Source of the DNA: Bdellovibrionota bacterium
Lineage (GTDB): Bacteria > Bdellovibrionota_C > UBA2361 > CALJRW01
DNA: 64,000 nucleotides
NCBI GenBank assembly: GCA_041740355.1
Contig: JBGSMD010000046.1
Location: 19,950-83,949, forward strand
Reading direction: 5' to 3'
Part shown: one piece after another, positions 1-64,000 of the stretch
Position numbering within the stretch: the stretch's first letter is position 1
Layout of the letters: each line of letters opens with the position of its first letter
Position numbers and translations under genes: made by a program
The notes under the pieces: generated by a model
What the model was told of the DNA's origin: nothing
Seen by the model: the letters and a program-made list of their open reading frames with translations, nothing else
Database searches by the model: none

Positions 1-423
1 AACCAAAAAGGAAGGCGCTGTTCCAAAGTTGTTTCTAATAATTTGTGAGCCAATTGGAAAAGTTGCCTGTTTCACATTTGATTCCGGAAATTCTTTGCCA
101 CGATCTAAATAGCGCTTTTTAAGCTTTGTTAATTCAGTTTGATCGATGGCTACGCCAGTCCTAAAAAAATCGGCGACTGCTTCGCGGGTTAAATCATCAG
201 AGGTAGGCCCTAAGCCACCGCTAGTAATTACCAGGGCGCAGCCACTTTGGAAGACAAATTCTAATGCGTCTATAATGTTGGAAATGTTGTCAGCGCAGGT
301 CATGATGTTGACTACTGAGAAAGAATTACGACTTAATTCTTTAGCCAGAAAATTAACATTGGTATCAAGGGTGCGACCATCAAGTAGTTCCGATCCAATA
401 GTTAACAAGGCAACTTTAATCAT
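1..423 (-). CDS. cinA: CinA-like protein (N-terminal MoCF/molybdopterin-binding domain); the 3' end runs off the window
   Basis: The reverse-strand translation from the ATG at 423 reads MIKVALLTIGSELLDGRTLDTNVNFLAKEL...VITSGGLGPTSDDLTREAVA, which is the canonical CinA N-terminal domain. It is absent from the ORF track because it is truncated at the window edge. The + strand ORF 146..439 is antisense to it. Confidence 0.75.
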   Translation of the reverse strand, partial: MIKVALLTIGSELLDGRTLDTNVNFLAKELSRNSFSVVNIMTCADNISNIIDALEFVFQSGCALVITSGGLGPTSDDLTREAVADFFRTGVAIDQTELTKLKKRYLDRGKEFPESNVKQATFPIGSQIIRNNFGTAPSFLV

Positions 424-461
424 GACTGTAATTTTCTAAAGGATTATTCTCTACGCTAAGT

Positions 462-1850
462 TTATTCTAGATCTTCCTTTATTTTTTCTCTTAGCATCCG
501 TAAGTAACGTTTAAACTTAGCATTCTTCGAGTCAATCTTTTGACTGTCTAGAACTGGGAGCTCAATCTTCATTGGATCCACATACTTCCCATCCACATAG
601 AAACTATAATGTAGATGCGGTCCACTTGATAATCCGGTAGAGCCAACATAACCAATGACATCTCCTCTGGCCACCTTAAATCCTTTCTTAACTCCAGGAG
701 CAATTTTAGAAAGATGAAGGTAGGCCGTAGAATATTTTGGCGAGTGCTTAAGTTTTACCCAGTTACCATTACCACGGTGATAGCTAGCTTCATCTACTTG
801 GGCATCAGCAACAGCACGAACGGGAGTCCCAGTTGGAGCGGCAAAATCAACACCGTTATGTGGACGACTGATTTTTAATACAGGGTGAAAGCGACTAGTG
901 GTAAAGACAGATGAAATACGAGAGAATTTTACTGGATACCTTAAAAAGAAATTACCGATGGCCATTCCTTCTTCATCAAAGTACTGATTTTTGCCTTGCT
1001 CACTCGGAAAGTTCATGGCCATGTAAGCTTTTCCTCGAGCAGTAACAGAGGCAGCGCGTACTTTTCCTGGCGCTAAGATTTTACCATTATCTAATGATCG
1101 CTGATCGTAAATTACAGTGAAGGTGTCTCCGGGGTGGATGTCTTTAGTGAAAGCAATTTTACTTCCAAAGATATCAACGATTTCATCAACAATATCATAG
1201 GATAATTGATTACTTTGAGCCGTGGCGGCAATTGAATTCTTGATGGCAAAACTTACTTTCACTTCTTGAACTCTAATTTCCGGGATGCTTTGCTCTACTC
1301 GATACTCCAAAACTTCGGGATCGTAGATGAGTGAAACTTTCGCGCCATCACTGATTGTTTTAGTTAGGCGAGTAAGGACATTGTTGCGAGCTTCAATCTC
1401 AACCTTGGATCCCGAGCGCAGTAACTGATTAATATTATATTCTGATGACTTAAAAGCTTTTTCGGCAAGCAATGCTAAGCTGGTATCAACTCCAAATTTA
1501 TTCCAGATAGTTGATAGAGTGTCTCCTGGTGAAATAATATACTCAACAAAATCAGGACGATAAACAGATTGTAGTCCATCAGTGTTATAAAGTTGTTCGC
1601 TATCAAGGCTGGCTCTTACTTGCGCAAAATCAATTGGCAGGTCACTTTCTAGGCTCCCCCAAACACTTTCTGATGAAAGTAATTCGGCAGCTTCTTCCTC
1701 TAAGAAGGCATCTTCTACTGTGGCAATTTGCTCTTCTGGTCTCGCGCTTTGCTGATTACCAGAACTAAGGTTATAGTAAGCATTTAAGGCTAAAAATCCA
1801 AAAATTGAACCAATTATAAAGAAGATAAAATTTGGACGAAAAGGCATCAA
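462..1850 (-). CDS. M23 family metallopeptidase with an OapA/LysM-like N-terminal region
   Basis: C-terminal M23 motifs are present (HNGVDFAAPTGTPVRA, GYVGSTGLSSGPHLHYSF). There is an N-terminal TM segment, and a LysM/OapA-like stretch (ISPGDTLSTIWNKFGV). Confidence 0.85.
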   Translation of the reverse strand: MMPFRPNFIFFIIGSIFGFLALNAYYNLSSGNQQSARPEEQIATVEDAFLEEEAAELLSSESVWGSLESDLPIDFAQVRASLDSEQLYNTDGLQSVYRPDFVEYIISPGDTLSTIWNKFGVDTSLALLAEKAFKSSEYNINQLLRSGSKVEIEARNNVLTRLTKTISDGAKVSLIYDPEVLEYRVEQSIPEIRVQEVKVSFAIKNSIAATAQSNQLSYDIVDEIVDIFGSKIAFTKDIHPGDTFTVIYDQRSLDNGKILAPGKVRAASVTARGKAYMAMNFPSEQGKNQYFDEEGMAIGNFFLRYPVKFSRISSVFTTSRFHPVLKISRPHNGVDFAAPTGTPVRAVADAQVDEASYHRGNGNWVKLKHSPKYSTAYLHLSKIAPGVKKGFKVARGDVIGYVGSTGLSSGPHLHYSFYVDGKYVDPMKIELPVLDSQKIDSKNAKFKRYLRMLREKIKEDLE

Positions 1851-1875
1851 GAAAATCGTTTAAATAATTTAAATA

Positions 1876-1970
1876 GGAAAGTCCAAAAAGTAATTTATCT
1901 AAGTAAATTACTTTTTGGGGCTTTCTAACGCCCCGAGAGGGGATAAAAAATCATATAGTTATACTAGTCT
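1876..1970 (+). repeat. Copy A of a dispersed intergenic repeat family with an AT-rich hairpin core
   Basis: The sequence is gaaagtccaaaaagtaatttatctaagtaaattactttttggggctttctaacgccccgagaggggataaaaaatcatatagttata. It recurs near 6911, 8208, 19800 (inverted) and 52242. Confidence 0.7.
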
Positions 1971-2327
1971 GCAACGCTTATTCTTTAAGGGGAAATAATT
2001 ATCCTAAAAACCCGATAAGCGGCAAAAGCAGTACTTATCCGCCAAAGCTTTCTTGTCCGCTATAACTTGAGCGTAAGAGGAAGCGAAGGTGAATGCATTT
2101 TGACAAGCCGTTATCGAACTAATACTTACAAATGCAATCTAACAAAGACAAGCATTATAGTTGATTGCTAGAAATTAAGAAAGTTTTGGTAATAATTTAG
2201 CTTTTGGCGATTCTCGAATGAAAAATTTGCTTAATAGTGCAAATGCGTTGTAACAAATTTGTTAGTTTGACCTTCACTCAAAATCTAAACGAGGTATTAA
2301 AGAGAATGATTTTAAAAGACGCAGAAT

Positions 2328-2744
2328 TTGATTATGACATCTAAAAAATACTTAGGACTTGATGTCGGCGAGCGAATTATAGGCTTAGCCTTCGGAGATT
2401 TAGACTCAAAATTAGTTTTCCCACGAAAAGCTCTTGATTTAAAGCAAGTTGATGGCAAAAAAGTACTTCATAAAATGTTAGTGGATGATAATCTCAGTGG
2501 TTTTGTAGTTGGTTGGCCACAAAACAGTGACGGAAGCAAAAGTTTACAGTGTGCTAAAATAGAAAAATTTGTTAATAATTTAAAACTTCCTAAGCATTTT
2601 GAGGTACATTATATCAATGAGTATGCGTCAAGCTTGGAAGCCCAAAGTAGATTTCGAGCCTTTGGCGTAAAGAAAGTCGATCGAGAAACGATTGATTCGA
2701 CTGCCGCAATTATTATTTTAGAGTCATTTTTCAATAAATGTTAA
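2328..2744 (+). CDS. ruvX: Holliday junction resolvase-like RuvX/YqgF
   Basis: The YLGLDVGERIIGLAFGD N-terminus matches the RNase H-like YqgF fold. The length (about 138 aa) fits. It lies upstream of, and overlaps, mltG, which is the conserved yqgF-yceG arrangement. The true start may be the ATG at 2334. Confidence 0.8.
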   Translation: MIMTSKKYLGLDVGERIIGLAFGDLDSKLVFPRKALDLKQVDGKKVLHKMLVDDNLSGFVVGWPQNSDGSKSLQCAKIEKFVNNLKLPKHFEVHYINEYASSLEAQSRFRAFGVKKVDRETIDSTAAIIILESFFNKC

Positions 2745-3880
2745 AGTTATTACTGAGAATTTTTGTTGTTTTAGGGATTCCGGCACTTGTTGGGGTGGCC
2801 TGCTTTTTATTTCTAAGAAGCTATTTTTTTACTCCTTTTATTGAGGAGAGCGATAAAGTTTACTTAGTTGAGCTAGCGCCGGGTAGTAGTTTTCGTGCCT
2901 TTTGTGATCAATTGGAGTCAAAGGGTATTATTCGTAGTGCCTGGATGTTAGATTTTATTTCCCAAGTTAAAAAAAGTGATACGAAAATTAAAGCTGGTGA
3001 GTATCAATTATCTCCAGCAATGTCACCTCAAGATATTCTTTCTAAATTGAGTAAAGGAGAAGTCTTTAAGCGAATAGTGACGGTAAAAGAAGGAATGGAT
3101 CTTTGGCAGATTGCCAAAGCTTTGGAAGAGTCACAGATTTTAAAGGGCGCTGATTTTCTTCAATCAGTTCAAGATCGGGCGTTATTAGATCGCTTGGAAG
3201 TTACCGCTCCATCCTTGGAAGGTTATTTGTTTCCCGAGACATATCATTTTTCAGGAAAGCAGACAGCATTATCAGTGATTTGGATAATGGTGGAGCAGTT
3301 CTATAAAAAGTGGAAACCTGTTTATGATCAAAGACTAATAGAGCTAAATCTTTCTAAGCATGAAATTATTACGCTAGCTTCAATCATTGAAAAAGAATCA
3401 GGCAATAAATCCGAACAAGCACTTGTCTCCTCTGTCTTTCATAATCGTCTTCGAAGTGGCATGAAGTTAGAATCAGATCCAACTTTGGTATACGGATTGC
3501 AAAATTTTAATGGAGTAGTTCTGAACAAGCACAAAGAAACAGAGTCTCCCTATAATACTTATAAAAACTTTGGATTACCTCCTGGGCCAATTGCTAATCC
3601 TGGTCAAACGGCTATCCATGCGGCACTTTACCCAGAAGATAGTGAATTTCTATTTTTTGTTGCTAATGGCAAGGGTGGGCATAAATTTTCCACAAATCTA
3701 CGAGAGCACAATGATGCGGTACGAGATTATCGGAATATTTTAAGTCAAGCAAAACAGGCGACGCAAGTAGCGGTGGAGGAAATTGAAGCAGCAACAAAAC
3801 CAATAGATCCGCTAGTACCAACGGAATCGCCAAAGGTTGCTGATAATTTGGAGGCTAGTGAATCTCCAGCAACAAATTAA
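2738..3880 (+). CDS. mltG: Endolytic murein transglycosylase MltG (YceG family)
   Basis: There is an N-terminal TM segment and YceG motifs (EGYLFPETY, LTLASIIEKE, the conserved SDPT...). It overlaps ruvX by 7 nt. Confidence 0.85.
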   Translation: MLKLLLRIFVVLGIPALVGVACFLFLRSYFFTPFIEESDKVYLVELAPGSSFRAFCDQLESKGIIRSAWMLDFISQVKKSDTKIKAGEYQLSPAMSPQDILSKLSKGEVFKRIVTVKEGMDLWQIAKALEESQILKGADFLQSVQDRALLDRLEVTAPSLEGYLFPETYHFSGKQTALSVIWIMVEQFYKKWKPVYDQRLIELNLSKHEIITLASIIEKESGNKSEQALVSSVFHNRLRSGMKLESDPTLVYGLQNFNGVVLNKHKETESPYNTYKNFGLPPGPIANPGQTAIHAALYPEDSEFLFFVANGKGGHKFSTNLREHNDAVRDYRNILSQAKQATQVAVEEIEAATKPIDPLVPTESPKVADNLEASESPATN

Positions 3881-5792
3881 GTCATTAGAGGATCGGTTTT
3901 CCAAATTCAAACAACAAAATTTGTTGTCCTTGGCGATTGTCTTTTTGGCGCAGCTTTGCGCCTTGGTTTTCTTTTTTCAAATATCATGGATCTTCGCTGG
4001 AGGAATATTACTAATATTTCTAGTGAATGGATTTTTTTTAGTTCGCTACTATTTAAGCCTCAAGAATCCTACCACCCAGCAATGGGCAATGCTGATTGAC
4101 GGGGAATGTCAGGCCGAGAGTCGCCTAACTTCTTTAAGCCAATTGCAAGAATCAAATTTAGCAGAATCCGATGTTGCCAAATTTATTGAGCGACAGATTG
4201 ACGAGAAGAAGATTTCATTTGAAAAAGTAGATCAAATTTATTTTAAACAAAAAGTCTCTGTCCGAAACAATCTTTATCTATTGCCAGTAATTCTTTTTAT
4301 TTGCTTTATTCTATTCTTTGTTTTTAAAGAAAAATTTATTGAACCAGCAGTCGATAAAGCAATTTTTGCGCCAGAAATTAAAATTTTACAAGAATTAATA
4401 GCTGAAAAAAAACTACCGCCAGAACTTAATCAGCAACTTGAAAAATTATTAAACAATTTAAGTTCTGAGCAAACAACCCTAAGTGATGTTAAGGAGACAT
4501 TGGCTGAGGCTGAGAAAAAATTAGGCGAGAAAAAAGAAGAAGAGAATCAAAAGTCAGAGGAAGAAAAACAAAAATCCCAAGAAGAAAAAAGCCAAGAAAA
4601 AGAGGAACAAGAGAAAAACCAAGAAAAATCGGAAGATAAACAAGACGGAGAGCAGTCGCAAGAGAAAAAAGATTCAGAAGGTAATACTGAAAAAGAAGAA
4701 CAACAGAAGGAAGGAGAGGAAAAGTCCGAGACCCCTGCTGAAACCAAGTCAGGCAAGAAAGACGACCAGCAAGGTAAAGAAGAATCTGGCGAACAAGAAC
4801 AAAAAGGCGATCAAGGTGGAGAGAAAGACGCAAAAGAAGAATCAGCTGAAGGCGATAAGAAATCTGAGGGTGGAAAAGGAGAGCAGCAAAATTCTGGTAA
4901 ACAACAAGGTGGAGAGCAAAAGTCTAATAGTCAAGAACAAGGTGGTGAAAAAGGTGAAGAGTCTGCGGATCAAAAAGGTGAGCAAAAATCAGAAAAGGGC
5001 GAGCAGTCAGAGAGTGCCGAATCTCAAGGCGGAGAGGGATCTGACAAGAGCGAGCAAACCGGAAGTGAGCAAAAATCTGATAGTGGTAAGTCTAAAGAAG
5101 ATGCCGAGCAGGCAGGAGGAAAAGAACAGGGCAATTCTCAAGAAGGCAAAGGTGGAAAGCCAAAACAAGATCAATCGGGAGGACAAGGAGAACAAAATGC
5201 CGAACAGGTAATGGATCAAATTAAAGATAAAATTGACCAGTTAGAAAAGGAACAACAGCAAAATTCTAGTCAAGAAGGAGAGAAGAATAAACCCGACAAA
5301 CCCCAGGATGGTCAGGCTTCCGATGGTGCTGGAAAGTCATCTGAAAAACAAGATCAAAAAGAACCTAAGGAATCTAAAAATAATTCTGAAAAAAAAGATT
5401 CTAGTAATAAATCAGAGCAAGAGTCTAAGCAGTCTTCTGCTTCCGGAGAGGGAGATGCCAATGAGCCACCTGATTCTGAAAATAAAGATTCTGAAAATAA
5501 AATGGCCGGCAAGCAGGGAGCTGCTGTTAGTGGCAAAGAAGGAGATCCGGGAAAAGGAGAAAATCCGGCCAAGATTGACGAAGCAAGTTTAAAATATCAA
5601 GACGTCAAGATTGATGAGGACCCAAAAGATCTCGATCAGCAATTTGCTACGGGTGAGGCGGATATCAAGGAAGGGAAAGAGGGTGGTGAGTATCGCATCA
5701 CTCAGGAAGAATTAGAACTTAGTCGTCCGACTGCGCCGAAAAAGAGTAATCAAATTAAAATCCCGATGGAGTATCAAGATCTCTTAAAGTAG
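3837..5792 (+). CDS. Membrane-anchored protein with a roughly 400-aa extremely charged low-complexity (K/E/Q/S/G) region
   Basis: The N-terminus has two predicted TM helices and a coiled-coil-like segment. This is followed by hundreds of residues of EEKQKSQEEK/GEQK-type low complexity, then a short ordered C-terminus. It has the longest ORF in the region and consistent codon usage. It overlaps the mltG 3' end by 44 nt, so the start is uncertain (an alternative ATG lies near 4086). Confidence 0.5.
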   Translation: MLIIWRLVNLQQQIKSLEDRFSKFKQQNLLSLAIVFLAQLCALVFFFQISWIFAGGILLIFLVNGFFLVRYYLSLKNPTTQQWAMLIDGECQAESRLTSLSQLQESNLAESDVAKFIERQIDEKKISFEKVDQIYFKQKVSVRNNLYLLPVILFICFILFFVFKEKFIEPAVDKAIFAPEIKILQELIAEKKLPPELNQQLEKLLNNLSSEQTTLSDVKETLAEAEKKLGEKKEEENQKSEEEKQKSQEEKSQEKEEQEKNQEKSEDKQDGEQSQEKKDSEGNTEKEEQQKEGEEKSETPAETKSGKKDDQQGKEESGEQEQKGDQGGEKDAKEESAEGDKKSEGGKGEQQNSGKQQGGEQKSNSQEQGGEKGEESADQKGEQKSEKGEQSESAESQGGEGSDKSEQTGSEQKSDSGKSKEDAEQAGGKEQGNSQEGKGGKPKQDQSGGQGEQNAEQVMDQIKDKIDQLEKEQQQNSSQEGEKNKPDKPQDGQASDGAGKSSEKQDQKEPKESKNNSEKKDSSNKSEQESKQSSASGEGDANEPPDSENKDSENKMAGKQGAAVSGKEGDPGKGENPAKIDEASLKYQDVKIDEDPKDLDQQFATGEADIKEGKEGGEYRITQEELELSRPTAPKKSNQIKIPMEYQDLLK

Positions 5793-5856
5793 CTCGAAAT
5801 TCTAAGCAACTAGAGTCCCAAATGCTTACGATTTTCTATAAAATTTATTTTGCATA

Positions 5857-6882
5857 TTACTTGCTGGGAAAGAATCGAGCTTGAAATTTTTCTAAATCCG
5901 CAGAACTCCCAAAGTAAATCACAAGATCTCGATCGACTTGGAACACGGGAGTAATATTAACCGTAAATTCCTTTCCAGCTGTTATTCTAGGTACTCGTGA
6001 TTCTAGTAAATTTGCTAAGTGGCTAGAATCTTTAAGGCTTGCACCTGTGATTTTACTAGCAATCGTAGTGTGTGTTCCCCGGATGGCAGCTTGTTTACTG
6101 AAAGTAGTTTCTCCAATACTTTCTCTTAAGTATCTGACAAATTCTGTTTGAAGTGAATGTTGAGAACTACTGGTTTCGGTAGTTTTTGGTGGAAATATAT
6201 TTTTGATTCGCAATTCTACAACCCCTGCTGCTAACTTTACCTCTTGGAGTTGATCCTTTGTGACCTCCGGTGCACGCATTTTAGCAAGATGAGTTTTGAA
6301 ATTTAGAATATCTTGATTCTTCAGTTCGCCTGGAGAAAGCTCGATGCATTGATAATTTTTTTGGATCTTAGCATGAAGCAGGGGATCGCTTGGTTTTAAA
6401 AAGGCAATTTGCACTCCATCTGCCTCGATCCTAGCTTCTCTTAGTGGTCGGAGCTCAGCACCATTTTGGAGAGTCTTGATGCAAAATCCTTTATCTCCTT
6501 TTACAGATAATATTTCCGTTACATTTTCCTTTCCTGAAAGCAGATCGATTTGAAGCTGGCTGACAACATCATGAATATTAAGACCGTAGGCACTAACAAC
6601 TACTAATCCCTGCTGCTTTGCTAATTCTAAATAACTAGGTTTATGGACAACAACCTCAGGTTTCTCTATCGGAGGTAAATTCTTAGTTTTTAGGTCGCTG
6701 ATATAGGTGGTAAATTTTGGGGCTAGGGAATTGACGGCAGCTAGGCCTAGAGCTGCGGTAGCTACAATCGCTAAGGATTTTCTACCTGAAATTGAGCTAT
6801 TTGTGGCTCTAACTGTATCTTTAGGTAACTGTCGGAGCGATCTAGAGGTATCTCGATGTGGATCATCAAATGAGTGAGTCAT
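5857..6882 (-). CDS. Hypothetical membrane-anchored/periplasmic protein
   Basis: A 341-aa ORF with an N-terminal hydrophobic anchor (SLAIVATAALGLAAVNSLA) and no confidently recognisable domain. It is divergent from the MoxR operon. Confidence 0.5.
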   Translation of the reverse strand: MTHSFDDPHRDTSRSLRQLPKDTVRATNSSISGRKSLAIVATAALGLAAVNSLAPKFTTYISDLKTKNLPPIEKPEVVVHKPSYLELAKQQGLVVVSAYGLNIHDVVSQLQIDLLSGKENVTEILSVKGDKGFCIKTLQNGAELRPLREARIEADGVQIAFLKPSDPLLHAKIQKNYQCIELSPGELKNQDILNFKTHLAKMRAPEVTKDQLQEVKLAAGVVELRIKNIFPPKTTETSSSQHSLQTEFVRYLRESIGETTFSKQAAIRGTHTTIASKITGASLKDSSHLANLLESRVPRITAGKEFTVNITPVFQVDRDLVIYFGSSADLEKFQARFFPSK

Positions 6883-6910
6883 GATAAAACTTTGTGTGTT
6901 AATAAATATA

Positions 6911-6995
6911 GAAAGTCCAAAAAGTAATTTATGTAAGGAAACTACTTTTTTGGGCTTTCTATCCCCTGCAAGCGTAGTAAAATCATATAGTTATT
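6911..6995 (+). repeat. Copy B of the AT-hairpin intergenic repeat family
   Basis: The sequence is gaaagtccaaaaagtaatttatgtaaggaaactacttttttgggctttctatcccctgcaagcgtagtaaaatcatatagttatta. Confidence 0.7.
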
Positions 6996-7212
6996 AGAAA
7001 AAAACAAGCTACGCTATTTTATTTATACGTAATTTATTTTTTGGAATAACTATAACTGTTATTTTTATCCGTTTTAAGGAGATATCTGATCCTTTATAAT
7101 TTTTGCAGACTACCTGAACGCTTACAAACAAGGTATTATATTGTATCGATGACTTAAGTAGAAACCTTAAGTACTTTTTGTGTGAATAAATTTTCCTTAA
7201 AACCCCTAAGTT

Positions 7213-8202
7213 ATGAGTAATATTGAAGAAAGATTAAGCGAGTTTAGAGAAACCTTTGGGCAAGTTGAGTCAGAGATTAGCAAGGTAATTGTTGGGCAGA
7301 AGGAAATCATTAGGGGAACCTTAGGTGCCATCTTTAGTGGAGGGCACGTACTTTTAGAGGGGGTTCCTGGTTTAGGAAAAACTTTACTGGTCAATTCAAT
7401 TGCCAAGTCCCTTGGATTAAATTTCAAACGAATTCAATTTACCCCAGATTTGATGCCGAGTGACATCACTGGAACCGAGATTTTAAATGAGGGCGATGAT
7501 GGTAAAAAACAATTTATTTTTATGCCGGGCCCCCTCTTTGCAAATATTGTCCTAGCTGATGAAATTAACCGAGCAACTGCGAAAACTCAAGCGGCCCTGC
7601 TGGAAGCCATGGAAGAAAAGCAAATTACAGTAATGGGTAAGACCCATCCTTTGCAAACTCCTTTTTTTGTTCTTGCCACTCAAAATCCCGTAGAGTTAGA
7701 AGGAACTTATCCTCTGCCAGAAGCTCAGCTAGATCGTTTTATGATTAAGCTAGTTCTTAAATTACCAAGTGAACCGGAAATGCAGGAAATCTTAACTCGA
7801 ACTACTGGGGCGAATATTCCACAAGCAACGGCAGTGCTAGAAGGTTTTAATCCAGCTGAGAAAATTAATGAACTGAAATCTCTAGTACGGGAAGTTGTTG
7901 TACCAAGACCATTACAAGAAGTTTTAGTCAGAATGTTATCGGCACTAAATCCTGATTCTAATTTTGCAACTGAAAAAGTTAAGAAATACGTGCGCTTTGG
8001 TTCTGGCCCGCGGGGAGCACAAGCGACAGTCTTGTTTTCTAAAGTGATGGCCTTACTTGCTGGACGAATGAACATTGACTTTGTTGATTTACAAACAGCA
8101 TTAGTTCCTTGCTTGCGACACAGATTGATTCTTAATTTCCAAGCAGAAGCAGAAGGTATTACAGCTGAAGAAATTATTTCAGAAATTGTTAAAGCTAAGT
8201 GA
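7213..8202 (+). CDS. MoxR-family AAA+ ATPase
   Basis: It has a Walker A (GVPGLGKT) and the typical MoxR architecture, with VLLEGVPGLGKTLLVNSIAKSLGLNFKRIQFTPDLMPSDITGTEI. Confidence 0.9.
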   Translation: MSNIEERLSEFRETFGQVESEISKVIVGQKEIIRGTLGAIFSGGHVLLEGVPGLGKTLLVNSIAKSLGLNFKRIQFTPDLMPSDITGTEILNEGDDGKKQFIFMPGPLFANIVLADEINRATAKTQAALLEAMEEKQITVMGKTHPLQTPFFVLATQNPVELEGTYPLPEAQLDRFMIKLVLKLPSEPEMQEILTRTTGANIPQATAVLEGFNPAEKINELKSLVREVVVPRPLQEVLVRMLSALNPDSNFATEKVKKYVRFGSGPRGAQATVLFSKVMALLAGRMNIDFVDLQTALVPCLRHRLILNFQAEAEGITAEEIISEIVKAK

Positions 8203-8207
8203 CGTAA

Positions 8208-8280
8208 AGAAAATCCAAAAAGTAATTTACGTAAGCAAATTACATAATGGGTTTTAGTATATCCCCTGCAGGAAAGTGGG
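8208..8280 (+). repeat. Copy C (degenerate) of the AT-hairpin intergenic repeat family
   Basis: The sequence is gaaaatccaaaaagtaatttacgtaagcaaattacataatgggttttagtatatcccctgcagg. It shares the cccctgcag tail with copy B. Confidence 0.55.
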
Positions 8281-8335
8281 AAAGCTAAGTTAAACTATTA
8301 TTTTTTAAGTAATATATTTTTTGTCATAACCAGCC

Positions 8336-9205
8336 ATGCCTTTGCCAGTAACTTTTACACCACAACTTTTAAGACAATTAGAGTTGCAACAATTAAAAGC
8401 GCGCAAATCATTTTTAGGATCTCGGCAGGGTGCTCACTATTCGCCTAAGCGTGGTCATGGAATTGAATTCTCTGACTTTAGGCAGTATCAGCCAGGGGAC
8501 GATCTTCGTCATATAGATTGGAATTTAGTAGCAAGATCTGAACGTTTTTATATTAAACGCTTTAGAGAAGAGCAAGATCTTTTAGTGCATTTAATTCTTG
8601 ATAATTCTGCTTCGATGTTTAGTCCGTCGACTGATAAATGGAATAGGGTTGTGGAGTTAGCCTTAGCGATTGGGTATCTTTCCAGTATGCAACAAGATCG
8701 CTTACAACTTGCTGTGCCGGGACATTTCATTGGTAAAAAATATTCTGGAAAAAACTTAGTATATAAACTCTCTGATGATTTGGCTCAAGTTCAAATCAAC
8801 TCTGCTAAAACTTTTGATGCTGATTTAAAACTTAGTTTTACGACAACAAATTTCCCAGGTGTCGCCTACTACATTTCTGATTTTTTAGATGACCCCGAAA
8901 AAATTAAAGCGAATTTTCAAACATTACTAGCTCGCAATCTTGATTTGCGAGTCATTCAAGTTCTTACTCCAGAGGAGATCACCCCACGCCTTGGAACGAA
9001 GGTCTTAGCAGTTGATAGCGAAACAGGGCAAGAAGTTCCACTCGAAGTAACAGCCAGTAATGCACCTGAATACCAACAAGCTTTTGCTAAGCATCAAAAA
9101 GATTGGCAGGACTTTTCTTATCAACGACAAATCGCTTGGTATAGTTGTGATACTAGCCAAGACTTAGCTGAGATTTGTCGCAAGATATTAGGGGTTGGAA
9201 AATGA
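8336..9205 (+). CDS. DUF58 domain protein (MoxR-partner, VWA-like)
   Basis: It contains DDLRHIDWNLVARSERFYIKRFREEQDLLVHLILDNSASM, the typical DUF58 core. It lies immediately downstream of MoxR. Confidence 0.85.
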   Translation: MPLPVTFTPQLLRQLELQQLKARKSFLGSRQGAHYSPKRGHGIEFSDFRQYQPGDDLRHIDWNLVARSERFYIKRFREEQDLLVHLILDNSASMFSPSTDKWNRVVELALAIGYLSSMQQDRLQLAVPGHFIGKKYSGKNLVYKLSDDLAQVQINSAKTFDADLKLSFTTTNFPGVAYYISDFLDDPEKIKANFQTLLARNLDLRVIQVLTPEEITPRLGTKVLAVDSETGQEVPLEVTASNAPEYQQAFAKHQKDWQDFSYQRQIAWYSCDTSQDLAEICRKILGVGK

Positions 9206-11004
9206 GCCTCGGTTTTAGCGCACCAGCTTTTTTGTTATTAGCCATTCCGGTAATTGGAGGGCTAATCTATGCTTACTTAAATCGTGGGCAAGCTAAGCGG
9301 CAGATAGTTTCTAGCACGATCATATTTAAACAACTTAAGAATCGTCCTAGTGTTCGCCAGCGTATTCAGCTTCCTTGGAGGTTTTTTTATGAACTGCTGG
9401 CGCTGTTAATCTTAGTTTTATCAATTGCCGGATTTTATTGGCAATCGCCAGGCAAATACTGGCAAGTGATTATTGATAATTCACTCAGTCTTTCTGCTAT
9501 CGCCGATGCCAGTAGTTCTAAAAATATTTTAGCTTTAAATATTGCTCAATTAAAAAATGACTATCAGTCTAGGATTCGCAATTTTTCAGGAATTAAAGTC
9601 TGTGTAACGGCGCCAAGTTTTGAGTGCTGGTCAGATGGCTTTCAGACTTGGGATGAGGTGATTTCTAAGATTGAAGATTTAAAAATTCTACCAGCAAACG
9701 ATCTTTTGGAAAGTATTTTAAGTTCACTTACAACTTCACCCGATGTTGAATTGACAGTTTATAGCGATTATTTAAGCAACAGTAAGCAATCAAACAAACT
9801 AAAGCTATCTACGGTACGAAGCGGAGGACTCGGAAATATTGCAATCACTGAAATTTTGCTTAGGCCAAATCAGACAGTTAGTGTTGGCATCCAATCTTTC
9901 GTCAGTACCCCAGTTCAAAAGAAAGTTAAACTTTACTTGCTATCGGAAATTCAAGGGAAATTAGTCTTAACAGAGAGCAAAGAAAATAGTTTTAAACTTA
10001 ATCCAGATCAAAAGATTTTTGTTGATTTTAAAATTGCCAATGATGTCCGCGCGGTTATTGCCGAAATTGACTCTGAAAATCGCAGTCCAACAGTAGACGC
10101 TATTGGTAAAGATAATATTGCTTTTCAAGTGATCAATCCGCAAGTTCAAGCTGAGGTATTATTGGTTAGCGAGCGTTCAATTAGTGAAAGTGGTTTAGCC
10201 GTGGTTTTTGATGATAAGGTAAAATTACTATCGCCGACTGAATATCAGCAAGGAGCGACCAGTTCCAAGAAATATTCACTAATAATTTTTGATAATTATA
10301 TTCCTAAGGAATTCCCAAATTCCAATCATTTGATTATTGCCAGCAATTCAGAGCCTGGAATAATACAAACAGAATTGCAAAGATCTCCCCAGATTACTAC
10401 TTGGGATAAGGAAAGTGCCTTGTTGCGATATTTAACTCCCGATAATTTCCAATTTAAAAATGTTTGGTCAGCTAAACTTCCCAGTTGGTTCCATCCGGTT
10501 ATTTCCAGCAATAATCAAATAATCTTGGCCACTGGATTTTTAGGTCAAGTTAAATCTGTTTACCTGGGATTTCCGATTTTGCCTTTGGAACAAAGTAATA
10601 ATCAAGCAATATCGATTTTAAGCTTAAATACACTTAAGTGGTTAGAAGAAACCAGCGAAGCTCCAATTTCATTTGATCGGGAGACACTGGTTTATACATT
10701 AGTAGATCAAAAATTAGTTTCAGAAATACATTCTAATCAAGCTTCTAGTTTAATCGGAATTTTTTCATCCTCGGATGGAAAGGTAAAATCATATAACGCT
10801 AAGAATTTCTACTCAGAGGAAGAGTCCAATCTGAAAGTTGTTCGGAAGATCTCGATTCCAACATTGCTTATTTCCAAAGAGTCACAATTAGCAAACAGTT
10901 CCAATCCAAATTTGAACCAGTTAATCTGGTTTGTGTTAGTAATGATGTTGGCTGCTTTATACTCACCGCTTTTCATTTTTGATAAAAAAGGAAAAGAAAG
11001 GTGA
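9202..11004 (+). CDS. BatA-N (aerotolerance regulator N-terminal) domain membrane protein
   Basis: The N-terminus MSLGFSAPAFLLLAIPVIGGLIYAYLNRGQAKRQ...LPWRFFYELLALLILVLSIAGF matches the BatA_N pattern. The ATG at 9202 removes the overlap implied by the track's start at 9175. It has a C-terminal TM segment. Confidence 0.75.
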   Translation: MSLGFSAPAFLLLAIPVIGGLIYAYLNRGQAKRQIVSSTIIFKQLKNRPSVRQRIQLPWRFFYELLALLILVLSIAGFYWQSPGKYWQVIIDNSLSLSAIADASSSKNILALNIAQLKNDYQSRIRNFSGIKVCVTAPSFECWSDGFQTWDEVISKIEDLKILPANDLLESILSSLTTSPDVELTVYSDYLSNSKQSNKLKLSTVRSGGLGNIAITEILLRPNQTVSVGIQSFVSTPVQKKVKLYLLSEIQGKLVLTESKENSFKLNPDQKIFVDFKIANDVRAVIAEIDSENRSPTVDAIGKDNIAFQVINPQVQAEVLLVSERSISESGLAVVFDDKVKLLSPTEYQQGATSSKKYSLIIFDNYIPKEFPNSNHLIIASNSEPGIIQTELQRSPQITTWDKESALLRYLTPDNFQFKNVWSAKLPSWFHPVISSNNQIILATGFLGQVKSVYLGFPILPLEQSNNQAISILSLNTLKWLEETSEAPISFDRETLVYTLVDQKLVSEIHSNQASSLIGIFSSSDGKVKSYNAKNFYSEEESNLKVVRKISIPTLLISKESQLANSSNPNLNQLIWFVLVMMLAALYSPLFIFDKKGKER

Positions 11005-11165
11005 GCGAGCAAAATCCTGTTGCAGGCAGGTTATGCCTTAGAAAACACTACAAAACCCTACGCCAATTAGCGGTGAGTATTTGTTTTGTCTTCTGCGGCG
11101 CAACTTGGCTAAAGCCAAGATTACGCGCGCCCTCCGCAAATTTCATCTGCGAAGGGTTTGTTTGG
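10957..11165 (+). ncRNA. Copy 1 of a roughly 205-nt structured element ending in an intrinsic-terminator-like hairpin. Candidate cis-regulatory RNA or sRNA
   Basis: The second copy at 34424-34621 is about 85% identical. Three stems show compensatory changes between the copies. The element ends in ccctccgcaaatttcatctgcgaaggg + ttt. The ORF 11001..11189 overlapping it is not conserved in copy 2. Confidence 0.55.
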
Positions 11166-11185
11166 CGAAGGAGTAGTGTAATAAT

Positions 11186-13684
11186 ATGAGTCTTACCTTT
11201 AATAATTCTTCGTTACTTTTTTTAGTAATCCCATTGCTTGTGATATTTTTCTTGTTCAAGCAAGAAAAAAGCTTGCGAGTTAAAGTGCTGGAAACTTTAG
11301 CGCTAATGAGTTTAATTTTAGCACTTGCTCACCCAGTCTCTCGAACAATGATCAAAGCCGAGGGCGTGATTGTAGCAGTAGATCAATCGGCCAGTATTAC
11401 GCCGCAACTTGCTAGCGATTTTAATAAGCGTTTAGCAGAATTATCTTTACCAAAAGAAACTAAATTTGTTTCCTTTGCGGGAGGCTTGGGTTCCTTAGAA
11501 GCTAGCCTTAAAGAGGCTAATCAAACAAAACTAGATCGCACCAAGGCTAGTAATTTTGAAAATCTGATTAATTACTTTCCTCAGACTCCTCTTGTTTTAC
11601 TATCTGACGGACAAGAGAATTCCGGAAATGCAATTACGGCCTTACAGCTTCGCGGACGAGAAGCACCAATTTATCCAATTGTTCTGGAAGGGGAGGAGAT
11701 TGTCTCTGGATTTCAGATTGAGAAATTAGCGGTTCCGCTAATGTCTGATGCTGGGATTCGCCAAGACTTAACAGTCTTGTTTAAGAATTTCACAGCTGAA
11801 GAAGTTTCCGGAAAGATTCTGATTAAACAAGAGGAACAAGTTTTAAAAGAGGAAGATCGTGAATTGGCGGCGCAGGAGATTCTTAACTATTCGTTTTCAA
11901 CAAAAGAACTAAAACCAGGATTAAATAAATTTACTGTTGAATTTAAAGACGCCTCTGTTCCGACAAATTCGTTAGTATTTTATATTACGGGTAAAGAAAA
12001 GAATCAGGTTCTGATCCTGACCGACAGTGCTGCTGAGTCTAAGCTACTAGAGACCGCTTTATTAAATCAGAAATATAAAGTTGAATTACAAGACTCTTCT
12101 CAGAAGCATGTTGTCGTCGAGGACTTGGCTAAATATCAAATTATTTTCTTCAACAATATTCCCTTTAGATCTTTGCCCGATCCGCTAGTTGACTCATTAA
12201 AGGGCTACCTAAAACAAGGGGGCTCACTAATGATGTTAGGTGGGAATAAAAGCTTTGGACTTGGTGGCTATAAAGACACAGTAGTTGAGGAAATTTTACC
12301 AGTTAATGTTTTAAAGCCTGAAAAAATCCAACAACGAGTAAACGTTGCGGTAGCTCTAGTGCTCGATAAATCAGGTAGCATGAGAGCTAGCCAAAGAATG
12401 GATTACACCAAGTTGGCTTCGCGCTCAGTAATTGAGGCATTAAAAGATGATGATTATTTCGGACTAATTGGTTTTGATAATCAGCCATTTATTGCACTCA
12501 ATATGCAACAAATGAATGCTTCCAATAGAGAGAAAGCTGCTAAGCGTGTAGAGCTATTATTCCCTAATGGCGGAACAAGTCTTTATCCAGCAATGGATGT
12601 TGCTCGGCAAGAATTAGAATTGGCTAAGGCAGGAAGAAAACACATGATTATTCTAACCGATGGTCGCTTGCCGGATGAAGCACAGTTGGGGTCTAGTTAT
12701 CTGAATATGGCCCGAGAACTTAAGGCTACAAATATTTCTGTTTCTACTTTCTTAATTGGGAGTGATGATTCCACCTTATTAAAAGAGATTGCAACTTTTG
12801 GTGGGGGGAAATTTCACCAAACAATGGATGCACAAAGTCTGCCACGTTTATTTTTAGATGATGTGAAGATGAATACTGCTGAAAAAACGCAAAAAGAATT
12901 CTCGGAGTACCCTGTTAAAAAGTTTCCTGGATCCAGTAGTCGCTTAACTAAACTAACTGAGTTTCCAAGTCTTCTGGGATATGTAGAAACTAAAATTAAG
13001 AAGGGTGCAGAATTAGAATTAGTTACAACCGCTGTTAATGATGATCCAATTTTAGCTGGCTGGACCCACGAAGGTGGTCGCGTGGTCGCCTTCACTGGAG
13101 ATCTCTCTGGTCGTTGGTCAAAAAATTGGATTGTTTGGAAATCGATTTATGAGTTCTTAGAACAGGTTTTAAATTATTTGACTCCAAGCAAAGATGGACA
13201 TTTATTTTCAGATTTTGAATTTGATTATTTGATTAAAGGGCAGAGGCTACAACTTAACTTAACTACCTATCAAAGTTCTTTTCAGGTGGGAGATTTTCCA
13301 CTGAATATTACTTGGGCTGATGATTCTACGGAAGAACAAAGTTTTATGACTATAAGTAAAGGGTATTATCAGGCAGACATTGATGCTCCTGTAGCTGGAC
13401 TTGCTAAGGTTAAACTCGGAACCCCTGATGGCCGGGATCACCAATTTATTATTGACATTCCAAATCCTGACGAGGTTGAACGACCGATGGGTGTAAACCA
13501 AGCCTTCCTTAACTCATTAGCAAGTTTAAGTGGTGGTGAAATTAATCCAAAAGAAATTAAAGCCACTTCTGCCGCCCAGTCCAAGCAGACGGAGCAGTCT
13601 TGGCAGGTATCATTTTTACTAATGTCTTTAATTTTATTTCTGCTCGCGATCTGCGCACGAGAAGGTGTTTTCTCAAGGCGCTAG
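11186..13684 (+). CDS. BatA/BatB-like membrane protein with a BatA-N domain and a von Willebrand factor A domain
   Basis: The N-terminal TM/BatA_N region is MSLTFNNSSLLFLVIPLLVIFFLFKQEKSLR. The VWA core is VALVLDKSGSMRA...LFPNGGTSLYPAMDVARQ...HMIILTDG. It has a C-terminal TM segment. Confidence 0.85.
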   Translation: MSLTFNNSSLLFLVIPLLVIFFLFKQEKSLRVKVLETLALMSLILALAHPVSRTMIKAEGVIVAVDQSASITPQLASDFNKRLAELSLPKETKFVSFAGGLGSLEASLKEANQTKLDRTKASNFENLINYFPQTPLVLLSDGQENSGNAITALQLRGREAPIYPIVLEGEEIVSGFQIEKLAVPLMSDAGIRQDLTVLFKNFTAEEVSGKILIKQEEQVLKEEDRELAAQEILNYSFSTKELKPGLNKFTVEFKDASVPTNSLVFYITGKEKNQVLILTDSAAESKLLETALLNQKYKVELQDSSQKHVVVEDLAKYQIIFFNNIPFRSLPDPLVDSLKGYLKQGGSLMMLGGNKSFGLGGYKDTVVEEILPVNVLKPEKIQQRVNVAVALVLDKSGSMRASQRMDYTKLASRSVIEALKDDDYFGLIGFDNQPFIALNMQQMNASNREKAAKRVELLFPNGGTSLYPAMDVARQELELAKAGRKHMIILTDGRLPDEAQLGSSYLNMARELKATNISVSTFLIGSDDSTLLKEIATFGGGKFHQTMDAQSLPRLFLDDVKMNTAEKTQKEFSEYPVKKFPGSSSRLTKLTEFPSLLGYVETKIKKGAELELVTTAVNDDPILAGWTHEGGRVVAFTGDLSGRWSKNWIVWKSIYEFLEQVLNYLTPSKDGHLFSDFEFDYLIKGQRLQLNLTTYQSSFQVGDFPLNITWADDSTEEQSFMTISKGYYQADIDAPVAGLAKVKLGTPDGRDHQFIIDIPNPDEVERPMGVNQAFLNSLASLSGGEINPKEIKATSAAQSKQTEQSWQVSFLLMSLILFLLAICAREGVFSRR

Positions 13685-13701
13685 TAATAAAAACTCTGTT
13701 T

Positions 13702-14670
13702 TTAAAGAGACTCTAAGTAGCGTTCAGCTTCAATCGAAGCCATACAACCGCTACCAGCTGCAGTGATCGCCTGACGATAAACTTTATCGCGAACATCACC
13801 ACAAGCAAAAACACCGGGGATTTTTGTTTTAGTAGAATCCGGCGAAGTAATAATATATCCATCTGTATCTAGATCTAGCTGTGTCTCAAATAATTGTGAA
13901 TTTGGGACATGGCCAATTGCCATAAAAATTCCTGAAATTTCCAGTTCGCTTTTTGATTGATCTAAGGTGTTTGTTAGAATTATTTTTTTTAAACCTGCTG
14001 GTTTTTCACCAACTAATTCACTAACAGCACTATTCCAGACAAGCTCAATTTTTGGATTTTTAAATACTCTATCTTGCATGATTTTAGATGCTCGGAGCTG
14101 ATCGCGGCGATGGATTAAGTAAACTTTCTTAGCAAAGCGAGTTAAGAAGAGCGCTTCTTCGCAGGCAGAATCACCACCTCCAACTACCGCAATAGTTTGC
14201 TCACGATAAAAAGCGCCATCGCAAGTTGCGCAGGTAGACACTCCAAAACCAATTAAACTTTTTTCGTTGGGAAGATCTAAATATCTAGGATTAGCACCGG
14301 TAGCAATAATTATGGTATCAGTTGTAAATGTCTCTTCAGCAGTTTTAATTTTATATGGCTTAACTGTTAAATCTACCGCTTCGACCAGAGCAGTTTTAAT
14401 ATTACATCCAAAACGCTTGGCTTGGTTTTCCATTTCTTGCATTAGGTCAGGACCAAGGATTCCATCAACAAATCCCGGATAGTTTTCTACCTCGGTAGTT
14501 GTTGTTAGCTGGCCACCAGGCATGCTGCCTTGAATTAAAAGGGGAGCTAGATTTGCACGAGCAGAATAAATTGCAGCAGTGTATCCTGCAGGTCCCGAAC
14601 CAATGATAATAATGTGGTGATGTTGAGTGCTCATAAGTGTTACGTTAATGATTCTTGATAAATTCCGCAA
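13702..14670 (-). CDS. trxB: Thioredoxin-disulfide reductase
   Basis: FAD motif IIIGSGPAGYTAAIYSAR, redox-active CATCDG, and NADPH motif VVGGGDSA. Confidence 0.95.
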   Translation of the reverse strand: MRNLSRIINVTLMSTQHHHIIIIGSGPAGYTAAIYSARANLAPLLIQGSMPGGQLTTTTEVENYPGFVDGILGPDLMQEMENQAKRFGCNIKTALVEAVDLTVKPYKIKTAEETFTTDTIIIATGANPRYLDLPNEKSLIGFGVSTCATCDGAFYREQTIAVVGGGDSACEEALFLTRFAKKVYLIHRRDQLRASKIMQDRVFKNPKIELVWNSAVSELVGEKPAGLKKIILTNTLDQSKSELEISGIFMAIGHVPNSQLFETQLDLDTDGYIITSPDSTKTKIPGVFACGDVRDKVYRQAITAAGSGCMASIEAERYLESL

Positions 14671-15352
14671 GGTAACTTGGAATAGACGCTGTAAATTCAG
14701 TTTTATTACAATAAGAATTTTTTGGTACTTTAAGTGCTAAGCCATGTAGCAAAAATTTTGGAAATTCATTTAAATCATAATTGCTAAAAGATTTATCACT
14801 GCCATAAAGCGAGTCGCCAAGTAAAGGAATATTCAAAAAACCAGCTTGAGCACGGACTTGATGCCGACGACCAAAACAAGTCTGAGCTTTTATTAAATAA
14901 AGTTTTTTAGAAATAATTTCTTGTTCTACTGAAAATAGTGTTTCTGCATAAAGTGCTCGCGGGATAGGATCTTCCGAAATACTTATTTTTTTACTCCCCC
15001 GATAGCGAGAGTATAGATAATTTTTCACCCAGGTAGGCTGACTAATCCCTCGTTCGCTTAAAAATAAATACTCCTTGGCCAGTTGGTGATTTTTAATTTT
15101 TTCTTTAAAGAAATTAAAAGCAGGAATTGTTTTGGCAACAAGAAAGCATCCGGAAGTTTCATAATCAAGTCGTTGAAGCAAGCCACCTTCCTCGTTAATT
15201 AATAAATTTTGCGGATAAGAATTTTTTATAAACTCTGCAATTGTATTCTCTGAGTTTTTACCAAAAGTAGAATGTACTTCGGCCGGCTTATTAATTACTA
15301 AGATACTTTCATTTTCAAAGATGATTTGGTAGCCTGCCTTTTTCTTTTCCAT
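14645..15352 (-). CDS. RluA-family pseudouridine synthase
   Basis: The catalytic motif HRLDYETSGCFLVAK (HRLDxxTSG) is present. Confidence 0.85.
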   Translation of the reverse strand: MEKKKAGYQIIFENESILVINKPAEVHSTFGKNSENTIAEFIKNSYPQNLLINEEGGLLQRLDYETSGCFLVAKTIPAFNFFKEKIKNHQLAKEYLFLSERGISQPTWVKNYLYSRYRGSKKISISEDPIPRALYAETLFSVEQEIISKKLYLIKAQTCFGRRHQVRAQAGFLNIPLLGDSLYGSDKSFSNYDLNEFPKFLLHGLALKVPKNSYCNKTEFTASIPSYLAEFIKNH

Positions 15353-15368
15353 ATATCAGACTAATTTA

Positions 15369-15851
15369 ATGAAGAATCTAACTTTAAAGCAAGTGCTTCA
15401 AAAATACTCCGAGGGTCCGCAAACAGGAATTTTCACAGATGGTGGATCTCGGCCCAATCCTGGACCTGGTGGATGGGGCGTTGTTCGTGTCGCTAATGGA
15501 GAAGTAGTGCAGCAGCTCTATGGCTCAGATCCAATGACTACTAACAATCGAATGGAAATGACTGCTATTATTAATGCCTTAAAGTCTATTTCTGTAGATG
15601 AAGATGTAACAATCTACGCGGACAGTCAGCTCTGTATTAATACGCTCACAGTCTGGGCTAAGTCTTGGGAGCGTAATGCTTGGAAAAAGAAAGGTGGAGA
15701 GATTAAGAATCTAGATTTAGTTCAAGAAGCTTATGCCTTGTTTCAAGAACGACCACGCACACGATTTGAATGGATTGCCGGCCATGGTGGTTGGTTGTGG
15801 AATGAATACGTTGATTCTCTGTCTGCTGCCTGGGCTAGAGAAGTTCTGTAG
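15369..15851 (+). CDS. rnhA: Ribonuclease HI
   Basis: IFTDGGSRPNPGPGGWGVV...NNRMEMTAIINAL...YADSQLCIN...WIAGHGG is the canonical RNase H. Confidence 0.9.
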   Translation: MKNLTLKQVLQKYSEGPQTGIFTDGGSRPNPGPGGWGVVRVANGEVVQQLYGSDPMTTNNRMEMTAIINALKSISVDEDVTIYADSQLCINTLTVWAKSWERNAWKKKGGEIKNLDLVQEAYALFQERPRTRFEWIAGHGGWLWNEYVDSLSAAWAREVL

Positions 15852-15853
15852 TT

Positions 15854-15921
15854 CTCCCCTTTTGGGACAAAGAATCTCGAGCCATTTAAACATTCTGATG
15901 TAAAATGTCCCAAAAGGGGAG
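15854..15921. terminator. Long inverted repeat between the convergent rnhA and SLT genes. Candidate bidirectional terminator
   Basis: The arm ctccccttttgggaca pairs with tgtcccaaaaggggag (16 bp) across a roughly 36-nt loop, with T/A runs on both sides. Confidence 0.5.
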
Positions 15922-15925
15922 GGTG

Positions 15926-16825
15926 CTATTGCTCTAGCTCCACAACCTGAGTAAGGATTTTTCCCAGATACTGATTCGTTAAGTTCTCATTTCCTAGTTT
16001 AGAAAATTTCTTAATCGCTTCTTCCCAAGTTCCAGCGGCGGCTTTTTTTTCTACTAATAATTGCAGACCTAAGCGGATGTTATAAATCGGATGATATAAA
16101 CTCACCGTTCCTAAGAAGGGCAAATTAATTTTTTTAGTAATTAATTTAGCTTCATCTGGATGGATTTGTAATAGACCCACTCGACCATTGCTACTTTCCG
16201 AGTAGCGATTAAATTGTGATTCCAAACTAATTAATAGAGTTGTTATGATTGGGTTAAGTTTAATTGCCTGACTTTCGGTAATGATAATTGTTGCTAATTC
16301 CTCGGAATTTAAATTAGCAATCTTTTGTTTGGCTATATATTTGGCAATAAATACTTGATAATTTTTACTTTGATCAAAATCAAAAATCTTATTGGAATTT
16401 TCTAACGAGGGACTTACGATGGGCTCTAGGGTATCGGTTGTAACTTCAGCTATTACTGTTTCCAAGGAGATCTTTGGTGTTGGTTCCGGAGTAACAGTAA
16501 GCTCCTGATTCTTAATTTCAGTCTCTTTAATTTCTGAGACTATCGAATCTTTAATGATCTTGTCTGGAAATATTTCCCCTTCCTTTTTAAAAAGTCCTTT
16601 CAATAATTCTGACTTTTCAAAGTCTTCGATTGACTTTGTATTTCCTTCTACCACTTGATTAATTACTGGGTTATCTGGATTACTCTCTGCTGATTGTTTC
16701 TTTTTAGATAATACTTTCAGGCTTCCTAGGAGTAGTACTGAAAGGAAGAAGCAAAATACAGCTAGCCTGATAGCTACTTTAAAATAACTCAAATGATTAT
16801 TTGGTTGATGTTCCAATGATGTCAT
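15926..16825 (-). CDS. Lytic transglycosylase (SLT domain) membrane-anchored protein
   Basis: The C-terminal SLT-like region is SESSNGRVGLLQIHPDEAKLITKK...YHPIYNIRLGLQLL. There is an N-terminal TM segment. Confidence 0.7.
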   Translation of the reverse strand: MTSLEHQPNNHLSYFKVAIRLAVFCFFLSVLLLGSLKVLSKKKQSAESNPDNPVINQVVEGNTKSIEDFEKSELLKGLFKKEGEIFPDKIIKDSIVSEIKETEIKNQELTVTPEPTPKISLETVIAEVTTDTLEPIVSPSLENSNKIFDFDQSKNYQVFIAKYIAKQKIANLNSEELATIIITESQAIKLNPIITTLLISLESQFNRYSESSNGRVGLLQIHPDEAKLITKKINLPFLGTVSLYHPIYNIRLGLQLLVEKKAAAGTWEEAIKKFSKLGNENLTNQYLGKILTQVVELEQ

Positions 16826-16840
16826 TAAGACTTTGCCGGA

Positions 16841-17740
16841 TTAAATTGTTTGCAAGATGCTGATATCTTTTTTGCCAGAGTGTTGGGTGTAAGCATGCTT
16901 CCAATTATCCCTTAGTTTTTGAATTTTGGCACTGTAACTAATGCTAACGCTTGGAGGATTCTTACCTTTCATTACATTATTAGGCCCCCAGTTATAGGCT
17001 AAAAGCATCTTATGAGTATTCCCAGAAAATATTTTCTTAAGATATTGAATGTACGATATTCCTAATCTTAAGTTGACGGTAGGATTATCTAAAGTGTGTA
17101 AACCTTTCCACTGATAGTTAATTTTTCTAGCAATGTATTCTCCAGTTTTTGGCATTATTTGCATTAGGCCTCTCGCACCAACATTTGATCTAGCATGTGT
17201 GCGAAAAGAGCTTTCTGAAAAGACTACAGCTGCTACGAAAAAAGGATCTTCGTTGGCGATTAAACTCTCACTAATGATTTTAAATGCCAATTCTTCCGGG
17301 TTAGAAATATCATATTTTGTTTTGCTGATAATTTCTTCGCTAAAAAAGGAAATTAGCTGGGCAAACTCTAATTGCGAGTGATGATCTCCCGGAACGAATT
17401 CGATAATTGGTGATTTTCGAGAAATAAAACCAGTTTGAAGAGTAAAGTCACTCCAATAGTCATTAGTAGCAAGGATTTCTAAGGAAGATGATAACTTATT
17501 ATTAACAGCGAGTGGGATTGCAATAATGATCAGACTAGCAATCGCTAGAAATAAACACAGGATTCCAAGATCTAGTTTTGTAATCTTGGATTGGACTTCA
17601 GCATTGCTATCTAGTGATAATAACTCTTCAACAACCAGCTTATCATTAATAAAACCTGCTAAATCCATATAATAACATCGGATTTTGAATAGTATTTGCT
17701 TCAGCATAAGATTTCTAGTAAAATCAAGTATTTGTGGCAC
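16841..17740 (-). CDS. Lytic transglycosylase (SLT domain) membrane-anchored protein
   Basis: [25 protein letters not shown]...[12 protein letters not shown] carries the canonical SLT GLMQ motif. The start could be the internal MDLAGF. Confidence 0.85.
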
Positions 17741-17799
17741 TCAAATCATTGGCATATTTAGCCCTTGAGTTAGATGAACCTTTTTGCACGGCTAGATTC

Positions 17800-19677
17800 A
17801 TGAATTATTCAGTTATCGTTATCGGTGGAGGGCATGCAGGAGTTGAAGCTGCTGCTGCTGCCTGTCGTTTGGGTGCAACAGTTGCCTTGGTAACTCTTCG
17901 AAAAGAAGGTATCGGACAAATGTCCTGTAACCCAGCAATTGGTGGTTTAGGTAAAGGCCAATTAGTCAAAGAAGTTGATGCGCTAGGAGGTTTGATGGGC
18001 CAAGCTATTGATAATACTGGAGTTCAATTCAGGATTCTAAACTCCAGCCGTGGGCCTGCTGTCCAATCATCCAGAGCTCAAGCAGACCGCACATTATACA
18101 AAGAAGAGATTCAAAGACTCCTAGGATTACTGCCAAACTTAGATATTATTGAAGGTGAGGTTGCTCAGATTTTAGCTAATAATCATGAGGTAAAGGGTAT
18201 TGTACTTAAGGATGGTTTGCAGCTGCATTCTTCAAACATTGTTCTAACTTCGGGCACTTTTCTTCGTGGGCTGATGCATACAGGTTCTAATATTACTCCA
18301 GGTGGTCGACATGGGGATATTTCCTCTAACAATTTAAGTGATTCTTTAAAGGATCTTGGTTTTGAACTGGGCAGGTTAAAAACTGGAACACCTGCAAGGT
18401 TGCGACTTTCTTCGATTGATTTCTCGAAAACTGAAGAGCAATGCGGTGATTTAGTTCCCCAACCTTTTTCGATGCTAACGAAGAAGATTGATCGAAAACA
18501 AATTTCTTGTTGGATTACCAGTACCTCAGAGGCAACCCACGAGATTATTCGCACAAACAAAGAGCGCAGTCCGATGTTTAATGGTCAAATAAAATCCGGC
18601 GGTCCAAGATACTGCCCATCAATTGAAGATAAGGTTTTTCGTTTCACAGATAAAAATAGTCATCATGTATTTTTAGAACCAGAAGGTTATGATTCGGACA
18701 TTGTCTATCCCAATGGAATCTCCACAAGTTTACCTTTAGATGTTCAAGATAAATTTATTCGAACTATTCCAGGTTTGGAAAATGTTGAAATTCTTGTTCC
18801 TGGATATGCTGTGGAATATGACATGGTCGATCCACGAAACTTGAAACCAACTTTAGAAACAAAATTAATTGCTGGATTATATTTTGCAGGACAGATTAAC
18901 GGCACTTCCGGATATGAAGAAGCCGCAGGACAAGGAGTAGTTGCCGGAGCAAATGCAGCACTTAGATTTCAAGAACAAGAGCAACTAATTCTTTCCAGAG
19001 CCGAGGCTTACATTGGGGTGATGATTGATGATCTAATTAGTAAAGGCGTTGATGAGCCTTATCGAATGTTCACCTCGCGCGCTGAGTATCGACTGATACT
19101 TAGAGAGGACAACGTTTCTTTACGATTGTGCCCTAAGGCAATCGAGCTAGGTCTATTATCAGAGGCAGGTATTGTTCGTTATCAAGAACTGCAAGCAGCT
19201 TACGATCAACTGAGCCTTAATATTGAACAAGAACGAATTTCTCCAAAACGACATCAGGATATAATTGAAAAGCTACCAACAAGCAGTGAAGTCAAAGATG
19301 GAACAAAGGTTGCTGATTTAGTTCGTCGGCCTGAGCTTAAGCTCGAACAAATATTAGAATTTTTCCCAGATTGGGGAATTTTTCCAAGTCAAATTATTAC
19401 AATGGTAGAAACGCAGTTAAAATTTTCTGGTTATATTAAAAGACAAGAGTCCGAGATTGAGCAGCTAAAAAAAGCTGAGCGGCAATTAATTCCGGAAGGC
19501 TTCGCTTACCACAACGTGTCTGGACTTCGAGAAGAATTTAAACAAAAACTTTCTCTTGCTCGACCTCATTCGCTGGGTCAAGCAATGCGCATACCGGGAA
19601 TGACACCAAGTGCCGTGAGTCTATTATCAATTAGCTTGAAAAAGTCTTTGTCGCAGGAAGCTCCGCAGTTAAACTAA
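17800..19677 (+). CDS. mnmG: tRNA uridine-5-carboxymethylaminomethyl modification enzyme MnmG (GidA)
   Basis: [21 protein letters not shown]...CNPAIGG...[10 protein letters not shown]; the length and motifs are canonical. The start was moved to the ATG at 17800 to match family N-termini and to avoid overlap with the divergent gene. Confidence 0.95.
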
Positions 19678-19799
19678 CACATAAGATCTCTGGCAATATA
19701 TTTTCGAACAAAAATCCTAGAAAGTTATTAATAAAAACTTATTATATTATCCAAAAAAATTAATTGCTTATTAATAAAATAAGGTAAGCTGTTTTTTTG

Positions 19800-19890
19800 A
19801 AATAACCATGTGATTTTATTATCCCTCCGAGAGACAGGGAGTATCAAAAAGTAATTTACCTCAGGAAATTAAGAACTTAATAATGATAAC
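19800..19890 (-). repeat. Copy D of the AT-hairpin intergenic repeat family (inverted orientation)
   Basis: The reverse complement reads ...taaattactttttgatactccctgtctctcggagggataataaaatcacatggttatt, which parallels copy A (taaattactttttggggctttctaacgccccgagaggggataaaaaatcatatagttata). Confidence 0.6.
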
Positions 19891-20458
19891 GATAGTATCA
19901 TTCATTAAGCTTCTCTAGGGGGTAAGCAGGAGACAAATAGTAAACCCAACTTGAAACAGATTCGTCACTCTATGGTATATCCAAAGGCACTTTGAAGAAA
20001 TCTAATAAGTGGGACTATATATATGCAGAATTTTATATCGACTAAAGTTTATTTGAAAGTATTTTGAATTTGCGATAACTGCCTGAAATCATTACACAGA
20101 AACCAGTTCAAAGAACCACAATGATCTAAGTAGTATCGATTGAGTTAAACCTAAGCTAGCTAAGGTTAGCAATCCGCAACCTCGGTCTAGTTCTACTATT
20201 TAATAACTTTCTTAAAATAGGAAATTATCAAATAAAGAATATTACTTCTCGGGCAGTGTTAAAATTGAAGCAAAATAAAAATAGAACATTAAAGAGCATA
20301 AAGAATAACTAGATGATTCATTTTAGTTAGTTGAAATGTAAAATAACTTATTGCAAATATTTTTTAACGATGTATGTTACTGGTCAGATTCAGGTGCTAC
20401 ATTTCCAGCATTGAGTCTGGCCAATATTATTGTTCTTTTTTCGCTAATGGAGAATTAC

Positions 20459-22291
20459 ATGCCAAAATTTCAACAGAAATTTAATCTCAAAAAAATCTCA
20501 TGTTTGATTTTTGCCCTACTTTTATCAATGCCAATTCAGGTATTTTCTGAAGAAGCAGAATCATCAAAAAAATTAAGCTTTGAATTTAACGACGCCAAAG
20601 AGTCAGTATTCACAGCTAAGTCAGAGTCTGATTTAGACTATCTTTTCGAAAAGTCTGCTAGCAGTGAATATGTACTTACTCTTAAGGACACTCCACTCCC
20701 AGAAGGTCAGGAAGAGTCGTTGATTGCCAAGGACGTTGCTGCCGACATCCGCTCTGTTCGATTTGTTACTAAAGGTGCAGATCTTCAGTTAAGATTCTTC
20801 ACTAAGCCAAATGTTTTCTTACAAGCTAATCAGAGCAAAGGATCAATAGTTGTTGGATCTGCTTTGGGTGAAATTGCACCAGCAGACGTAATGGCCCAAG
20901 CTAACGAAGTTGAATTAGAGGGCGAAGTTACTGGACAATTCGAAGAGTCATTTAGTGAAGGTTTCGAATCAAAGTACACTGGCCGTTTAATTTCATTAGA
21001 TCTACAAGATACCGATATTGATAACGCTTTAAGAATTATCGCTGAAGTTTCTAACTTGAATATCATAGCAAGCGATGATGTTGGTGGTAAGGTTACATTG
21101 AGACTTCAAGATGTTCCATGGGATCAAGCATTAGACGTAATTCTTAAGACTAATGGATTAGACTTAGTTCGAGAAGGAAATGTTGTTCGTATTGCTCCTC
21201 TTGAAAAATTAAGATCAGAAAGAGAAGCGCTGAAGCAAGCTAAGCAAGCTGAAGAAGAGTTAGAACCGCTTAGAGTTCAATACTTAAGAATTAGCTATGC
21301 TCGTGCCTCAGAACTACAGCCAATGATCGAAAGTATCTTAACGGAAAGAGGAAGCGTTGCATTTGACGAACGTACAAACCAGTTAATCATTAAAGATATT
21401 ACACGTGGGTTAACTAATGCTCAAAAATTGGTTGAGAAGTTGGATTTAAGAACTCCTCAAGTTTTAATTGAAGCACAAATTGTTGAAGCAACAAGAACTT
21501 TCACAAGAAGACTTGGTAGTCAGTTAGGTTTCAATTTGCTGCGTTCTCCAGATCTTGGAAATGCTCTTCCTTACAATTTCCCTAACTCAGCAGAAATTGG
21601 TGGTTCGGCAGTTTCTCCAACTGGGGAATCAAACGGTAACGTTTCTGAATTTGCTAACGGTGAATCTTCTGCTCTTAGCTTCTTATTCGGTAGTTCCGAT
21701 GGATCAAAAAGCTTAAGTTTTCGTTTAACTCAAGCAGAAGAAGAAGGTGTAGCTAAAATTGTAAGCCGACCTTCGGTTGCTGTAGCTAATAACACGCCTG
21801 CAGAAATTAAGGCTGTTAGAAAGTTAAGAATTAAACTTCCAGCAGGTGGTGGCGTTAATATCGGTGTTGGAGCAGGTGCTGCCGGCGGCGGAGGTGGTAA
21901 CGTTGCAACTGAGACGATCGAAGTTGGTATTGTTCTTAATGTTACTGCGCAAGCGTCCCCAGATTATTTTGTTCTTATGGACATCGATGCCAAGTCAAGC
22001 TCACTAGGTACTTTCGATATCGAAGGGGTACCTGAAGAGTTAGAGAGATCTGCTACTTCTAGCGTACTAGTATCAAGTGGACAGACATTTGCTATGGGTG
22101 GAATTTACAAAATTGATGAGACTAATGGTACTAATGGAATACCTTTCTTTAAGGATATCCCTGTACTAGGTCACTTCTTTAGAAGTGCAACAACAATCGA
22201 TTCAGATCAAGAGTTGCTGTTTTTCTTAACTCCTCGAATCATCGAAGGAAGTTTTGATGATGCAGCTTTAGAAGATGAGTCAGAAGTATAA
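20459..22291 (+). CDS. Secretin (PilQ/GspD superfamily outer-membrane channel)
   Basis: Signal peptide MPKFQQKFNLKKISCLIFALLLSMPIQVFS. Secretin_N-like region VRIAPLEKL...RTNQLIIKD...QVLIEAQIVEA. C-terminal secretin domain with the FAMGGI...IPFFKDIPVLGHFF...ELLFFLTPRII end. GGAG lies 6 nt upstream of the ATG at 20459. Confidence 0.85.
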   Translation: MPKFQQKFNLKKISCLIFALLLSMPIQVFSEEAESSKKLSFEFNDAKESVFTAKSESDLDYLFEKSASSEYVLTLKDTPLPEGQEESLIAKDVAADIRSVRFVTKGADLQLRFFTKPNVFLQANQSKGSIVVGSALGEIAPADVMAQANEVELEGEVTGQFEESFSEGFESKYTGRLISLDLQDTDIDNALRIIAEVSNLNIIASDDVGGKVTLRLQDVPWDQALDVILKTNGLDLVREGNVVRIAPLEKLRSEREALKQAKQAEEELEPLRVQYLRISYARASELQPMIESILTERGSVAFDERTNQLIIKDITRGLTNAQKLVEKLDLRTPQVLIEAQIVEATRTFTRRLGSQLGFNLLRSPDLGNALPYNFPNSAEIGGSAVSPTGESNGNVSEFANGESSALSFLFGSSDGSKSLSFRLTQAEEEGVAKIVSRPSVAVANNTPAEIKAVRKLRIKLPAGGGVNIGVGAGAAGGGGGNVATETIEVGIVLNVTAQASPDYFVLMDIDAKSSSLGTFDIEGVPEELERSATSSVLVSSGQTFAMGGIYKIDETNGTNGIPFFKDIPVLGHFFRSATTIDSDQELLFFLTPRIIEGSFDDAALEDESEV

Positions 22292-22312
22292 TTTTTCTTG
22301 GAGATATATCAG

Positions 22313-22963
22313 ATGAAACTTATTAAACTGTTTCTAATTACATTTGTAGCCTTTGCCGTATCATGTGGTGACTCCACTAGAAATGATAATGGTGTTAGCT
22401 TTACTTTTTTTGGATGGTTCCAGGATGATGCTGGAGATGTTGGAGCAACTAGCGGCACTTTGCCACTGGATGGTTCTGGAATAAATAGTAATAATGTACA
22501 GCTTTTTGGAGGCTTGCAAAATAACTTAACAGGCCAGTTCATTAGAATTGAGCGAGCATTCCATAGCTATACTGTGCCAGGCAGTTCAATCAGAATTCCT
22601 GATACATCTGTTGGTGTTGCTTCGTTTGTAAGGCCACCAGTAGTAGGTACTGGTGATGCTGTTCAAAGCGGAACTACATTACCAACAAATGCTTTCACAG
22701 ATGCAGGTGCTGCTTATGCTGGAACGTCTTTAGTTCCACCATCAATTGGACAGTATATTTCTTTAAACAGATCGCAGTTACCTGAACTTCCATTTCAAAT
22801 GATTATTACTACATATTATGAAGGTGTAACATCAGGTGGTAGAAGAATTCAGTCTAACCCAATCCAATTAGAAATAGTAGTTGTTTCCGATTTAGATTTA
22901 GGTGGTGGTGCAGTAGATGAAGGCGCACCAGTAGATGAAGTGCCAGTTGAGGATCTTCCTTAA
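22313..22963 (+). CDS. Lipoprotein of unknown function
   Basis: MKLIKLFLITFVAFAVSCGD has a lipobox-like signal. The protein is Gly/Ser/Thr-rich. It lies immediately downstream of the secretin. Confidence 0.6.
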   Translation: MKLIKLFLITFVAFAVSCGDSTRNDNGVSFTFFGWFQDDAGDVGATSGTLPLDGSGINSNNVQLFGGLQNNLTGQFIRIERAFHSYTVPGSSIRIPDTSVGVASFVRPPVVGTGDAVQSGTTLPTNAFTDAGAAYAGTSLVPPSIGQYISLNRSQLPELPFQMIITTYYEGVTSGGRRIQSNPIQLEIVVVSDLDLGGGAVDEGAPVDEVPVEDLP

Positions 22964-23017
22964 TTTTAAACTTCTATATTTATAATGAATAATATTTTTT
23001 TAATAAGGAAGGCTTTA

Positions 23018-24004
23018 ATGAATAAGAAATTATTTCTAATTCTTCTTACTCTTGTTTCCATGGCAACTGTTGCCTGTAACAGTAGTAAAACAGATGAAAG
23101 TGGCGAGAGCGATTTATCATCAATTTTTGTATCGGATGATGGCAACACTGGTTCGATTGAGATCCGTTTGGATTCTAATGTAGTTCCAGTCGCCGGAACA
23201 GCAAACTTTCAAGTTACAGCAAAAGGAGCCGATGGGCAGTTAGTTGATAACGTTAGAATCGTTTGTGATACCGAAAACGATCTCAGAATTATTGAGCCTA
23301 GTTCAGGATCTTTTTTCACCGCAAGTTTTGGTTCAGCCAGTGGCGTAATTGGTTGTGAAGATACTGGTAGCTTCTTATTTGCATGTGGACTTGGTGGTGC
23401 TCAAAGAAGCATGAGAGACACTGTTCTTATTAAGTGTGAAGGAACTCGACCAATTGGTTTTGCAGGCTTTCCTGGTTCTGCCGGTGGTGGACTTGGTAAC
23501 GGGGTAACTGATGTTGGTAACGATGAAGAAGAAGACGAAGAAGGCTTTACTGTTCGTTTGACAGGCGTTGAATTCATTGAATTAGGCGGTTCAACAACAT
23601 CAATTGATATCCAACAAGGTGGAGACTGTGATGGTGATAATACTACTAACGATCCTGAACCATTTGGAGACGCATCGGTAAGATTCACTGTTAGCAATAG
23701 CACAGAACAGATCGTTCGTTATACATCTTACAGCTACGAAGTTTTAGATTTAAATGGAAGTGTTACACAAAGATCACCTGTCCTAAATCTAATCGGAGAG
23801 GCAGTCGGTGGTGGCGCAACTGGAACATTTAATGGTCTATTCGGATTTGCAGATAATGGACAGAAATTTGTACCAAGTGGATCACAGTTTAGTTCAGGTT
23901 TTAAAAACATTAGATTTACTCTATTTGGAACTCTTTCCGACGGAAGCCAGCAGAACATTACAGCTAGTCAAGCGGGTAGTTTTAATAATTTTGACAATTG
24001 CTAG
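23018..24004 (+). CDS. Lipoprotein of unknown function
   Basis: MNKKLFLILLTLVSMATVACNS is a lipobox signal. It has an acidic, Gly-rich periplasmic domain. The track start at 22985 is also possible. Confidence 0.6.
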   Translation: MNKKLFLILLTLVSMATVACNSSKTDESGESDLSSIFVSDDGNTGSIEIRLDSNVVPVAGTANFQVTAKGADGQLVDNVRIVCDTENDLRIIEPSSGSFFTASFGSASGVIGCEDTGSFLFACGLGGAQRSMRDTVLIKCEGTRPIGFAGFPGSAGGGLGNGVTDVGNDEEEDEEGFTVRLTGVEFIELGGSTTSIDIQQGGDCDGDNTTNDPEPFGDASVRFTVSNSTEQIVRYTSYSYEVLDLNGSVTQRSPVLNLIGEAVGGGATGTFNGLFGFADNGQKFVPSGSQFSSGFKNIRFTLFGTLSDGSQQNITASQAGSFNNFDNC

Positions 24005-24043
24005 CCTAGCTTGAGTTTTAAGCTAAATTAACCTATAAAAATA

Positions 24044-24068
24044 AGCCGTTTCAACACGGCTTTTTTTA
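24044..24068 (+). terminator. Rho-independent terminator after the lipoprotein genes
   Basis: agccgt-ttcaac-acggct followed by ttttttt. Confidence 0.7.
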
Positions 24069-24084
24069 TTTTCAATCTCAAACA

Positions 24085-24567
24085 ATGAACCTTAAAGACT
24101 TACAAAAGATAATTGATATCTTAAAAGAGAGCGATGTTAATGAGTTTCACCTTGAAGAAGAAGGAACATCCATTAAATTAATTAGAGGCACGTCATTTGC
24201 ACAGCAACCTCAACTACAAATGCAAAATTTTGCTCCGCAATACGCGCAGCAACAACAAATTCCAACTAGTGTTACTGTTAACGTTCCAGTTAATGCTGCA
24301 CCGGAAGCTCCAAAAGAAGATGAAGGCATGTTTAAAGTGGAGTCTCCGATCGTCGGAACATTCTACCGAAAATCTTCTCCCGACTCTCCTGCCTTTGTTG
24401 ATGTTGGTAAGGTAGTTAAAAAGGGTGAGAAGCTTTGCATCATCGAAGCAATGAAATTGATGAATGAAATTGATGCCCCAATTTCAGGAACTATTGAAAA
24501 GATATTGGTACAAGATGCCCAAGTTGTAGAATTTGGAGAACCACTCTTCTTAATTCGTCCTTCATAA
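24085..24567 (+). CDS. accB: Acetyl-CoA carboxylase biotin carboxyl carrier protein
   Basis: The biotinylation motif CIIEAMKLMNEI is present, and there is a Pro/Ala/Gln linker. Confidence 0.95.
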   Translation: MNLKDLQKIIDILKESDVNEFHLEEEGTSIKLIRGTSFAQQPQLQMQNFAPQYAQQQQIPTSVTVNVPVNAAPEAPKEDEGMFKVESPIVGTFYRKSSPDSPAFVDVGKVVKKGEKLCIIEAMKLMNEIDAPISGTIEKILVQDAQVVEFGEPLFLIRPS

Positions 24568-24586
24568 TCTGATCAAGCTAAATAAT

Positions 24587-25951
24587 ATGTCTGAACCACT
24601 TAAGTTTAATAAAATCTTAATAGCAAACCGTGGAGAAATTGCCCTCCGAGTAATTCGTGCCTGCCATGAATTAGGAATTAAAACAGTAGCCATTCACTCC
24701 ACAGCAGATGTTGAAGCATTACACGTTAAGCTCGCTACAGAATCAATTTGTGTCGGTCCGGCTTCAGCTAAGCTTAGTTATTTAAATATCCCTTCTGTAG
24801 TTTCAGCAGCTGTAGCAACTGGTGCTGATGCCATTCACCCTGGGTATGGATTTTTAAGTGAAAACTCCAAATTTGCCGAAGTTTGCGCATCTTGTGGCAT
24901 AACCTTTATTGGTCCAAATGTTAAAAACATGCGAATGATGGGTGACAAGGCTCGGGCTCGTAGGGCTGCCGAAAAAGCTGGAGTTCCAACCATTCCAGGA
25001 ATAAGTGAAGGTTTAATTGATTCTAAAGCAGCACTTCCAATCGCAGAGGAAATTGGATATCCGGTACTATTAAAAAGCTGTGCTGGTGGTGGTGGGCGTG
25101 GCATGAAGATCGTTCATAACTCTGATGAGTTTGATAACCTATTTAATACGGCAGCACGAGAAGTAGAAGCTGCCTTTGGCGATCCAAGCTTAATCATCGA
25201 AAAGTTTTTACCACGAGTAAGGCATATTGAAGTTCAAATTGCTGGTGATAAACAAGGTAATGTTGTTCATTTAGGGATTCGCGATTGTTCGATGCAACGT
25301 CGCTATCAAAAACTTGTTGAGGAATCTCCTTCGATTGGATTATCCCAAGAACTTCAAGAGCAGATTCAAAATGCTGCTGTGGAATTGGGACGTTCTGCCA
25401 ACTACACAAATGTAGGTACAGTAGAATTCTTAGCGGATCTAGAAGCTAATCGCTTCTATTTCATTGAGATGAATACAAGATTACAAGTTGAACATCCAGT
25501 AACTGAGATGGCGACCGGAATTGACTTGGTCAAGGAACAGATTAGCTTAGCTGCAGGTAACCCATTAAGTAAGACGCAAGAACAGATTCAATCTACAGGT
25601 CATACTATTGAAGTCCGAATTAATGCCGAAGATTCCAGAACTTATGTTCCCTCACCTGGGAAGATCACCAGCTTTCATGCCCCAGGAGGTTTCGGAGTGC
25701 GTGTTGATTCTGCAATTTATCACGGATATGTGGTGCAACCTCACTATGATTCCATGATTGCCAAGTTAATTGTTAAAGCTGATACCAGAGAGAAATGTAT
25801 AAATAAAGCTTTAGTAGCACTTGATGAGTTTATTATCGAAGGCATTAAAACTAATATAGAAATGCAAAGAAGGATTCTGATGAATGCCGATTTTCGTAGC
25901 GGGAATTTCTATACCAAATATTTAGATAACGTTGATTTATTTGCTAGTTAG
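24587..25951 (+). CDS. accC: Acetyl-CoA carboxylase biotin carboxylase subunit
   Basis: ILIANRGEIALRVIRAC...ATP-grasp motifs...EMNTRLQVEHPVTE. Confidence 0.95.
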   Translation: MSEPLKFNKILIANRGEIALRVIRACHELGIKTVAIHSTADVEALHVKLATESICVGPASAKLSYLNIPSVVSAAVATGADAIHPGYGFLSENSKFAEVCASCGITFIGPNVKNMRMMGDKARARRAAEKAGVPTIPGISEGLIDSKAALPIAEEIGYPVLLKSCAGGGGRGMKIVHNSDEFDNLFNTAAREVEAAFGDPSLIIEKFLPRVRHIEVQIAGDKQGNVVHLGIRDCSMQRRYQKLVEESPSIGLSQELQEQIQNAAVELGRSANYTNVGTVEFLADLEANRFYFIEMNTRLQVEHPVTEMATGIDLVKEQISLAAGNPLSKTQEQIQSTGHTIEVRINAEDSRTYVPSPGKITSFHAPGGFGVRVDSAIYHGYVVQPHYDSMIAKLIVKADTREKCINKALVALDEFIIEGIKTNIEMQRRILMNADFRSGNFYTKYLDNVDLFAS

Positions 25952-25958
25952 ATTACTA

Positions 25959-26984
25959 ATGAAAATTTCCAGCATTAGTATATTTATTCTCACTATACTT
26001 TCCGTATTTCCTTACTCCTTGACTCAAGCACAAACAGAGGACTTGAAATCAACTATTCAAGTTGATACTAGTGACTATAGCTTTGGAAGCGTACTAGAAG
26101 GTGAGAAAATTAAAACAAGCTTCAACATCTCCAACACGGGGAATGCACCACTAAATATTATTAATCTCATTCCAGGATGTGGCTGCCTGATTGCCAAGCT
26201 TGATTCGCAAGTTGTTGAACCTGGTGGAAACCTCCCGGTGTCTGTTGAGTTTGATACGCGTGGATTTATCGGCCAACAGTCACAACAACTTGCGATAAAT
26301 ACTGACAACTTAGAACAAAAACAGCTTGTCTTTACGATCCATGGTCAAGTGGAACCAGAGGTTATGATTGAACCTAATAGAATCTTTATTTCTCAAATTT
26401 CTGCAAAGGAATTAATCAAGTTGCCCACGATTAAGTTTAAAGTAACTGTTAATTCCAAGAGTAAGGCAGAAATTACGGAGTTGCTTGATTTGAGTCAGCT
26501 GCTGGAAATTAGTGACTTACAGATAGCTCCTAAAAAGGCTACATTTTTAACAAAGTATCTTACGCCCGAGAAACCTGGATTGTATCGAGATCGACTTTCG
26601 ATTAATTTAAAAAATGCTAGTCGAAAGAATTATAACGTCCCTGTTTTTATTAAAGTTCAGGAGCCACTGGAAATTATTCCACCAGCATTATCATTTGGAC
26701 TTTTAAAGCCAGGATCAGAGACAACAAAGATCTTAAAATTGAAGTTTCCTAAAGAAATGGGCTTAAAAATTACTGAGGTAAATTCGGAAAACTTGGCAAT
26801 TTCAGCAATTGTGCAAACTGGAAAATCCAAGGATGATTCAATTAGTTTGCAGGTATCTATTGATCCGTCAGCAGTAAAAGAGAGTATTCTGACCGATTTA
26901 GTATTAACTACTAATCAGGAAGAACTCAAAGAGATTCGAGTTAATGTCTTTGCTACTGTTCCACCTAGGATTGAAGAGCCGTAG
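25959..26984 (+). CDS. DUF1573 domain secreted protein
   Basis: There is a signal peptide. NISNTGNAPLNIINLIPGCGCLIAKLD carries the DUF1573 CGC motif. Confidence 0.7.
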   Translation: MKISSISIFILTILSVFPYSLTQAQTEDLKSTIQVDTSDYSFGSVLEGEKIKTSFNISNTGNAPLNIINLIPGCGCLIAKLDSQVVEPGGNLPVSVEFDTRGFIGQQSQQLAINTDNLEQKQLVFTIHGQVEPEVMIEPNRIFISQISAKELIKLPTIKFKVTVNSKSKAEITELLDLSQLLEISDLQIAPKKATFLTKYLTPEKPGLYRDRLSINLKNASRKNYNVPVFIKVQEPLEIIPPALSFGLLKPGSETTKILKLKFPKEMGLKITEVNSENLAISAIVQTGKSKDDSISLQVSIDPSAVKESILTDLVLTTNQEELKEIRVNVFATVPPRIEEP

Positions 26985-27091
26985 ATTGGGATTTAAGTTT
27001 TCTCGGTTTTTAAGTGGATGTATAGCGAGTCCCAAGAGGATTTCCGTTAATGCAATTGTTTTTACGGCTAAAAAATAGCAAAGAGATTAAT

Positions 27092-27123
27092 TATGTACCC
27101 AGCGATATTTAAATATCGCTGGG
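27092..27123. other. Perfect 13-bp-arm palindrome
   Basis: acccagcgatattt aa atatcgctgggt. No T-tract follows it, so its function is unclear. Confidence 0.4.
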
Positions 27124-27204
27124 TAAAACATTATAACCAAATTAATCCCAACGGGGGTCGATTCAAACACTGTATGAAGAATACGCTGGTGATTTAATAT
27201 AGTT

Positions 27205-28863
27205 ATGTATTACTTGAAGAATTTAATTATTTTCATACTAATCGCCTGCAGTGCGAACTTGTCTTTTGCTGACAAAATTACGATTTTTAATTTAAGTTTT
27301 GAATATACTGTTGAGTCTGAGATTGATGCAGATCAGAAAGAAATTAAAATTGGAGATTATTCAAAAATAATCAAAATCAAAAATCTTCAAGAATTTTTAG
27401 TAGAGCATTACTTTTTAAATTCCAAAACTAGCTACTCCTTTTCTGAGATCTCGGAGTTTTTAAAGCAAGCTATTGCTGCTTCTGCTCAGCCGTTTGTTTT
27501 TTTAACGGTAAAAAAAATAAGCGGAGAAAGAGACTGGACTTACCAACAAGCTGCTGAATTGTTGGATCAACTAACTCCAGCCTTAGTTGCTGAAATTGCA
27601 CGAAAAGATCAGTTTGAAATGACCTATGAATTAAGTAAGCGGACCAATACTGGAAAATACCTACTTTTAATTGCTCTTGAGCATTACTCTACTAATTTTT
27701 TAAATAATTGTTGCTCCAAACCTTTTGATTTAGTTCCGACTATTGCTTTTTATTTAAAGCAACAATTAGCCAAAGGAAAGGCACCAATTGAAATAATTAA
27801 TGATTTTTATCGTAAGAAGTCTACGGTTGTTAATAATGAAGAAATCAAAACAATTGAAAAGATTATTTCTGATTTTATAGTTCTGGCACAATTAAATTCT
27901 AGCTTTCCCAAGACGTATCTGGCCTTAGCTGAGAAGCATCCCCAATATTTTGCTGAGTTAAAAGAATTTCTATTAACACTTCGGGAGCAAGCACTAGACA
28001 ATGCTATTAATCTAAAGAACTTCCAAATAGCCTTTGATTTATTACTTCTTCAGGATGTTAATGAAAGAACAGAAACTACTCACCAACTAGTAAATCAATT
28101 ATTGAAGAATATTGATTTAGGATTTGCCCCGCTTTTAATCATTGATCCCTACAAGTCATACATTAGCGCAATTGCAGAAAAAGATTTCCAAGTTAAGGAA
28201 ACCTTCATTGCGAAGTTGGAAGAGATTATTACTAGCCTTGTATTAAGTGGAAAGACCTTTGAGGCTAAGGAATATTTAGCAGAAGTATTTAATTATCGAG
28301 TTAATCCCAATAGTGATAATACAAATTTAATTTTTATCCTAGTTAAGGAGTTTGATAAGAAGAATCTAAGAGATCAAGTTTATTTACTGCGCGATACTTA
28401 TCAGTCAAGTTATTCATTGAAGCAGAAATTTTGGTTTTTTAAAAACGGCTACTACTTTAGCTTGCTTTTTGTTTGGGGATTTATTGGACTCTTGATCGGA
28501 TTCTTTGTCTTAGTATATTTAAAGATAATTAAGATTGATAAGTTTAGAGAGGCAATCAAGAAATCCTTAAAAGAGGTTATTAATTTAAAAACTATTAAAC
28601 CTAAGGATCCAGCGACTGAATTTAGCCAAAAATTTGATCAATTAAACAGTGATCGTCAAAAGTATAAATCGATGCTCAAGTACTTTGAGATGAATGAGAA
28701 ATGCACCTTGGAGCAAATTAAGAGTAATTATCGTAAAAAAATAAAAGCGTATCATCCCGATCTTAACCCCACTCAAACTGAATTGGATAGGTTAAAGTTT
28801 TTGGAGATTACAGAGCGTTATGAGGAGCTTCTAGGTCTATACTCTCGCTTTGGCCCGAAGTAG
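27205..28863 (+). CDS. Membrane protein with a C-terminal J (DnaJ) domain
   Basis: There is a signal peptide, a TM segment (SLLFVWGFIGLLIGFFVLVYL) and a C-terminal J domain (YRKKIKAYHPDLNP...). Confidence 0.65.
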   Translation: MYYLKNLIIFILIACSANLSFADKITIFNLSFEYTVESEIDADQKEIKIGDYSKIIKIKNLQEFLVEHYFLNSKTSYSFSEISEFLKQAIAASAQPFVFLTVKKISGERDWTYQQAAELLDQLTPALVAEIARKDQFEMTYELSKRTNTGKYLLLIALEHYSTNFLNNCCSKPFDLVPTIAFYLKQQLAKGKAPIEIINDFYRKKSTVVNNEEIKTIEKIISDFIVLAQLNSSFPKTYLALAEKHPQYFAELKEFLLTLREQALDNAINLKNFQIAFDLLLLQDVNERTETTHQLVNQLLKNIDLGFAPLLIIDPYKSYISAIAEKDFQVKETFIAKLEEIITSLVLSGKTFEAKEYLAEVFNYRVNPNSDNTNLIFILVKEFDKKNLRDQVYLLRDTYQSSYSLKQKFWFFKNGYYFSLLFVWGFIGLLIGFFVLVYLKIIKIDKFREAIKKSLKEVINLKTIKPKDPATEFSQKFDQLNSDRQKYKSMLKYFEMNEKCTLEQIKSNYRKKIKAYHPDLNPTQTELDRLKFLEITERYEELLGLYSRFGPK

Positions 28864-29107
28864 CTCTCGGTTTCTTAACCTGTTAGTCATATTTAACGGC
28901 TCTAAACTGTAAACTTTTCTAGGAGCTAACAGTATGCCCCTCCAGATTTGTTGCTGTTTATTGCCGAGTGACTTGTCTTGAAGTTTTAAATTATTCATGC
29001 CAATTACATTGCAAAAAGCATGCCAGCAAGAATATGAGTTTTACACTAGAAAACTGTTGCTGACCTGTAGATAATTTAATCACCCCCTGTTGAGTTTTTC
29101 AGCAAGT

Positions 29108-29212
29108 AAAGCTACTCTCACTTTGGGCGAAGCGCGAGGTAGCTTGCGAAACTGGTCAGATTCGGAAGGAAGCAGCCATAAGCGAATCCTACTTGTGTTG
29201 CTTCGCCCTCTT
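29108..29212 (+). ncRNA. ffs: Signal recognition particle RNA (4.5S/SRP RNA)
   Basis: The domain IV consensus cuggucagauucGGAAGGAAGCAGCCauaag is present. The closing helix gggcgaagc...gcttcgccc is present. The position immediately upstream of dnaX is the conserved ffs-dnaX-ybaB-recR arrangement. The ends are approximate. Confidence 0.75.
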
Positions 29213-29228
29213 TCGCCAAGGCTTCAGC

Positions 29229-29250
29229 GGGTAAACCCGTTTTCTCCCCT
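29229..29250 (+). terminator. Terminator hairpin after the SRP RNA
   Basis: cgggtaaacccg followed by ttttctcccctttt. Confidence 0.5.
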
Positions 29251-29292
29251 TTTAACTTATTTTTAACAGGCATTCATGCCCGTTAAAAATAA
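29246..29292. other. Roughly 20-bp-arm AT-rich palindrome between the SRP RNA and dnaX
   Basis: ttaacttatttttaacaggcat tc atgcccgttaaaaataagttat. Confidence 0.4.
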
Positions 29293-29369
29293 GTTATCAC
29301 GCCATAGCACGCAGTGCGAAGGCGGATTGCATATAGTGTATAGATCTTTTCTTTTGTATAATCTTCCAC

Positions 29370-31025
29370 ATGTCCTATCTGGTAATTGCTCGTAAGTATC
29401 GCCCAGAAACATTCTCTGAAGTTAGTGGCCAAATTCATGTTACCAGAACACTTGGCAATGCCATTAGCCGCAATAAAGTTGCGCATGCCTATCTTTTTTG
29501 TGGACCAAGAGGAGTTGGAAAAACTTCTATCGCTCGAATTTTTGCTAAATCCTTAAACTGTGAACAAGGACCAACTTCCACACCATGTCTAAAATGTAGT
29601 AATTGTTTAGAGATTAAAGCAGGCAAGAGTTTAGCAGTTAGAGAAATCGACGGAGCCTCTCATAACAGCGTTGATGATGTTCGCGATTTAATTGATAACT
29701 TTCGTACTCTCCCTCCCCCCAATTCTAAAAATAAAATTTACATCATCGACGAAGTACACATGCTAAGTACTGCCGCATTTAATGCTTTACTCAAAAGCTT
29801 AGAAGAGCCACCACCAAACACAATTTTTATTTTAGCAACTACTGAGGCGCATAAGATTCTACCTACAGTACTTTCACGTTGTCAGCGTTTTGACTTAAGA
29901 GCTCTACCAATTGATGAAGTACAGTCTTGCTTACAAGCTATTTGCCGTGAAGAGAAAGTAAAAATTTCCGGCGAATCTCTGCGGATGATTGCTCGACTTT
30001 CAGATGGCTCGCTGCGTGATGCACAATCGCTGTTGGAAAGAGTTCTAGCTTTTTCCAGTGAAGACGTGTCCTTAGATGATACTGCTTTAGCTCTTGGGAC
30101 AGTAGGCAAAAATCAACTCTTGCTTCTTTCTCAAGCAATCTTTAATCGTGATGTTGAAGCAGCGCTTGAAAAATTATCAGAAGTTTTTGCTACAGGCTTA
30201 GACTCTAGCTTATTTCTTAAGGAGTTTGTTACTCACTGGCACGAACTTTTAATTGCAAAATTTGCAGGCAAAAAAGAACTGATGGCTTTGGGGATAGAAG
30301 AAGATTGCCAAAGCGAATTACTAAGACAGGTAGAACCAGTAGCCAAAAGCGATCTACAAGATTTGGTTGATTTAGCTAGAAGGGGCGCGGACCAAGCACT
30401 ACGAAGTTCTTACTTGAAATTTTCCTTAGAAAGCTTAATCGTTCGTTTAGCAACACGCATACCAGTATTAGATTTTGCTGAAGTTCTAAACAACCTGAGC
30501 GGCGGTGAGGCTCAAAAAAAAAAGCCTCTAGTATTAGCAGAAGTTAAGACTACTCCAATTTCGAAAACACCGATCCGAGTTGCTACTCCAATAAAGCCAA
30601 CTGCGCCCATTACATCTGCAGCAGTTGCTAGTAAGTCTGGTACTGAATTTGTTTGGAGAGATTTTCTTGACTATGTGAATAAGATTGCTCAGCCCGTAAT
30701 GATGGAGAGCTTAAAAAGAATTTCCGTAGATCGTTTTGTATACCCGCAGCTTCAAGCAAGTGCTAATGACCTCAGCTTAAAGTATTTTAACATTCCCACC
30801 AATTTAGCTCGGCTTAAAGTAATCCTTAAGGATTTTACTAAGCTTGATGAATGGCAAATTAAACTTAGCTTAGCTGAACAAGCAAACTACATTCCAGGAA
30901 GTGTTCATCATCAAGAAGCCAAAAGTCGCTTTAAGGATAAGCAAAATAGAATCGCGGAAATTCTTGAAGATCCCAATGTTAAAGCAATGAAGGAATTATT
31001 TCCGGGTAGCGAAATTGATCGTTAG
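29370..31025 (+). CDS. dnaX: DNA polymerase III subunit gamma/tau
   Basis: Walker A CGPRGVGKTSIARIFAKSLNC, a Zn-binding Cys cluster, and DEVHMLS. Confidence 0.95.
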   Translation: MSYLVIARKYRPETFSEVSGQIHVTRTLGNAISRNKVAHAYLFCGPRGVGKTSIARIFAKSLNCEQGPTSTPCLKCSNCLEIKAGKSLAVREIDGASHNSVDDVRDLIDNFRTLPPPNSKNKIYIIDEVHMLSTAAFNALLKSLEEPPPNTIFILATTEAHKILPTVLSRCQRFDLRALPIDEVQSCLQAICREEKVKISGESLRMIARLSDGSLRDAQSLLERVLAFSSEDVSLDDTALALGTVGKNQLLLLSQAIFNRDVEAALEKLSEVFATGLDSSLFLKEFVTHWHELLIAKFAGKKELMALGIEEDCQSELLRQVEPVAKSDLQDLVDLARRGADQALRSSYLKFSLESLIVRLATRIPVLDFAEVLNNLSGGEAQKKKPLVLAEVKTTPISKTPIRVATPIKPTAPITSAAVASKSGTEFVWRDFLDYVNKIAQPVMMESLKRISVDRFVYPQLQASANDLSLKYFNIPTNLARLKVILKDFTKLDEWQIKLSLAEQANYIPGSVHHQEAKSRFKDKQNRIAEILEDPNVKAMKELFPGSEIDR

Positions 31026-31160
31026 AATCGCTTCTTTTTTTCAATAAATTTACCCCTATCTGCACTAGCCAAATCGATCCTTCGGTGCTAAATTTGCATA
31101 CTGTAGTATGACAATTTTTCTTATGTCATATTTAAAAATTAATTTTTTTTGGTATTAGTT

Positions 31161-31508
31161 ATGAACAAAGGACGAGGCGGATTTCCAGGCGGTGGTGGTG
31201 GCGGAGTTGGTGATTTAATTAACCAAGCTAAGCAAATGCAAGCCAAATTAGAAAGTGCCCATGGTGAAGCACAACAATATTCGGAAGAAGGACAATCTGG
31301 TGGTGGAATGGTTAAGGTTGTAGCTAAAGGTGATAACAAGATTGTTAGCATTACAATTAATCCAGAAGTACTAGATCCTAATGACGTGGAAATGTTACAA
31401 GATATGATCTTGGCTGCAACAAACGATGCTTTAACAAAAGTTCAAGCAAAAGTTCAAAGTGTATTAACAAACATTACTGGCGGAATGAGTATCCCAGGAT
31501 TATTCTAA
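31161..31508 (+). CDS. ybaB: Nucleoid-associated protein YbaB/EbfC
   Basis: MNKGRGGFPGGGGG...LINQAKQMQAKLE...VVAKGDNKIVSITINPEVLDP...MLQDMILAA. Confidence 0.9.
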   Translation: MNKGRGGFPGGGGGGVGDLINQAKQMQAKLESAHGEAQQYSEEGQSGGGMVKVVAKGDNKIVSITINPEVLDPNDVEMLQDMILAATNDALTKVQAKVQSVLTNITGGMSIPGLF

Positions 31509-31699
31509 ATCCGATAGTGCTTAACGACTTAAATTGGGATAGTAAGTTTAATCTTCTATCAGGATTCGCAATCTGTCAGACCTTTGGTCTGGCTGAAAGT
31601 TTTTAAGGTTAAGCACTATATGTTATTGGCCTCGCCTTCGCTCGGCATAGAGTGCCTAAAGAAAGATTTTAATTTATATCGTTTGTTGCGATAGGCACT

Positions 31700-32296
31700 A
31701 TGCAGTATCTCCCTAAGTCATTACAACGTTTAATTTCTGAATTGAACAAACTACCAAGCGTCGGCGGAAAATCCGCCGCTCGCTTGGCTTATCACCTAAT
31801 TAATCATCCCCAAAACGCCGATGCTTTAGCTGCTGCCATGCGCGATGCCGCTGGGTCACTGCAACAATGTAAGCAATGTTATTTTATTACGGATGATCAG
31901 CTTTGCCTGATTTGCAAAAGCACTAATCGCGATCATTCCCTAGTATGTATTGTGGAAAAACCAGCTGATTTAATTGCTATTGAGCAAGCTGGTGTTTTTC
32001 GCGGATTTTATCACGTCCTCCATCAACTTTGGTCTCCGATACGCGGACAAGGATTAGATTCCATGCACCTTGCCGAACTAATTGAACGCAGTAAAAAAGA
32101 AGAAGTTACAGAAGTAATTATTGCCACAGGAGCAACTGTCGAAGGAGAAGCAACAGCTCTTTATCTTGCTAGATTATTAAATGATAGCGGCATCAGAGCA
32201 ACGCGATTAGCTCAAGGCCTACCGAAGGGTGGAGATTTAGAATATCTTGATGATGTCACTCTTTCTCGTGCGCTTTCTGGGCGTACAATAATATAG
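31700..32296 (+). CDS. recR: Recombination protein RecR
   Basis: The HhH N-terminus (LISELNKLPSVGGKSAARLAYHLI), the C4 zinc finger CKQCYFITDDQLCLIC and a Toprim domain are present. Confidence 0.95.
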   Translation: MQYLPKSLQRLISELNKLPSVGGKSAARLAYHLINHPQNADALAAAMRDAAGSLQQCKQCYFITDDQLCLICKSTNRDHSLVCIVEKPADLIAIEQAGVFRGFYHVLHQLWSPIRGQGLDSMHLAELIERSKKEEVTEVIIATGATVEGEATALYLARLLNDSGIRATRLAQGLPKGGDLEYLDDVTLSRALSGRTII

Positions 32297-32379
32297 CCTC
32301 TACATAATTTTATTGTAGGAAATTTAATTTAAGTCACTTAAATTACAAATAAATCTATCTATATTGTGCCTGCACTCTC

Positions 32380-32407
32380 TTGACTTTAATTTATTTTAAG
32401 GTAAATT
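32380..32407 (+). promoter_or_regulatory. Candidate sigma70-type promoter for tRNA-Asn
   Basis: TTGACT - 16 nt - TAAATT, about 17 nt upstream of the mature tRNA 5' end. Confidence 0.4.
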
Positions 32408-32423
32408 TTCAGTCCACAACTAT

Positions 32424-32496
32424 TCCCCGGTAGCTCAGTTGGTAGAGCAGTTGACTGTTAATCAATTGGTCGTAGGTTCGAGTCCTTCCCGGGGAG
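32424..32496 (+). tRNA. tRNA-Asn (anticodon GTT)
   Basis: Acceptor stem TCCCCGG/CCGGGGA, discriminator G. D-arm GCTCAGTTGGTAGAGC. Anticodon stem-loop GTTGA-CTGTTAA-TCAAT. T-loop GGTTCGAGTCC. No encoded CCA. Confidence 0.85.
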
Positions 32497-32652
32497 TTTC
32501 CTTCTTTTCTAGTCAGAGACCTAATAATTTCACTATTATTTAAGATAAATTATAGGAAGATTTTATGATAATTTTCTTATAGCTTTTAAATACTGAATCT
32601 GTTGAATTCAAACCATTGCGTGGCAGAAAGAAGCCTGGCTCTAATTTAAAAA

Positions 32653-32778
32653 TTAATACCAAGAATTGGTAGTGTTAGTAAGGTTTAGTATCGCAGCATT
32701 TTTATAGAGTGCCCACGCTCCAAGAATTGTTCCAAATGGCAAGGAAAATATTATAATAATATTACAAATTTTTGCCAT
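32653..32778 (-). CDS. Candidate 41-aa small membrane protein (MAKICNIIIIFSLPFGTILGAWALYKNAAILNLTNTTNSWY)
   Basis: A strong SD (GGGAGG) lies 6 nt upstream of the ATG. There is one predicted TM helix. It is below the ORF-track size cut-off. Coordinates are good to within 1 nt. Confidence 0.4.
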   Translation of the reverse strand: MAKICNIIIIFSLPFGTILGAWALYKNAAILNLTNTTNSWY

Positions 32779-32914
32779 CTTGTGCCTCCCAACTTTCAAC
32801 TAGAGTTGCCCGGCACGAATTTCAAAATTTCTTATTTTACAAAACAGTATTATTCCATTTCCAAAGGTTTGGTTGAGCTTATAGAAGCGTGGCACAAGAG
32901 GAATAAGAAAATAA

Positions 32915-34048
32915 TTAAGTAGGTATGGCCGATGTCTTTGGGGTGAATGGCAGATCCCAAGTATAGGCCATTATAGCAAGAGCTTGATCCACTTTTCGAC
33001 TTGAGTAATCAGTGAGTATTTGACTTGCTGAGTGGCTTGCTCCGTTCAGGAGTGCGGTTAACTCTTTTGTACGTGCTGGAAATAGATCAAGTAGAGCAAC
33101 AATTTCCGAGATGTCTTTGGCGAGTTCCGGAAGTTGAGTTTTGCCATCGACACTAGCCATTGTCTTAAATTTTTCAGCTACGGAAAAAAGTCCAAAGTGT
33201 TGGACGTCTTTGCGGCTAACAAAATCTTTTGAAATTCCTAGTTCGTCCGTCATACTTACTAGCGCAGCATAAGTATTATGATGCTTGGTGTGATAAAATC
33301 TCTGACGATAATCATTCATCCGATTTCCGATGACGCCTAGGAGCTCTTCTTTGTTAAATGTTTGAGTTTCAAAGATCTTAGCGAGTTGTGTTGCTCCTTT
33401 GATTCCTTCTGTAAAAGTCTCCGAGAAAGCCTGAATATTAATGGCATTATCCATGCTGGATTTAACTGCGTAAAGTACGGAGCGCTGTAGTCCTGGATCT
33501 TTTAAGACATCTTTTTCTATCCCAAGTTCTTTGGAGACTTCTAACACATATCCAACGACATTCCTGGCACTCTCAGGATTCATTCTTTGAAGTGAATCAG
33601 TAAGACTCCCAGCAACAATTACAACAAGATCTTTTTTAGAATATTTTGTTAAACCAAATTGATTAGCCATCTGTAAAGCAGCTTCTTTCGCCCCAGCTTG
33701 AAGTTTTGGGTCGGTGTAATCTTGGTTACTATTGATAGATCCACGATTTTCAAAATAAGTATCTTTCGCTGCATTAATTGCAGCTCTAAATTTTAGTAAT
33801 GCTGCTTCTTGCACGCGCTTATCTTTTTGCAGATAGGCAGGAACTTCTCCAGGAATGTCGATGTCTTGAGCAATAGCTTTAGATAAGATAATTGGTTCGG
33901 AATCTTTTCCTAAAAATGCGGCACGAGGTGAGCCGACTTTCGGTAATTTAAATTCTAGTGTTGAAAGATCGGTTTTGGCCTGTGAAGTTTTTGGTTCTAA
34001 TATTGCAGATGACATACAGCTAGTTAAAGATACAACTATGACCTTCAT
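32915..34048 (-). CDS. Lipoprotein of unknown function
   Basis: MKVIVVSLTSCMSSA is a lipobox. The 377-aa protein has locally higher GC than its surroundings. Confidence 0.6.
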   Translation of the reverse strand: MKVIVVSLTSCMSSAILEPKTSQAKTDLSTLEFKLPKVGSPRAAFLGKDSEPIILSKAIAQDIDIPGEVPAYLQKDKRVQEAALLKFRAAINAAKDTYFENRGSINSNQDYTDPKLQAGAKEAALQMANQFGLTKYSKKDLVVIVAGSLTDSLQRMNPESARNVVGYVLEVSKELGIEKDVLKDPGLQRSVLYAVKSSMDNAINIQAFSETFTEGIKGATQLAKIFETQTFNKEELLGVIGNRMNDYRQRFYHTKHHNTYAALVSMTDELGISKDFVSRKDVQHFGLFSVAEKFKTMASVDGKTQLPELAKDISEIVALLDLFPARTKELTALLNGASHSASQILTDYSSRKVDQALAIMAYTWDLPFTPKTSAIPT

Positions 34049-34423
34049 CTGACGATTTTTAGATTATGACTCTAAGATTTTAAGGGTTTATGGTATTCCA
34101 ACCCTATTTTCTGGAGAGAAACATTAAGACATGCTTAAAACCCTTGATTGTTCATAAGGATAGCAATTTTGCAAAAATAACATTTAATAGATTGAGTAAG
34201 TTAAAATTTGCAAAATTGCTGGCCTCGTAAAAAAAGAGGTTTTAAGCAGGTCTCACATTAAATGATGCAAGTCATGGATACTCCAATTGTCTCCCAGTTA
34301 GTACCTAGTCGCATTTAGTTTAATTGGAGTTAGATAACTTAAATCAATTAAATTCCAGATAATACAGGGTTTAAATCTAAGATCTCTAGATAGCAACTCT
34401 AAGTAAAAACCTGAATTTTATAC

Positions 34424-34621
34424 TCACCGTTTTTCATTTTTGATAAAAAATGAAAAGAAAGGTGAGCGAGCAAAATCATGTCGCAGACAGGTTTTGCCGT
34501 AGAAAACACCGCTAAACCCTACGCAAATCAGCGGTGAGTATTGGTTTCGTCTTCTACGGCGTAACTTAGCTAACGCTAAGATTACGCTCGCCCTCCACAA
34601 ATTTCATTTGCGGAGGGTTTA
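34424..34621 (+). ncRNA. Copy 2 of the roughly 205-nt structured, terminator-ending element
   Basis: It is about 85% identical to 10957-11165, including a relic of the upstream gene's last codons (LYSPFFIFDKK*). It ends in ccctccacaaatttcatttgcggaggg + ttt, which abuts the stop of the convergent VIT gene. Confidence 0.55.
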
Positions 34622-35314
34622 TAATGTGGTTCCAATCAATCTTCCCACTCCAGCAGTGACCCCCATAGCAAGAGCTCCCCAAAACATAACTCGAAATGCC
34701 CCTCTTATCAGAGATGCCCCGCCAGCATATGAGGCTAACAAGCCTAGAATCAGCAGAGTAAAGAGAGTTGAGATCGTTGTAACAAAACTTACTGAATGAG
34801 CTGAAGCAGTTAGTGCTGCTAGAATTGGCACTACCCCTCCAATAGCAAAAGCAACCGCTGAAGCAAATGCGGCTTGAATTGGGCGGGCTCTGAGCTCCTC
34901 AGTTATACCCAGTTCGTCTCTTGTATGCGCAACTAGTGCGTCTACCGCTGTTAACTGTTGCGCAACTTGCAAGGCAAGAGCGCTATCAAGTCCGCGTTTT
35001 ACATAAATTTCAGTTAGCTCTTCAAGTTCCTTCTGAGGGTCTTCTGCTAATTCTTGTTTTTCTCTATTTAAATCTGCATTTTCCGTGTCTGCCTGGGATT
35101 GTACAGAAATATATTCTCCAGCCGCCATCGATAATGCCCCAGCCACGAGTCCTGCGATTCCGGTCAGAAGAATGTCACTTTGTAAGGCGCCAGCCGCGGC
35201 AACACCTACAACAAGACTAGAGATAGAGACTACACCATCATTAGCACCTAAAACAGACGCTCTAAGCCATCCAATTCTATGTGCCCGGTGGTATTCAATG
35301 TGTTGTGAACGCAT
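34619..35314 (-). CDS. VIT1/CCC1-family (MbfA-like) iron/manganese transporter
   Basis: WLRASVLGANDGVVSISSLVVGVAAAG...GALSMAAGEYISVQSQ...ELTEIYVKRGL carries the family signatures. It is GC-richer than the surrounding genes. Confidence 0.85.
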   Translation of the reverse strand: MRSQHIEYHRAHRIGWLRASVLGANDGVVSISSLVVGVAAAGALQSDILLTGIAGLVAGALSMAAGEYISVQSQADTENADLNREKQELAEDPQKELEELTEIYVKRGLDSALALQVAQQLTAVDALVAHTRDELGITEELRARPIQAAFASAVAFAIGGVVPILAALTASAHSVSFVTTISTLFTLLILGLLASYAGGASLIRGAFRVMFWGALAMGVTAGVGRLIGTTL

Positions 35315-35674
35315 AAATAATTATTCTTTGTTAACAAAGCTGGCAGAAAGCAAACTTCAGAGCGGGGGGCTTGTAGAGCATTACAGTCATATTTCCATTT
35401 TGACATTCCAGCCAGTCAACTTACTTCCAGCAACTGATTAATTCACAAATATTTTAGTTTATAATCAGCCGCCTAAGGAAATCTTATGATAATTTTAAAT
35501 TTAGTAACCTGCCTCTAGGTTTAATTATTTTAGGATATCCTAACCAGAAAACTTTGTAGATTGAGATTTAGCCTTGAATCGATTTAAGAGTAGCCGGCCT
35601 CTCTCCACCATTAACTTCTAAGTCCTTAAGTCAATGGAGGTAAGAGACAGACTACTTCCTTATTGAAAACTGGA

Positions 35675-36265
35675 TTAAAAAACATCAGTTGGCGTTTGTG
35701 TCATTGCCCAAGTTCCCCAAGCATAGAAGTTAACACCGTTTGTTTCGTTGTAACCATATAGCGCCCCACCGTAAATTGAGGATGTCGATATGATACTACC
35801 GCCATTATCAATAGCGTTATATAAAAAATACCTATCTACTAATTGATCGTCTAGATTATTTGCCACAGCTTGATAGATACACAAGACTCCTTCTGGTGCA
35901 GTTGGGTTACTGAATGACCCGGTGCAGGTAGTATCAGCAACTTCAGGAATTACAAAGATAACTGCAGTCGGGGCTGTTTGTAGCTTAACTGGAAAGGAGA
36001 TCTGTGCAGCAGCGTAATTTTCGGTGCTTCCACCTGATAGATTCCAAACACCAGTTTGAGTTACAGGAGCCTTATTTAAATCTGTTAAGGAAGAATAACC
36101 TATTGGACAACTTGAGCTTTCTATGGTGATGAGCTTTGGTATTTTTATATTTACCTTGCCATTAACTACACTAGCTTTTTTGGAATTTTTAAGGCAGATA
36201 ATTTCTGCTTGCAAATTACTGGTTAGAATAAATAATCCTAAAGTAAGCAGTACTAAATTTTTCAT
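35675..36265 (-). CDS. Secreted hypothetical protein
   Basis: The signal peptide is MKNLVLLTLGLFILTSNLQA. The 196-aa protein contains Cys and has no recognisable domain. Confidence 0.5.
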   Translation of the reverse strand: MKNLVLLTLGLFILTSNLQAEIICLKNSKKASVVNGKVNIKIPKLITIESSSCPIGYSSLTDLNKAPVTQTGVWNLSGGSTENYAAAQISFPVKLQTAPTAVIFVIPEVADTTCTGSFSNPTAPEGVLCIYQAVANNLDDQLVDRYFLYNAIDNGGSIISTSSIYGGALYGYNETNGVNFYAWGTWAMTQTPTDVF

Positions 36266-36634
36266 TTTTATTTCCTTGAGTAAAAGATTTAGAGTTGAGG
36301 CATATGTAGAGATTTTTTCAGGTTAGATGATAGAAATAGGAAAGTAAACAAGTATTTTGACTCAAGTCATGAGGCTAAGTACCTAGCAATATGACTTTGA
36401 TCGCAAGGTAATTTTCAAATTAATTATTCAAATAGAGCCAAGCTACTTTATTCTAGTAGCTGCTATTTAGTTGTTGTATATTCTTGGTTAAAGCTCCATG
36501 TTTCGAAGCTTGTCCGCTAGGGGGAGCTTCCTTTCCTTGCTAATCAGTTAACTAAATATGGTTGACTATAGATTTCTTAAAATATCCAAATCTAGTTCTA
36601 TAATCTTGAGGTGGTTAATTGTTAAGTGGAATTA

Positions 36635-37090
36635 TTATTCCTTTATGGACTGAAATCCTAATTTTCGTTTTTTAGTTTCTATCGGTTTTTCAAGCTGAGA
36701 AATCACAAATCTGATCTCCTGTAATTCCTCGTAATGTTCAGAGAATCCTTTGGAAACTCTTTGTTCAAGAACTTGAAGTCTTCGCTTCAAATCGGTGTGT
36801 TCCTGGGTAACTTCCTTTAATTTTATAAAAACTCGTACTAGCATAATACTAGCCTGAATTGCTACTTTACTATTTAGTACGTTTGCAGCCATAACAGCTC
36901 CATACTCAGTAAAGACTCTTGGGGGTTTACGTCTTCCCCCATGTACATAACTTGAAGTCGCAATTTGCGACTTCAAGTTTGTAACTTCTTGAATAGCCAG
37001 AGAAAACATAAAGTCAGAGGGGAATCTTTCCAAGTTTCTAATAACCTGTTCGTTAAGGCGTTTCGTGATGACACCATAAAGATCAGCCAA
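36635..37090 (-). CDS. ORF6N-domain protein (mobile-element-associated DNA-binding family), lacking a canonical start codon
   Basis: LYGVITKRLNEQVIRNLERFPSDFMFSLA...HGGRRKPPRVFTEYGAVMAANVLNS matches ORF6N. The conserved N-terminal residues (...RIIIVNGQRVILDSDLADLYGV) are encoded in-frame upstream (to about 37150), with no ATG/GTG/TTG before an in-frame stop. It is either a non-canonical start or a pseudogene. Confidence 0.6.
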   Translation of the reverse strand: MADLYGVITKRLNEQVIRNLERFPSDFMFSLAIQEVTNLKSQIATSSYVHGGRRKPPRVFTEYGAVMAANVLNSKVAIQASIMLVRVFIKLKEVTQEHTDLKRRLQVLEQRVSKGFSEHYEELQEIRFVISQLEKPIETKKRKLGFQSIKE

Positions 37091-37360
37091 GTCGCTATCT
37101 AAAATAACCCTTTGACCATTAACTATAATAATTCTTGTTTCAATTTCTTGTGAGATTATGCAGTGAAAATCGAGATAATTTGCGAAAAGTTTCTGAATAT
37201 TTTAGCGAACTCTTCGGTGCACTATTAATGGTTAGCTTAGATAAATGATATAGGTTTAAAAAGTTGCCTGGCTCCAGCTAAAAAAAAATGGCTGTGTGCT
37301 TGGCTCCAGTTAAAACTTAAAAACTTGAGTCAATGGCTGAGTGCCTGACTCTAGTTTTAA

Positions 37361-39451
37361 CTAAGAATTACAAGTTAACAGGCTATGTTTTCTCACTAAG
37401 AATGCCGTTAGGTATATTACCAGAGCAATTAGGATCAAGACTTTAAAGCCATAAATCATGCTTGAAAATTCGAGAAGGCCACCGCAGACAGCCCCAAAAA
37501 GATTCCAGGCTAAGGCATGATCAGGATCAACTTTTGCTTTGAAACCTTGGGCAAAGCAGATGCCAGTAAAAAATATAGGCACCCCAACCAGTAGCAGGCT
37601 GAGAACAAGCTTAGTTGTCAGTCCTAAGTAGAGTAGTGATTCAAGCGGAACAAGGTATACACAAAGGAGGGTTGCAAAAATGCCCCAAAAAGAAATTTTC
37701 CAATCAAGCTTAATTCGGTCAGCTAGTAATGTTGAAAGGAGAATCATCAGCAAAATAGAGGCGAAGACCACGGCACTAGTGATCCAAGTTGTTCCCCAAA
37801 GCAAGTTCATACTAACTACTGCCTGGCTTTCAAATAGAAGGAAGCCTAGGCCTAATAAGTACATTTCGTAATCTGGTTTAGTGATTTCACGTCTCGATAT
37901 TCCAACATAGCGTGCGCAACCATAAATGCTGACTGCGGCTATCGCTAAAATACTGAGAATTATTTGCCAGTAGAAGCCGCTGATAGAATTTGAATTAAGA
38001 TATAGATAAGGCCAATCGTCAGTTGGTAGTGCTATTGTGTCCAAATTAGCTAAGACTTTCTTGGTATCAATTTTAAACATGTCGGGCGCATCAATTTTAA
38101 GATTGTGAAAAGCTTTTCCCGCAAGATAGGCAACGTTAAACATTAAATAATTCTGTTCAATTTTGTAAACATCCTCAAAACTTTGGGCTAGAATGCCCAT
38201 CAACTTAATTTTTATTTTAGGGTCATGTACTGAGAAGTTCATAACGAGTCCGCCAGAATCTTTCATAACTCTTTTAACAGACTGAATGCTTTGTAAAGTG
38301 TAGATAAAGTTATCAAGTCGCACGTTTGAGAGCGCAGAAAGCTTGGTCATTGAATCAAGCGTTGCGAAAATGACTAGATCGTATTTTTTCTTTGTATTGT
38401 TAATGTAAGATCTAGCATCTGTAGTAATAACTCGAACATTCTCTGCTTGGTATGGTCGATCAGGATGCAAGCGTCTTCCTATCTCTACGATTTCCGGATC
38501 TATTTCTACAGCATCAATATTTACTACTTGGTTTTGTAATGCTACTGCCACATCATTACCGTTTCCTGCTCCAATGATCAGTACATCCTTAAGTTGCTTG
38601 GAAATGTATTTATATGGACGGTGATAGCCAGTGCGTAGAAGCTGTTGTTCTGCTTGTTCCTGATTCTTGATCAGCTTCGGATCGATTAGTCCCATTGTTT
38701 GGAAAACCTGATGTTGCGAGCCATTTGTTAGGATTGCCCAAAAATTTTCACTAAATTGTTTGATCTTCAATGCGTAATAGGGGCTATAGCTGTCAGCGCG
38801 CTCTGCGGTTGAGACTAGAGTAGTTGCAATCGCAAAAGTAAAAATTAATCCATAAATGGAAGGTTTATTAAGGTCTGGTAATAATAAAAAGATTGTAACT
38901 ATGCCAAACAGCAAGAACCAGTAAACTGGGAAGAGGCCGCTGAAACTGATTAATGCAAAAGTAATTACTCCCAGTAGAGACCCGGCGATATCCCAACAGT
39001 AACCTTTGAGCAGTTCTTCGCGTCGTGCAAATTGTTGCAGGGTTGAAGCAAGTTTTTGACCTAGGGGAATGAAGCAGATAGCTGAGAATATGAATAGGGC
39101 TATTAGCGGTAGATAGATGCCATTAATAGTAGGAGAGTCTTTAGGTAGGTCTTGGTAAAGTAGCCATAAAAACTCGTTAGGATTGTTATTCGAGATAATG
39201 CATTTTCCAAGAGTCACAGTTAAACTAACTAGCAATAATATGACTCCCCCTAGAAGCGACTTGACTACTTGAACCTTGCTCAGCAGCGCTCCAAGGCCGA
39301 TTCCAAGAAATGCAGAGATTAGTACAAGGTTTGGGAAGTAGGCTACTACTCGAACCTGAGTAGGAATCCATCTAATGAAGCACATCTCAAGAAATAAAAT
39401 TAGAAAAGATGTAAGGAAGACCGTTGCTGAAAGGGGGTATTTTTTCATCAT
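37361..39451 (-). CDS. Polytopic membrane protein with an embedded spermidine/spermine synthase-like (class I SAM MTase fold) domain
   Basis: There are many TM helices at both ends. The central domain is VLIIGAGNGNDVAVALQNQVVNIDAVEIDPEIVEIGRRL...DLVIFATLDS (aminopropyltransferase-like). Confidence 0.6.
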   Translation of the reverse strand: MMKKYPLSATVFLTSFLILFLEMCFIRWIPTQVRVVAYFPNLVLISAFLGIGLGALLSKVQVVKSLLGGVILLLVSLTVTLGKCIISNNNPNEFLWLLYQDLPKDSPTINGIYLPLIALFIFSAICFIPLGQKLASTLQQFARREELLKGYCWDIAGSLLGVITFALISFSGLFPVYWFLLFGIVTIFLLLPDLNKPSIYGLIFTFAIATTLVSTAERADSYSPYYALKIKQFSENFWAILTNGSQHQVFQTMGLIDPKLIKNQEQAEQQLLRTGYHRPYKYISKQLKDVLIIGAGNGNDVAVALQNQVVNIDAVEIDPEIVEIGRRLHPDRPYQAENVRVITTDARSYINNTKKKYDLVIFATLDSMTKLSALSNVRLDNFIYTLQSIQSVKRVMKDSGGLVMNFSVHDPKIKIKLMGILAQSFEDVYKIEQNYLMFNVAYLAGKAFHNLKIDAPDMFKIDTKKVLANLDTIALPTDDWPYLYLNSNSISGFYWQIILSILAIAAVSIYGCARYVGISRREITKPDYEMYLLGLGFLLFESQAVVSMNLLWGTTWITSAVVFASILLMILLSTLLADRIKLDWKISFWGIFATLLCVYLVPLESLLYLGLTTKLVLSLLLVGVPIFFTGICFAQGFKAKVDPDHALAWNLFGAVCGGLLEFSSMIYGFKVLILIALVIYLTAFLVRKHSLLTCNS

Positions 39452-40185
39452 ATGTATATAGAAAAAACGCTAAGACGTTTTTGCCTGTAGCGGATGTTTA
39501 TGCTGTATTACTTCTGAAGATACTAAATCTATTCGTTGATCAGTCTAGATTAGAATACAGACTTTGGGGAGTTAAAAATATACTTTGAATTTAACATTTA
39601 TCTTTGGCCGTGCTTCGCCTAGTGCTTTATGATTTCGCTTGGTAGTCGCTATTTTTAAGAAACGATAGATACTAGTAATCAGGCAGTTCTAGCTTTGAGA
39701 GGCGATCCTACTGCAAAAATATAACTATTATTATCTATTCTTAAATGAGAAATTTACAATATCATAGGGCTCAATAAAAAGTTTGTAACTATTAAGCTTT
39801 AATGAATGTTTTTATGAAGTATCTAGAAAAAATGTCACTAAGTATGTCAATAATACTATTCGTTTTAATTTTGTCATCAGTAAGTTAAATATATAATTCA
39901 ATTCAGCTTGTGCATAGTGAAGGTACTGAGTCACTATAATCGTAAGACAGGCGAGTATCATTGTCATATGAGAAAGAAAGATGGTGGCGATTGTCCGGCT
40001 TCGGTTGTATGAAAATCAAAAATTAGCAACCAATTGAAATTAAAGATAAGAGTAAAACTAATTAGTTAGGGATAAACTAGTAATTCAAAAGTTACCTAGC
40101 AGGGAGAAATGCTCAGAAATTTTTTACTTGAAGTTTTCAATATTATCTGTGAAGTTATGCTACTAAACTTCTAGGAATTAAGACT

Positions 40186-41304
40186 ATGTTAAAAGTTGTT
40201 CTCTTTGTGCTTCTAATTTTGCAGACAACAACAGTCTTAGCAGAGGTTGAAGTTGTTTCCGCATTTCCAAACTTAACATTTTCACAGATTGTAGATTTGC
40301 AAACAGCGAAGGACGGTAGCAACCGATTATTCGTCGTGCAAAAGACTGGGGAAATTTATTCCTTTTCTAACGACCCATTAACTAATTCCAAATCACTCTA
40401 TTTGAGTATTAGTGATCGCGTAGCAACTAGTAGCGAACAAGGACTGCTGGGGTTAGCATTTCATCCCAAGTTTTTAAAGAATGGGTATTTCTATGTAAAT
40501 TATACTAGAAAGTCTGATGGTGGAACCGTAATCGCGCGATTTCAAGAGATAGGTGGAATGGTTAATTTTGATAGTGAATTAATCATCCTGCGATTTGCAC
40601 AGCCATTTAGTAATCATAATGGAGGTTCTCTAGCTTTCGGGCCCGATGGATATTTATACATTGCCTCTGGTGATGGAGGAAGTGGAGGCGACCCATTAAG
40701 AAAGGCTCAAGATAAAAAATCCTTATTGGGAAAAATTTTAAGAATAGATATTGATCGAACTAAGGCACGACGTAATTATTTTATTCCTCCAACTAATCCA
40801 TTTGTTGGAAACACCAAAGGATTTCGAAAAGAGATTTTTGCTTATGGACTTAGAAATCCTTGGAAAATGAGTTTTGATTTTGAGACCCGTAAATTGTGGG
40901 TAGGCGATGTTGGGCAAGCTAACATCGAAGAAATTAATATCATCCGTAATGGAGGAAATTATGGTTGGAGTTTATTTGAGGGGGAACAAGAATTTAATTG
41001 TATTGAACCAATATGCAGCCGTCGGGGCACAATTAAGCCTGTCTATTTTTATGATCATTCGGTAGGTAGTTCTATCACTGGTGGATATGTTTATCGAGGT
41101 AGTCTTGTGCCTGAACTATATGGTAAATATATATATGCTGATTTTGCAAACGGCAATATTTTCGCTTTGGGTAAGGAGGGAAAAAATATAGCTACCAGTC
41201 AAATAGCCGATACCGAGCTAGCAATTTCTAGTTTTGGGGTTGATCAGAATCAAGAGCTTTACATCTTAGATTATCGAACTAGTAAGATTTATCGATTTAA
41301 TTAA
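40186..41304 (+). CDS. PQQ-dependent soluble aldose sugar dehydrogenase (GSDH/YliI family), secreted
   Basis: Signal peptide. Motifs LAFHPKF, HNGGSLAFGPDGYLYIASGDGGSGGDP, GKILRIDID, GLRNPWKMSFD, VGQANIEEIN...GGNYGW. Confidence 0.8.
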   Translation: MLKVVLFVLLILQTTTVLAEVEVVSAFPNLTFSQIVDLQTAKDGSNRLFVVQKTGEIYSFSNDPLTNSKSLYLSISDRVATSSEQGLLGLAFHPKFLKNGYFYVNYTRKSDGGTVIARFQEIGGMVNFDSELIILRFAQPFSNHNGGSLAFGPDGYLYIASGDGGSGGDPLRKAQDKKSLLGKILRIDIDRTKARRNYFIPPTNPFVGNTKGFRKEIFAYGLRNPWKMSFDFETRKLWVGDVGQANIEEINIIRNGGNYGWSLFEGEQEFNCIEPICSRRGTIKPVYFYDHSVGSSITGGYVYRGSLVPELYGKYIYADFANGNIFALGKEGKNIATSQIADTELAISSFGVDQNQELYILDYRTSKIYRFN

Positions 41305-41645
41305 GAAGGACTTTTACTGAAAGTAAGCGGGTTTAAATTATAAAAGTTATCTAGAAGGACATCGAAACTAATCATAATTAATTTAAACTTTAGAAAATCT
41401 TTTTTTGTTGCTGTCATTTTTGAAAGTTGCATCACACCCCTTTGTAAATTGACAGCTCTATAGCTTCAGGAATGCACCGCAGAGAACCTAGGTGCGCAAC
41501 ATAATTTGGCTTAAAAATTAGTTTTTATTGGGTTTGTTGGTAAACTGTAAAAAACTATTTGCACCTTTCTCTACCAAGCGATAGAATTTATCATTTTAAA
41601 TAGTTTTAATAGAAGCTTTAATTCACCTAACTTTTAATCAAAAAT

Positions 41646-42575
41646 ATGCATTTCTCTTTCAAAAAACAATTACTAAATTTCTTCATTTTATTTATCTCTG
41701 CCTTTCCTGTCCAGGCTCAAGTTTTCACCCCGATAGTCGCAAATTATGAATGTGGTCAATTTCCAAATGGAGCTCAGTTTTTAGTTAGAAAAACTACTAA
41801 TGGTTTTGAGTTAGTACGAACATCTGAGGTTAAAAATATTTATAAGAAAGAACGTCGGATTATTACTCAAAGAGTTAAAACAATAAATGATGTACTTAAG
41901 GGTTTTGAGCAATCACGAATTACAAAAAAACAGCTGATTAAAGCTGCCAATAAATTAGCAAAATTTTTAGGATTGGAAGCCCTCGAACAAGATATTCCAC
42001 TAAGCGTAGCAGAGGTGGAAATTTTAAATTTTAAACAGAAATTACTAGATCGTGGTGCAATTCTTAAAACTATTGGTGAATTAATCGACGATTGCGAAAG
42101 TGGAATTAACCCAAAGCAGGGTAGGGGTACTCCAATTAGTGTTGGAATTGTACCAATATCATTAGCATCTAGTAATACTATTTACGGTGGTTTTTTAATT
42201 CATTCATCAAAATTAAAAAATGAATTTTCAACTAAACCTACAGGTTACAATGTTTGTCTTAAATTAGTATATCCAGATGGAAGTGTTGGAAGACTTTATA
42301 CTGGCTTTGGGGATGATGAAGTTTGTGGAACTGGAACAAATAAATTTGAAGGAGTCCCTCAAAGTACCTGTGATGCCTTAATGCCCTTAAAACAGGTTGG
42401 TTATGTTATTCAGAAGCGGACCTATGCTTTTACCTCCTTGCCTGATGCTACAACAGAACAACTCTTAGAAAATATGAGACTGGAAGTCTTGCAAGATCGA
42501 CCGATGGTTGGGGTGATGGCATTCACATCCAATACCTCAAGAGATAGTCAAGTGAAAGCTTGCGAGGCATTCTAA
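41646..42575 (+). CDS. Secreted hypothetical protein
   Basis: Signal peptide (FFILFISAFPVQAQ). A 309-aa protein with no recognisable domain. Confidence 0.5.
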   Translation: MHFSFKKQLLNFFILFISAFPVQAQVFTPIVANYECGQFPNGAQFLVRKTTNGFELVRTSEVKNIYKKERRIITQRVKTINDVLKGFEQSRITKKQLIKAANKLAKFLGLEALEQDIPLSVAEVEILNFKQKLLDRGAILKTIGELIDDCESGINPKQGRGTPISVGIVPISLASSNTIYGGFLIHSSKLKNEFSTKPTGYNVCLKLVYPDGSVGRLYTGFGDDEVCGTGTNKFEGVPQSTCDALMPLKQVGYVIQKRTYAFTSLPDATTEQLLENMRLEVLQDRPMVGVMAFTSNTSRDSQVKACEAF

Positions 42576-42707
42576 GCTCAACCTGAGCATGAGTTTTTTC
42601 ATCTTGTTTAGACTGTAAGAAAAAGAAAAGATCAGCTAACATGGAAAGGTCACCTAAGTAAGTAGAATTTAAATAAAGGTTACTTTTTTATAATTGAAGT
42701 TTCTCCA

Positions 42708-44159
42708 GTGCTAAGTAAGTCCTCCACCATCTTCTTTTTGATTTTTAGTCTGATTGTCTTATTGGCAGGACAGGAAGCATTCTTTGGTGATCCCTATTTA
42801 TATTGTGGATTAGTCGATCAGTGGCTCTTTCGAGGACAGGCAGGCTTGGCATTAGATTCAAATTTACTTGCGCATGCTAATAAATACGGAGTTCTAAATT
42901 CCGCATATTGCATACCTGGACTTGCAGCAAAGTATTTTGTTAGTAATTTAGAATTTTCAAAATTTGTTGTAGCGATTTGGCCAGCCTTAATTTCAATTCT
43001 TTGCGCCTTTGGATTCACAAAAGCATTATCTTTAGTACGCCAAGAGTCGAGTAATAATTGGATTTTTTCGGGATTACTCTTACTAACGACTCCGTTAATT
43101 GTATACTCTCGCAATTATTATTCCGAAATTATTCAAGCAACACTATTAATTTGGGCGTATTACTTTTGGCTGCAATTCAAAATGACCGAAGTGCCTAAGC
43201 AGCGGTATTCTTTAATCAAGTTGACCTTGGCATGCTCATTATTAGTACTCTGCAAGTTATACTATCTATACTTAGTGGCCCTGCTTTTCCTAGCAATAAT
43301 CAAGGACTATCGACAAAATTATTATAGAACCATTGGCACAGTTAGTATTGCTTCACTTTGCTTTTTACCAACTGTTGCTATTTTATTGTTGAGTAATTAT
43401 TGGAAATTTGGTTCAGTAATTGGCATCGGATATAATTTGGAACGAGATCTTTCTTTGGGGTTTAATACTCCATTACTGACTGGGTTATATGGATTACTAT
43501 TTTCTAGTGGAAAAGGAATAATTTGGTATGTGCCGGTATTAATTTTACTGCCATTTTTATTAGTTAGAGACTGGCTGGCAAGACGTGAGCAGGCTTGCGA
43601 AATTTTATTCATCACTACTCCACTCTTGATAATTATAGCTAGCTGGTGGGCTTGGCATGGGGATTGGGGCTGGGCACCACGTTTAATTGTCCCATTAATT
43701 CCTTTATGGATGTTATTACTGGGATCTATAAATTATACTTCAATTGCCCAGCGTTGGTTATTCGTGGTCTTTTGTCTATTTGGTGCGTTTATTAATTTTT
43801 CTGCAGTACTTATTAGTCCCATGTACTATTTTAAAATAATGACCCAAAAGTTTGAAAGCTTATTAGTTGGGAAGGATGTTCTACAAGATGGTGGGATTCT
43901 TTTACATTATGCCCCAGACTTTAGCCCAATTAAATTTCAATTATGGGCGATTCAGTGCAAGTTAGCTGGCTCGTCATGTAATCCTAATTTACCATGGGAA
44001 TATTTAAAAATTAAAGATTTAACTCTGGAACAAGTAGCTGCTCCGCAGTGGGATCCAATTCTGTTATTTTATAATCCATCTCTTGCTTGGATAATATCAT
44101 TATTATTTCTATTGTTAGTAACATTTTTGTTACAACAATTCATGAGACATTTTAGATAA
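42708..44159 (+). CDS. Polytopic membrane protein, possibly a GT-C-fold (ArnT/PMT-like) glycosyltransferase
   Basis: About 12 predicted TM helices. A WWAWHGDWGWAPRL loop motif is reminiscent of PMT_2/ArnT-like families. The assignment is tentative. Confidence 0.5.
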   Translation: MLSKSSTIFFLIFSLIVLLAGQEAFFGDPYLYCGLVDQWLFRGQAGLALDSNLLAHANKYGVLNSAYCIPGLAAKYFVSNLEFSKFVVAIWPALISILCAFGFTKALSLVRQESSNNWIFSGLLLLTTPLIVYSRNYYSEIIQATLLIWAYYFWLQFKMTEVPKQRYSLIKLTLACSLLVLCKLYYLYLVALLFLAIIKDYRQNYYRTIGTVSIASLCFLPTVAILLLSNYWKFGSVIGIGYNLERDLSLGFNTPLLTGLYGLLFSSGKGIIWYVPVLILLPFLLVRDWLARREQACEILFITTPLLIIIASWWAWHGDWGWAPRLIVPLIPLWMLLLGSINYTSIAQRWLFVVFCLFGAFINFSAVLISPMYYFKIMTQKFESLLVGKDVLQDGGILLHYAPDFSPIKFQLWAIQCKLAGSSCNPNLPWEYLKIKDLTLEQVAAPQWDPILLFYNPSLAWIISLLFLLLVTFLLQQFMRHFR

Positions 44160-44165
44160 AGATAG

Positions 44166-46220
44166 ATGTTCCCAATCAATCTCTCAGTAAAAAATAAGCC
44201 AATCCGACTGGGATTAATTTCCTTGATCCTCACATTTCTAATTAGTAACGTTTTTTTTTCGGAATATTGGAGTAGTCCAGCAAAATTTTTTTTTAATGCT
44301 CAAGGAGATGGATTAAAAAATTATTTTACTGTGATTTATCATAGTAAATATGGCCAAGGTTGGAGTAGTCAAGGGTTGCATTATCCATATAGTGAAAGTA
44401 TTTTTTTTATAGATGGGCTTCCCCTAATATCCTTTCCATTAAGTGTGCTGAATGATTTTTTTGATCCAACTACTAGTGCCATTTTTATAATCAATTTTCT
44501 ACTATTAATTTCTACGCCCCTAGCTGCTTTTTTTCTATCACGAATTTTATCTTTGCTACATGTGGGCTCTTGGATTAATCCTCTAGGCGCAAGTTTAATT
44601 GCGTTAATGAGCCCACAAATTTACAAACTTACGGGACATTATGGGCTAGGCATCAGTGTTTTAATTCCAGCTGCAATCTATCTTTTACTCCGAACCAGTA
44701 AAGTTAATGATAGTTTATTATTGATACTTTTGCTGAGCATTGCAGGTTTGGTTCATCCTTATTTGCTTGGAATTATCTTATTATTAGCAACTAGCTATCT
44801 AATTTTTGCTAGCATTTACCAACTATTAAATTGGAAAGTTGCTACTGGAATTTTCATATTACTAGTAATTTTCAGCATTGTTTATGCTTTTTTATTAAAG
44901 TTAATTGATCCGTTTGTCAGTAGGGAGCAGTACCAAGTTGCTACTCAATTTTTTTTAGCAAACTGGAAGACTCTCTTAGTTCCGTATGATTTGAGAAAAT
45001 GGGGCGGCATAGCAGAAGGAGAAATTTATTTAGGTATAGTTCCAGTTTGTTTAGCCCTGCTAAGAATATCTCGTTCTAGTAATCAAGAAAAAGTTTTGAT
45101 CTGGACTGGGTCAGTCATGATTATACTTAGTTTGGGATTGATTCCAATCTTGAATTCCATATTATCTGATTTACGTGCCTTGGCTCGGCTGTCTTGGGGG
45201 GCATATTATATTTTAGGACTACTCGCCGTAGTTCAGCTTATTCACTGGGCAAAGCAAGATCGAGTATGCCAAGGATTAATGTTATTTTGTATCTTATTGT
45301 GGGGGTTTGACGTCACTCGGTACTTGCAACACGTACAGCAAGTAATTTATGTGGGAAGAGCTAAGGTTGCTGACTTTAATCTGCAATTACCAAATGACTG
45401 GCATCAGAAATATCAAGGAATTATACCAATTCCCTACTATTCGATTGGGGCTAATTCAGTCTTTATTGCCCCACCATCCTTAAAATCTTTTTGGGATTCA
45501 ATGCGTGTTTCAATAGCAATCGGACCAGGTTTAATGTCCCCTTTTTCTGCTAAAGGTGCCGATAAGGAATTTGCTGAGTTGGCAGGGATTGTTGCACATC
45601 CATTAAGTCAACGAAAAATTCTAGATAAATTAGATTCTCGTCCACTGTTGATTGTCCAAAGTTCAGCTGCTGTTAATGAATCAGAAAATATTTTAATCAA
45701 TTCTGCCAAAAAAATTGAGTTTGCGGATCCTACCTTGCAATTATTTGAGATTACTCCAGCAGAACTTAGGCAACAGAGCGCCTCATTTACATTTAATGAT
45801 TGTCAGTATGATGATGTAGTTTACCAAAACTTTGATCAAAGTAATGCTATAGGTTTTATTGGAGTAGGTGGACTCTTTATGCCAGCAAGAAATGTAGTTT
45901 TATTTCAGGGTTTAATCCGGAAAGATTTTCCATTAGAGATTTCGCTCTGGGTTAAAAATTCATATCGTAATGATCTCAAGCTAGTTGTCGAAGCTGGAGG
46001 ACTCCTTAAAGAGCAGCTAATCCCAAATAGTGTTGAGCGAGTAGGAGATTGGGTGCGATTAACAGTTAATTTGCCGGCTCCAAAGCAGGAGCAAAATTTA
46101 CGAGTATGGTTAACAGGTGAACCTACTGTCATTGATGAATTTCTAATCAGACGTATTGGCACAACAATTTGTCGAGAGGATCACCTCAGCTTAAATAATT
46201 ATCCCCTAAACCTTAAATAG
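44166..46220 (+). CDS. Large polytopic membrane protein with a C-terminal soluble domain (GT-C/YfhO-like?)
   Basis: There is an N-terminal block of about 400 aa of TM helices and a C-terminal block of about 250 aa that is soluble. It lies 7 nt after the previous membrane protein (operon). Confidence 0.5.
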   Translation: MFPINLSVKNKPIRLGLISLILTFLISNVFFSEYWSSPAKFFFNAQGDGLKNYFTVIYHSKYGQGWSSQGLHYPYSESIFFIDGLPLISFPLSVLNDFFDPTTSAIFIINFLLLISTPLAAFFLSRILSLLHVGSWINPLGASLIALMSPQIYKLTGHYGLGISVLIPAAIYLLLRTSKVNDSLLLILLLSIAGLVHPYLLGIILLLATSYLIFASIYQLLNWKVATGIFILLVIFSIVYAFLLKLIDPFVSREQYQVATQFFLANWKTLLVPYDLRKWGGIAEGEIYLGIVPVCLALLRISRSSNQEKVLIWTGSVMIILSLGLIPILNSILSDLRALARLSWGAYYILGLLAVVQLIHWAKQDRVCQGLMLFCILLWGFDVTRYLQHVQQVIYVGRAKVADFNLQLPNDWHQKYQGIIPIPYYSIGANSVFIAPPSLKSFWDSMRVSIAIGPGLMSPFSAKGADKEFAELAGIVAHPLSQRKILDKLDSRPLLIVQSSAAVNESENILINSAKKIEFADPTLQLFEITPAELRQQSASFTFNDCQYDDVVYQNFDQSNAIGFIGVGGLFMPARNVVLFQGLIRKDFPLEISLWVKNSYRNDLKLVVEAGGLLKEQLIPNSVERVGDWVRLTVNLPAPKQEQNLRVWLTGEPTVIDEFLIRRIGTTICREDHLSLNNYPLNLK

Positions 46221-46436
46221 TACAGTGGCTTATCAATAACTTTAACCTTACTTTCTAAGGTTAAATACCGCTGCGAATCCCTTGGGGCGCACTAAGCACT
46301 TCTTGCTTGATGTCCTTGGCAAATAAACGAAACGCTATTTTCAGTCTCATTATGTATATTTAAGTCTATATACTTAAATTTTCTTTAAAAAGGGCATTTA
46401 TTTTGCTTAAGGATTGGATTTTAATATAATTCTAGA

Positions 46437-47510
46437 ATGTTATCTCCAATCGTGTCTGAGCAAAATAGTGTCTTAGGTTGTCAACTATCTCCTAGTTCCG
46501 TGTCATTTGTAATAGAAGGGCAGCAGTTTCAATTTTGTTCTGTGGAATCAGACCTTATTATCAAGGCACGTTCGATCATCAATAAACCAAATACTCTAGA
46601 GGTTGATTCCTATTTTCATTCACTACTAAAATTTGAACGATTAATTGATCTTGTAGCTTCTAAGCAAACTCTTACTAAAGGGCAATTATATGTGAATGGG
46701 CTCCAATTAAATCATGAAAACGCTGAGTATTTTGATCATGTTATTTGTCAGGTGACTGATTCCTTAGTTCCAAAAATTCTTCCTAGTAGTTATGAAAAGA
46801 TTTTTACATTTAAAGAAGATCTACAGGGAGTTTTTAAAGTTACGATAGCATCTGAGTTGTTGCTGAGTTATGTTTTTTTAAGATTTCAGGAACACTATGA
46901 GTCACCTGAATTTAAAAATCAGGTTTTTAGTAGGAAGGAATTTGTAGATTGGTATACGGCGGATCAAGGTGCCGGGCTTAGTTTTACCTACTATCGTGAT
47001 TGGGCTGGTTTTAATTTGCCATCAGAATCGCTGCGATCATTTTTAAATTGTAACTTTAACGATATTTTGCCGGGAGAAGAATTTTTGATTAAGGGTTTCG
47101 AAAGTGTCTTTGCTGAGCAGCGCGATCGATTTTACGTAATTGGCTTGGCGGAAACAAGTTTAGACTGGACGTATGAGCATGAACAAGCACATGCTTTGTA
47201 TTCCCTAAATGCTAATTACCGAACAGAGGTAAATATAATTTTAGATTCGCTACCTGAGAATTTAAAAGAAATCTATCAAACTCGATTATTAGAGATTGGT
47301 TATGATGATGCTGTGATTAAAGATGAAAGCCAAGCTTACTTAATCCATCTCAATCAAAACCACTATGTGTTTAATTTGCAAAAAGACTCCACTGAGTATC
47401 AATTACTTACTCCATTTCACAAAGCCTTAGCTGGGGTTTTTACTAAATACAAACAACAACTTAGTACTAGTATGGAATTAAACTCGGCCGATCTTCCTGC
47501 ATTAAATTAG
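46437..47510 (+). CDS. Hypothetical protein with an HEXXH motif (possible zincin-like)
   Basis: Contains TYEHEQAHALYS. No other recognisable domain. Confidence 0.45.
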   Translation: MLSPIVSEQNSVLGCQLSPSSVSFVIEGQQFQFCSVESDLIIKARSIINKPNTLEVDSYFHSLLKFERLIDLVASKQTLTKGQLYVNGLQLNHENAEYFDHVICQVTDSLVPKILPSSYEKIFTFKEDLQGVFKVTIASELLLSYVFLRFQEHYESPEFKNQVFSRKEFVDWYTADQGAGLSFTYYRDWAGFNLPSESLRSFLNCNFNDILPGEEFLIKGFESVFAEQRDRFYVIGLAETSLDWTYEHEQAHALYSLNANYRTEVNIILDSLPENLKEIYQTRLLEIGYDDAVIKDESQAYLIHLNQNHYVFNLQKDSTEYQLLTPFHKALAGVFTKYKQQLSTSMELNSADLPALN

Positions 47511-48342
47511 TACATTTAATCAAACTGTTTTTAACTTCGGCTTTTGTCCAAAAATAGATATCATTATGCCCCGAACTTTCTGAGCTTATAAAGAAGGATT
47601 GTTGGGGATTTGGATGGGCACTAGCAACATTTAGCCCTTGGTTGTGCGGGATGACATTATCTTTTTCGCCATGTACTACAATTAAACAAGTTTGGTCCAT
47701 TTTTTGAATAAGCGTTTTGACTGGAAAATCATAAATCAAAAATGGATGCAGAAATCCTAGAACAGGATTACTCTTAAGTGCAGCTTTTAAAGATTCAAAT
47801 GGAGCATAAAGTAGTAGTGTTCCAACGGTATATTTATCGGCGATATAAGTTGCGGGGCCGGAGCCAAGGGAATTCCCAACAATAATTAATTGTCGGGCTG
47901 TTATCTGCTCTTTCTTTAAGATGTAATCAATAATTGCTTCGCCATCTAAGTAGAGTCCCGTATCCGTTGGCCAGCCAGTGCTTTTCCCATAACCACGATA
48001 ATCAAATCCGTAGCTTGTAATTCCTAATTCTTGAAAATATTCCTGATAAGGGTAAAAGTTTGCTACATCTCCGCCATTACCATGAAAGATTACCGCAACT
48101 TGTTTGGAATTTGGAATTGGCAATCTCCAAGTCTCAAGATTTTTTTGATCAGAGGTTTTTATAAAGTAACTTTCAACGCCGTTTGGTAAAGTTTTTGGAT
48201 CTCTACTTTTAGAATTAAAAATTGAGATTACTGCCCCAGGGAATACTTGAGGATTTTGTAGGGCGATGACAATCACTAGAATCACAAGGATGGATATTAA
48301 CATTCGAAGAAAAATAGGTAGTGCCAAGAAGATTTTATTCAT
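47467..48342 (-). CDS. Alpha/beta-hydrolase fold protein
   Basis: An N-terminal TM/signal segment. VIFHGNGGD, the nucleophile elbow GNSLGSG, and a C-terminal catalytic His region. Confidence 0.8.
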   Translation of the reverse strand: MNKIFLALPIFLRMLISILVILVIVIALQNPQVFPGAVISIFNSKSRDPKTLPNGVESYFIKTSDQKNLETWRLPIPNSKQVAVIFHGNGGDVANFYPYQEYFQELGITSYGFDYRGYGKSTGWPTDTGLYLDGEAIIDYILKKEQITARQLIIVGNSLGSGPATYIADKYTVGTLLLYAPFESLKAALKSNPVLGFLHPFLIYDFPVKTLIQKMDQTCLIVVHGEKDNVIPHNQGLNVASAHPNPQQSFFISSESSGHNDIYFWTKAEVKNSLIKCTNLMQEDRPSLIPY

Positions 48343-48704
48343 ATTTAACGTAGAATACTAAATGATCTTGAAAGTAGGAACGAGCATTAATCTGAAGATT
48401 TGCGGCATGCCTTTCAAACTAAATATAGCAATCAAGTTACAACGTAACAATTTATAATACTAAATATTTCTTTATAACTAACTAAAAATTCATTATAAAT
48501 ATTGTCTTCATCACCGTTTATTACAATGTAACAAGCAAATGTGAGATTAAGCTTAGGAACTATTCAATAATAATTATATAGCGCAACCAAAAGTATTTTT
48601 CATTTTGGCTTTGTTATCAAACTTGGGGAATCTAGATGAGCGAAGACGGAAGTCTTGCATAACTTCAGAAGATCCAAGAACTATTTATATTATTAGAGGA
48701 ATGT

Positions 48705-49988
48705 ATGAGTACAAATGAATCCAATTTAGAAGTTTCTGAGAATGGAGGTTTTCTTACAAAACTACCAGCGATGCTTAGGATAGCTGGTGCTGGGGCAGTC
48801 GTCCTAGCAACTGTAACATTTTTAGTGCAAAGTTTAGATTTTGAATCACCACTAAATCGAATCTTAAATTTTGCATATCTGTTACTAGCTGTCTTTGGAT
48901 TAGGTATTGTCTGTAAGCTAATAATCCAAGAAATTAAAAGTACAAAAGTCAGTATGAGTCTGGGACTAGGAATGGTCCCAGTAATTGCTCTTCAATTAGG
49001 AGCTGTAATTTATACTACTGTAACTGATTTAACAAAAGTTTACCCAAAATATTTAGCATACGATGGATTTGAAAATAATTTTCAAATATTTTTAGCAAGT
49101 GCTGGGATTTTGATTTTTGCAGGATTGACCATTGCTGCGATTAAAAGCTTAAGTAGCTTTAATGAAAAACCTTTTAGTAAATACTATTTACTTGGCTTGC
49201 TTACTTTAATGTTGCCACTGCGAGGGAATTTATTCACATTAATTCTTGCGGGTATTATATTACTAATTTGTACGTGGCAAGAAAGGGCCTATTTTCAAAA
49301 AGATTTGGCATATCAATCAAAAGAAGCGGCCTATCTAAGATTTTTACTTTTCGTGCCGGCTTTAATTATCTTGTTAAGAAACGTTGTGCTTTATGCAGAA
49401 GGTAATCTTAGCTTGAGTTTAGTTTTTGCAGGCTTTGCAGTAATTTTTGGTTTAGTTACAAGTCATCTAAAGCCAGAATATTTTGTTAAATCAAAATTAG
49501 TAGCAATCTCATGTGTGCTGACTTCTTGGATACTTTTAGTATCGGAATTAGATCAAACAATTTTTGTTGATTATCGCTTTTATGTTGGATACTTACCAGC
49601 AATTTTGTACTGCTTAAATTTACAAGAACGTTTTCCTAGTGGAAAAAGTTTTCTAAATTTTTTAGCTAATGTTGGATTTGTGCTGATGATTGCTTCTCAA
49701 CAAACAATAAATGGGGGAATGTTAGATACGTCAATTGCCTTAGCTCTTTGTATCTTAGGAGCTGGATATGCTTGGACAGTTAAAGATAAATTAACATTAT
49801 TTATTAGTTCAGCTACGTTTGTCTGCTTATTAACAAGCTATTGGGATTTAGTATTAAGTTTGTATAAATTAAATCCTTGGATGTTTATGGGAATAGCTGG
49901 AGTAAGCACTATCCTGGTGGCTTCCTATTTGGAAAAAAATCTCGATAAAGTTAAAGCTGTAGTAGGAGTGTTTAAGGTTAATAAATAG
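48705..49988 (+). CDS. Polytopic membrane protein of unknown function
   Basis: A 427-aa protein with about 12 predicted TM helices. Confidence 0.5.
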   Translation: MSTNESNLEVSENGGFLTKLPAMLRIAGAGAVVLATVTFLVQSLDFESPLNRILNFAYLLLAVFGLGIVCKLIIQEIKSTKVSMSLGLGMVPVIALQLGAVIYTTVTDLTKVYPKYLAYDGFENNFQIFLASAGILIFAGLTIAAIKSLSSFNEKPFSKYYLLGLLTLMLPLRGNLFTLILAGIILLICTWQERAYFQKDLAYQSKEAAYLRFLLFVPALIILLRNVVLYAEGNLSLSLVFAGFAVIFGLVTSHLKPEYFVKSKLVAISCVLTSWILLVSELDQTIFVDYRFYVGYLPAILYCLNLQERFPSGKSFLNFLANVGFVLMIASQQTINGGMLDTSIALALCILGAGYAWTVKDKLTLFISSATFVCLLTSYWDLVLSLYKLNPWMFMGIAGVSTILVASYLEKNLDKVKAVVGVFKVNK

Positions 49989-50047
49989 TTATTATTGTAA
50001 GCACCAGCCCCCTCTCGGGGGCATTTTACTCAAACAAATTATTTCCA

Positions 50048-50830
50048 TTAAAGGAGCGACTTTAATTGTTTTAGCATGCTAGCATAACTTTCTGTTTGCT
50101 TTTGCCAGATGAAAGTTTCCCTATTTTTTGAACCGCTTGTAAGTTCTGTAATTCTTAAATCGGCTGGTATCTCGGAAATTAATTTGGTTAAAGGTTTTTG
50201 ACTATTTAAATTGTAGGGATGCTGCTTCTCCAGAATCTGAGTGATTTGGTCAGCGTCTTTTTTCTCTCTGATTAGCTTTTCAGCTAATAAAATTGCCTTT
50301 TGATTTGATACAATTTTATCTTTTAGTAATTCCAAATGCTTCTCTAATTTTTGAATTTGTCTTTTGACTAAAGCTTGATAATTTAAAAGTCGATTTATCT
50401 CTAATTGCATGCCCGGGGGAAATTCTAAGCCTTCGGCTTTAATTAAATCAATTATCTTATTGGAATAATTGGCAATAAAATAACAAATGAACAGTAGTTC
50501 ATCATGCTGATAAGGATGTTTTTGCTCTGTTAACAAACGAATACTTTCAATCAGCCCAACTCGGGTCAACTTGTAGCGAGGTTGTTTCTGGCGTGTTGAT
50601 TTTTTAATATTTCCTTCAGTTTCTAAGAATTCAAGAAATCGTAGAATTTGTGTGTTGTGGATCAACTCTAGCCCATCAGTAAATGGTGAATTCATCCAGT
50701 CTAGAAAAAGATCAAGATAAAACTTTAAATCTCGTTGACGGAAACCTTCATTAGCATAACAGGCGTGAGCTGTAATTGTTGCTGCTAGTAGATAAGTTTT
50801 AAGTCTTAAGGGTAGTGATTCTCCGCGCAT
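50048..50830 (-). CDS. Hypothetical protein
   Basis: A 260-aa ORF with coding-like composition and no recognisable domain. Confidence 0.45.
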   Translation of the reverse strand: MRGESLPLRLKTYLLAATITAHACYANEGFRQRDLKFYLDLFLDWMNSPFTDGLELIHNTQILRFLEFLETEGNIKKSTRQKQPRYKLTRVGLIESIRLLTEQKHPYQHDELLFICYFIANYSNKIIDLIKAEGLEFPPGMQLEINRLLNYQALVKRQIQKLEKHLELLKDKIVSNQKAILLAEKLIREKKDADQITQILEKQHPYNLNSQKPLTKLISEIPADLRITELTSGSKNRETFIWQKQTESYASMLKQLKSLL

Positions 50831-50952
50831 GCTGATTATTAATAAAGAGAGATTGAAAGCTTGTTCTCTTACTAGTATTGTCTATTGTAGCTTCGGTGGA
50901 AACAGTAATTTTTCCTATCGCCGGATGTTTACTTGTAATTTTATCTCTGCAA

Positions 50953-51606
50953 ATGATTAAAAATTTAGGGACTTCAGCTTCGCTAGTTAGTGAATATATT
51001 TCTGAACTTAGAAATATTGAAATTCAAAATGATCGCTTAAGATTTCGCAGGAACCTGGAACGACTGGGATCGATTTTTGCCTATGAAATTAGCAAAGAGC
51101 TTTCTTATCGTAAGAAAAAAATTACTACACCACTCGCTGTTGCCGAGTGTCAGTGTTTAATCGAGCAACCAGTATTAGCAACAATTTTGAGAGCAGGTAT
51201 TCCATTTTATCAAGGAATGCTGAATTTCTTCGATCAGGCTGATAGTGCTTTTATTTCTTCGCACCGAGTCTATAGCGAAGATCACTTAAAATTTCAGATT
51301 AAACTTGAATCTTTGTCCTGTCCAAAACTAGCAGATCGAGTCTTTATTATTGTTGATCCAATGTTAGCGACTGGGTCATCTTTGATTGATTCCTTGGAGG
51401 AGGTTTTTAAAATTGGAAAACCTAAAGAAGTACATATCGCTGCTATTATTGCGTCGGAGCAAGGAATCAAAAATTTAATTGCGAAGTATCCTGATTTTAC
51501 TATTTGGGTTGGAGCGATTGATCCTGAGCTAAATGCCAGTTCCTACATCGTCCCAGGACTAGGGGATGTGGGAGATTTAGCTTTTGGAGCTAAGCTGCAA
51601 AACTAG
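50953..51606 (+). CDS. upp: Uracil phosphoribosyltransferase
   Basis: PRPP site VFIIVDPMLATGSS and the C-terminal YIVPGLGDVGDLAFGAK. The start was moved to MIKNLG (50953) to match family length. Confidence 0.85.
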   Translation: MIKNLGTSASLVSEYISELRNIEIQNDRLRFRRNLERLGSIFAYEISKELSYRKKKITTPLAVAECQCLIEQPVLATILRAGIPFYQGMLNFFDQADSAFISSHRVYSEDHLKFQIKLESLSCPKLADRVFIIVDPMLATGSSLIDSLEEVFKIGKPKEVHIAAIIASEQGIKNLIAKYPDFTIWVGAIDPELNASSYIVPGLGDVGDLAFGAKLQN

Positions 51607-51751
51607 TTAATCTTCCGCCCTAAAATCCCAAATCTTTTTACTATATTCATTAGAACTTAAATAAATAGCTCAAGGAAGTGAGTCTAATCACCGATTATCA
51701 AAGAGCATTACTAATAATTTTAGTTAGTAAGGTCTTTTAAATGATTTTATT

Positions 51752-52120
51752 ATGAACAGTCCGCAGCAAGATCGAGGCAAATCATTAGTTGCAAAGCTGG
51801 CCGATATACCTCCGGTTGGTGAGTTCGTTCCAGATGTTTCTCAGCCCTTTGTGATTTTTGAGATTAAAGATCAAATTTATCTACGATTTGGAAATAGCTC
51901 CCATGCGGGGGTAATGCTGGCCTTTCAGGCCGAAATTGCAGAAAAAGGATTGAAGTATACTGCCTTTGATCAGGCAATGGGACAAGGTTTTACTCATGGG
52001 GAAAAAGATGTTTTGGTGCTAAAGATTAAAGTAGCTTCCGGATTATTAGATCTAGATGAGGTAAATAGGATGTTAATTACTAACCTCCCTGCCGGATCGT
52101 TTTTATTAAAAGAGGATTAA
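51752..52120 (+). CDS. Hypothetical protein
   Basis: A 122-aa ORF with no recognisable domain. Confidence 0.4.
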   Translation: MNSPQQDRGKSLVAKLADIPPVGEFVPDVSQPFVIFEIKDQIYLRFGNSSHAGVMLAFQAEIAEKGLKYTAFDQAMGQGFTHGEKDVLVLKIKVASGLLDLDEVNRMLITNLPAGSFLLKED

Positions 52121-52241
52121 TTTAATCACTTCTAGCTCCACGTAAGATTAGTGTAGTAGGAGGATTAGCTTTCTCACAATTGCTCACACATTGTGTCGTC
52201 TCAACAACAGTTCCACCACAAGCAACATAGCAAGTATTATA

Positions 52242-52300
52242 GAAAGCCCCAAAAAGTAGTTTCCTTTCGTAAATTACTTTTTGAACTTTCTATATATGAA
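52242..52300 (+). repeat. Copy E of the AT-hairpin intergenic repeat family
   Basis: gaaagccccaaaaagtagtttcctttcgtaaattactttttgaactttcta. Confidence 0.6.
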
Positions 52301-52539
52301 TACTGCTTATTTGCTTCGCAGATATCGTAATTCCTTAAGGCGCAATCCTCACAATTTTGATAGCGCTGTTCTTCATTCCACTCTCATTGTTGTTGATTAC
52401 TTTGACATTGATTAAGGCAAGAGTTGCCCTTAATATCACTTGGCGGCGAATATTAATGACTAGTTTGTTAAACAGGTCCACAAGCAAGGATTGTGATAAC
52501 AGCTAGTAATAGGAATGAATTAAGCCTTAAGTTTAGCAT

Positions 52540-52790
52540 ATATAGTAAACCCAAAAATGGATTTCCGATAAATAGATTAACTAAGACTTTTGCTGACCCT
52601 GATATTTTTTACCCTGAAGTAATTTAAGGATCTAAGTTTATAGATAAACCTATGGTTTAACTCTGTTTTTTAAAGTTGGGTTTACTATTCGTCTTTTGGC
52701 TCCCACTGGTCGCTTCTATAGTCATGATCTGTTTTATAATTTCCTAACGGAAATTATTTATTGGGATGACTATAGTAAACCTAGCAATTT
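52540..52790. promoter_or_regulatory. Array of ATAGTAAACC direct/inverted repeats and nested palindromes in the sodC 5' region
   Basis: atatagtaaaccc at about 52543. gggtttactat (inverted) at about 52680. tctatagtcatgatc ... ggatgactatagtaaacc at about 52716-52786, flanking the hairpin aatttcctaacggaaatt. Confidence 0.45.
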
Positions 52791-52872
52791 TTAAGTGAAA
52801 AATCAGTAGCTATTTTCAAATCATTACTAACGGCTTAAACTAATTGTTAGAAAGTTTATTTTGAGAAAATCC

Positions 52873-53376
52873 ATGCGCATCTATATACCAATATTATTGT
52901 TACTTTTAAGCAATTCTTTATTTGCTGAGACTTCTTCGGCTGTTTCTGAGCTTAAAGGTTTGGGGAATGAAATTACAGGCACGGTTAGTTTTACTAAAGC
53001 TGTTCCAACAGGCGTTGATGTGAAAATTGATATTTCTGGTGTTACTCCTGGAGAACATGGTTTTCATATTCATCAATTTGGTGACTGTTCTGCCCTTGAT
53101 GGTACGTCTGCTGGAGGACATTTTTCAGTTGGAGATCATCAGCATTCACACCGCGAAGCTGCAAGTCGTCATGTTGGAGATTTAGGTAATCTCCTTGCAG
53201 ATAAAGATGGAAATATTAAAGTTACATTTAACGATCCGCAGATTGAGCTAAATGGAGAAAAAAGTATTGTTGGGCGGGGCCTAATATTACATGCTGACGC
53301 GGATGATTTTAAAACACAACCGACTGGTAATTCTGGTGCAAGGATTGCTTGTGGTGTAATTGGAATTAAGAACTAA
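52873..53376 (+). CDS. sodC: Periplasmic Cu/Zn superoxide dismutase
   Basis: Signal peptide. HGFHIHQFGDCS, GGHF, HVGDLGNL, and the C-terminal ARIACGVI. Confidence 0.9.
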   Translation: MRIYIPILLLLLSNSLFAETSSAVSELKGLGNEITGTVSFTKAVPTGVDVKIDISGVTPGEHGFHIHQFGDCSALDGTSAGGHFSVGDHQHSHREAASRHVGDLGNLLADKDGNIKVTFNDPQIELNGEKSIVGRGLILHADADDFKTQPTGNSGARIACGVIGIKN

Positions 53377-53491
53377 GCATAATTCTTGATTCCATGTGAT
53401 CGATAGTAAAGCCTAGAATGAATTTCCGAAAAACTAATTCGGAAATTCCTTTCTAGGACTATCTATTGCTAGCGGAGTAGTTCTAAGTGGC

Positions 53492-54550
53492 TCACTTGGA
53501 ATCTGTTTTTTTATATCCAACAAGTTCAACATAAGCCTGTCCGGTGACTTGATTGCTTTGATAGACAAGACTTCTTCCTTCCCAGTATGTTACACTTAAA
53601 TCTTTACTGGTAAATTCTTGATTGGCTAAAGTAGGCTTAATTGTTAGATCGAGATTAAACTTGGGTACCTTTATCTTCCAGAGTGCCGGATAAGAAATCT
53701 GCGTTTCGCTACTTTTCCAATAATCTAAGACCTCAATTTGATAATCATTAAGATCTAAATTTTCTTTAATACCAGAATGATTGATGAATGACCCTTTAGA
53801 ATAATTCGTAACATTTCCAGCAGCGTCTTTTAAATAGTACAACATGAGTTCAGTATTATTATCTAACTGAATTGCAAACCAATCCCAGCCGGCTTCTTGT
53901 CGATTAACAGTTTTGCCCATTACCTCATGGTCCATCCAGACCTTAGCAGTGATCGGATAATTTTGATGATTTAAAATTAACTCGCCTTCGCCTTGAAGGT
54001 TACTAAAGCTCGTGTACAACGAGGCACTCCCGTTCTCTTTACTTTTAGCACTGAATCCATCTGCCCCTTGGAGAATCACCGGTTTCTTTGGTTGGAGGAC
54101 TAGGTTAAGTTGATAATTTGGTAAGTTAATAGAAAGACTTAGTTGATCCTTAATCAGCTTGATTCGATGATTTAAAGCAGAGATATCTAGAGTTTCCGAC
54201 GAGCTTTTAACTAAATCAAAATTTTCTCTAATTAATTCTTCTTGATGATAATATTTATTATCCTGATCGTCTGTTAACGCTGTATGTACGATGAAGACAT
54301 TCTTTGATTTCCAAGGCGAATCACTAACTCTAAAATCATCAAGACCTACTCTAAAAACTGTTATCTCGAAGCCAAAAGTTCTGTTTTCATTAGCAGTTAA
54401 ATGTCCAGTAAAATACCACCACTCCATCGGATAGTTGTCATGACTACCGTGGTCTTTTGGAAAACTGAATTGATAGTCAGGTTTCACAGTTTGATATTCA
54501 GCAAGACAATTGCTTGATAATAATATTATAAATAATATACGTAATAACAT
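53492..54550 (-). CDS. AttH-like lipocalin/CrtC-family secreted protein
   Basis: Signal peptide. FPKDHGSHDNYPMEWWYFTGHL...FGFEITVFRVG is the AttH/CrtC signature. It lies adjacent to a MacB-type ABC exporter. Confidence 0.75.
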   Translation of the reverse strand: MLLRILFIILLSSNCLAEYQTVKPDYQFSFPKDHGSHDNYPMEWWYFTGHLTANENRTFGFEITVFRVGLDDFRVSDSPWKSKNVFIVHTALTDDQDNKYYHQEELIRENFDLVKSSSETLDISALNHRIKLIKDQLSLSINLPNYQLNLVLQPKKPVILQGADGFSAKSKENGSASLYTSFSNLQGEGELILNHQNYPITAKVWMDHEVMGKTVNRQEAGWDWFAIQLDNNTELMLYYLKDAAGNVTNYSKGSFINHSGIKENLDLNDYQIEVLDYWKSSETQISYPALWKIKVPKFNLDLTIKPTLANQEFTSKDLSVTYWEGRSLVYQSNQVTGQAYVELVGYKKTDSK

Positions 54551-54551
54551 C

Positions 54552-56954
54552 TTATTCGAATTTAAGTTGAGTAGAATCAGTTTTAAATTTTAAAAATCTA
54601 ATTGCATAAGCAAGAAGCAAGGGAATCGTAATAATTCCAGTAATTAGTTTAAGTGAGGTTTGAAATTTAATACTCCAGCCAAAATAATTAGGATTAACAA
54701 TAAATACTAAATAGTAAGCAAATAATAAGCCCAGAGTAACGCCAAGTAAGATGCTTAAACCGACAATCAACAATGATTCAAAACTAATAATTTTAGAAAT
54801 CTGTTTGGAATTAGCACCGATCGCTTTTAAAGCAGCAAAGTTTCTTGCTTGATCAATGAGTAGTAATTTAAGATTTGTAATTAGATTGAGTAAAGAAATA
54901 ATTAAGCTAATTAGTAGAATATTATAAGTTAAACTGAAAGTACTATCAAAAATTTCTAAAATTTCCTGCTTTATTTTTTGATTATTAGTAACTAAAAACT
55001 TCATCTCCGACTTAGCTAATTGATTGATAAATTGATTAACTTTCTCTGGGCTTTTTGAAGACTTATTAAGAAAAATTGAAACAACATTAGGTTGTTGCTG
55101 CTTAGTAATATCACTAAACTTTTGAAAGTTAATAGTGACTGTTCCGAACTCTGATTTGTAGTCAATGTAGCTTCCCAGGATTTTAAATTTGACTAGTTTA
55201 TTTTGAAAACTAAAACTAATTTGATCGTTAACATGCAACTTATGTTTTCTTAGAAAATTTTCAGAGACAAAAGCTCCATTAGGATTAATCTTTTTGGGTA
55301 GCTTTTCTTTGAAAACGTATTTTTCTGTTAGGTTTATAAAGGGAGTACCAATTAATGTTACAGGTTGATTGTTATATTCCAGATCAAGAAACGTAGCATA
55401 ATCGATACTCTCAATCTCAGGATTTTTTAATAGTTCTTCTAGGAAACTATTGGGAAAATATGCTTGATCCTGAGTCATGAAGTTTTTGGACATTGTTAGA
55501 TAAACATCGGCATTAATAACTTTGTTAATCCACTGGTCTACTGTCACACGAAAGCTGAAAATCATTGTGCCAATTCCTACAATCATCGCAACAGAAATAC
55601 TAATTGCAGCAATCGTGGCGGATTGTCGTTTTAAATTTGAGCTAAAATGATCAAAAACATAGGCAGTCGTTAAATTCCAACTTTTAGCAGGTAAGAGCTT
55701 AATAAGACTTGGAAGGATTAGAATTAAACTCAGAATAATTAAACTAGGCGGAACAAATAACCATAAGTCTTTTAACTCGAAGATAATTGGTATTGCCGCA
55801 ATAAACAATAAAACTAAGCCTAAATAAAAATATCCTGGTACCTTATTACTAAATATTTGTTCTGAATTTTCTTTGGAGAGACTATACTTTATTGATAATT
55901 TTAAGGCCTCTCGGCTTGGTAAATAGCAGGCAACCAAGCCAGTAAAGAAAGTTGCCAAGCTAGTTAGTACGACTGTTTTCCAAGAAGGGAATAGCAATTG
56001 ATCATTTTGATATTTATACAAAGTTTCTAAAGAACGTTGAAAGTAGATTTGTGAAAAATTTGCTAAGCAGATACTAAAAATAATTCCTGTGAGAATTGCT
56101 GTCGTGATTATTAGGATCGCTTCGAGGTAGATGATCAATTGGATCTGTCTTGGTCTGGCACCTAGCGTTCTAAGAATTCCAAAATCTGGACCTCGAATAT
56201 TTGTGAGGTATGAAAAAATATTATAAATGATCAAAACACTTAAACCGATGGCAATTGCTGCCATGAAATTCAAATTCGCCCGCAGTGCTCTAGTTAAATC
56301 TGCTGCGGCTGATTTCATTTGAAAGTTATTCTTAACTGAGTAGTCATTGCCAAGAAAGCTGACTAGCTCTGCTTCCGAACATTCTCTGACAATTAAGTAG
56401 TCCACAGTTTCGTAATTTTTTGTGACATCTTGGAAGGTTGCGATGTCCGTAATAAAGTTGTTACTTTTAAGGAGATGACTAAAGTTCTTCTTGATCCGGA
56501 GGGGGCGGACATTTGCGCGTTGTTTATTGCCATCAATCTCCAAAAGCTCTTCTGTTGGATTAGGACTTAAGCTGTAGAATATTGGTAGATTGCTGAAATT
56601 CTCTTGCTGGGTGCTTAGGTTTAATAGAAAAAGATCCGTTCCAATTAAAGTTTTTGCAATTCGATTCTCAGTATAAATCGTTCTAGTACTAATAGGAGTG
56701 ATTAAGGAACTAGGAAATCTTCTTTTAATTTGAGAGTAGAGTTCATTTGCTACCGGTGCACCAGATAATGACCTAACTACTAACTGCTCATTTGTAAAAA
56801 GTAGGTTGGTTTCATTCTTATAGTTCTGAATAATATTTTCATTAATTGTTAATACTGTAGCTAAGATTGCGACCCCTAGCGTTAAGCTGATAATAGTTAG
56901 AAAATACTTAAAAATATTATGTCTGATATAGGAAAGGGCATAGAGTAATGGCAT
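54552..56954 (-). CDS. ABC transporter permease with two FtsX-like domains (MacB/AttF-AttG type)
   Basis: An 800-aa protein with two 4-TM FtsX-like blocks separated by periplasmic domains. Confidence 0.8.
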   Translation of the reverse strand: MPLLYALSYIRHNIFKYFLTIISLTLGVAILATVLTINENIIQNYKNETNLLFTNEQLVVRSLSGAPVANELYSQIKRRFPSSLITPISTRTIYTENRIAKTLIGTDLFLLNLSTQQENFSNLPIFYSLSPNPTEELLEIDGNKQRANVRPLRIKKNFSHLLKSNNFITDIATFQDVTKNYETVDYLIVRECSEAELVSFLGNDYSVKNNFQMKSAAADLTRALRANLNFMAAIAIGLSVLIIYNIFSYLTNIRGPDFGILRTLGARPRQIQLIIYLEAILIITTAILTGIIFSICLANFSQIYFQRSLETLYKYQNDQLLFPSWKTVVLTSLATFFTGLVACYLPSREALKLSIKYSLSKENSEQIFSNKVPGYFYLGLVLLFIAAIPIIFELKDLWLFVPPSLIILSLILILPSLIKLLPAKSWNLTTAYVFDHFSSNLKRQSATIAAISISVAMIVGIGTMIFSFRVTVDQWINKVINADVYLTMSKNFMTQDQAYFPNSFLEELLKNPEIESIDYATFLDLEYNNQPVTLIGTPFINLTEKYVFKEKLPKKINPNGAFVSENFLRKHKLHVNDQISFSFQNKLVKFKILGSYIDYKSEFGTVTINFQKFSDITKQQQPNVVSIFLNKSSKSPEKVNQFINQLAKSEMKFLVTNNQKIKQEILEIFDSTFSLTYNILLISLIISLLNLITNLKLLLIDQARNFAALKAIGANSKQISKIISFESLLIVGLSILLGVTLGLLFAYYLVFIVNPNYFGWSIKFQTSLKLITGIITIPLLLAYAIRFLKFKTDSTQLKFE

Positions 56955-57598
56955 TAGGCTTGGAGTTGATAATCCTTTAAATGCACAATCTGATCTGCAA
57001 AGGATATTAATTCTTGGTTATGGGTGACAACAATTACAGTCTTCTTTTCTTCAACTGCTAGCTTTTTAAGAATTGTCATTACTTGATATGAGTTCTCCGT
57101 ATCTAAATTGCCTGTTGGCTCATCGGCTATAATAATATCTGGGTTGTTTATTAATGCTCGGGCAATAGCAGCTCTTTGAAGTTCGCCTCCTGAAACTTGA
57201 TGAGGAAAAGAATCAGCAAGCTGATCAATACCGAGGGTCTTCATTAACTTAAGGGCGTTATCAGTATTTGCAGGACCAACTAAATAACTTGGAAGTAGAA
57301 TATTTTTTTTAATACTTAAAGAGTTCAAGAAATTAAAAAATTGAAAAACAATTCCAAAATTATTAGCACGAATTACAGCCAACTTATCTTCAGATAATTG
57401 GTTAATATTTTCTGATTTAAATGAAACTTCACCTTTGTCCGGCAGATCTAATCCTGTAACCAAATTTAATAAGGTGCTTTTTCCAGAACCACTAGGACCA
57501 AAAATTAAATACAATTTTTGCGCCTCAAAAGTAAACGTCAGATTATTAAGTACCTGACGTTTACCATAAGACTTAGAAACAGCTATGAGTTGCAACAT
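56954..57598 (-). CDS. ABC transporter ATP-binding protein (LolD/MacB-type)
   Basis: Walker A GPSGSGKSTLLN, signature VSGGELQRAAIARAL, Walker B IIIADEPTGNLD. Confidence 0.9.
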   Translation of the reverse strand: MLQLIAVSKSYGKRQVLNNLTFTFEAQKLYLIFGPSGSGKSTLLNLVTGLDLPDKGEVSFKSENINQLSEDKLAVIRANNFGIVFQFFNFLNSLSIKKNILLPSYLVGPANTDNALKLMKTLGIDQLADSFPHQVSGGELQRAAIARALINNPDIIIADEPTGNLDTENSYQVMTILKKLAVEEKKTVIVVTHNQELISFADQIVHLKDYQLQA

Positions 57599-57822
57599 CC
57601 TGTTTTCTTTTCAGTTGAACAAGCTCCGCAACCTTTAGTGAAGTTTGCTAAACCCATAAAAGTCGGAGCCCAGAGTCCGACAAAAATTCCGAATCTTTCG
57701 GCATGCGCGATACTCTCAGCATCAGTACCTTTGCTAAGATACCAAATAGAAATCGAACCAATAATTGAAGCCATCGCTAAAATAACACAAAGTAGACTAA
57801 ATCTTTTACAACATGCTGACAT
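57583..57822 (-). CDS. Candidate small Cys-rich membrane protein, translationally coupled to the ABC ATPase gene
   Basis: A 79-aa protein with one TM helix and a C-terminal GCGACS...GCCNS Cys cluster. Its stop overlaps the ATPase start by 16 nt. Confidence 0.35.
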   Translation of the reverse strand: MSACCKRFSLLCVILAMASIIGSISIWYLSKGTDAESIAHAERFGIFVGLWAPTFMGLANFTKGCGACSTEKKTGCCNS

Positions 57823-57889
57823 AAATTTTCTCCTAATAGTAAAGATCTTTGAACTAAGACGTCTTAATCTTAATTTAATTACTAATAAC

Positions 57890-58021
57890 TTGATACCAGC
57901 AAAGATTTGTCAAAATTGTGGTCGATCATTTGATTTCCGCTCCAAGTGGAAGAATTGCTGGGAAGAGGTAAGATATTGTTCGGAAAAGTGTCGACAAGTA
58001 TATAGTAATGACAAAAAATAA
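57890..58021 (+). CDS. DUF2256-like zinc-ribbon small protein (TTG start)
   Basis: IPAKICQNCGRSFDFRSKWKNCWEEVRYCSEKCRQ matches the C-x2-C...YCS-x2-CR zinc ribbon of DUF2256. Only the last 43 codons of track ORF 57518..58021 look coding. Confidence 0.45.
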   Translation: MIPAKICQNCGRSFDFRSKWKNCWEEVRYCSEKCRQVYSNDKK

Positions 58022-58469
58022 TTTACTGCCTGCCTAGCCGAAGCTTCAGCGAAGGCTGGTTAGTAAATTAAACAGAGTCATTACGGCTAATGCAAATCTT
58101 GAATTCTTGTCGCGCCAAAGCAAAAGCTACGGCGGATATCCAAGTTTACATAGCTAAATGCAACATAAATAGTGAGTCCAAGCGAAATCCTTAGCTTTTT
58201 AAAGTAATTTATTATTTGGACTCACTATAAAGAGTCCAGAGTCAATTTTTGGAAGCAAGAGATATTAATAAGTTGTAACTCTAATACTTCAATTTGTCCC
58301 TCGCAAATTGCAAGAAAGGCTCTACCCGAGGCTTGAAAAGAGCACATGGAATTTTTGGGACAAGCTGCCCGTTTGCTTGTACACGAAGGAGATATCGTAA
58401 TACTTCAAGGTAATAAAATTGTGAATCCTAGCGAGTTTAAGGCACCAATACGATTAAAGTTAAAATAGT

Positions 58470-59600
58470 ATGCTTAGATCAACAAGTACTTTATTATCAG
58501 ATTTAAATCTTAGTGGACTGGCCGACATTCTTAGTAGACTGAACTTAGCGAGCTATCACCAAACAAGAAATTATTTAGATGGCGCTGTTTCTGGGTTATC
58601 ACCGCTAATTACTCACGGGGCTATTACAATACCTGATATCATAGATAACTTAGAAAAGTTTCCTCTTAAAGATCGTGCTGGATTCATCTTTCAACTTGGA
58701 TGGCGAGAGTATTTTCAAAAGATATGGCAAGATTATAATCCACTTGAAGAATTAAGAGATAACTATAAAAAGAAATTATTTTCTGGTGTTCCGATCCCGA
58801 TTATAGAGCGAAATACAGGTCTGGAAATAATTGATCAAGAATTATCAACGTTAATCAGTACTGGCTATATTCATAACCATTCACGTTTATGGATTGCTAG
58901 TTTGACCACTCATATCTATCAGGGAAATTGGAAGGACTCGGCTACTTGGATGTATTATCATTTACTTGATGGTTGCCCCGCCAGTAATTTTCTTTCCTGG
59001 CAATGGGTTTACGGAAGCTTTAGCAGTAAGCCATATTTGTTTAATCAAGATAACTTAAATAAATATTCCAAATCTAATCAGATGAGAACATTTATTGATT
59101 GTGATTACTCGGTAATTCCAAATTTGAAATTATCGGTTCCGATGAAACCATTTGTGACTGAAAGTTTAATCGACGAGTGTCAACTTGCATTAATGAGTCT
59201 TTCGACAATAAAAAAGGAGCAAATTGTTAAGTCATCTGAGATTCTATTGTACTCAATTTTTACTCTTGATGCTAATTGGAGGTCTGAATCTTCCGGATTA
59301 AGAGTCTTGTGGTTAGATCCAAAGTTTTTTTATGAGTATCCGATTAGTCCAAAGAGAGTAGAATTTATCCAAAGTTTAATAAACAGAATTCCAAATCTAT
59401 CTGTTTATTATGGGGAACTGTTAGAAGATGACTTAACTCACCAAAAAGTATTTTTAAAAGATCATCCGATATTTAAAGAATGGAAGATTAAAAAGGATAC
59501 CGATAGTTACATTCTTCCGGATGTCACTGTTAGCAAAGATCGCAGTTATTTTTGGTATTGGAAAAGAATTGCCAAGCAATTAGGAATTAATTACCCTTAG
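58470..59600 (+). CDS. Cryptochrome/photolyase-family FAD-binding-domain protein (no canonical N-terminal photolyase domain)
   Basis: GYIHNHSRLWIASLTTHIYQGNWKDSATWMYYHLLDGCPASNFLSWQWVYG resembles the FAD_binding_7 core (GYMHNRLRM...DADxASNNGGWQW). Confidence 0.55.
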   Translation: MLRSTSTLLSDLNLSGLADILSRLNLASYHQTRNYLDGAVSGLSPLITHGAITIPDIIDNLEKFPLKDRAGFIFQLGWREYFQKIWQDYNPLEELRDNYKKKLFSGVPIPIIERNTGLEIIDQELSTLISTGYIHNHSRLWIASLTTHIYQGNWKDSATWMYYHLLDGCPASNFLSWQWVYGSFSSKPYLFNQDNLNKYSKSNQMRTFIDCDYSVIPNLKLSVPMKPFVTESLIDECQLALMSLSTIKKEQIVKSSEILLYSIFTLDANWRSESSGLRVLWLDPKFFYEYPISPKRVEFIQSLINRIPNLSVYYGELLEDDLTHQKVFLKDHPIFKEWKIKKDTDSYILPDVTVSKDRSYFWYWKRIAKQLGINYP

Positions 59601-60380
59601 TAGTTGGTCATGAACTAGGCCATTACTAATCAGGCCTGGTTTGGTAGAATTTCTTAAGACAAATGGACTTCCATCAAAGCTACTACATTTTCCACCGGCT
59701 TCTTCTACGATTAATACCATGGCAGCAATGTCATAGGCATTATAACCCATGATGGTGTAAGCTACGGCATTGCCTAAGGCGACAGTAGCAGCTTCACAAA
59801 CAGCGGCACCAAAGTTTCTAGTTCGCCCTACTTCCGGCATTAGTTTTTTAACCATAGCAAACCAATTTTTATTATACTCATCTTGAGCAGTTAGGGTTTT
59901 GCCTAAGTTTAATCCATTATTGATCACCATTGCTGTTTTTAAGTCAGAGTATTTGCTGACCGCAAGTTTTTGATCATTACAAAATGCGCCATGGCCTTTT
60001 AATGCTGAAAAAAACTGGTTCATCATGGGGCAATCTACAACTCCTAGTTGCAGCACACCTTCGTATTCCATCGCGATAGAAACTCCCCAAAGTGGCAGCC
60101 CCGCAGCATAATTGGCAGTACCGTCAATTGGATCAACGTGCCATTGATAAGGGCTGGAGGTATTGAAGTCGACTCCTTCCTCAGTTACTAGTCCATGAGT
60201 TGGAAAGTGTTTTAGGATTTCTTCGCGAATTAAAATATCGCAAGCTAGATCAGCCTCTGTTACTAAGTCCTTGGGATTTTTTTCAATAATTTGATTGAGC
60301 TTTGGACGCATTGAAACAGCAAGTTTACCTGCAACCTGAGCAATATTTTTTGCAACAATAAATTCTTGGTTGAAATCCAT
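59580..60380 (-). CDS. Inositol monophosphatase family protein (SuhB/CysQ-like)
   Basis: WHVDPIDGTANYAAGLPLWGVSIAM and the C-terminal WDIAAMVLIVEEAGG. Confidence 0.85.
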   Translation of the reverse strand: MDFNQEFIVAKNIAQVAGKLAVSMRPKLNQIIEKNPKDLVTEADLACDILIREEILKHFPTHGLVTEEGVDFNTSSPYQWHVDPIDGTANYAAGLPLWGVSIAMEYEGVLQLGVVDCPMMNQFFSALKGHGAFCNDQKLAVSKYSDLKTAMVINNGLNLGKTLTAQDEYNKNWFAMVKKLMPEVGRTRNFGAAVCEAATVALGNAVAYTIMGYNAYDIAAMVLIVEEAGGKCSSFDGSPFVLRNSTKPGLISNGLVHDQLLRVINS

Positions 60381-60412
60381 AAGCTTTTCCAGATAAATGA
60401 TTAGAGTTGATA

Positions 60413-61423
60413 CTAGTTTACTAGTTTCGTTTTTTTCTTAGCAGTATATTTAAGTTTTTCAGTATAAACCAATTTATAATTTTTGATTGTGGCTTTCATG
60501 ATCTGTTCAAATGCTTTCATCTCACCATTCGGACGATAAAGTACTTTCCCCGGTTTAGAGTTCATTTCAATCATATAGGCTCTACCATTTGGATCTAACA
60601 TAAAATCAGCAGTTAGCATGCTATAAGGATATTTATTGATTACTTTCTCAACGAGAATCCAAGCTTTCAGTACTGCCTGGGGAACTTCTGATTTTTTAAG
60701 AATCATCATTTTTGCACCACGAGAAAAATTAGAGAACAAGCTACCGTTAGTGGCTACCCGAGTATAATAATGAAGCACTTCTCCATTTGCATAGACTACA
60801 CGATAGTCCTGAACTGGGTGTTTAGTAGTGATAAATTCTTGAAGTAAGTAATTTGGTTTAATATCTAATTTTAAGGCATCCTTCTTTAAAAGGATCTCAA
60901 CGTTTTTAGCACTGCTTCCTTCTCGGGGCTTAATTACTACTTTCTCTGAGTTGATTAAATTTATTTTTGCTTTTAGTTCCTCATTTGAATTGATTAAAAT
61001 AGTCTTTGGGTAGAGTGCTTTAAATTTCAAATAGTTTTTGTACTTATCAACTAGTAACATTTCCAAGTCGAAAGGATTGGCGGCAAACATTTTCTTCTTG
61101 GCGAAGAATTTTTTAAAGGGCATCAGTTTTGGTTTGTTTACTGATAAGTCATGAATAATATCAGCTTTGATATCAGAGACACGAATCCAACCCATCAGTG
61201 GATCAAGATACCACGCCTTAGTGAATAGTCCTGTTTTCGTATCATACCAGCGATAGTCAGCGCGTATAATGCTGATGTTTTCTTTTTTGGCAAAAGGAAT
61301 AAATTGTTGATAGTAAAACTCTGATTCTTTTTTGTAGATTCCCATTCTAGCGAAGATTGGATTGGTCCACTTCATAACAACGCAATTTGCTACAGTAAAT
61401 GGTGGTAATTTATTCTGGTTCAT
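60413..61423 (-). CDS. ATP-grasp fold protein (YheC/YheD- or RimK/TTL-like)
   Basis: VIKPREGSSAKNVEILL, LLQEFI, DYRVVYANGEV, DFMLDPNGRAYMIEMNSKPG. Confidence 0.6.
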   Translation of the reverse strand: MNQNKLPPFTVANCVVMKWTNPIFARMGIYKKESEFYYQQFIPFAKKENISIIRADYRWYDTKTGLFTKAWYLDPLMGWIRVSDIKADIIHDLSVNKPKLMPFKKFFAKKKMFAANPFDLEMLLVDKYKNYLKFKALYPKTILINSNEELKAKINLINSEKVVIKPREGSSAKNVEILLKKDALKLDIKPNYLLQEFITTKHPVQDYRVVYANGEVLHYYTRVATNGSLFSNFSRGAKMMILKKSEVPQAVLKAWILVEKVINKYPYSMLTADFMLDPNGRAYMIEMNSKPGKVLYRPNGEMKAFEQIMKATIKNYKLVYTEKLKYTAKKKTKLVN

Positions 61424-61605
61424 TGATTTAGAGTTTTAACTTTTGTTACTTCTGGAAGACTATAATCGAGCGCTCCTCTAGTACCTATTACTAGATTATT
61501 TAGCTCCGCTTGCAAGATGCTAATTCGCTTTTGGTATTTAAGGTCTGTAAGGCCATTTGTTATTTGGTAGGGGTCGGCTAACATATTATAATACTCTAAA
61601 ATCAA
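61420..61605 (-). CDS. Small 61-aa protein translationally coupled (ATGA overlap) to the ATP-grasp gene
   Basis: MILEYYNMLADPYQITNGLTDLKYQKRISILQAELNNLVIGTRGALDYSLPEVTKVKTLNQ. Its stop overlaps the ATP-grasp start codon. Confidence 0.45.
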   Translation of the reverse strand: MILEYYNMLADPYQITNGLTDLKYQKRISILQAELNNLVIGTRGALDYSLPEVTKVKTLNQ

Positions 61606-61697
61606 AGCCTAGATCCTCAGAAATCAATAAAAGTACGTTCGGTAACTTTTCTGCTAAGGTAACATTGGCAATAAAAAGTATGAGAATAGCTAAATAT

Positions 61698-62531
61698 TTA
61701 AACAATATGACTACTATTATTAAAATCTAACTCCTGGACTAATTTAATATTCTGTAGCAGATGTTCGGGATTTATGGTGCCAGCAACAAGGCTTTTCACT
61801 CCTTGATGTTGAAGGGCTGCTTGAAAACATTTTCTTAAGCTTGTCTGGGGACTCTTAGAATCTAAATGTCCTGATAATAACCCCTTTTTAACAGTGATAG
61901 ATTTTCCTAAAAACTCAGCATTCTCGATTACGGATAGGTGCTCTTGGTAATCAGGATTGAATGGAATCATTGCTATATCCGAATTTTCTAAAGCGAAAAG
62001 TCCACCAGCAACAGAGTGAGTGGATGCTCCATAAGATCTAATTAGGCCTTTCTTTTTAAGTTCTGCTAAGGTTTCTAAAGCAGCACTTGTTTGCATTGTT
62101 TCTAAATCATTCCGTGGCAAGTGTAGTAATACTGTATCTAGGTAGTCAGTCTTTAAGCGCTTAAGACTGCGCTCAATGCTAAAGATTAAATGTTCTTTAG
62201 AAAAATTATAAGTAGAATTTTCACCATCAAATTCTTCGCCAACTTTTGTAGAAAGTATAAACTCTGTGCGTTTTCCGACAAGGAGTTTGCCAATTCTTTC
62301 TTCGGCAATTCCATAAGCGGGAGCTAGATCGATTAAATTAATTCCATGTTCTAAGCAGATGGTGATTAACTTTAAAACTGTAGCATCGTCAGGTAAAGGA
62401 AAACCATCTGGTGTTTTGTTTTTCACCATGAAATTTCTACCAACCTTTACTGTGCCCCAGCTTAGTACCGACACTTCGATTCCAGTATTGCCTAGTTGAC
62501 GCTTTGCTATTGCCATTTCGTGTCCTCCCAA
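61698..62531 (-). CDS. Aldo/keto reductase family oxidoreductase
   Basis: GINLIDLAPAYG, the catalytic Tyr/Lys context (ILSTKVG), and the overall (alpha/beta)8 pattern. Confidence 0.8.
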   Translation of the reverse strand: MGGHEMAIAKRQLGNTGIEVSVLSWGTVKVGRNFMVKNKTPDGFPLPDDATVLKLITICLEHGINLIDLAPAYGIAEERIGKLLVGKRTEFILSTKVGEEFDGENSTYNFSKEHLIFSIERSLKRLKTDYLDTVLLHLPRNDLETMQTSAALETLAELKKKGLIRSYGASTHSVAGGLFALENSDIAMIPFNPDYQEHLSVIENAEFLGKSITVKKGLLSGHLDSKSPQTSLRKCFQAALQHQGVKSLVAGTINPEHLLQNIKLVQELDFNNSSHIV

Positions 62532-63691
62532 GGGTAATTACCAATCTGTGGCGAGTTTAACTTTAAATTCTCAGAGGAGTTACTGCTTGTAAGTTTTTGT
62601 TTTTCTAAGGCACTTAATAGTTTGTGAGTAATGGCAGGAGCAAAGGTTAGTTTGGTTGGCCAGGCAAGCATGGTGTTACTTTTTTCCATAATAGCCGGAC
62701 CTTCGGGGAGGAATCCATTACTGGTATAAGGCTCGGCCCGATCAATTAATAATGTTGACCATTTCTTGCTATCCCAATTAATAAATGGAAATAAAGTTTT
62801 CAATTCTTGTTTTGCAAAATCGATAGCGACTTCATCACTGTCTTCAATATGTTTTACTGCAACTAGACCACCTAAATACCAAGTGAATTTTCCATTTGCT
62901 TTAGGGTGCGCTGACACAGTGACTCTGGGCCTTGGATCAATAGTAATGCAGTGGGCGTATAGTGGATATTCAATATCATCAACCAGAATTTGCTTTAATG
63001 GACGTCTTTGAGTTGTTTTTTTGTTAGGCCAAAGCTTAGCAGCTATTTCTTCGTTACCCAGGCCAGCTGTAAAAATAAACTGATCGGCAGTGAGTTCTAA
63101 CGTCTGCACGCCTTGTGTAATAACTAGTGATTCTAATTTTTCGTTTTTTACATTTAATTCTAAATGATCAATCTTGAGGATCTGTTCTAAGTAGTTTCTA
63201 CTAAGAGCTTCAGCAACACTTTGAATATCCAAAACTACTTCATCTAACTGATAGATCTTACCTTTAAATTTTTTATGTGCTTGGAAAATTTCTGGCCAAT
63301 GCTCTTTTGGTAAACTATCAACTCGGGAGTTCATTGCTTTAGAAGCAAAAAAAGAAGTTACGTTTGCGGTTAATCCGCCGGGTGACCACATGTATTGTTT
63401 AGAACTTAAAATTTTGGCTGAACTTAAATCGGGAGTAATTTCACCTTTTAGTGCTTGATCCCAAATTCCGGGCATAGCAGAAATAGATTCTGAATGGCTA
63501 CTTAGTGCGCCTTGCAAGGCGTAACGTTGTCCACCGTGAATCATTCCTTGGGAGGCTAGGCTTTGAAGTCCACCAATAGCATTTTTTTCTAGAAGAATTA
63601 CATCGTACCCCTTAGTTTTTAGAACATTAAAGCTCCAAAGCCCGGCAATGCCTGCTCCAACGATAATAATTTGATGGTGAGATGAATTCAT
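62507..63691 (-). CDS. FAD-dependent oxidoreductase
   Basis: The N-terminal Rossmann motif is HQIIIVGAGIAGLWSFNVL. It overlaps the AKR gene by 25 nt. Confidence 0.75.
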   Translation of the reverse strand: MNSSHHQIIIVGAGIAGLWSFNVLKTKGYDVILLEKNAIGGLQSLASQGMIHGGQRYALQGALSSHSESISAMPGIWDQALKGEITPDLSSAKILSSKQYMWSPGGLTANVTSFFASKAMNSRVDSLPKEHWPEIFQAHKKFKGKIYQLDEVVLDIQSVAEALSRNYLEQILKIDHLELNVKNEKLESLVITQGVQTLELTADQFIFTAGLGNEEIAAKLWPNKKTTQRRPLKQILVDDIEYPLYAHCITIDPRPRVTVSAHPKANGKFTWYLGGLVAVKHIEDSDEVAIDFAKQELKTLFPFINWDSKKWSTLLIDRAEPYTSNGFLPEGPAIMEKSNTMLAWPTKLTFAPAITHKLLSALEKQKLTSSNSSENLKLNSPQIGNYPWEDTKWQ

Positions 63692-63767
63692 GTTTCTAGT
63701 TAGGAAATTACTTGGTTAGTTCTTATAGTACTACAATATTTTGATAAATTATGCGATTCTCTGACTT

Positions 63768-64000
63768 ATGTCTAAGTTGCGAATTACGGAATCTCTCAGT
63801 CAGGAATTAATGGAAGCTGCCTTGATCGAAGCCAGGAAGGCGGCCCTTGTGGAGGAAGTGCCAGTAGGTGCTGTTGTCTATTATCAAGATCGGATTATCG
63901 CGCGCGCTCACAATTTAGTAGAAATACAAAAGGATAGCTCGGCTCATGCCGAAATCTTAGCAATTAAAATGGCCGCCGAAGTTTTAGGAGATTGGCGCTT
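63768..64000 (+). CDS. tadA: tRNA-specific adenosine deaminase TadA (5' part; runs off the window)
   Basis: EVPVGAVVYYQDRIIARAHNLVE...SAHAEILAI (the HAE zinc-binding motif). Confidence 0.8.
   Translation, partial: MSKLRITESLSQELMEAALIEARKAALVEEVPVGAVVYYQDRIIARAHNLVEIQKDSSAHAEILAIKMAAEVLGDWR

Follow-up and report, generated by a model that had tools for sequence, protein, structure and literature searches.

A family of intergenic hairpin repeats in a Bdellovibrionota genome, probably a lineage-specific MITE-like element of Correia-like architecture

The 64-kb stretch of DNA analysed here, referred to as the window, carries an AT-rich hairpin that recurs in its spacers, which raises the question of whether these copies are mobile elements, RNA structures or protein-binding sites. 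A first-pass annotation had claimed at least five dispersed copies, and this was borne out. A profile built from the aligned window copies and two copies from another genome, searched with nhmmer against the 64-kb window, recovered exactly five copies (W1 to W5, Table 1), everything else scoring at E values of 0.02 or more, and the motif was confirmed at all five loci named in the annotation. The 15-mer CCAAAAAGTAATTTA, allowing at most two mismatches, occurs 11 times in the window as opposed to 0.75 times expected in shuffled sequences, and a repeat search of the window placed the copies in families D2 and D3 and in the inverted pairs I1-I5. All five copies are intergenic, in a window that is approximately 85% coding. 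The element is 55-150 bp long and non-coding; the sole open reading frame of at least 20 aa that lies over any copy is a 27-aa frame with a TTG start, which extends across W1 (1915-1998). The copies are clustered, and since four of the five lie within the first 20 kb, the density of 1 per 13 kb is unsafe for extrapolation. A figure of at least 100 copies per genome, which had been derived from it, is thus unsupported, a scan of one genome per species having found only two exact-core copies, in one related metagenome-assembled genome (MAG).

An alignment of the window and MAG copies resolves a full element of about 150 bp, which consists of a hairpin (module A), a GC mini-hairpin (module B), a linker and a second long hairpin (module C). 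Module A is formed by TATAGAAAGTCCAAAAAGTAATTTA, a loop of 6-7 nt and TAAATTACTTTTTGGGGCTTTCTAT, and its AT-rich stem is 22-25 bp long rather than the roughly 15 bp first described. Module B is a GC stem of 4-6 bp with the sequence CCCCCGGAGGG, CCCCGAGAGGGG or CCCCTGCAGG, followed by the conserved linker ATAATAAAATCATATAGTTAT (core AAAATCATATAGTTAT). In module C, the arms ATAGTTATGACAAAAAA and TTTTTTGTCATCACTAT enclose about 30 nt including TTTACGTAATTTA. The tail ataaaatcatatagttat had been taken as the end of the element, but W2, W3 and W4 run on for about 65 nt as the second long hairpin, to about 150 bp in total, and the supposed end (...tcatatagttat) is the start of module C. The boundaries of the composite are TATAG...CTATA. 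Its terminal inverted repeats are imperfect and 30 nt long, the outer ends matching as inverted repeats at 23-24 of 33 positions (about 72%), with p values of 0.001-0.04 for the part beyond TATAG; because of this match, modules A and C look like diverged versions of one palindromic unit. A solo hairpin A is palindromic from end to end. Full copies are predicted to fold as hairpins A and C joined by the short GC stem of B, equally on either strand, with -37 to -48 kcal/mol and z scores of -4.9 to -9.5. The mobile unit is best explained as either the 55-nt palindrome, i.e., hairpin A alone, or the composite of A, B, linker and C of about 150 bp. A motif resembling WATCAANNNNTTR, with one mismatch, occupies the same position in the linker of five copies; this possible IHF site is only a lead, because one-mismatch motifs of this type occur with a background of about 3 per kb in the window.

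Table 1. Copies of the repeat family, related hairpins and possible further elements in the 64-kb window, with the lengths of the orthologous spacers at three insertion sites.
Feature	Position	Strand	Support and structure	Spacer in window	Spacer in relatives
W1	1873-1965	+	nhmmer E 2e-23 (1876-1965); truncated/rearranged	M23 peptidase-RuvX, 478 bp	MAG L034 107 bp
W2	6906-7055	+	nhmmer E 1e-39; full composite, termini TATAG...CTATA	343-aa ORF-MoxR, 331 bp	MAG 120 bp; L025 186 bp
W3	8203-8336	+	nhmmer E 2e-25; decayed composite	MoxR-DUF58, 133 bp	MAG 5 bp; L025 6 bp; L026, L028, L031 0-18 bp
W4	19742-19889	-	nhmmer E 3e-31 (19742-19887); full composite, reverse-oriented		
W5	52238-52295	-	nhmmer E 4e-14 (52239-52295) and inverted repeat pair I1; hairpin A alone		
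Related member	52717-52776	.	TATAGTCATGATCTG...GGGATGACTATAG, 56-60-nt hairpin, -16.7 kcal/mol; nhmmer E 0.065		
Related member	53402-53463	.	ATAGTAAAGCCTAGAATGAATTTCCGAA-N7-TTCGGAAATTCCTTTCTAGGACTAT, -24.7 kcal/mol; inverted pair I17; nhmmer E 0.03		
Related member, module-C-like	58003-58086	.	arms TATAGTAATGACAAAAAATAATTTACT / AGTAAATTAAACAGAGTCATTAC, GC-rich loop; inverted pair I8		
Related member	58168-58229	.	ATAGTGAGTCCAAG...TTTGGACTCACTAT; hairpin scan -18.8 kcal/mol		
Possible related member	31514-31619	.	106 nt, ATAGTGCTTAAC...GTTAAGCACTAT; -35.6 kcal/mol		
Possible element of about 150 nt	52540-52690	.	inverted ATAGTAAACCCAA ends, by eye; 26-nt inverted match 92% (I13)		
Possible 80-150-nt element with ATAGTAAACCCAA end	19937-20016		beside W4		

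The individual copies differ in how much of this layout they retain. W1 contains hairpin A, the GC hairpin B CCCCGAGAGGGG and the linker AAAAATCATATAGTTAT, while module C is unrecognisable (-32.7 kcal/mol, z -5.8). In W2, hairpin A (about 6907-6962) is followed by a degenerate B and the linker and then by hairpin C (about 6986-7054), and the copy is predicted to fold on either strand into hairpins A and C with a short GC stem between them (-36.9 kcal/mol, z -4.9). W3 has a mutated right arm of A, CCCCTGCAGG as module B, no left arm of C and an altered right terminus, and the left arm of hairpin A is degenerate in W4. In W5, both ends are preserved (TATAGAAAG...CTTTCTATA); compared in reverse complement with hairpin A of W2, this copy shows 93% identity, and it folds with -19.3 kcal/mol (z -7.9). 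Regarding orientation, only the copy at 19800-19890 had been described as reversed; W4 is indeed reversed, but W5 also aligns best in reverse. The divergent and same-strand contexts described earlier were likewise recovered, W1 and W2 being located in divergent spacers, 22-23 nt upstream of the start codons of the divergent genes, and W3, W4 and W5 in same-strand spacers, where W3 occupies the entire moxR-DUF58 spacer and W4 lies 64 nt downstream of mnmG. The convergent context did not hold, as none of the five copies is found there; only the related but different hairpin at 53402-53463 sits between convergent genes, namely sodC and attH.

The window's first 20 kb and the MAG contig JANNBC010000016 (locus L034) are syntenic, with amino acid identities of 90% for RuvX, 96% for MoxR and 87% for DUF58; two other relatives, L025 and L028, have MoxR identities of 95% and 71%. 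W1, W2 and W3 are insertions that are absent from the orthologous sites of the MAG and, where these were covered, of other relatives, some of them more distant (Table 1): all three are missing from L034, W2 and W3 from L025, and W3 also from L026, L028 and L031. No tested copy is conserved at an orthologous locus. The MAG lacks a segment of about 280 bp (about 1872-2153), of which W1 makes up the initial 93 nt. The converse case also occurs, as the CinA-M23 spacer of the MAG is 100 bp long and contains a variant hairpin, while that of the window has 39 bp and no element. A profile search of about 100 kb from five more distant relatives found no copy. Next to W2, an ORF of 341 aa (window 5857-6882, minus strand), which lies between a 651-aa gene and moxR and has no Pfam or NCBIfam match, is present in the MAG and L025 and absent at the same position in L028 and L031, and is therefore regarded as a lineage-specific gene gain. 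Next to the W1 segment, the upstream region of ruvX (window 2154-2187, ATTATAGTTGATTGCTAGAAATTAAGAAAGTTTT) is kept in the MAG (L034, about 9955-9990, ACTATAGTGGATTGCTGGAAATTAAGAAAGTTTT). This conserved stretch may include the native promoter with TATAGT as the -10 box, in which case the element termini would mimic host -10 boxes.

Sequence identities between copies were compared with those expected at neutral sites. The copies M1 and M3 within the MAG are 97% identical, W2 and W5 93%, W1 and M1 90%, and W2 and M3 83%, and W3 and W4 share about 70% identity with the other copies. Third codon positions in orthologous genes of the window genome and the MAG are 49-66% identical. Copies at non-orthologous sites thus resemble each other much more closely than neutral sites do, which points to a conserved active source lineage, or to transfer between the genomes, and to movement after the two genomes split. 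Individual copies, in turn, decay. The substitutions in hairpin A break base pairs, and a covariation test of hairpin A revealed no compensatory change, with 82.7% paired cells as opposed to 81.8% in shuffled alignments and 145 of 500 shuffles scoring as well. This behaviour fits selfish copies in decay and not a structure that is maintained at each locus.

A scan for the hairpin core was performed with one genome per species. It yielded two true loci, both full composites in the MAG OTE_78_metabat_376 (JANNBC01, GCA_031385045.1); a third, variant hairpin was found later in the same MAG, and a match in Aquimarina was discarded as a chance hairpin. A scan of JGI metagenome contigs with a relaxed core gave 20 hairpins, none with GAAAG...CTTTC flanks, and these are unrelated AT hairpins; viral contigs and phage and plasmid collections gave zero matches. 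A search of Rfam 15 with gathering and E-value thresholds returned nothing relevant to the repeats, and a tRNA and an SRP RNA elsewhere in the window; a mir-1255 match at the element was dismissed as chance (26 bits against a gathering score of 63). The closest named MoxR homologues (about 62-66% identity) belong for the most part to Bdellovibrionales, Oligoflexia and Bdellovibrionota MAGs, and the host is probably an uncultured bacterium of the phylum Bdellovibrionota. Its gene content is Gram-negative (PilQ secretin, MepM-like M23 peptidase, MltG, Cu/Zn SodC) and its G+C content is 34-39%. A full-text literature search found no report of MITEs in Bdellovibrio.

Beyond the five copies, the window contains further hairpins with other stems between the same (T)ATAG...CTAT(A) ends (Table 1). 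In the window as a whole, six stable ATAG...CTAT hairpins of at most 110 nt were counted, compared with a mean of 0.37 in shuffled sequences, and other tetramer pairs gave 0-2 at this length when overlaps with the same elements were excluded; a crude scan for any ATAG...CTAT hairpin of up to 175 nt showed no excess over shuffles. The relative L028 has a 60-nt ATAGT...ACTAT family of its own, with two copies in opposite orientation (3109-3168 and 15199-15258), one of which lies in a PhoH-CinA spacer of 181 bp, as opposed to 37 bp in L031. The hairpins in the window and in this relative point to a wider superfamily. The 13-mer ATAGTAAACCCAA has three exact copies (19937-19949, 52542-52554 and 52676-52688) and looser ones at 52772 and 53403, in every case in a spacer with hairpin elements, and may be the terminus of another subfamily. 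Several such pieces seem to have accumulated in the spacers 1872-2153 and 52121-52860.

On this basis, the repeats are most plausibly a lineage-specific family of non-autonomous transposable elements of the MITE type, with the architecture but not the sequence of Correia elements, a reading to which we assign a probability of about 0.6. The REP/MITE-like candidate among those initially proposed is supported by the insertions that are absent from orthologous sites, the terminal inverted repeats and the decay after insertion. Prokaryotic MITEs are defined as non-coding elements of 50-800 bp with terminal inverted repeats of at least 10-15 bp and dispersed, polymorphic copies, and further by a target-site duplication of 2-10 bp and a cognate autonomous IS (PMC11602168, PMC10969869). 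The window family has the size and non-coding character, the terminal inverted repeats and the dispersed, polymorphic copies of this definition. Concerning the duplication, eight of 12 elements have T...A flanks and thus read TA-TAG...CTA-TA, which fits an insertion at TA with duplication, but equally well sequence that belongs to the palindrome itself. In L025 and L034, the empty sites have diverged too far for the junctions to be resolved, and W3 shows no duplication. Neither a transposase or RAYT gene nor a full-length IS with these ends was found among the approximately 50 window ORFs and the annotated L034 genes (about 84 kb in all).

In a MITE-like mechanism, a transposase encoded elsewhere in the genome would recognise the TATAG-type ends and insert the element at AT-rich positions between genes, probably at TA, and an IHF-like bending protein may bind to the conserved linker in the centre. 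Inserted copies would not be maintained and would decay. Read-through transcripts would carry stable RNA hairpins of 22-27 bp, which are possible substrates of RNase III, and hexamers resembling a -10 box (TATAAT, TATATT or TATAAC) could arise at the junctions between element and flank. At W3, the insertion would have cost the close spacing of moxR and DUF58, which are 133 nt apart in the window as opposed to 0-18 nt in every relative. A scan of the window for promoter and terminator consensus sequences gave counts equal to those of shuffled sequences and no convincing complete promoter, and no properly spaced -35/-10 pair was visible by eye inside the element.

An alternative that is possible, although we consider it unlikely, is that the repeats are REP- or REPIN-like elements moved by a RAYT- or IS200/IS605-type HUH (Y1) enzyme, which would read the hairpin and its basal ATAG on single-stranded DNA and cause no target duplication, the element population persisting vertically together with a single-copy enzyme gene. 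The lack of a clean target-site duplication at W3 agrees with this, as does the structure of hairpin A, with its two inverted arms around a short spacer. Classical REPs have a conserved GTAG beside the palindrome; here, ATAG...CTAT is constant at the hairpin bases while the stems vary between subfamilies and genomes, and both the excess of such hairpins and the separate family of L028 are in line with such an enzyme. A constant tetranucleotide below varied stems suits HUH-type elements just as well as a MITE. The window family shares with REP, BIME and REPIN sequences the extragenic palindromes, the conserved basal tetranucleotide and doublet or composite layouts, as well as the persistence of the sequence between related species. 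REPIN populations are described as conserved in sequence without shared insertion sites (bioRxiv 10.1101/2021.07.10.451892), and the element sequence is conserved between the two species compared here with no shared insertion site among those tested. However, the AT-rich stems of 22-27 bp exceed classical REP palindromes two- to threefold in length, and the terminal inverted repeats and TA-type flanks of the composite are typical of DDE-type MITEs. A RAYT gene is usually flanked by REPs, whereas the examined window ORFs and annotated L034 genes include neither a RAYT nor a Y1 transposase. The copy number also appears low, with five clustered copies in 64 kb, two exact cores in the related MAG and no sign of high numbers.

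Both functional readings proposed initially, small RNAs and regulator sites, fared worse. If the copies were small RNA genes, or cis-acting RNA structures such as terminators or stabilisers, selection would act on them at each locus. The hairpins are predicted to be very stable whichever strand is folded (z -5 to -9), several copies are located shortly downstream of stop codons, and W1 has a terminator-like match on the minus strand. Yet no Rfam family matches, hairpin A shows broken base pairs instead of covariation, close relatives lack the copies at orthologous loci, and truncated copies occur in mixed, unrelated contexts and orientations; we regard a role of this kind as improbable. The terminator scan flagged only W1, with a total of 16 matches in the window compared with 15.6 in shuffles, and intrinsic terminators, in which a U-tract follows a GC-rich stem, were rejected as a candidate, since the T-runs lie inside the stem, only the minus strand of W1 was flagged and the count equals that of shuffled sequences. 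In the remaining reading, which we consider very unlikely, the copies are operators of a host regulator or of a nucleoid-associated protein and together form a regulon. The long palindrome is conserved in sequence beyond what pairing requires, the one-mismatch IHF-like motif has a fixed position in five copies, and W1 and W2 lie upstream of start codons at a distance of 22-23 nt. Nevertheless, a regulon is unsupported, since close relatives do not share the sites, not even at the orthologous promoters of a relative with 96% MoxR identity; other copies lie within an operon spacer or in 3' regions, the neighbouring genes have no common function, and the IHF-like motif has a background of about 3 per kb. 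Binding by a transposase or an IHF-like protein is possible. Integron attC sites, CRISPR repeats and uptake sequences were dismissed on anatomy alone.

Among described systems, the closest analogue of the proposed MITE-like family is the Correia element of Neisseria (CREE, also nemis), in architecture and not in sequence. Correia elements occur in size classes of 153-157, 104-108 and 69-73 bp, have inverted ends that begin with TATAG, continue with an A-run and form hairpins, create promoters at their junctions and show insertion polymorphism; their long forms contain an internal IHF site, and they have no known transposase (PMC2649163, PMC5039591, PMC10969869). The window family is similarly non-coding and intergenic, has long and short forms (about 150 and 55-60 bp), termini that start with TATAG and continue with an A-run, inverted ends that form long hairpins, insertion polymorphism between close genomes and -10-like hexamers at the junctions, and encodes no transposase. 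The ends were compared with the 26-bp Correia repeat TATAG[CT]GGATTAA(CAAAAA/ATTTAAA)... and, beyond TATAG, are not significantly similar, the best p value for the next 16 nt, anchored, being 0.09 without correction. The published IHF site CTTCAGCACCTTA is absent, the linker containing only the generic one-mismatch motif mentioned above. Correia elements are confined to Neisseria (PMC5039591), to which the window host does not belong. The build differs as well, as Correia elements have one core between two repeats, whereas the composite consists of two self-pairing palindromes and a GC mini-hairpin. Membership in the Correia family was rejected because the similarity of the ends is not significant beyond TATAG; the missing IHF site and the host argue in the same direction.

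There are also parallels to the pneumococcal BOX, RUP and SPRITE repeats and to ERIC, namely the modular A-B-C build with partial copies that lack modules, the clustering with possible nesting in the spacers 1872-2153 and 52121-52860, and possible effects of the hairpins on transcripts (PMC10969869). However, neither these repeats nor REP/REPIN elements share sequence with the window family, and the host phylum of the former is different; for RUP an IS630-type relative is known, and none is known for the window family. The repeats are a new, previously undescribed family of a well-known kind and not a new kind of system.

The lineage is poorly sampled. The elements mark recent changes that separate closely related uncultured genomes, and W3 provides a concrete, testable case of an element that breaks a tight moxR-DUF58 junction. 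For annotation, spacers of this type should not be read as small-RNA genes or regulator sites. That the family has TATAG ends and an architecture in common with Correia elements offers a lead on how such elements are moved, but no evidence for it. It is conceivable, though doubtful, that the ATAG...CTAT hairpins form a clade-wide class moved by an enzyme that reads the hairpin and the terminal (T)ATAG, perhaps of the same class that mobilises Correia elements. In that case, genes that co-occur with such hairpins across MAGs and Neisseria could reveal the enzyme that mobilises Correia elements.

Several other features of the window were recorded. ORFs without a Pfam family at E values of 1e-5 or better are located at 41646-47510 (309, 483, 684 and 357 aa) and 22298-24004 (221 and 339 aa). 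An unrelated repeat of 204 nt occurs at 10956-11159 and 34417-34620 with 89% identity and the inverted pair ATACTCACCGC / GCGGTGAGTAT; its first copy fills the BatA-VWA spacer, which has 182 bp compared with 30 bp in L034, and it is probably another small mobile element. The second copy lies in the region 32424-37090, together with a tRNA gene (32424-32496), a 377-aa ORF without family, a VIT-family gene and a gene for a protein with an ORF6N (KilA-N-like) domain (36635-37090), and this region may be the remnant of an integrated element. The spacer that follows the RNase H gene contains a strong palindrome (15854-15921) whose 16-nt arms (CTCCCCTTTTGGGACA / TGTCCCAAAAGGGGAG) match perfectly and are 36 nt apart, and a further strong palindrome of 46 nt, TAATTATGTACCCAGCGATATTTAAATATCGCTGGGTAAAACATTA, is found at 27088-27133.

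Follow-up and report, generated by a model that had tools for sequence, protein, structure and literature searches.

A 197-nt structured non-coding repeat of two uncultivated low-GC bacteria as a probable insertion element

Introduction

A structured segment of about 200 nt occurs twice within 64,000 nt of a Bdellovibrionota contig (the whole of this stretch is called the window here), once at a BatA-N gene and once next to a VIT-family gene. Is this segment an RNA that the host keeps for its fold, or is it a piece of mobile DNA? An earlier note on this DNA had proposed either a conserved RNA (an attenuator or terminator module, or a small RNA from 3' UTRs) or a mobile element resembling REP or MITE sequences. 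Here the segment is considered to be an insertion element and not a host RNA gene, with a probability of about 0.9. The chances are about even that it is a non-coding, non-autonomous mobile DNA of ~197 nt, most like the PATE class of IS200/IS605 derivatives. The repeat family is previously undescribed and is present in two uncultivated low-GC bacteria.

Results

Copies of the Repeat and Their Distribution

The two copies in the window are on the + strand at 10956-11159 and 34417-34620. They show 88.7% identity over 204 nt without gaps, so the repeat claimed earlier (~85% over ~205 nt) is real. A 26-mer is common to both, with a chance expectation of 0. Their flanks are unrelated, and the similarity stops abruptly at both ends.

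A scan of a genome collection with a 21-mer matched only two sites, both in MAG GCA_031385045.1, a different and distantly related genome. These are full copies at unrelated sites (L001 and L002), and the genes flanking them have no orthologs in the window. In total, two genomes contain four full copies, each sharply bounded and with flanks unrelated to those of the others. Blastn, nhmmer and the covariance model each delimit copy 1. Their gene contexts are unrelated: the bat operon, VIT, an SNF2 helicase and an M50 peptidase. Other searches yielded no further copies. Seven matches to a 19-mer in metagenomes were all chance matches of 20–37 nt, viral-contig scans returned chance matches or none, blastn against plasmids and phages matched nothing, and nhmmer and the covariance model revealed no additional or diverged copies in the window and the fetched loci.

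Pairwise identity is 87–92%, within as well as between genomes, and nearly all substitutions are private to single copies, which gives a star-like pattern. Orthologous host coding DNA of the two genomes is only ~75% identical. A shared repeat of ~90% identity against host genes of ~75% marks, as judged from these sequences, a recent horizontal spread between the two genomes.

Could the two window copies simply be neutral DNA, recently duplicated as a segment within one genome, the scenario that the earlier note set against its own reading? They are on the same strand and 23 kb apart, as such an event would leave them. This origin has almost no probability left and is rejected, since the flanks diverge at once on both sides, two more copies occupy unrelated loci of another genome, copies within a genome are no closer than copies between genomes, and copy 1 interrupts a coding sequence exactly at TTA^TTT.

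Insertion of Copy 1 into the End of the BatA-N Gene

The features at copy 1 are as follows.

10955..10959, + strand: 5' target flank of copy 1, CTTTA, or TTTAT with the boundary slid by 1 nt
10960..11156, + strand: copy 1 inserted segment, TACTCACCGC...GCGAAGGG, 197 nt; its excision restores the line-up with the empty orthologous sites
11157..11189, + strand: relic of the original BatA-N 3' end, F V W R R S S V I I stop, in codon-for-codon alignment with the relatives

Copy 1 is read as an insertion because the orthologous junctions between the BatA-N and VWA genes in two relatives are without the element. These are L080, in MAG GCA_031385045.1 (66% amino-acid identity), and L082 (70%). Taking out 10960-11156 restores GCT GCT TTA|TTT GTT TGG CGA AGG..., which is colinear with both. 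The frame is then kept, the spacing from the LIW motif to WR is 12 residues in the window, L080 and L082, and the ATGA overlap is the same. The relic aligns with the C-termini FIWRRSKINQ* of L082 and FIWRKGKAKA* of L080. The AAGGAG ribosome-binding site lies within the relic too, as does the ATGA in which its stop overlaps the start of the VWA gene (11186). Based on these alignments, copy 1 is a precise 197-nt insertion in the last 11 codons of BatA-N, at TTA^TTT, with no target duplication.

The boundaries of copy 1 can be slid by 1 nt (ACTC...GGGT). In the reconstruction against L080 and L082, which concerns this single empty site, the junctions share at most 1 nt, and no target duplication is seen. 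A 5-bp duplication of TTTAT was rejected: with it, the reconstructed BatA-N lacks 4 nt and no longer keeps the frame of either ortholog, and the 12-residue spacing is broken. A TA duplication was rejected as well, since it breaks the reconstructed reading frame.

The present BatA-N ORF (9175-11004) extends 45 nt into copy 1 and ends on a TGA (11002-11004) supplied by the element. The placement of copy 1 simply between genes, as described earlier, is thus not borne out. A "62-aa ORF" appears over copy 1 because the old end of the BatA-N gene survives downstream of the insert. For the host, the insertion has replaced the last 10 BatA-N codons and the stop with 14 element-encoded codons, giving the new tail YSPLFIFDKKGKER. 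It has also broken the stop/start coupling of BatA-N to the VWA gene, and a stable hairpin with host T's, terminator-like, now lies within the MoxR-DUF58-BatA-VWA operon.

Copy 2 and Its Neighbours

34421..34617, + strand: copy 2 element, 197 nt; 5' hairpin 34423-34466, central domain 34467-34590, 3' hairpin 34591-34617
34619..34621, - strand: stop codon TAA of the convergent VIT-family gene (34619-35314, - strand; from the ORF list, Pfam VIT1 E=1.4e-66)

Copy 2 faces the 3' end of this convergent gene, and there is no co-directional gene upstream. The stop codon of the VIT-family gene is in the TTTAT 3' flank, 1 nt off the end of copy 2, and so the gene is intact. The RNA fold of copy 2 has -80.2 kcal/mol (z -9.5).

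Ends and Target Site

The 5' flank is WTTAT in all four copies (TTTAT, TTTAT, ATTAT and ATTAT), with (T/A)TTA directly 5' of TAC or TAA in each. TTTAT is the documented target motif of ISGst2, a member of IS200/IS605. The 3' flank keeps TTR, also in 4/4 copies. The insertion site is therefore AT-rich and conserved on both sides, WTTA^TTTR.

The first 55 nt compared with the reverse complement of the last 55 nt are no more similar than shuffles (p ~0.41), so terminal inverted repeats are absent. Compared directly, the left and right ends are also no more alike than by chance (p ~0.37), and the two end hairpins are unlike each other. They start 2–5 nt from the 5' boundary and end 0–1 nt from the 3' boundary. 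A MITE with terminal inverted repeats and target duplication was considered and rejected, both features being absent when tested.

Fold of the Element

The consensus fold consists of a 5' hairpin (columns 6-49), a central domain (50-173) and a 3' hairpin (174-200). The terminal hairpins are seen in each of the four single-copy folds. In copy 1 these parts are:

10962..11005, + strand: 5' hairpin, CTCACC/GGTGAG with a 12-bp inner stem; it holds the new BatA-N stop
11006..11129, + strand: central multibranch domain closed by CGAGC/GCTCG, with three hairpins; an imperfect long palindrome
11130..11156, + strand: 3' hairpin, CCCTCCGCA...TGCGAAGGG, weakened by a C.A mismatch

The 5' hairpin, the long-range pairing and the 3' GC-rich hairpin with TTT that the earlier note described are all present. 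The long-range complementarity is 12 nt, between ATACTCACCGCT and AGCGGTGAGTAT. The internal segment AGCGGTGAGTAT is a perfect complement of the 5' terminus of the element itself. The central domain is palindromic enough that the reverse strand of the element matches its own profile (nhmmer E ~1e-10; covariance model 71–87 bits), and the reverse strand folds no worse than the + strand.

Fold strength is z -9.5 to -10.3 in three copies and z -3.5 in copy 1. The energy of the 3' hairpin is -11.6 kcal/mol in copy 1, -16.0 in copy 2 and -18.5 in both L001 and L002. By its predicted fold, much of which is lost, copy 1 is a decayed copy.

Is the Fold a Conserved RNA?

If the host selected this structure, substitutions should show it. 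The paired substitutions reported between the two window copies do exist, at columns 96/126 and 151/160, but they are not in excess: among four copies, two double changes that keep pairing are observed, against 1.0 +/- 0.8 in shuffles, a number reached in 123 of 500. The "tGcggcgCa" mini-hairpin listed with them lies outside the consensus fold. Private substitutions that break the structure number 10, against 11.7 +/- 1.5 expected (leave-one-out, p=0.22). Variable columns are 25 of 142 when paired and 13 of 56 when unpaired (p=0.42). Single-sided changes that keep pairing through G-U are 13 on the + strand and 6 on the - strand, a difference that is not significant. All these covariation tests rest on four sequences and have low power. 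The copies seem to decay neutrally with covariation at chance, and with four copies selection on the structure may still act.

The element does not look like a gene of another kind, either. No reading frame is open in all four copies in six-frame translation, which bears out the earlier observation that copy 2 breaks the ORF called over copy 1. An exact protein look-up of seven element ORFs revealed none ever called as a protein. A coding peptide was rejected, the frames being broken in 2/4 copies. At gathering thresholds there is no match to Rfam 15 in the window. When E is allowed up to 10, wcaG scores best, with 14 bits against a threshold of 42. A riboswitch, a ribozyme or another known RNA family was therefore rejected. 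No promoter-like site for the element was found by a scan.

The claim that the element ends in a terminator is not confirmed in the form in which it was made. The 3' hairpin has a 9-bp stem and a 9-nt loop (-11.6 to -18.5 kcal/mol), and it is followed by a T-rich tract with 4–6 T in 8 nt. An intrinsic terminator would have a GC-rich stem, a loop of 3–8 nt and five or more T among the next 8 nt. The consensus terminator scan flags neither window copy, and the T-run is mostly host target DNA and not part of the element.

These results leave little room for a structured RNA selected by the host, be it an attenuator or terminator module that acts in cis or a small RNA of 3' UTRs kept for its fold. 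Very stable folds (z ~-10 in three copies), the 3'-end hairpin with its T-run, the co-direction of 3/4 copies with neighbouring genes, the two pairing-preserving double substitutions and the larger number of G-U-compatible changes on the + strand would all suit such an RNA. Yet the element is missing from the orthologous operon of two relatives, its four gene contexts are unrelated, and copy 2 runs towards a convergent downstream gene, with no upstream gene in its own direction. Furthermore, neither a promoter-like site nor a terminator by the scan criteria is present, Rfam offers nothing at E up to 10, covariation and the substitution rates of stems and loops are those of chance, and the reverse strand folds at least equally well. 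This part of the earlier proposal is unsupported, and a host-selected RNA is improbable. The mobile alternative of the earlier note gains support from the empty site in two relatives, the four sharp-ended copies in two genomes and the star-like divergence.

Discussion

How the Element Could Move

Of the ways in which the element could move, the likeliest is as a single DNA strand, with an IS200/IS605-type HUH/Y1 transposase supplied in trans. The transposase would recognise the end hairpins of the + strand, as in "peel-and-paste" transposition, and integration just 3' of a WTTAT motif would generate a PATE-like element. After insertion, the individual copies would decay neutrally. This chain of steps as a whole is tentative, and somewhat less than an even chance is given to it. 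In each of the four copies, the same strand of the element lies on the G-rich strand, as is expected for integration in the lagging-strand template, with p of only ~0.06–0.12 and confounded with gene orientation. The mechanism of movement is one that we infer: the 47 window ORFs scanned with Pfam include no transposase and no autonomous relative.

Several observations on the geometry run against an IS200/IS605 mechanism. With the hairpins flush with the ends, the guide and cleavage tetranucleotides known from the IS608 paradigm have no space. Target recognition on the 5' side only does not explain a conserved 3' flank (TTR, 2–3 nt). The two end hairpins are also dissimilar.

Other machinery could have moved the element, and this is possible, if rather unlikely. 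Candidates are a reaction like site-specific recombination at a TTTAT-like motif, as proposed for the bcr elements, an IS110/IS1111-type or IS91/Helitron-like process, or an unknown enzyme. WTTA^TTTR, conserved on both sides in 4/4 copies, fits a recombination site better than a one-sided target, and neither target duplication nor terminal inverted repeats are found. The bcr elements are likewise of 100–400 bp, structured and associated with TTTAT. Insertion between A and T with a GC-rich hairpin at the 3' end is reminiscent of rolling-circle elements. On the other hand, IS91 targets GTTC/CTTG and Helitron termini are TC...CTRR, neither of which matches the element. At copy 1, where the junctions share at most 1 nt, TTTAT is rejected as a 5-bp duplication or core, and no recombinase is seen among the 47 window ORFs.

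It is improbable that the element is a mobile RNA gene, with a transcript that aids its own movement or targeting, for example as an orphan omega-RNA-like or bridge-RNA-like guide for a nuclease or recombinase encoded elsewhere. The complementarity of AGCGGTGAGTAT to the element's own 5' terminus, the two-sided target and the flush hairpins would fit a guide RNA. In a bolder variant, the terminator-ended transcript could itself be turned back into DNA at T-rich sites. The absence of any target duplication counts against this variant.

Meaning of the Element

As it stands, the element is an ordinary class of selfish DNA in a new family. It explains the annotation of a spurious 62-aa ORF, and it explains breaks of short-read contigs at these positions in this organism. 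In this genome, the C-terminus of BatA-N derives from the element, and the junction of BatA-N with the following operon gene is disrupted. The geometry is unusual: the hairpins are flush with the ends, the target TTA^TTT is two-sided, and an internal segment is complementary to the element's own end. If the partner enzyme is found, this geometry could define a variant of single-strand or guide-dependent transposition.

Comparison with Known Systems

Classical bacterial MITEs (Correia, ERIC, RUP and others) are defined by their terminal inverted repeats, in most cases together with a target duplication such as that of TA. The present element shares with them that it is small, non-coding, dispersed and foldable; such MITEs are often intergenic or at gene ends, and can add terminators or alter gene ends. 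It differs in that both terminal inverted repeats and target duplication are absent. With intrinsic terminators it shares, on the + strand, a 9-bp stem rich in GC and a T-rich tract behind it, but here the loop is 9 nt, the contiguous T's are only three, the T's are largely host-derived, and the hairpin is the end of a 197-nt mobile unit.

The bcr1-bcr3 elements are described as confined to the Bacillus cereus group, with a possible duplication of TTTAT (PMC6542083, PMC6199540). Like the present element, they are multicopy, fall in the range of 100–400 bp, have a predicted stable structure and mobile behaviour, and show TTTAT at the insertion site and no known transposase. The likeness drawn here is one of description, and a 5-bp duplication is excluded here at the one site that can be reconstructed.

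PATEs are transposase-free derivatives of IS200/IS605, defined in Haloquadratum (PMC3119063) and known also from Geobacillus stearothermophilus (bioRxiv 10.1101/2023.03.14.532601). Unlike in PATEs, no related IS200/IS605 element or TnpA was found among the 47 window ORFs, and no Rfam match marks an IS605-associated RNA. The end hairpins here are unrelated in sequence and flush with the ends, whereas IS200/IS605-type hairpins are set back, more so at the 5' end, and the left and right ones are often similar. In addition, the 3' flank is conserved here, and the central 124 nt are a large branched palindrome. Like PATEs, the element is too short for a protein, has no terminal inverted repeats, carries a palindrome near each end and makes no target duplication. 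A motif of 4–5 nt is conserved 5' of the left end (WTTAT here and TTTAT for ISGst2), the copies form a homogeneous family of >87% identity, and they are oriented along the G-rich strand.

Copies and Distribution

The element is real and represents a family of small, non-autonomous mobile elements that had not been catalogued before. The repeat described in the earlier note is real: blastn and alignment give an ungapped match of 204 nt, at 88.7% identity, between positions 10956–11159 and 34417–34620, both on the plus strand. A 26-mer common to both copies occurs exactly twice in the window, against 0 occurrences expected by chance. Blastn, nhmmer and the covariance model detect no further full or partial copies in the 64 kb. 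A 21-mer scan of the representative-genome collection revealed two extra full-length copies, designated L001 and L002, on different contigs of one MAG (JANNBC01, GCA_031385045.1, "bacterium isolate OTE_78_metabat_376"). Metagenome contigs, viral contigs, plasmids and phages gave chance matches or none. Rfam contains no match at gathering thresholds, and none at E up to 10.

Copies of the element (coordinates; strand; 5' flank ^ 3' flank; context; RNA fold)
Copy 1: 10960–11156; plus; CTTTA^TTTGT; inside the MoxR-DUF58-BatA-VWA operon; -65.6 kcal/mol, z -3.5
Copy 2: 34421–34617; plus; TTTTA^TTTAT; 1 nt past the stop codon of a convergent VIT-family gene, upstream neighbour divergent; -80.2 kcal/mol, z -9.5
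L001: 7638–7841; minus; AATTA^TTTAT; SNF2 helicase gene 163 nt downstream; -83.9 kcal/mol, z -9.8
L002: 2556–2759; plus; TATTA^TTTAA; flanked by two co-directional genes, one encoding an M50 peptidase; -86.5 kcal/mol, z -10.3

In the four-way alignment, similarity begins abruptly at TTATAC and stops abruptly at GGAGGGTTT. The flanks of L001 and L002 show no DNA-level similarity to the window, and the genes adjoining them have no orthologs there. The sharp ends and the unrelated flanks and neighbours rule out a segmental duplication and indicate a dispersed repeat.

Pairwise identity among the copies is 87–91%. Pairs within a genome are no closer than pairs between genomes, and the differences are nearly all private. 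Host orthologs diverge more between the two genomes, with only ~75% identity in coding DNA and ~66% in protein. Set against this host divergence, the identity pattern indicates that all copies derive from one recent master sequence and thus that the element was recently active in both lineages, probably with horizontal transfer.

Short-read Logan contigs of run SRR28170465 (loci L093 and L010) are 100% identical to the window, which places its organism in that run. They stop inside both copies (window positions 10986 and 34518), where the repeat breaks the assembly. Such ends are expected of a repeat, and the two window copies alone could be a sufficient cause.

Insertion Site and Target Sequence

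The ORF upstream of copy 1 (9175–11004; Pfam: BatA N-terminal domain) enters the element and ends at a TGA within it. Its nearest homologs are P0003 (66% identity) and P0002 (70%), and the homolog DNA compared here comes from the MAG that carries L001 and L002 (locus L080) and from Logan run SRR29492082 (locus L082). In both relatives the element is absent from the BatA-N/VWA junction, the BatA-N protein ends in ...F I W R R/K x x x x x stop, and the BatA-N stop codon overlaps the VWA start codon (ATGA). In the window the corresponding nucleotides are split: ...GCT GCT TTA, then TACTCACCGC...GCGAAGGG, then TTT GTT TGG CGA AGG AGT AGT GTA ATA ATA TGA. Removal of the 197 nt at 10960–11156 yields the tail FVWRRSSVII-stop, which matches both orthologs in frame, in the 12-residue spacing of the conserved LIW and WR motifs and in the ATGA overlap. 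This colinearity indicates that copy 1 inserted precisely into the BatA-N gene, 11 codons from its end, and the end that it displaced persists undamaged downstream.

The two junctions have at most 1 nt in common. With a target duplication of 5 bp (TTTAT), 3 bp (TTT) or 2 bp (TA), the reconstructed gene would lose its reading frame. Copy 1 was therefore inserted without target-site duplication, and from this single site we infer the same for the element. The flanks of the four copies define the target WTTA^TTTR (WTTAT^TTR after a 1-nt slide). In 4/4 copies the hairpin-plus-T strand of the element lies on the G-rich strand of the locus. GC skew is positive over the whole window (+0.01 to +0.09).

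The ORF called over copy 1 (11001–11189, 62 aa) is interrupted in copy 2, as the earlier note claimed, and none of the six frames on both strands is open across all four copies. This ORF consists of the displaced BatA-N gene end and of element sequence that happens to be open in that frame.

Judging from the sequence, the BatA-N protein would keep its hydrophobic C-terminal segment, followed now by the basic tail YSPLFIFDKKGKER. BatA-N and VWA would no longer be translationally coupled, although the AAGGAG site is retained, and the operon would now contain a hairpin, brought by copy 1, followed by host T's. Copy 1 is the most substituted copy (14 changes vs the consensus) and has the weakest 3' hairpin (-11.6 vs -18.5 kcal/mol), a pattern that relief of polarity, or decay alone, could explain.

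A classical housekeeping cluster lies at window positions 29122–32496.
29122–29214: SRP RNA
29370–31025: dnaX
31149–31508: ybaB
31700–32296: recR
32424–32496: tRNA gene
In 32915–37090, right after the tRNA gene, the first genes are on the minus strand and encode two products that match no Pfam family, one of 377 aa whose N-terminus is lipobox-like and one of 196 aa. Next come the VIT-family gene and a gene whose product has an ORF6N (KilA-N-like) domain. The region is possibly a small island beside the tRNA gene, with copy 2 inside.

Secondary Structure

The hairpins named in the earlier note are present. Three copies fold alike, into a hairpin at the 5' end, a multibranch domain with a CGAGC/GCTCG closing stem and three hairpins inside, and a GC-rich hairpin at the 3' end. 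The reverse strand of each copy (10957–11161, 34418–34622, L001 and L002) matches the element profile (nhmmer E ~1e-10; covariance model, 71–87 bits), indicating that the central ~145 nt form a large, imperfect palindrome, each arm of which carries a small hairpin. The 5' terminus ATACTCACCGCT (10959–10970; 34420–34431) is perfectly complementary over 12 nt to the internal AGCGGTGAGTAT (11069–11080; 34530–34541). None of the minimum-energy folds uses this pairing, since the 5' end forms a local stem with GGTGAG, and L001 and L002 show no special conservation of it (10/12 Watson-Crick pairs each).

The earlier note argued from compensatory changes for a conserved RNA unit, with regulatory roles among its possible functions. 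The nucleotides it cited are real, and G-U-compatible single-sided changes number 13 on the plus strand and 6 on the minus strand, which is suggestive but not significant. The compensatory changes carry no statistical weight: double changes number 2 vs 1.0 ± 0.8 in shuffles. Variable columns are 25/142 in stems vs 13/56 in loops (p=0.42), and in a leave-one-out test private substitutions broke 10 pairs vs 11.7 ± 1.5 expected (p=0.22). None of these three tests gives evidence that folding is maintained in individual copies. The minus strand as RNA folds at least as well as the plus strand, and copy 2 as single-stranded DNA folds similarly exceptionally on either strand. The fold is therefore a property of the consensus ("master") sequence, and the regulatory-RNA reading is not supported.

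Comparison with Known Mobile Elements

Palindrome-associated transposable elements (PATEs) are transposase-free relatives of IS200/IS605 elements (PMC3119063). Their published definition combines traits that the element shows: it lacks both a target duplication and terminal inverted repeats, each end has a hairpin (the two hairpins are dissimilar to each other), a conserved pentanucleotide lies on the 5' side, and the length is too short for a protein. Experiments have established TTTAT as the target motif of the IS200/IS605 element ISGst2, whose genome also holds PATEs (bioRxiv 10.1101/2023.03.14.532601). These traits and this target make single-strand, HUH/Y1-type mobilisation in trans the likeliest mechanism, at somewhat less than even odds. 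Several features count against formal PATE membership. There is no transposase or autonomous relative among the 47 window ORFs, the end hairpins are flush with the element ends, so that guide and cleavage tetranucleotides like those of IS608 do not fit, conservation extends to the 3' flank, and the HUH/Y1 model gives no role to the 12-nt internal segment that perfectly complements the 5' terminus. A partner enzyme or an RNA role, if found, would raise the significance of the element. The bcr repeats of Bacillus cereus, which are structured, 100–400 bp long, TTTAT-associated and of unknown enzyme, are a functional look-alike of the element, but for copy 1 a TTTAT duplication is excluded.

Follow-up and report, generated by a model that had tools for sequence, protein, structure and literature searches.

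A probable small mobile element at the 3' end of a BatA-N domain gene in a Bdellovibrionota-like lineage

A stretch of 64,000 nucleotides from a Bdellovibrionota bacterium, referred to here as the window, contains a string of codons in DNA that lies between genes. At 34418–34453 the forward strand reads tta tac tca ccg ttt ttc att ttt gat aaa aaa tga, or LYSPFFIFDKK*. In a second copy of this DNA the same frame forms the end of the 9202–11004 open reading frame, a BatA-N domain gene whose product ends ...LYSPLFIFDKKGKER*. The original prediction had recognised this match to the C-terminus of the 9202–11004 protein and the match was borne out, with the start of the string corrected to 34418 from 34424. 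It is also the case, as had been stated, that no gene leads into the string: the nearest upstream gene (32915–34048) is on the opposite strand and no open reading frame enters. How, then, did the last codons of a gene come to be in this location? Is the string a relic of the BatA-N gene, left when the end of that gene was duplicated? Or, is it part of a mobile unit that has supplied the BatA-N gene with its 3' end? Here we investigate the copies of this repeat, their borders and the sites in which they are found.

Copies and borders of the F1 repeat

The string opens a repeated unit of 204 nt, F1, which is present in the window as two direct copies with 89% identity (about 10956–11160 and 34417–34621). 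A 21-mer common to both copies occurs exactly twice in the window, against 0.00 occurrences expected by chance. The likeness of the two protein strings comes from a repeat in the DNA and is far beyond chance. Further copies were sought by a 19-mer scan of one genome per species, and two were found, both in one MAG of a different species, JANNBC01. The known copies are as follows.

10957..11160, + strand: F1 copy 1, inserted in the 3' end of the BatA-N gene; the most diverged copy
34418..34621, + strand: F1 copy 2, intergenic, between a divergent open reading frame (32915–34048) and the convergent VIT gene
JANNBC01 loci L002, 7641–7841, and L006, 2471–2673: the two F1 copies of the MAG, both intergenic, at unrelated loci

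One of the JANNBC01 copies separates the starts of two divergent genes and precedes an SNF2-type helicase, and the other is between the gene of an acidic 534-aa protein and a pyruvate kinase gene. The four copies are thus in four unrelated contexts in two species. All four begin and end sharply at the same sequences, TTATACTCACCG... and ...GCGGAGGGTTTA, and beyond these the similarity ceases. The common 5' border is TTATACTC, with no BatA-N coding similarity upstream of it, and the end sequences of the unit are TTATACTCACCGC and GCGGAGGGTTTA. Within its ~200 nt there is no open reading frame conserved across the four copies in any of the six frames. A coding role for a 58-aa minus-strand open reading frame in copy 2 was rejected, as the frame is closed in the other copies.

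Pairwise identity between the copies is 88–92%. Their differences are star-like, and copies of one genome are not closer to each other than to the rest. Syntenic coding DNA of the window genome and the JANNBC01 MAG is 72–84% identical, below the ~90% of F1. From this ~90% identity everywhere and the star-like differences at non-orthologous sites we infer that the copies would go back to repeated insertion from one conserved master sequence, which both species would have in active form or would exchange; selection on the sequence itself would be the alternative. Copy 1 has 13 private changes, the most of all copies, and five of these break stems.

There may be a third copy in the window genome. 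A Logan contig of this genome extends 104 nt into copy 2 before it stops. The 30-mer at its end is absent from copy 1 and identical in the MAG copy of L006, and this break hints at one more copy of that sequence. An nhmmer profile built from the four copies found no diverged copies in the window or in any of the loci, there were no more copies in the metagenome scan (19-mer) or the viral scan (17-mer), and distant-mode searches of plasmids and phages gave no F1 match. Three metagenome matches and three of the five genome matches of the scan had similarity in the seed only and were set aside as chance.

The codon-like string has a simple origin within this unit. Both intergenic JANNBC01 copies likewise read LYSPLFIFDKK*. 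The string coincides with the following structure, which is almost invariant in the four copies, with three single-base differences in 44 nt.

34423..34466, + strand: hairpin H1 of F1 copy 2, CTCACC..TTTTCATTTTT GATA AAAAATGAAAA..GGTGAG

LYSPFFIFDKK* is the 5' arm and loop of H1, the first hairpin of F1, read as codons.

Copy 1 in the BatA-N gene and copy 2 beside the VIT gene

The BatA-N gene belongs to a moxR-DUF58-batA-VWA operon, which together with its flanks is otherwise collinear with the JANNBC01 MAG. Its 3' end and the start of the next gene are arranged in the window as follows.

9202..11004, + strand: BatA-N domain gene; the codons from 10960 (YSPLFIFDKKGKER; stop 11002–11004) are F1 sequence
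11157..11189, + strand: displaced original BatA-N end, now non-coding, TTT GTT TGG CGA AGG AGT AGT GTA ATA ATA TGA, or FVWRRSSVII*
11186..13684, + strand: VWA/GATase1-like gene, the next gene of the operon

Only seven BatA-N homologs were found among 5.8 billion proteins. Two orthologs (67–70% identity) end ...FIWRKGKAKA* and ...FIWRRSKINQ*, and a more distant homolog ends ...FIWRKE; in these proteins the FIWR(K/R) motif follows the C-terminal hydrophobic segment. The corresponding codons are present in the window, downstream of the element: 11157–11189 aligns with TTT ATT TGG CGA AGG AGT AAG ATT AAC CAA TGA of L009, from a third genome, and with TTT ATT TGG CGA AAG GGG ... TGA of L007, from the JANNBC01 MAG. 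The BatA-N/VWA junction is empty in both L007 and L009, and in both the BatA-N stop overlaps the VWA start as ATGA. In the window it is the old stop that has this ATGA overlap, and there are now 181 nt between the BatA-N stop and the start of the VWA gene.

Excision of 10960–11156 (197 nt) gives an open reading frame of ortholog length, in which ...AAL|FVWRR matches ...ASL|FIWRR. This reconstruction is the best, as it keeps both ortholog length and frame, and it contains no target duplication. Two others, one or two codons shorter, are also in frame. Duplications of TA or TTA fit three of the four F1 copies by eye, but at copy 1 they were rejected as the best model because they break the frame of the retained FVWRR tail.

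Because the sites are empty in the relatives and the displaced codons have been kept downstream, F1 can be placed as an insertion about 10 codons before the BatA-N stop that replaced the tail. The comparison shows that in the predicted protein the basic original tail has been replaced by 15 F1-derived residues and an F1 stop codon, and that in the aligned DNA the original tail and its ATGA overlap have been shifted 197 nt downstream. The stop codon now in use is not the first that F1 offers. At 10990 (column 35) copy 1 has a G where the other three copies have a T, and this change removed F1's own in-frame TGA. The BatA-N open reading frame therefore extends four codons further, to the TGA within GGTGAG in the 3' arm of H1.

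The surroundings of copy 2 are different.

32423..32497, + strand: tRNA-Asn; synteny with the related MAG ends here
34619..35314, − strand: VIT family gene, convergent on copy 2

Synteny with the JANNBC01 MAG runs from 21335 to the tRNA-Asn at 32528 and is then broken, so that ORF377, copy 2 and the VIT gene are all in variable DNA. The segment that differs from the related MAG is 32530–35598. The variable region downstream of the tRNA-Asn may be an integration hotspot or island, and an ORF6N/anti-repressor-like gene is found after it, at 36635–37090. Within the syntenic part, a bacterial small SRP RNA at 29122–29214 (54.6 bits) is conserved in the corresponding region of the MAG. ORF377, beside copy 2, appears not to be a hidden transposase, having no matches in Pfam, NCBIfam or PHROG.

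The stop codon of the VIT gene is the reverse complement of 34619–34621 (TTA), the last conserved bases of the F1 unit. The length of the VIT protein and its C-terminus (..IGTTL) are the same as in its homologs. There is therefore no fusion at copy 2; this comparison shows that the element landed 1 nt beyond the VIT stop, in strain-specific DNA downstream of the tRNA-Asn. An empty site corresponding to copy 2 was not found, synteny with the MAG being broken at the tRNA-Asn and VIT homologs being too widespread for an ortholog to be singled out.

The suggestion that a mobile unit supplies gene 3' ends holds for copy 1 in so far as comparison of the orthologous loci finds the BatA-N/VWA junction filled in the window and empty in two relatives, with the original codons displaced. 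It does not hold as a general targeting of 3' ends: a gene end is touched by only two of the four copies, the MAG copies are upstream of genes, and the VIT gene is unaltered. Nor do other copies prove to be fused to the C-terminal codons of genes, since both JANNBC01 copies are intergenic and copy 2 fuses nothing.

The fold of F1 and alternative explanations

The fold common to the four copies has seven helices: H1 comes first, three further hairpins are enclosed by the helix GCGAGC/GCTCGC, and the hairpin H5 is at the end. In this fold 96.8% of the cells are paired. H1 begins 3 nt from the left end of F1 and H5 ends 4 nt from the right end.

34591..34617, + strand: terminal GC-rich hairpin H5 of copy 2, CCCTCC..GGAGGG, then TTTA

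Copy 2 folds with −80.5 kcal/mol (z = −9.0 and −8.9 for the two strands, against shuffles) and copy 1 folds least well (z = −3.5). The four-copy profile matches its own reverse strand with E = 1e-11 to 1e-13, so F1 is a long imperfect palindrome. Its terminal inverted repeats match at 9 of 12 positions (TATACTCACCGC and TAAACCCTCCGC), and the 5' end has its best inverted match within F1 itself. The 5'-terminal 12-mer TATACTCACCGC has an inverted internal copy, GCGGTGAGTATT, matching at 11 of 12 positions (11070–11081 and 34531–34542, − strand). The two could pair over 11 bp at long range, in competition with H1. In one MAG copy a G-to-A change in column 118 disrupts this pairing.

Is F1, then, mainly the gene of a functional small RNA that extends from TATACT at the 5' border to the terminal hairpin, with the overlap with BatA-N as a side effect? 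Selection would in that case keep the ~90% identity, while positions would shift by recombination or transfer, so this explanation is compatible with mobility. It would account for an element more conserved than coding DNA and for a multi-hairpin fold common to all copies, and MITE-derived small RNAs are known in Coxiella (PMC5896051). Changes in F1 are about half as frequent in paired as in unpaired columns (Fisher p = 0.034) and there are two compensatory pairs, yet the covariation is no better than in shuffles, 71 of 500 of which reach the observed value. On the + strand there are nine G-U cells against four A-C cells, but this excess lacks significance and neither strand folds better than the other. 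Nothing is conserved upstream of TATACT, hence there is no -35 element, and a consensus scan detected neither a promoter in the two window copies or immediately before them nor any terminator-like site in their surroundings. Rfam 15 at gathering thresholds identified only tRNA and SRP RNA in the whole window; at E values up to 10, F1 and a second repeat family, F2 (described below), gave only noise from miRNA models. Insertion into a coding region with displacement of a conserved tail is, in addition, the behaviour of a selfish element. We consider it unlikely that F1 is primarily a small-RNA gene. A riboswitch or other cis-regulator was also rejected, as the genes downstream of the copies are unrelated (VWA, SNF2 helicase, pyruvate kinase, and none).

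The terminator scan also bears on the claim that the end of copy 2 forms a bidirectional terminator abutting the VIT stop. H5 of copy 2 is followed only by TTTA on the + strand and by GCGAGC, without a T run, on the − strand, and the claim is not supported. Copy 1 has TTTGTTTG at H5, where the loop is 9 nt.

A second alternative concerns the mechanism of movement. IS200/IS605 elements are defined by the absence of target duplication, a fixed short 5' flank, subterminal hairpins and the lack of long terminal inverted repeats. F1 might be a derivative of this type (PATE), which would move as single-stranded DNA, insert 3' of TTAT without duplication and be recognised through the subterminal hairpins H1 and H5. 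TTAT stands before each of the four copies, the best site reconstructions contain no duplication, and F1 has hairpins near both ends and no long terminal inverted repeats. The resemblance to PATEs is one of anatomy only. No TnpA or TnpB gene and no matching IS end were found in the window and there was no match to HEARO or to the IS605-type and omega-RNA-type families of Rfam. Four sites are also too few to define a target, and an alternative reading in which the element is flanked by TA (TA|TACTC...GGGTT|TA) fits three of the four copies and would point instead to an IS630/mariner-type partner. An IS200/IS605 origin therefore seems doubtful to us.

More speculative, and in our opinion quite improbable, is that F1 and the similarly behaving F2 are not junk MITEs but mobile cassettes for a structured RNA of ~200 nt, held by selection near 90% identity across species. 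One possibility is that such a cassette could carry a stand-alone guide or bridge-type RNA that is used in trans by a recombinase encoded elsewhere. If true, this would also account for a fixed short motif at the insertion site and for the missing duplication.

The explanation from which the locus was first viewed fares worst: that the BatA-N 3' end and a downstream RNA element were duplicated beyond the tRNA-Asn, with copy 2 keeping dead codons, would explain why both window copies have the codon-like string, but it is scarcely credible when the string occurs in two intergenic copies of another species, homology ends at the same border in all four copies, orthologous BatA-N genes end FIWRK.. 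or FIWRR.. without the string at loci without any element, and the original gene end persists downstream of copy 1. Both the segmental duplication and the relic of BatA-N codons that had been proposed for copy 2 are refuted by these observations.

F1 is most probably a non-coding, quasi-palindromic, MITE-like, non-autonomous mobile element of ~200 nt, whose first hairpin is read as LYSPFFIFDKK*. Such an element would not move alone and would need an enzyme encoded elsewhere; there was no transposase among the 40 window open reading frames scanned in Pfam, and no cognate IS is known. F1 would insert without clear target duplication and would favour an AT-rich site like TTA|TTTA, and sites of this kind are common around stop codons. 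Several features fit a mobile element less well. The known copies number only four, the terminal inverted repeats are weak, and the in-frame reconstruction of copy 1 leaves no target-site duplication. The lower frequency of changes in paired columns and the two compensatory pairs could also reflect selection on a functional RNA and not recency.

Known small elements and other repeats of the lineage

Correia/NEMIS elements, whose host is Neisseria, are marked by terminal inverted repeats of 26 bp, an IHF site and duplication of TA. RUP of Streptococcus pneumoniae shares its ends with IS630-Spn1. The original prediction had drawn an analogy with both, and a kinship of F1 with either is not borne out. 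Unlike those of Correia elements, the terminal repeats of F1 are imperfect and at most 12 nt, the 26-bp Correia repeats being absent, and the Oligoflexia/Bdellovibrionota-like host lineage is unrelated. What Correia/NEMIS and RUP have in common with F1 is that they are non-autonomous and small (100–155 bp) and insert beside or into genes; they can also alter transcript ends (see also PMC2229807).

Closer in behaviour are QMITE1 and QMITE2 of Coxiella burnetii. Like F1, these are small, non-coding and hairpin-forming and overlap gene 3' ends. Both overlap gene C-termini by up to 50 bp, QMITE2 supplies the C-terminal residues and stop codon of EnhC in the Dugway strain, and some QMITE copies yield small RNAs (PMC5896051). 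QMITEs occur in tens of copies, with direct repeats and with terminal inverted repeats that can be recognised, whereas F1 has four known copies, weak repeats and no evident duplication. No sequence relationship between them is expected. In-frame fusion with genes has also been described for the Rickettsia RPE, the enterobacterial ERIC/RU-1 and the 107-bp form of the Correia element (PMC2229807). F1 is like RPE and ERIC/RU-1 in being largely palindromic, small, well conserved between species and tolerated as a gene fusion (PMC2229807). RPE insertions are internal and are read through in frame, however, whereas F1 truncates the gene and replaces its tail, and no sequence similarity between them is known.

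The host lineage is very sparsely sampled. MnmG of the window genome has 88% protein identity with that of the JANNBC01 MAG, and only two other genomes have an MnmG of more than 70% identity. The nearest named relatives by this protein are Oligoflexia and Bdellovibrionota MAGs, at 62–64%. Two small palindromic repeat families other than F1 are found in the same genomes and have presence/absence differences too.

The first of these, F2, is a structured repeat of ~200 nt that is present at 58001–58230 of the window and at 14309–14505 of L007, with 90% identity and at non-syntenic sites. Its borders are sharp (TATAGTAATGAC...GGACTCACTATAA) and its ends form an inverted repeat of 7 nt without mismatch, TTATAGT. 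In the MAG, F2 has a fold z of −9.6 and no Rfam match and separates the VWA gene from the Pyr_redox gene; in the window there is no more than a 17-nt spacer between these two genes. The window copy carries an extra 32-nt GC-rich hairpin, TGCCTGCCTAGCCGAAGCTTCAGCGAAGGCTG (58027–58058), in the loop of the first hairpin, which is absent from the MAG copy. The Logan contig L008 stops exactly 30 nt into F2, which is where a k=31 assembly should break at a repeat.

The second consists of palindromic repeats of ~56 nt (GAAAGTCCAAAAAGTAATTTA...TAAATTACTTTTTGGGGCTTTC), which are found at 1877–1932, 6911–6966, 8209–8264 and 52243–52298. All follow the stop codon of a gene by no more than ~125 nt, and three by no more than 30 nt, like REP or terminator elements. 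The repeat at 8209 belongs to 128 nt of inserted DNA that separate moxR from the DUF58 gene; in both relatives the spacer there is only 5 nt.

These observations correct an annotation trap, in that the last 15 residues of the BatA-N protein are derived from the element and are not ancestral. For the same reason, the apparent gene fragment downstream of the tRNA-Asn is no pseudogene. The filled and empty sites document a small mobile element replacing the tail that follows the C-terminal hydrophobic segment of a protein, and the same insertion of copy 1 has, within an operon, separated two translationally coupled genes that had an ATGA overlap. F1 is a new family, while the phenomenon itself is already well described: small non-autonomous elements that give genes their tails or stop codons have been documented in several bacteria, and F1 works like those. 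In this barely sampled Oligoflexia/Bdellovibrionota-like lineage the small palindromic repeats belong to at least three families, and short-read assemblies break at two of these.

Follow-up and report, generated by a model that had tools for sequence, protein, structure and literature searches.

What does an ATP-grasp ligase do when its gene lies behind a pair of redox genes, and is the small open reading frame that runs into its start codon a dedicated partner? Both questions are raised by a minus-strand cassette in a 64,000-nucleotide stretch of a Bdellovibrionota contig (hereafter, the window). The five open reading frames of this cassette lie where an earlier note had placed them, save for small corrections to the start of the aldo-keto reductase (AKR) and to the spacing, and a Pfam search assigns families to the four enzymes: DAO, Aldo_ket_red, ATPgrasp_YheCD/RimK, and Inositol_P. 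That note had left the choice between a peptide-tailing system and a small-molecule pathway, and the products it offered for the latter, a cyclitol or an amino-acid-conjugated metabolite, are conjecture. Because the core of the cassette is a redox pair of the PA4991/PA4992 type, the small-molecule reading is the better fit of the two; the pathway itself we infer.

We propose that the cassette would be a two-gene redox operon of the PA4991/PA4992 type, in which the gene for a GlpD/ThiO-like flavoenzyme is followed by an overlapping gene for an NADPH-type AKR. Within a narrow lineage, uncultured and low in GC, a rare carboxylate-amine ligase of the ATP-grasp type, RimK/GshB-like, appears to have been added to the 3′ end of the operon, and in this genome and its closest relative the gene of an IMPase-family phosphatase has been added behind it. 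As a whole, we give this explanation an even chance of being right.

The boundaries of the cassette are a TadA-like gene that starts at 63768 on the plus strand and diverges from it, and a photolyase-like gene (58470–59600, plus strand) that converges on it. The DAO gene and the TadA-like deaminase gene point away from each other across 76 intergenic nt (63692–63767), which presumably contain the operon promoter. The translation of 63768–64000 is 74% identical to a dCMP_cyt_deam_1 gene placed divergently in the related locus L001, and a divergent deaminase arrangement is also found in L012.

A conserved redox pair

The first gene of the operon (62507–63691, minus strand) encodes a FAD-dependent oxidoreductase of 394 residues whose predicted product is an ortholog of PA4991, a GR2 flavoenzyme that is GlpD/ThiO-like. 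The protein scores 52.6 bits against Pfam DAO and, in a phmmer search, 272 bits (E 7.7e-80) against the PA4991 structure (PDB 5ez7), with residues 7–389 aligned to residues 9–388, i.e. over the full length. The N-terminal GxGxxG FAD-binding motif is present (IIIVGAGIAG), as are the counterparts of PA4991 His53, Arg316, and Lys345 (in SQGMIHGG, IDRAEP, and WPTKL), residues whose active-site roles have been described (PMC4741190). It has 1676 homologs at E≤1e-20.

The second gene (61698–62516, minus strand) encodes an AKR of 272 residues that, judged by sequence, is the ortholog of PA4992: it scores 101 bits against Pfam Aldo_ket_red and 211 bits (E 1.6e-61) against PDB 4exa/4exb, and the Asp-Tyr-Lys catalytic triad defined for PA4992 (PMC3539698) is kept in the alignment (LIDLAPAYG, STKVG). 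Where does this gene start? An ATG at 62516 is most likely, rather than the alternative TTG at 62531; the ATG has a GGGAGGA motif 6 nt ahead of it, and the public-record form of the protein, at 272 residues, has the same start. The DAO and AKR genes do overlap, as had been noted; the overlap of 25 nt first given for them requires the TTG, and from the ATG it is 10 nt, matching L001.

This pairing is what the examined loci share. In 10 of 10 (the window, L001, L002, L012, L013, L014, L052, L053, L054, and L055), the AKR gene comes directly after the DAO gene on the same strand, mostly overlapping it, and the DAO-AKR pair is the conserved core of the cassette. The five-gene order as such is not conserved: only DAO-AKR is universal, with the ATP-grasp gene following in four loci and the IMPase gene in two. 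In Pseudomonas aeruginosa, PA4991 and PA4992 share one operon and are both essential; structures of both have been solved, the substrate is known for neither, and the structural work argues that this substrate carries a phosphate or a carboxylate (PMC4741190, PMC3539698). The resemblance of our pair to PA4991/PA4992 extends from full-length similarity to active-site residues and to a shared gene order in which the genes overlap or abut. The flavoenzyme and then the AKR would carry out an oxidation followed by an NADPH-dependent reduction of a small anionic metabolite, phosphorylated and/or carboxylated.

The surroundings differ. Unlike the cassette described here, the Pseudomonas operon and the other DAO-AKR loci examined outside the clade have no ATP-grasp or IMPase gene at the 3′ side, and whereas the pair in Oceanicoccus sits between waaA-like and hldE-like genes, its neighbor here is the divergent tadA-like gene. 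Most DAO-AKR loci lack the ATP-grasp gene, among them L012, L013, and L014, whose DAO proteins are 56–59% identical to ours, and the loci that have the gene are not monophyletic on a neighbor-joining tree of DAO (built without bootstrap). It follows from this distribution that the ligase would be dispensable for the core function of the pair.

The ATP-grasp ligase

The ATP-grasp gene (60413–61423, minus strand) encodes 336 residues, and its N-terminus, PPFTVANCVVMKW, is kept from the annotated ATG. Which family does it belong to? Its top Pfam score is to ATPgrasp_YheCD (PF14398; 51 bits, cutoff 26.8), but the match covers only positions 107–250 of the 255 in the model, i.e. the C-terminal part; RimK (PF08443) follows with 45 bits (cutoff 21), and GSH-S_ATP (PF02955) is marginal at 24.4 bits (cutoff 23). 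To our knowledge, the YheC/YheD-like family is functionally uncharacterized. No NCBIfam model is matched at its cutoff; for example, the protein is neither a LysX equivalog (TIGR02144, 22 bits where 275.6 are required) nor a GshB equivalog (NF009110, 33 bits against 408).

A phmmer search with the single sequence retrieves no PDB chain at E≤1. A profile of the family finds RimK best (7qys, 59.5 bits), with ArgX/LysX and GshB next, and the match to RimK is restricted to positions 127–292, the ATP-binding and catalytic domains; for the N-terminal ∼125 residues there is no match to any solved structure. With RimK, LysX/ArgX, and GshB, the ligase shares the conserved Lys, Asp, and Glu/Asn ligands of metal and ATP and, by Foldseek, a generic ATP-grasp fold. 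Residues K165, D273, E286, and N232 are invariant in the family and G236 is nearly so; in other words, the ATP/Mg ligands are kept, and an N-x-x-R-G loop aligns to the NLHRGG of RimK. We place the protein in an uncharacterized branch of the RimK/LysX/GshB/TTL group. The family comparison proposed in the earlier note came out divided, in that the ligase joins no housekeeping family and does not join the microviridin/graspetide ligases either.

Only four ATP-grasp sequences are known at ≥64% identity, and all four lie directly downstream of an AKR gene on the same strand; the close copies occur in no other position, the three outside the window (L001, L015, and L002) being 64–83% identical to ours. 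In L002, the AKR stop overlaps the ATP-grasp start (gap of −4 nt). Relatives at ≤39% identity never adjoin DAO, AKR, or IMPase genes. These distant relatives occur in tandem ATP-grasp arrays and beside M29/M20 peptidases. In the pathway proposed here, the ligase would convert a carboxylate of the metabolite, or of a derivative, to an acyl phosphate for coupling with an amine or an amino acid.

A small reading frame in an expanded spacer

Could the ligase instead act on a peptide encoded next door? RimK, the ribosomal protein S6:L-glutamate ligase, acts on a protein C-terminus, as do LysX and TTL. S6 and LysW have Glu-rich C-terminal ends, LysW in addition being a zinc ribbon with a C-terminal Glu, and graspetide precursors have a repeated Thr/Ser…Asp/Glu core. 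In the window, an ORF of 61 codons (61420–61605, minus strand; TTG start, with an internal ATG at 61584) occupies much of a 274-nt spacer between the AKR and ATP-grasp genes (61424–61697), and its stop overlaps the ATG of the ligase gene.

There is a case for regarding this ORF as a genuine, translationally coupled gene whose product is the substrate or carrier of the ligase, either for C-terminal ligation of the RimK/LysW kind or as a graspetide precursor. The TTG is preceded, at a distance of 8 nt, by an SD-like GAGGA, and the public record lists the ORF as a gene, in a singleton cluster. Its codon-usage score (0.256) is within the range of real genes in the window (mean 0.284) and exceeds that of 96% of stop-to-stop ORFs of 45–90 codons. 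When the spacer was shuffled 20,000 times, an ORF with 61 codons or more arose on either strand in 4.4% of shuffles and one ending at the ATGA in 0.34%. Additionally, among the nearest solved relatives of the ligase are RimK and ArgX/LysX, which modify proteins. The ORF has the look of a coding sequence in this strain, more so than pure chance predicts, yet it is conserved nowhere. Among 5.8 billion proteins its sole match is itself, and neither Pfam nor NCBIfam contains a match. The ligase is kept at 64–83% identity in L001, L015, and L002, the three relatives with an AKR-to-ATP-grasp junction, and in all three the ORF is absent, the gaps of 44, 32, and −4 nt, respectively, being too short to hold it. 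The ATGA, which the earlier note took as the mark of a genuine small gene, is present as described; the same start context occurs in all three relatives without any small ORF, so it is not proof that the ORF is a gene.

The peptide itself points the same way. It ends in …KTLNQ and has no acidic C-terminus, no Cys zinc ribbon, and no repeated Thr/Ser…Asp/Glu core. A RimK ortholog was rejected as an identity for the ligase on the partial alignment (127–292) and on the unconserved neighbor ending in KTLNQ, and a LysX/ArgX system with LysW was rejected on the TIGR02144 score, far under its cutoff, and on the lack of Cys and of an acidic tail in the 61-residue peptide; no S6-like or LysW-like partner with an acidic tail is encoded near the ATP-grasp gene. 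The cassette does resemble graspetide clusters in having a small ORF directly upstream of an ATP-grasp gene, but in this one genome, and unlike a graspetide precursor the peptide is not conserved in relatives. At the level of sequence, the ligase has no match to MdnB, MdnC, or PsnB; by Foldseek, MdnB and PsnB appear among generic ATP-grasp folds (ranks 3 and 18, TM about 0.5), and Ddl and ITPK1 do at least as well. We rejected the graspetide/microviridin system as well, and we consider it highly improbable that the ORF encodes a substrate or carrier of the ligase; the dedicated small protein that the earlier note envisaged has no homolog and is absent elsewhere.

What, then, is the spacer? Its expanded form is found solely in this genome. 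The central 41 nt align to the L001 spacer at 78%, and the flanks (∼170 nt upstream and ∼55 nt downstream) have no counterpart there. This arrangement, together with coding-like codon usage in a frame that has no homolog, could be taken to mean that a longer gene, or inserted DNA, once lay between the AKR and ATP-grasp genes and has decayed, leaving the ORF as a remnant that is now functionless. However, a donor sequence was found neither in the window, which has no second copy of the spacer, nor in any fetched locus, and a start, a stop, and an SD-like motif that are all intact would suit a live ORF equally well; we think such a remnant quite improbable. The spacer matches no Rfam family, has no terminator on the coding strand, and has no excess of RNA structure (z +1.03). 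We prefer to read the ORF as a probable strain-specific orphan within the enlarged spacer; it may be translated, and it would not be the dedicated substrate or carrier of the ligase. The lesson is one of caution: despite its ATGA overlap and gene-like codon usage, this ORF is not a conserved partner, and three relatives sufficed to remove the RiPP/peptide-tailing reading.

Partners or passengers?

The final gene of the cassette (59580–60380, minus strand) encodes an IMPase-family phosphatase of 266 residues and follows the ATP-grasp gene after 32 nt (60381–60412) and not the 33 nt first reported. It scores 177 bits against Pfam Inositol_P (PF00459), and its best PDB match is an inositol-1-monophosphatase (5zhh, 127 bits). 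Of the NCBIfam models, HisN comes first, with 161.7 bits under a cutoff of 275; SuhB/IMPase (107 bits, cutoff 332) and CysQ (74 bits, cutoff 229) are also missed, and the protein fits no specific equivalog among these. It could be a housekeeping SuhB/HisN-like gene. In L001, an 88% identical IMPase follows the ATP-grasp gene, and in L002 a SLFN_AlbA_2 gene takes its place; the linkage holds in two of three informative loci.

Are the ligase and the phosphatase then unrelated passengers at the 3′ side of DAO-AKR, the one with its own target, e.g. a protein C-terminus, and the other a housekeeping enzyme of the SuhB/HisN type? Given that RimK, LysX, and TTL modify proteins, the ATP-grasp enzyme may act on a protein encoded at some other place in the genome, and the company its distant relatives keep, in tandem arrays and with M29/M20 peptidases, suggests peptide chemistry. 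Both genes are missing from most DAO-AKR loci, an unrelated gene replaces the IMPase gene in L002, and in the window the 274-nt spacer, with promoter-like hexamers on its coding strand (61523–61495), parts the AKR gene from the ATP-grasp gene. Those promoter-like matches, however, are no commoner in the region than in shuffles (11 vs 15.0 ± 3.9), and against chance association stand the overlapping start and stop codons in L002 and the placement of 4/4 close ATP-grasp copies directly after AKR on the same strand, despite divergence of DAO to 60% identity. On balance, we hold the passenger explanation to be somewhat unlikely. The converse, that in this lineage both enzymes truly work in one pathway with the PA4991/PA4992-type pair, we also put forward tentatively, as an unlikely proposition at present. 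Within the extended operon that we favor, the IMPase-type enzyme would remove a phosphate ester; for all four enzymes, the suggested chemistry is read from the families to which they belong and from the order of their genes.

Implications

Even so, the consequences deserve to be spelled out. If the ligase and the phosphatase are true partners, the substrate of the redox pair would be a phosphorylated carboxylic acid, e.g. a phospho-sugar acid or a phospho-hydroxy acid, and the compound made here would additionally be amidated with an amino acid and dephosphorylated. An operon that links the orthologs both to a phosphomonoesterase and to a carboxylate-amine ligase, the latter by translational coupling in one relative, would narrow the search for the PA4991/PA4992 substrate, pointing it toward anionic compounds with a carboxylate, a phosphate, or both. 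If the partnership holds, gene context in this lineage would offer a concrete handle for deorphanizing two essential drug-target candidates.

Cassette layout and boundaries

Five minus-strand ORFs occupy 59580–63691, as the earlier note described, and Pfam backs the four enzyme families: a DAO-family FAD oxidoreductase of 394 aa (DAO; 62507–63691), an aldo/keto reductase (AKR; 61698–62531 when read from a TTG, with a likelier start at ATG 62516), a 61-aa ORF with a TTG start (61420–61605), an ATP-grasp protein of 336 aa (60413–61423), and an IMPase-family protein of 266 aa (59580–60380). That description is largely correct, and two of its distances are revised here. ATG 62516 is the most likely AKR start, since this codon has GGGAGGA ahead of it, the resulting 272-aa form is the one in the public record, and the same DAO/AKR overlap of 10 nt is found in L001, the closest relative's locus; the overlap in the window is thus 10 nt rather than 25 nt. 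The gap between the ATP-grasp and IMPase genes is 32 nt, not 33 nt.

The cassette stands as a unit of its own. On its upstream side, a plus-strand gene for a TadA-like deaminase begins at 63768, with a 76-nt intergenic region between it and the divergent DAO gene; downstream, a photolyase-like gene runs toward the IMPase gene and shares 21 nt with its 3' end. A divergent TadA-like gene next to DAO recurs in three loci, with 59–84% identity among their DAO proteins (window 63768–64000, L001 7400–7888, L012 6481–6948), an adjacency that is probably inherited synteny and not a functional link. On the other flank, the photolyase/cryptochrome-like protein (376 aa, 58470–59600, plus strand) matches only the FAD_binding_7 part of its family, the N-terminal photolyase domain being absent. 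The neighboring ORF (57518–58021, plus strand) has a C-terminal DUF2256 zinc ribbon (aa 125–160) as its sole Pfam match, and its unmatched 5' part is overlapped on the opposite strand by a Cys-rich 79-aa ORF (57583–57822), such that these gene models are tentative. In L001 (11852–13514), the IMPase gene is followed by one small ORF and then by SodC and UPRTase; relative to this order, the window carries a block inserted between IMPase and SodC (53492–59600), which comprises the photolyase-like and DUF2256 genes, a MacB-type ABC transporter (ATPase 56954–57598, permease 54552–56954), and a CrtC/lipocalin protein (53492–54550).

A redox core shared with Pseudomonas aeruginosa

The first two genes of the cassette have structurally characterized counterparts in P. 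aeruginosa. DAO matches the flavoenzyme PA4991 (PDB 5ez7) over nearly its full length (272 bits, E 7.7e-80) and keeps the His, Arg, and Lys residues highlighted in the PA4991 active site (PMC4741190). The AKR matches PA4992 (PDB 4exa/4exb) with 211 bits and keeps the Asp/Tyr/Lys triad of that enzyme (PMC3539698). PA4991 and PA4992 belong to a single operon, and several essential-gene sets include them (PMC4741190, PMC3539698). In published assays, PA4991 gave no activity on 41 amines and amino acids, or on glycerol-3-phosphate, which was assayed only with NAD(P)+; its authors propose a phosphate- or carboxylate-bearing substrate (PMC4741190). In the searchable literature, we found no later functional assignment for PA4991, PA4992, or their PDB codes.

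The DAO family is sizeable (1676 matches at E≤1e-20), and the names of the sources range over Bdellovibrionota, Alpha- and Gammaproteobacteria, and some bins of candidate phyla. In every retrieved context (the window, L001, L002, L012, L013, L014, L052, L053, L054, and L055), the AKR gene directly follows the flavoenzyme gene, and the two usually overlap. In Oceanicoccus sp. (L053, 3481–9707), the pair is flanked by a Kdo-transferase-like gene (Glycos_transf_N) and an hldE-like gene (PfkB plus CTP_transf_like), an arrangement similar to that of PA4991/PA4992 in PAO1, which lie in the waaA...hldE region. In Gammaproteobacteria, this setting may be a sign that the pair is connected with LPS inner-core metabolism. 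In two unrelated contexts, genes for HAD-family phosphatases lie 1–4 kb upstream of the pair (L052 3318–4004; L055 1628–2305); these and the window's IMPase may point to a phosphorylated substrate or may be coincidence.

The 61-aa ORF is an orphan

The earlier note entertained an ATP-grasp enzyme with a dedicated small protein, and several features of the 61-aa ORF are gene-like. Its stop overlaps the ATG of the ATP-grasp gene, a GAGGA stands 8 nt ahead of its TTG start, and it carries a gene call in the public record. Its codon-usage log-odds (0.256, against a mean of 0.284 for the window's real genes) exceeds that of 96% of the window's stop-to-stop ORFs of 45–90 codons; among shuffles of the 274-nt spacer between the AKR and ATP-grasp genes (61424–61697), 4.4% contain an ORF of 61 codons or more, and 0.34% contain one whose end falls exactly on the ATGA.

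The pairing nevertheless fails the conservation checks that the note itself proposed. The peptide has no match in Pfam or NCBIfam, a search of 5.8 billion proteins returned only the ORF itself, and tblastn against the window and seven loci (L001–L007) found nothing. In the three relatives' loci that share the AKR-to-ATP-grasp junction, the ATP-grasp proteins are 83% (L001), 80% (L015), and 64% (L002) identical to the window's, and the genes are separated by 44 nt and 32 nt or, in L002, overlap by 4 nt between AKR stop and ATP-grasp start, which therefore leaves no space for the small ORF. The ATGA had also been read as a hallmark of translational coupling and of a genuine small gene; the stop/start overlap is real, but ATGA stands at the ATP-grasp start in all three relatives, where the small ORF is absent, and so it cannot serve as evidence of coupling. 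Cysteines, an acidic C-terminus, and a repeated Thr/Ser-Asp/Glu core are among the features of LysW, RimK substrates, and graspetide precursors. Since the 61-aa sequence has zero cysteines, no acidic C-terminus, and no such repeated core, it lacks these hallmarks. Thus, for all its gene-like codon usage, the ORF is unlikely to encode a true substrate or carrier for the ligase.

The spacer itself is an expansion. Forty-one nucleotides at its center align to the L001 spacer with 78% identity, the rest being unaligned, and this is the only match found by blastn against the window and all loci and by a repeat search, results that rule out a repeat or mobile element. An Rfam scan of 59000–64000 at E≤1 gave no match, and the spacer is therefore judged free of riboswitch or leader RNA; its predicted fold shows no excess structure (z +1.03), promoter and terminator scans gave counts not above those of shuffles, and the spacer contains no terminator. 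We conclude that the small ORF is a strain-specific orphan and not a conserved ligase partner; it is possibly translated, or else possibly the decaying remnant of a degraded sequence.

A rare ATP-grasp ligase

The ATP-grasp protein matches ATPgrasp_YheCD (51 bits), RimK (45), and GSH-S_ATP (24) in Pfam, and in NCBIfam it falls well short of every equivalog cutoff. It is rare: when 1.84 billion representative proteins were searched exhaustively with HMMER, 585 relatives emerged at E≤1e-3, only one other representative being above 50% identity, and a word-indexed search found four sequences at ≥64% identity, the window's own included. With the single sequence, phmmer found no match among PDB sequences at E≤1; RimK, LysX, and GshB are reached only by a 50-sequence family profile, which ranks RimK best (59.5 bits), followed by ArgX/LysX (41.8), GshB (38), and then TTLL6 and cyanophycin synthetase, none of these matches extending beyond the domains for ATP binding and catalysis. 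Conserved features include the ATP/Mg ligands (K165, D273, and E286/N288) and an N232-x-x-R-G236 loop that aligns to NLHRGG of RimK. The AlphaFold model, built from a 5-sequence alignment, is mediocre (pLDDT 67.9, with the N-terminal 30 residues below 50), and Foldseek with this model returns generic matches at TM ~0.5 (ArgX, Ddl, MdnB, synapsin, ITPK1, and RimK) that do not discriminate among ATP-grasp subfamilies. On these grounds, the protein is predicted to be a carboxylate-amine ligase from an uncharacterized branch within the RimK/LysX/GshB group. Nothing specific connects it to the graspetide macrocyclases.

Two other candidates were set aside. The inositol phosphate kinase ITPK1 was weighed because an IMPase gene adjoins the ATP-grasp gene; the fold matches are non-specific and the sequence profile favors ligases. 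The C-termini of AKR or DAO were considered as ligase substrates, and those of AKR show no conservation across the window, L001, and L015.

More distant relatives occur in other settings. On Woesearchaeota-labeled contigs (L003–L007 and L010; e.g. L003 8649–14585), a 28–30% identical relative lies in a conserved cluster ordered as M29 peptidase, ATP-grasp, M20 peptidase, 92- and 93-aa ORFs, a second M29 peptidase, and an AP_endonuc_2/TIM-barrel protein, which looks like a module for amino-acid or peptide ligation and hydrolysis with small proteins. Relatives at ~26–36% identity are often two or three same-strand tandem paralogs (L021 5872–7793; L023 5902–7762; L034 4906–6840; L042 6013–8848), suggesting stepwise ligations. 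In a MAG labeled Bdellovibrionales (L009 7362–11458), a 30% relative lies between a 476-aa ORF, which by sequence resembles a further ATP-grasp protein carrying an additional domain at its C-terminus, and a 341-aa ORF that looks like a glycosyltransferase, with a hydrophobic 218-aa ORF upstream that has the look of a membrane protein.

Gene order and a proposed pathway

All four close ATP-grasp copies directly follow AKR on the same strand, in loci between which DAO identity falls to ~60%. DAO–AKR loci of similar divergence (L012–L014) are without ATP-grasp, and in a neighbor-joining tree of DAO, computed without bootstrap, the loci that carry ATP-grasp do not form a single clade. No ATP-grasp relative at ≤39% identity stands beside DAO, AKR, or IMPase; such relatives are instead found in tandem ATP-grasp arrays or adjoining M29/M20 peptidases, and in genome and metagenome scans for further relatives every locus recovered was at ≤36% identity and in an unrelated context. 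In the window and L001 (IMPase 88% identical), the gene after the ligase is IMPase; in L002 an SLFN_AlbA_2 gene holds that place. The IMPase reaches no specific equivalog cutoff (e.g. HisN, 161.7 against 275).

On this evidence, the best-supported reading is that of a PA4991/PA4992-type redox operon that acquired a rare ATP-grasp of the amino-acid-ligase type, with an IMPase-type phosphatase added in part of the clade only. Less probably, these two 3' genes are unrelated passengers, the ligase perhaps modifying a protein encoded elsewhere in the genome; the loci that lack the ligase or the phosphatase speak for this reading, and the constant AKR-to-ATP-grasp order in the four close copies speaks against it. 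For the acquired-ligase operon, we propose a four-step scheme, inferred only from the linkage of the genes and the chemistry of their families: an anionic small molecule would undergo flavin-dependent oxidation, the oxidized product would be reduced with NADPH, a carboxylate would be amidated by the ATP-grasp enzyme, and dephosphorylation would follow. The small-molecule pathway that the earlier note offered as its second reading is thus favored over the peptide one as the more probable.

The main gain is the link to the essential, uncharacterized PA4991/PA4992 pair. The variant operon also hints that such a pair can be extended by an acid-amine ligase and a phosphatase.
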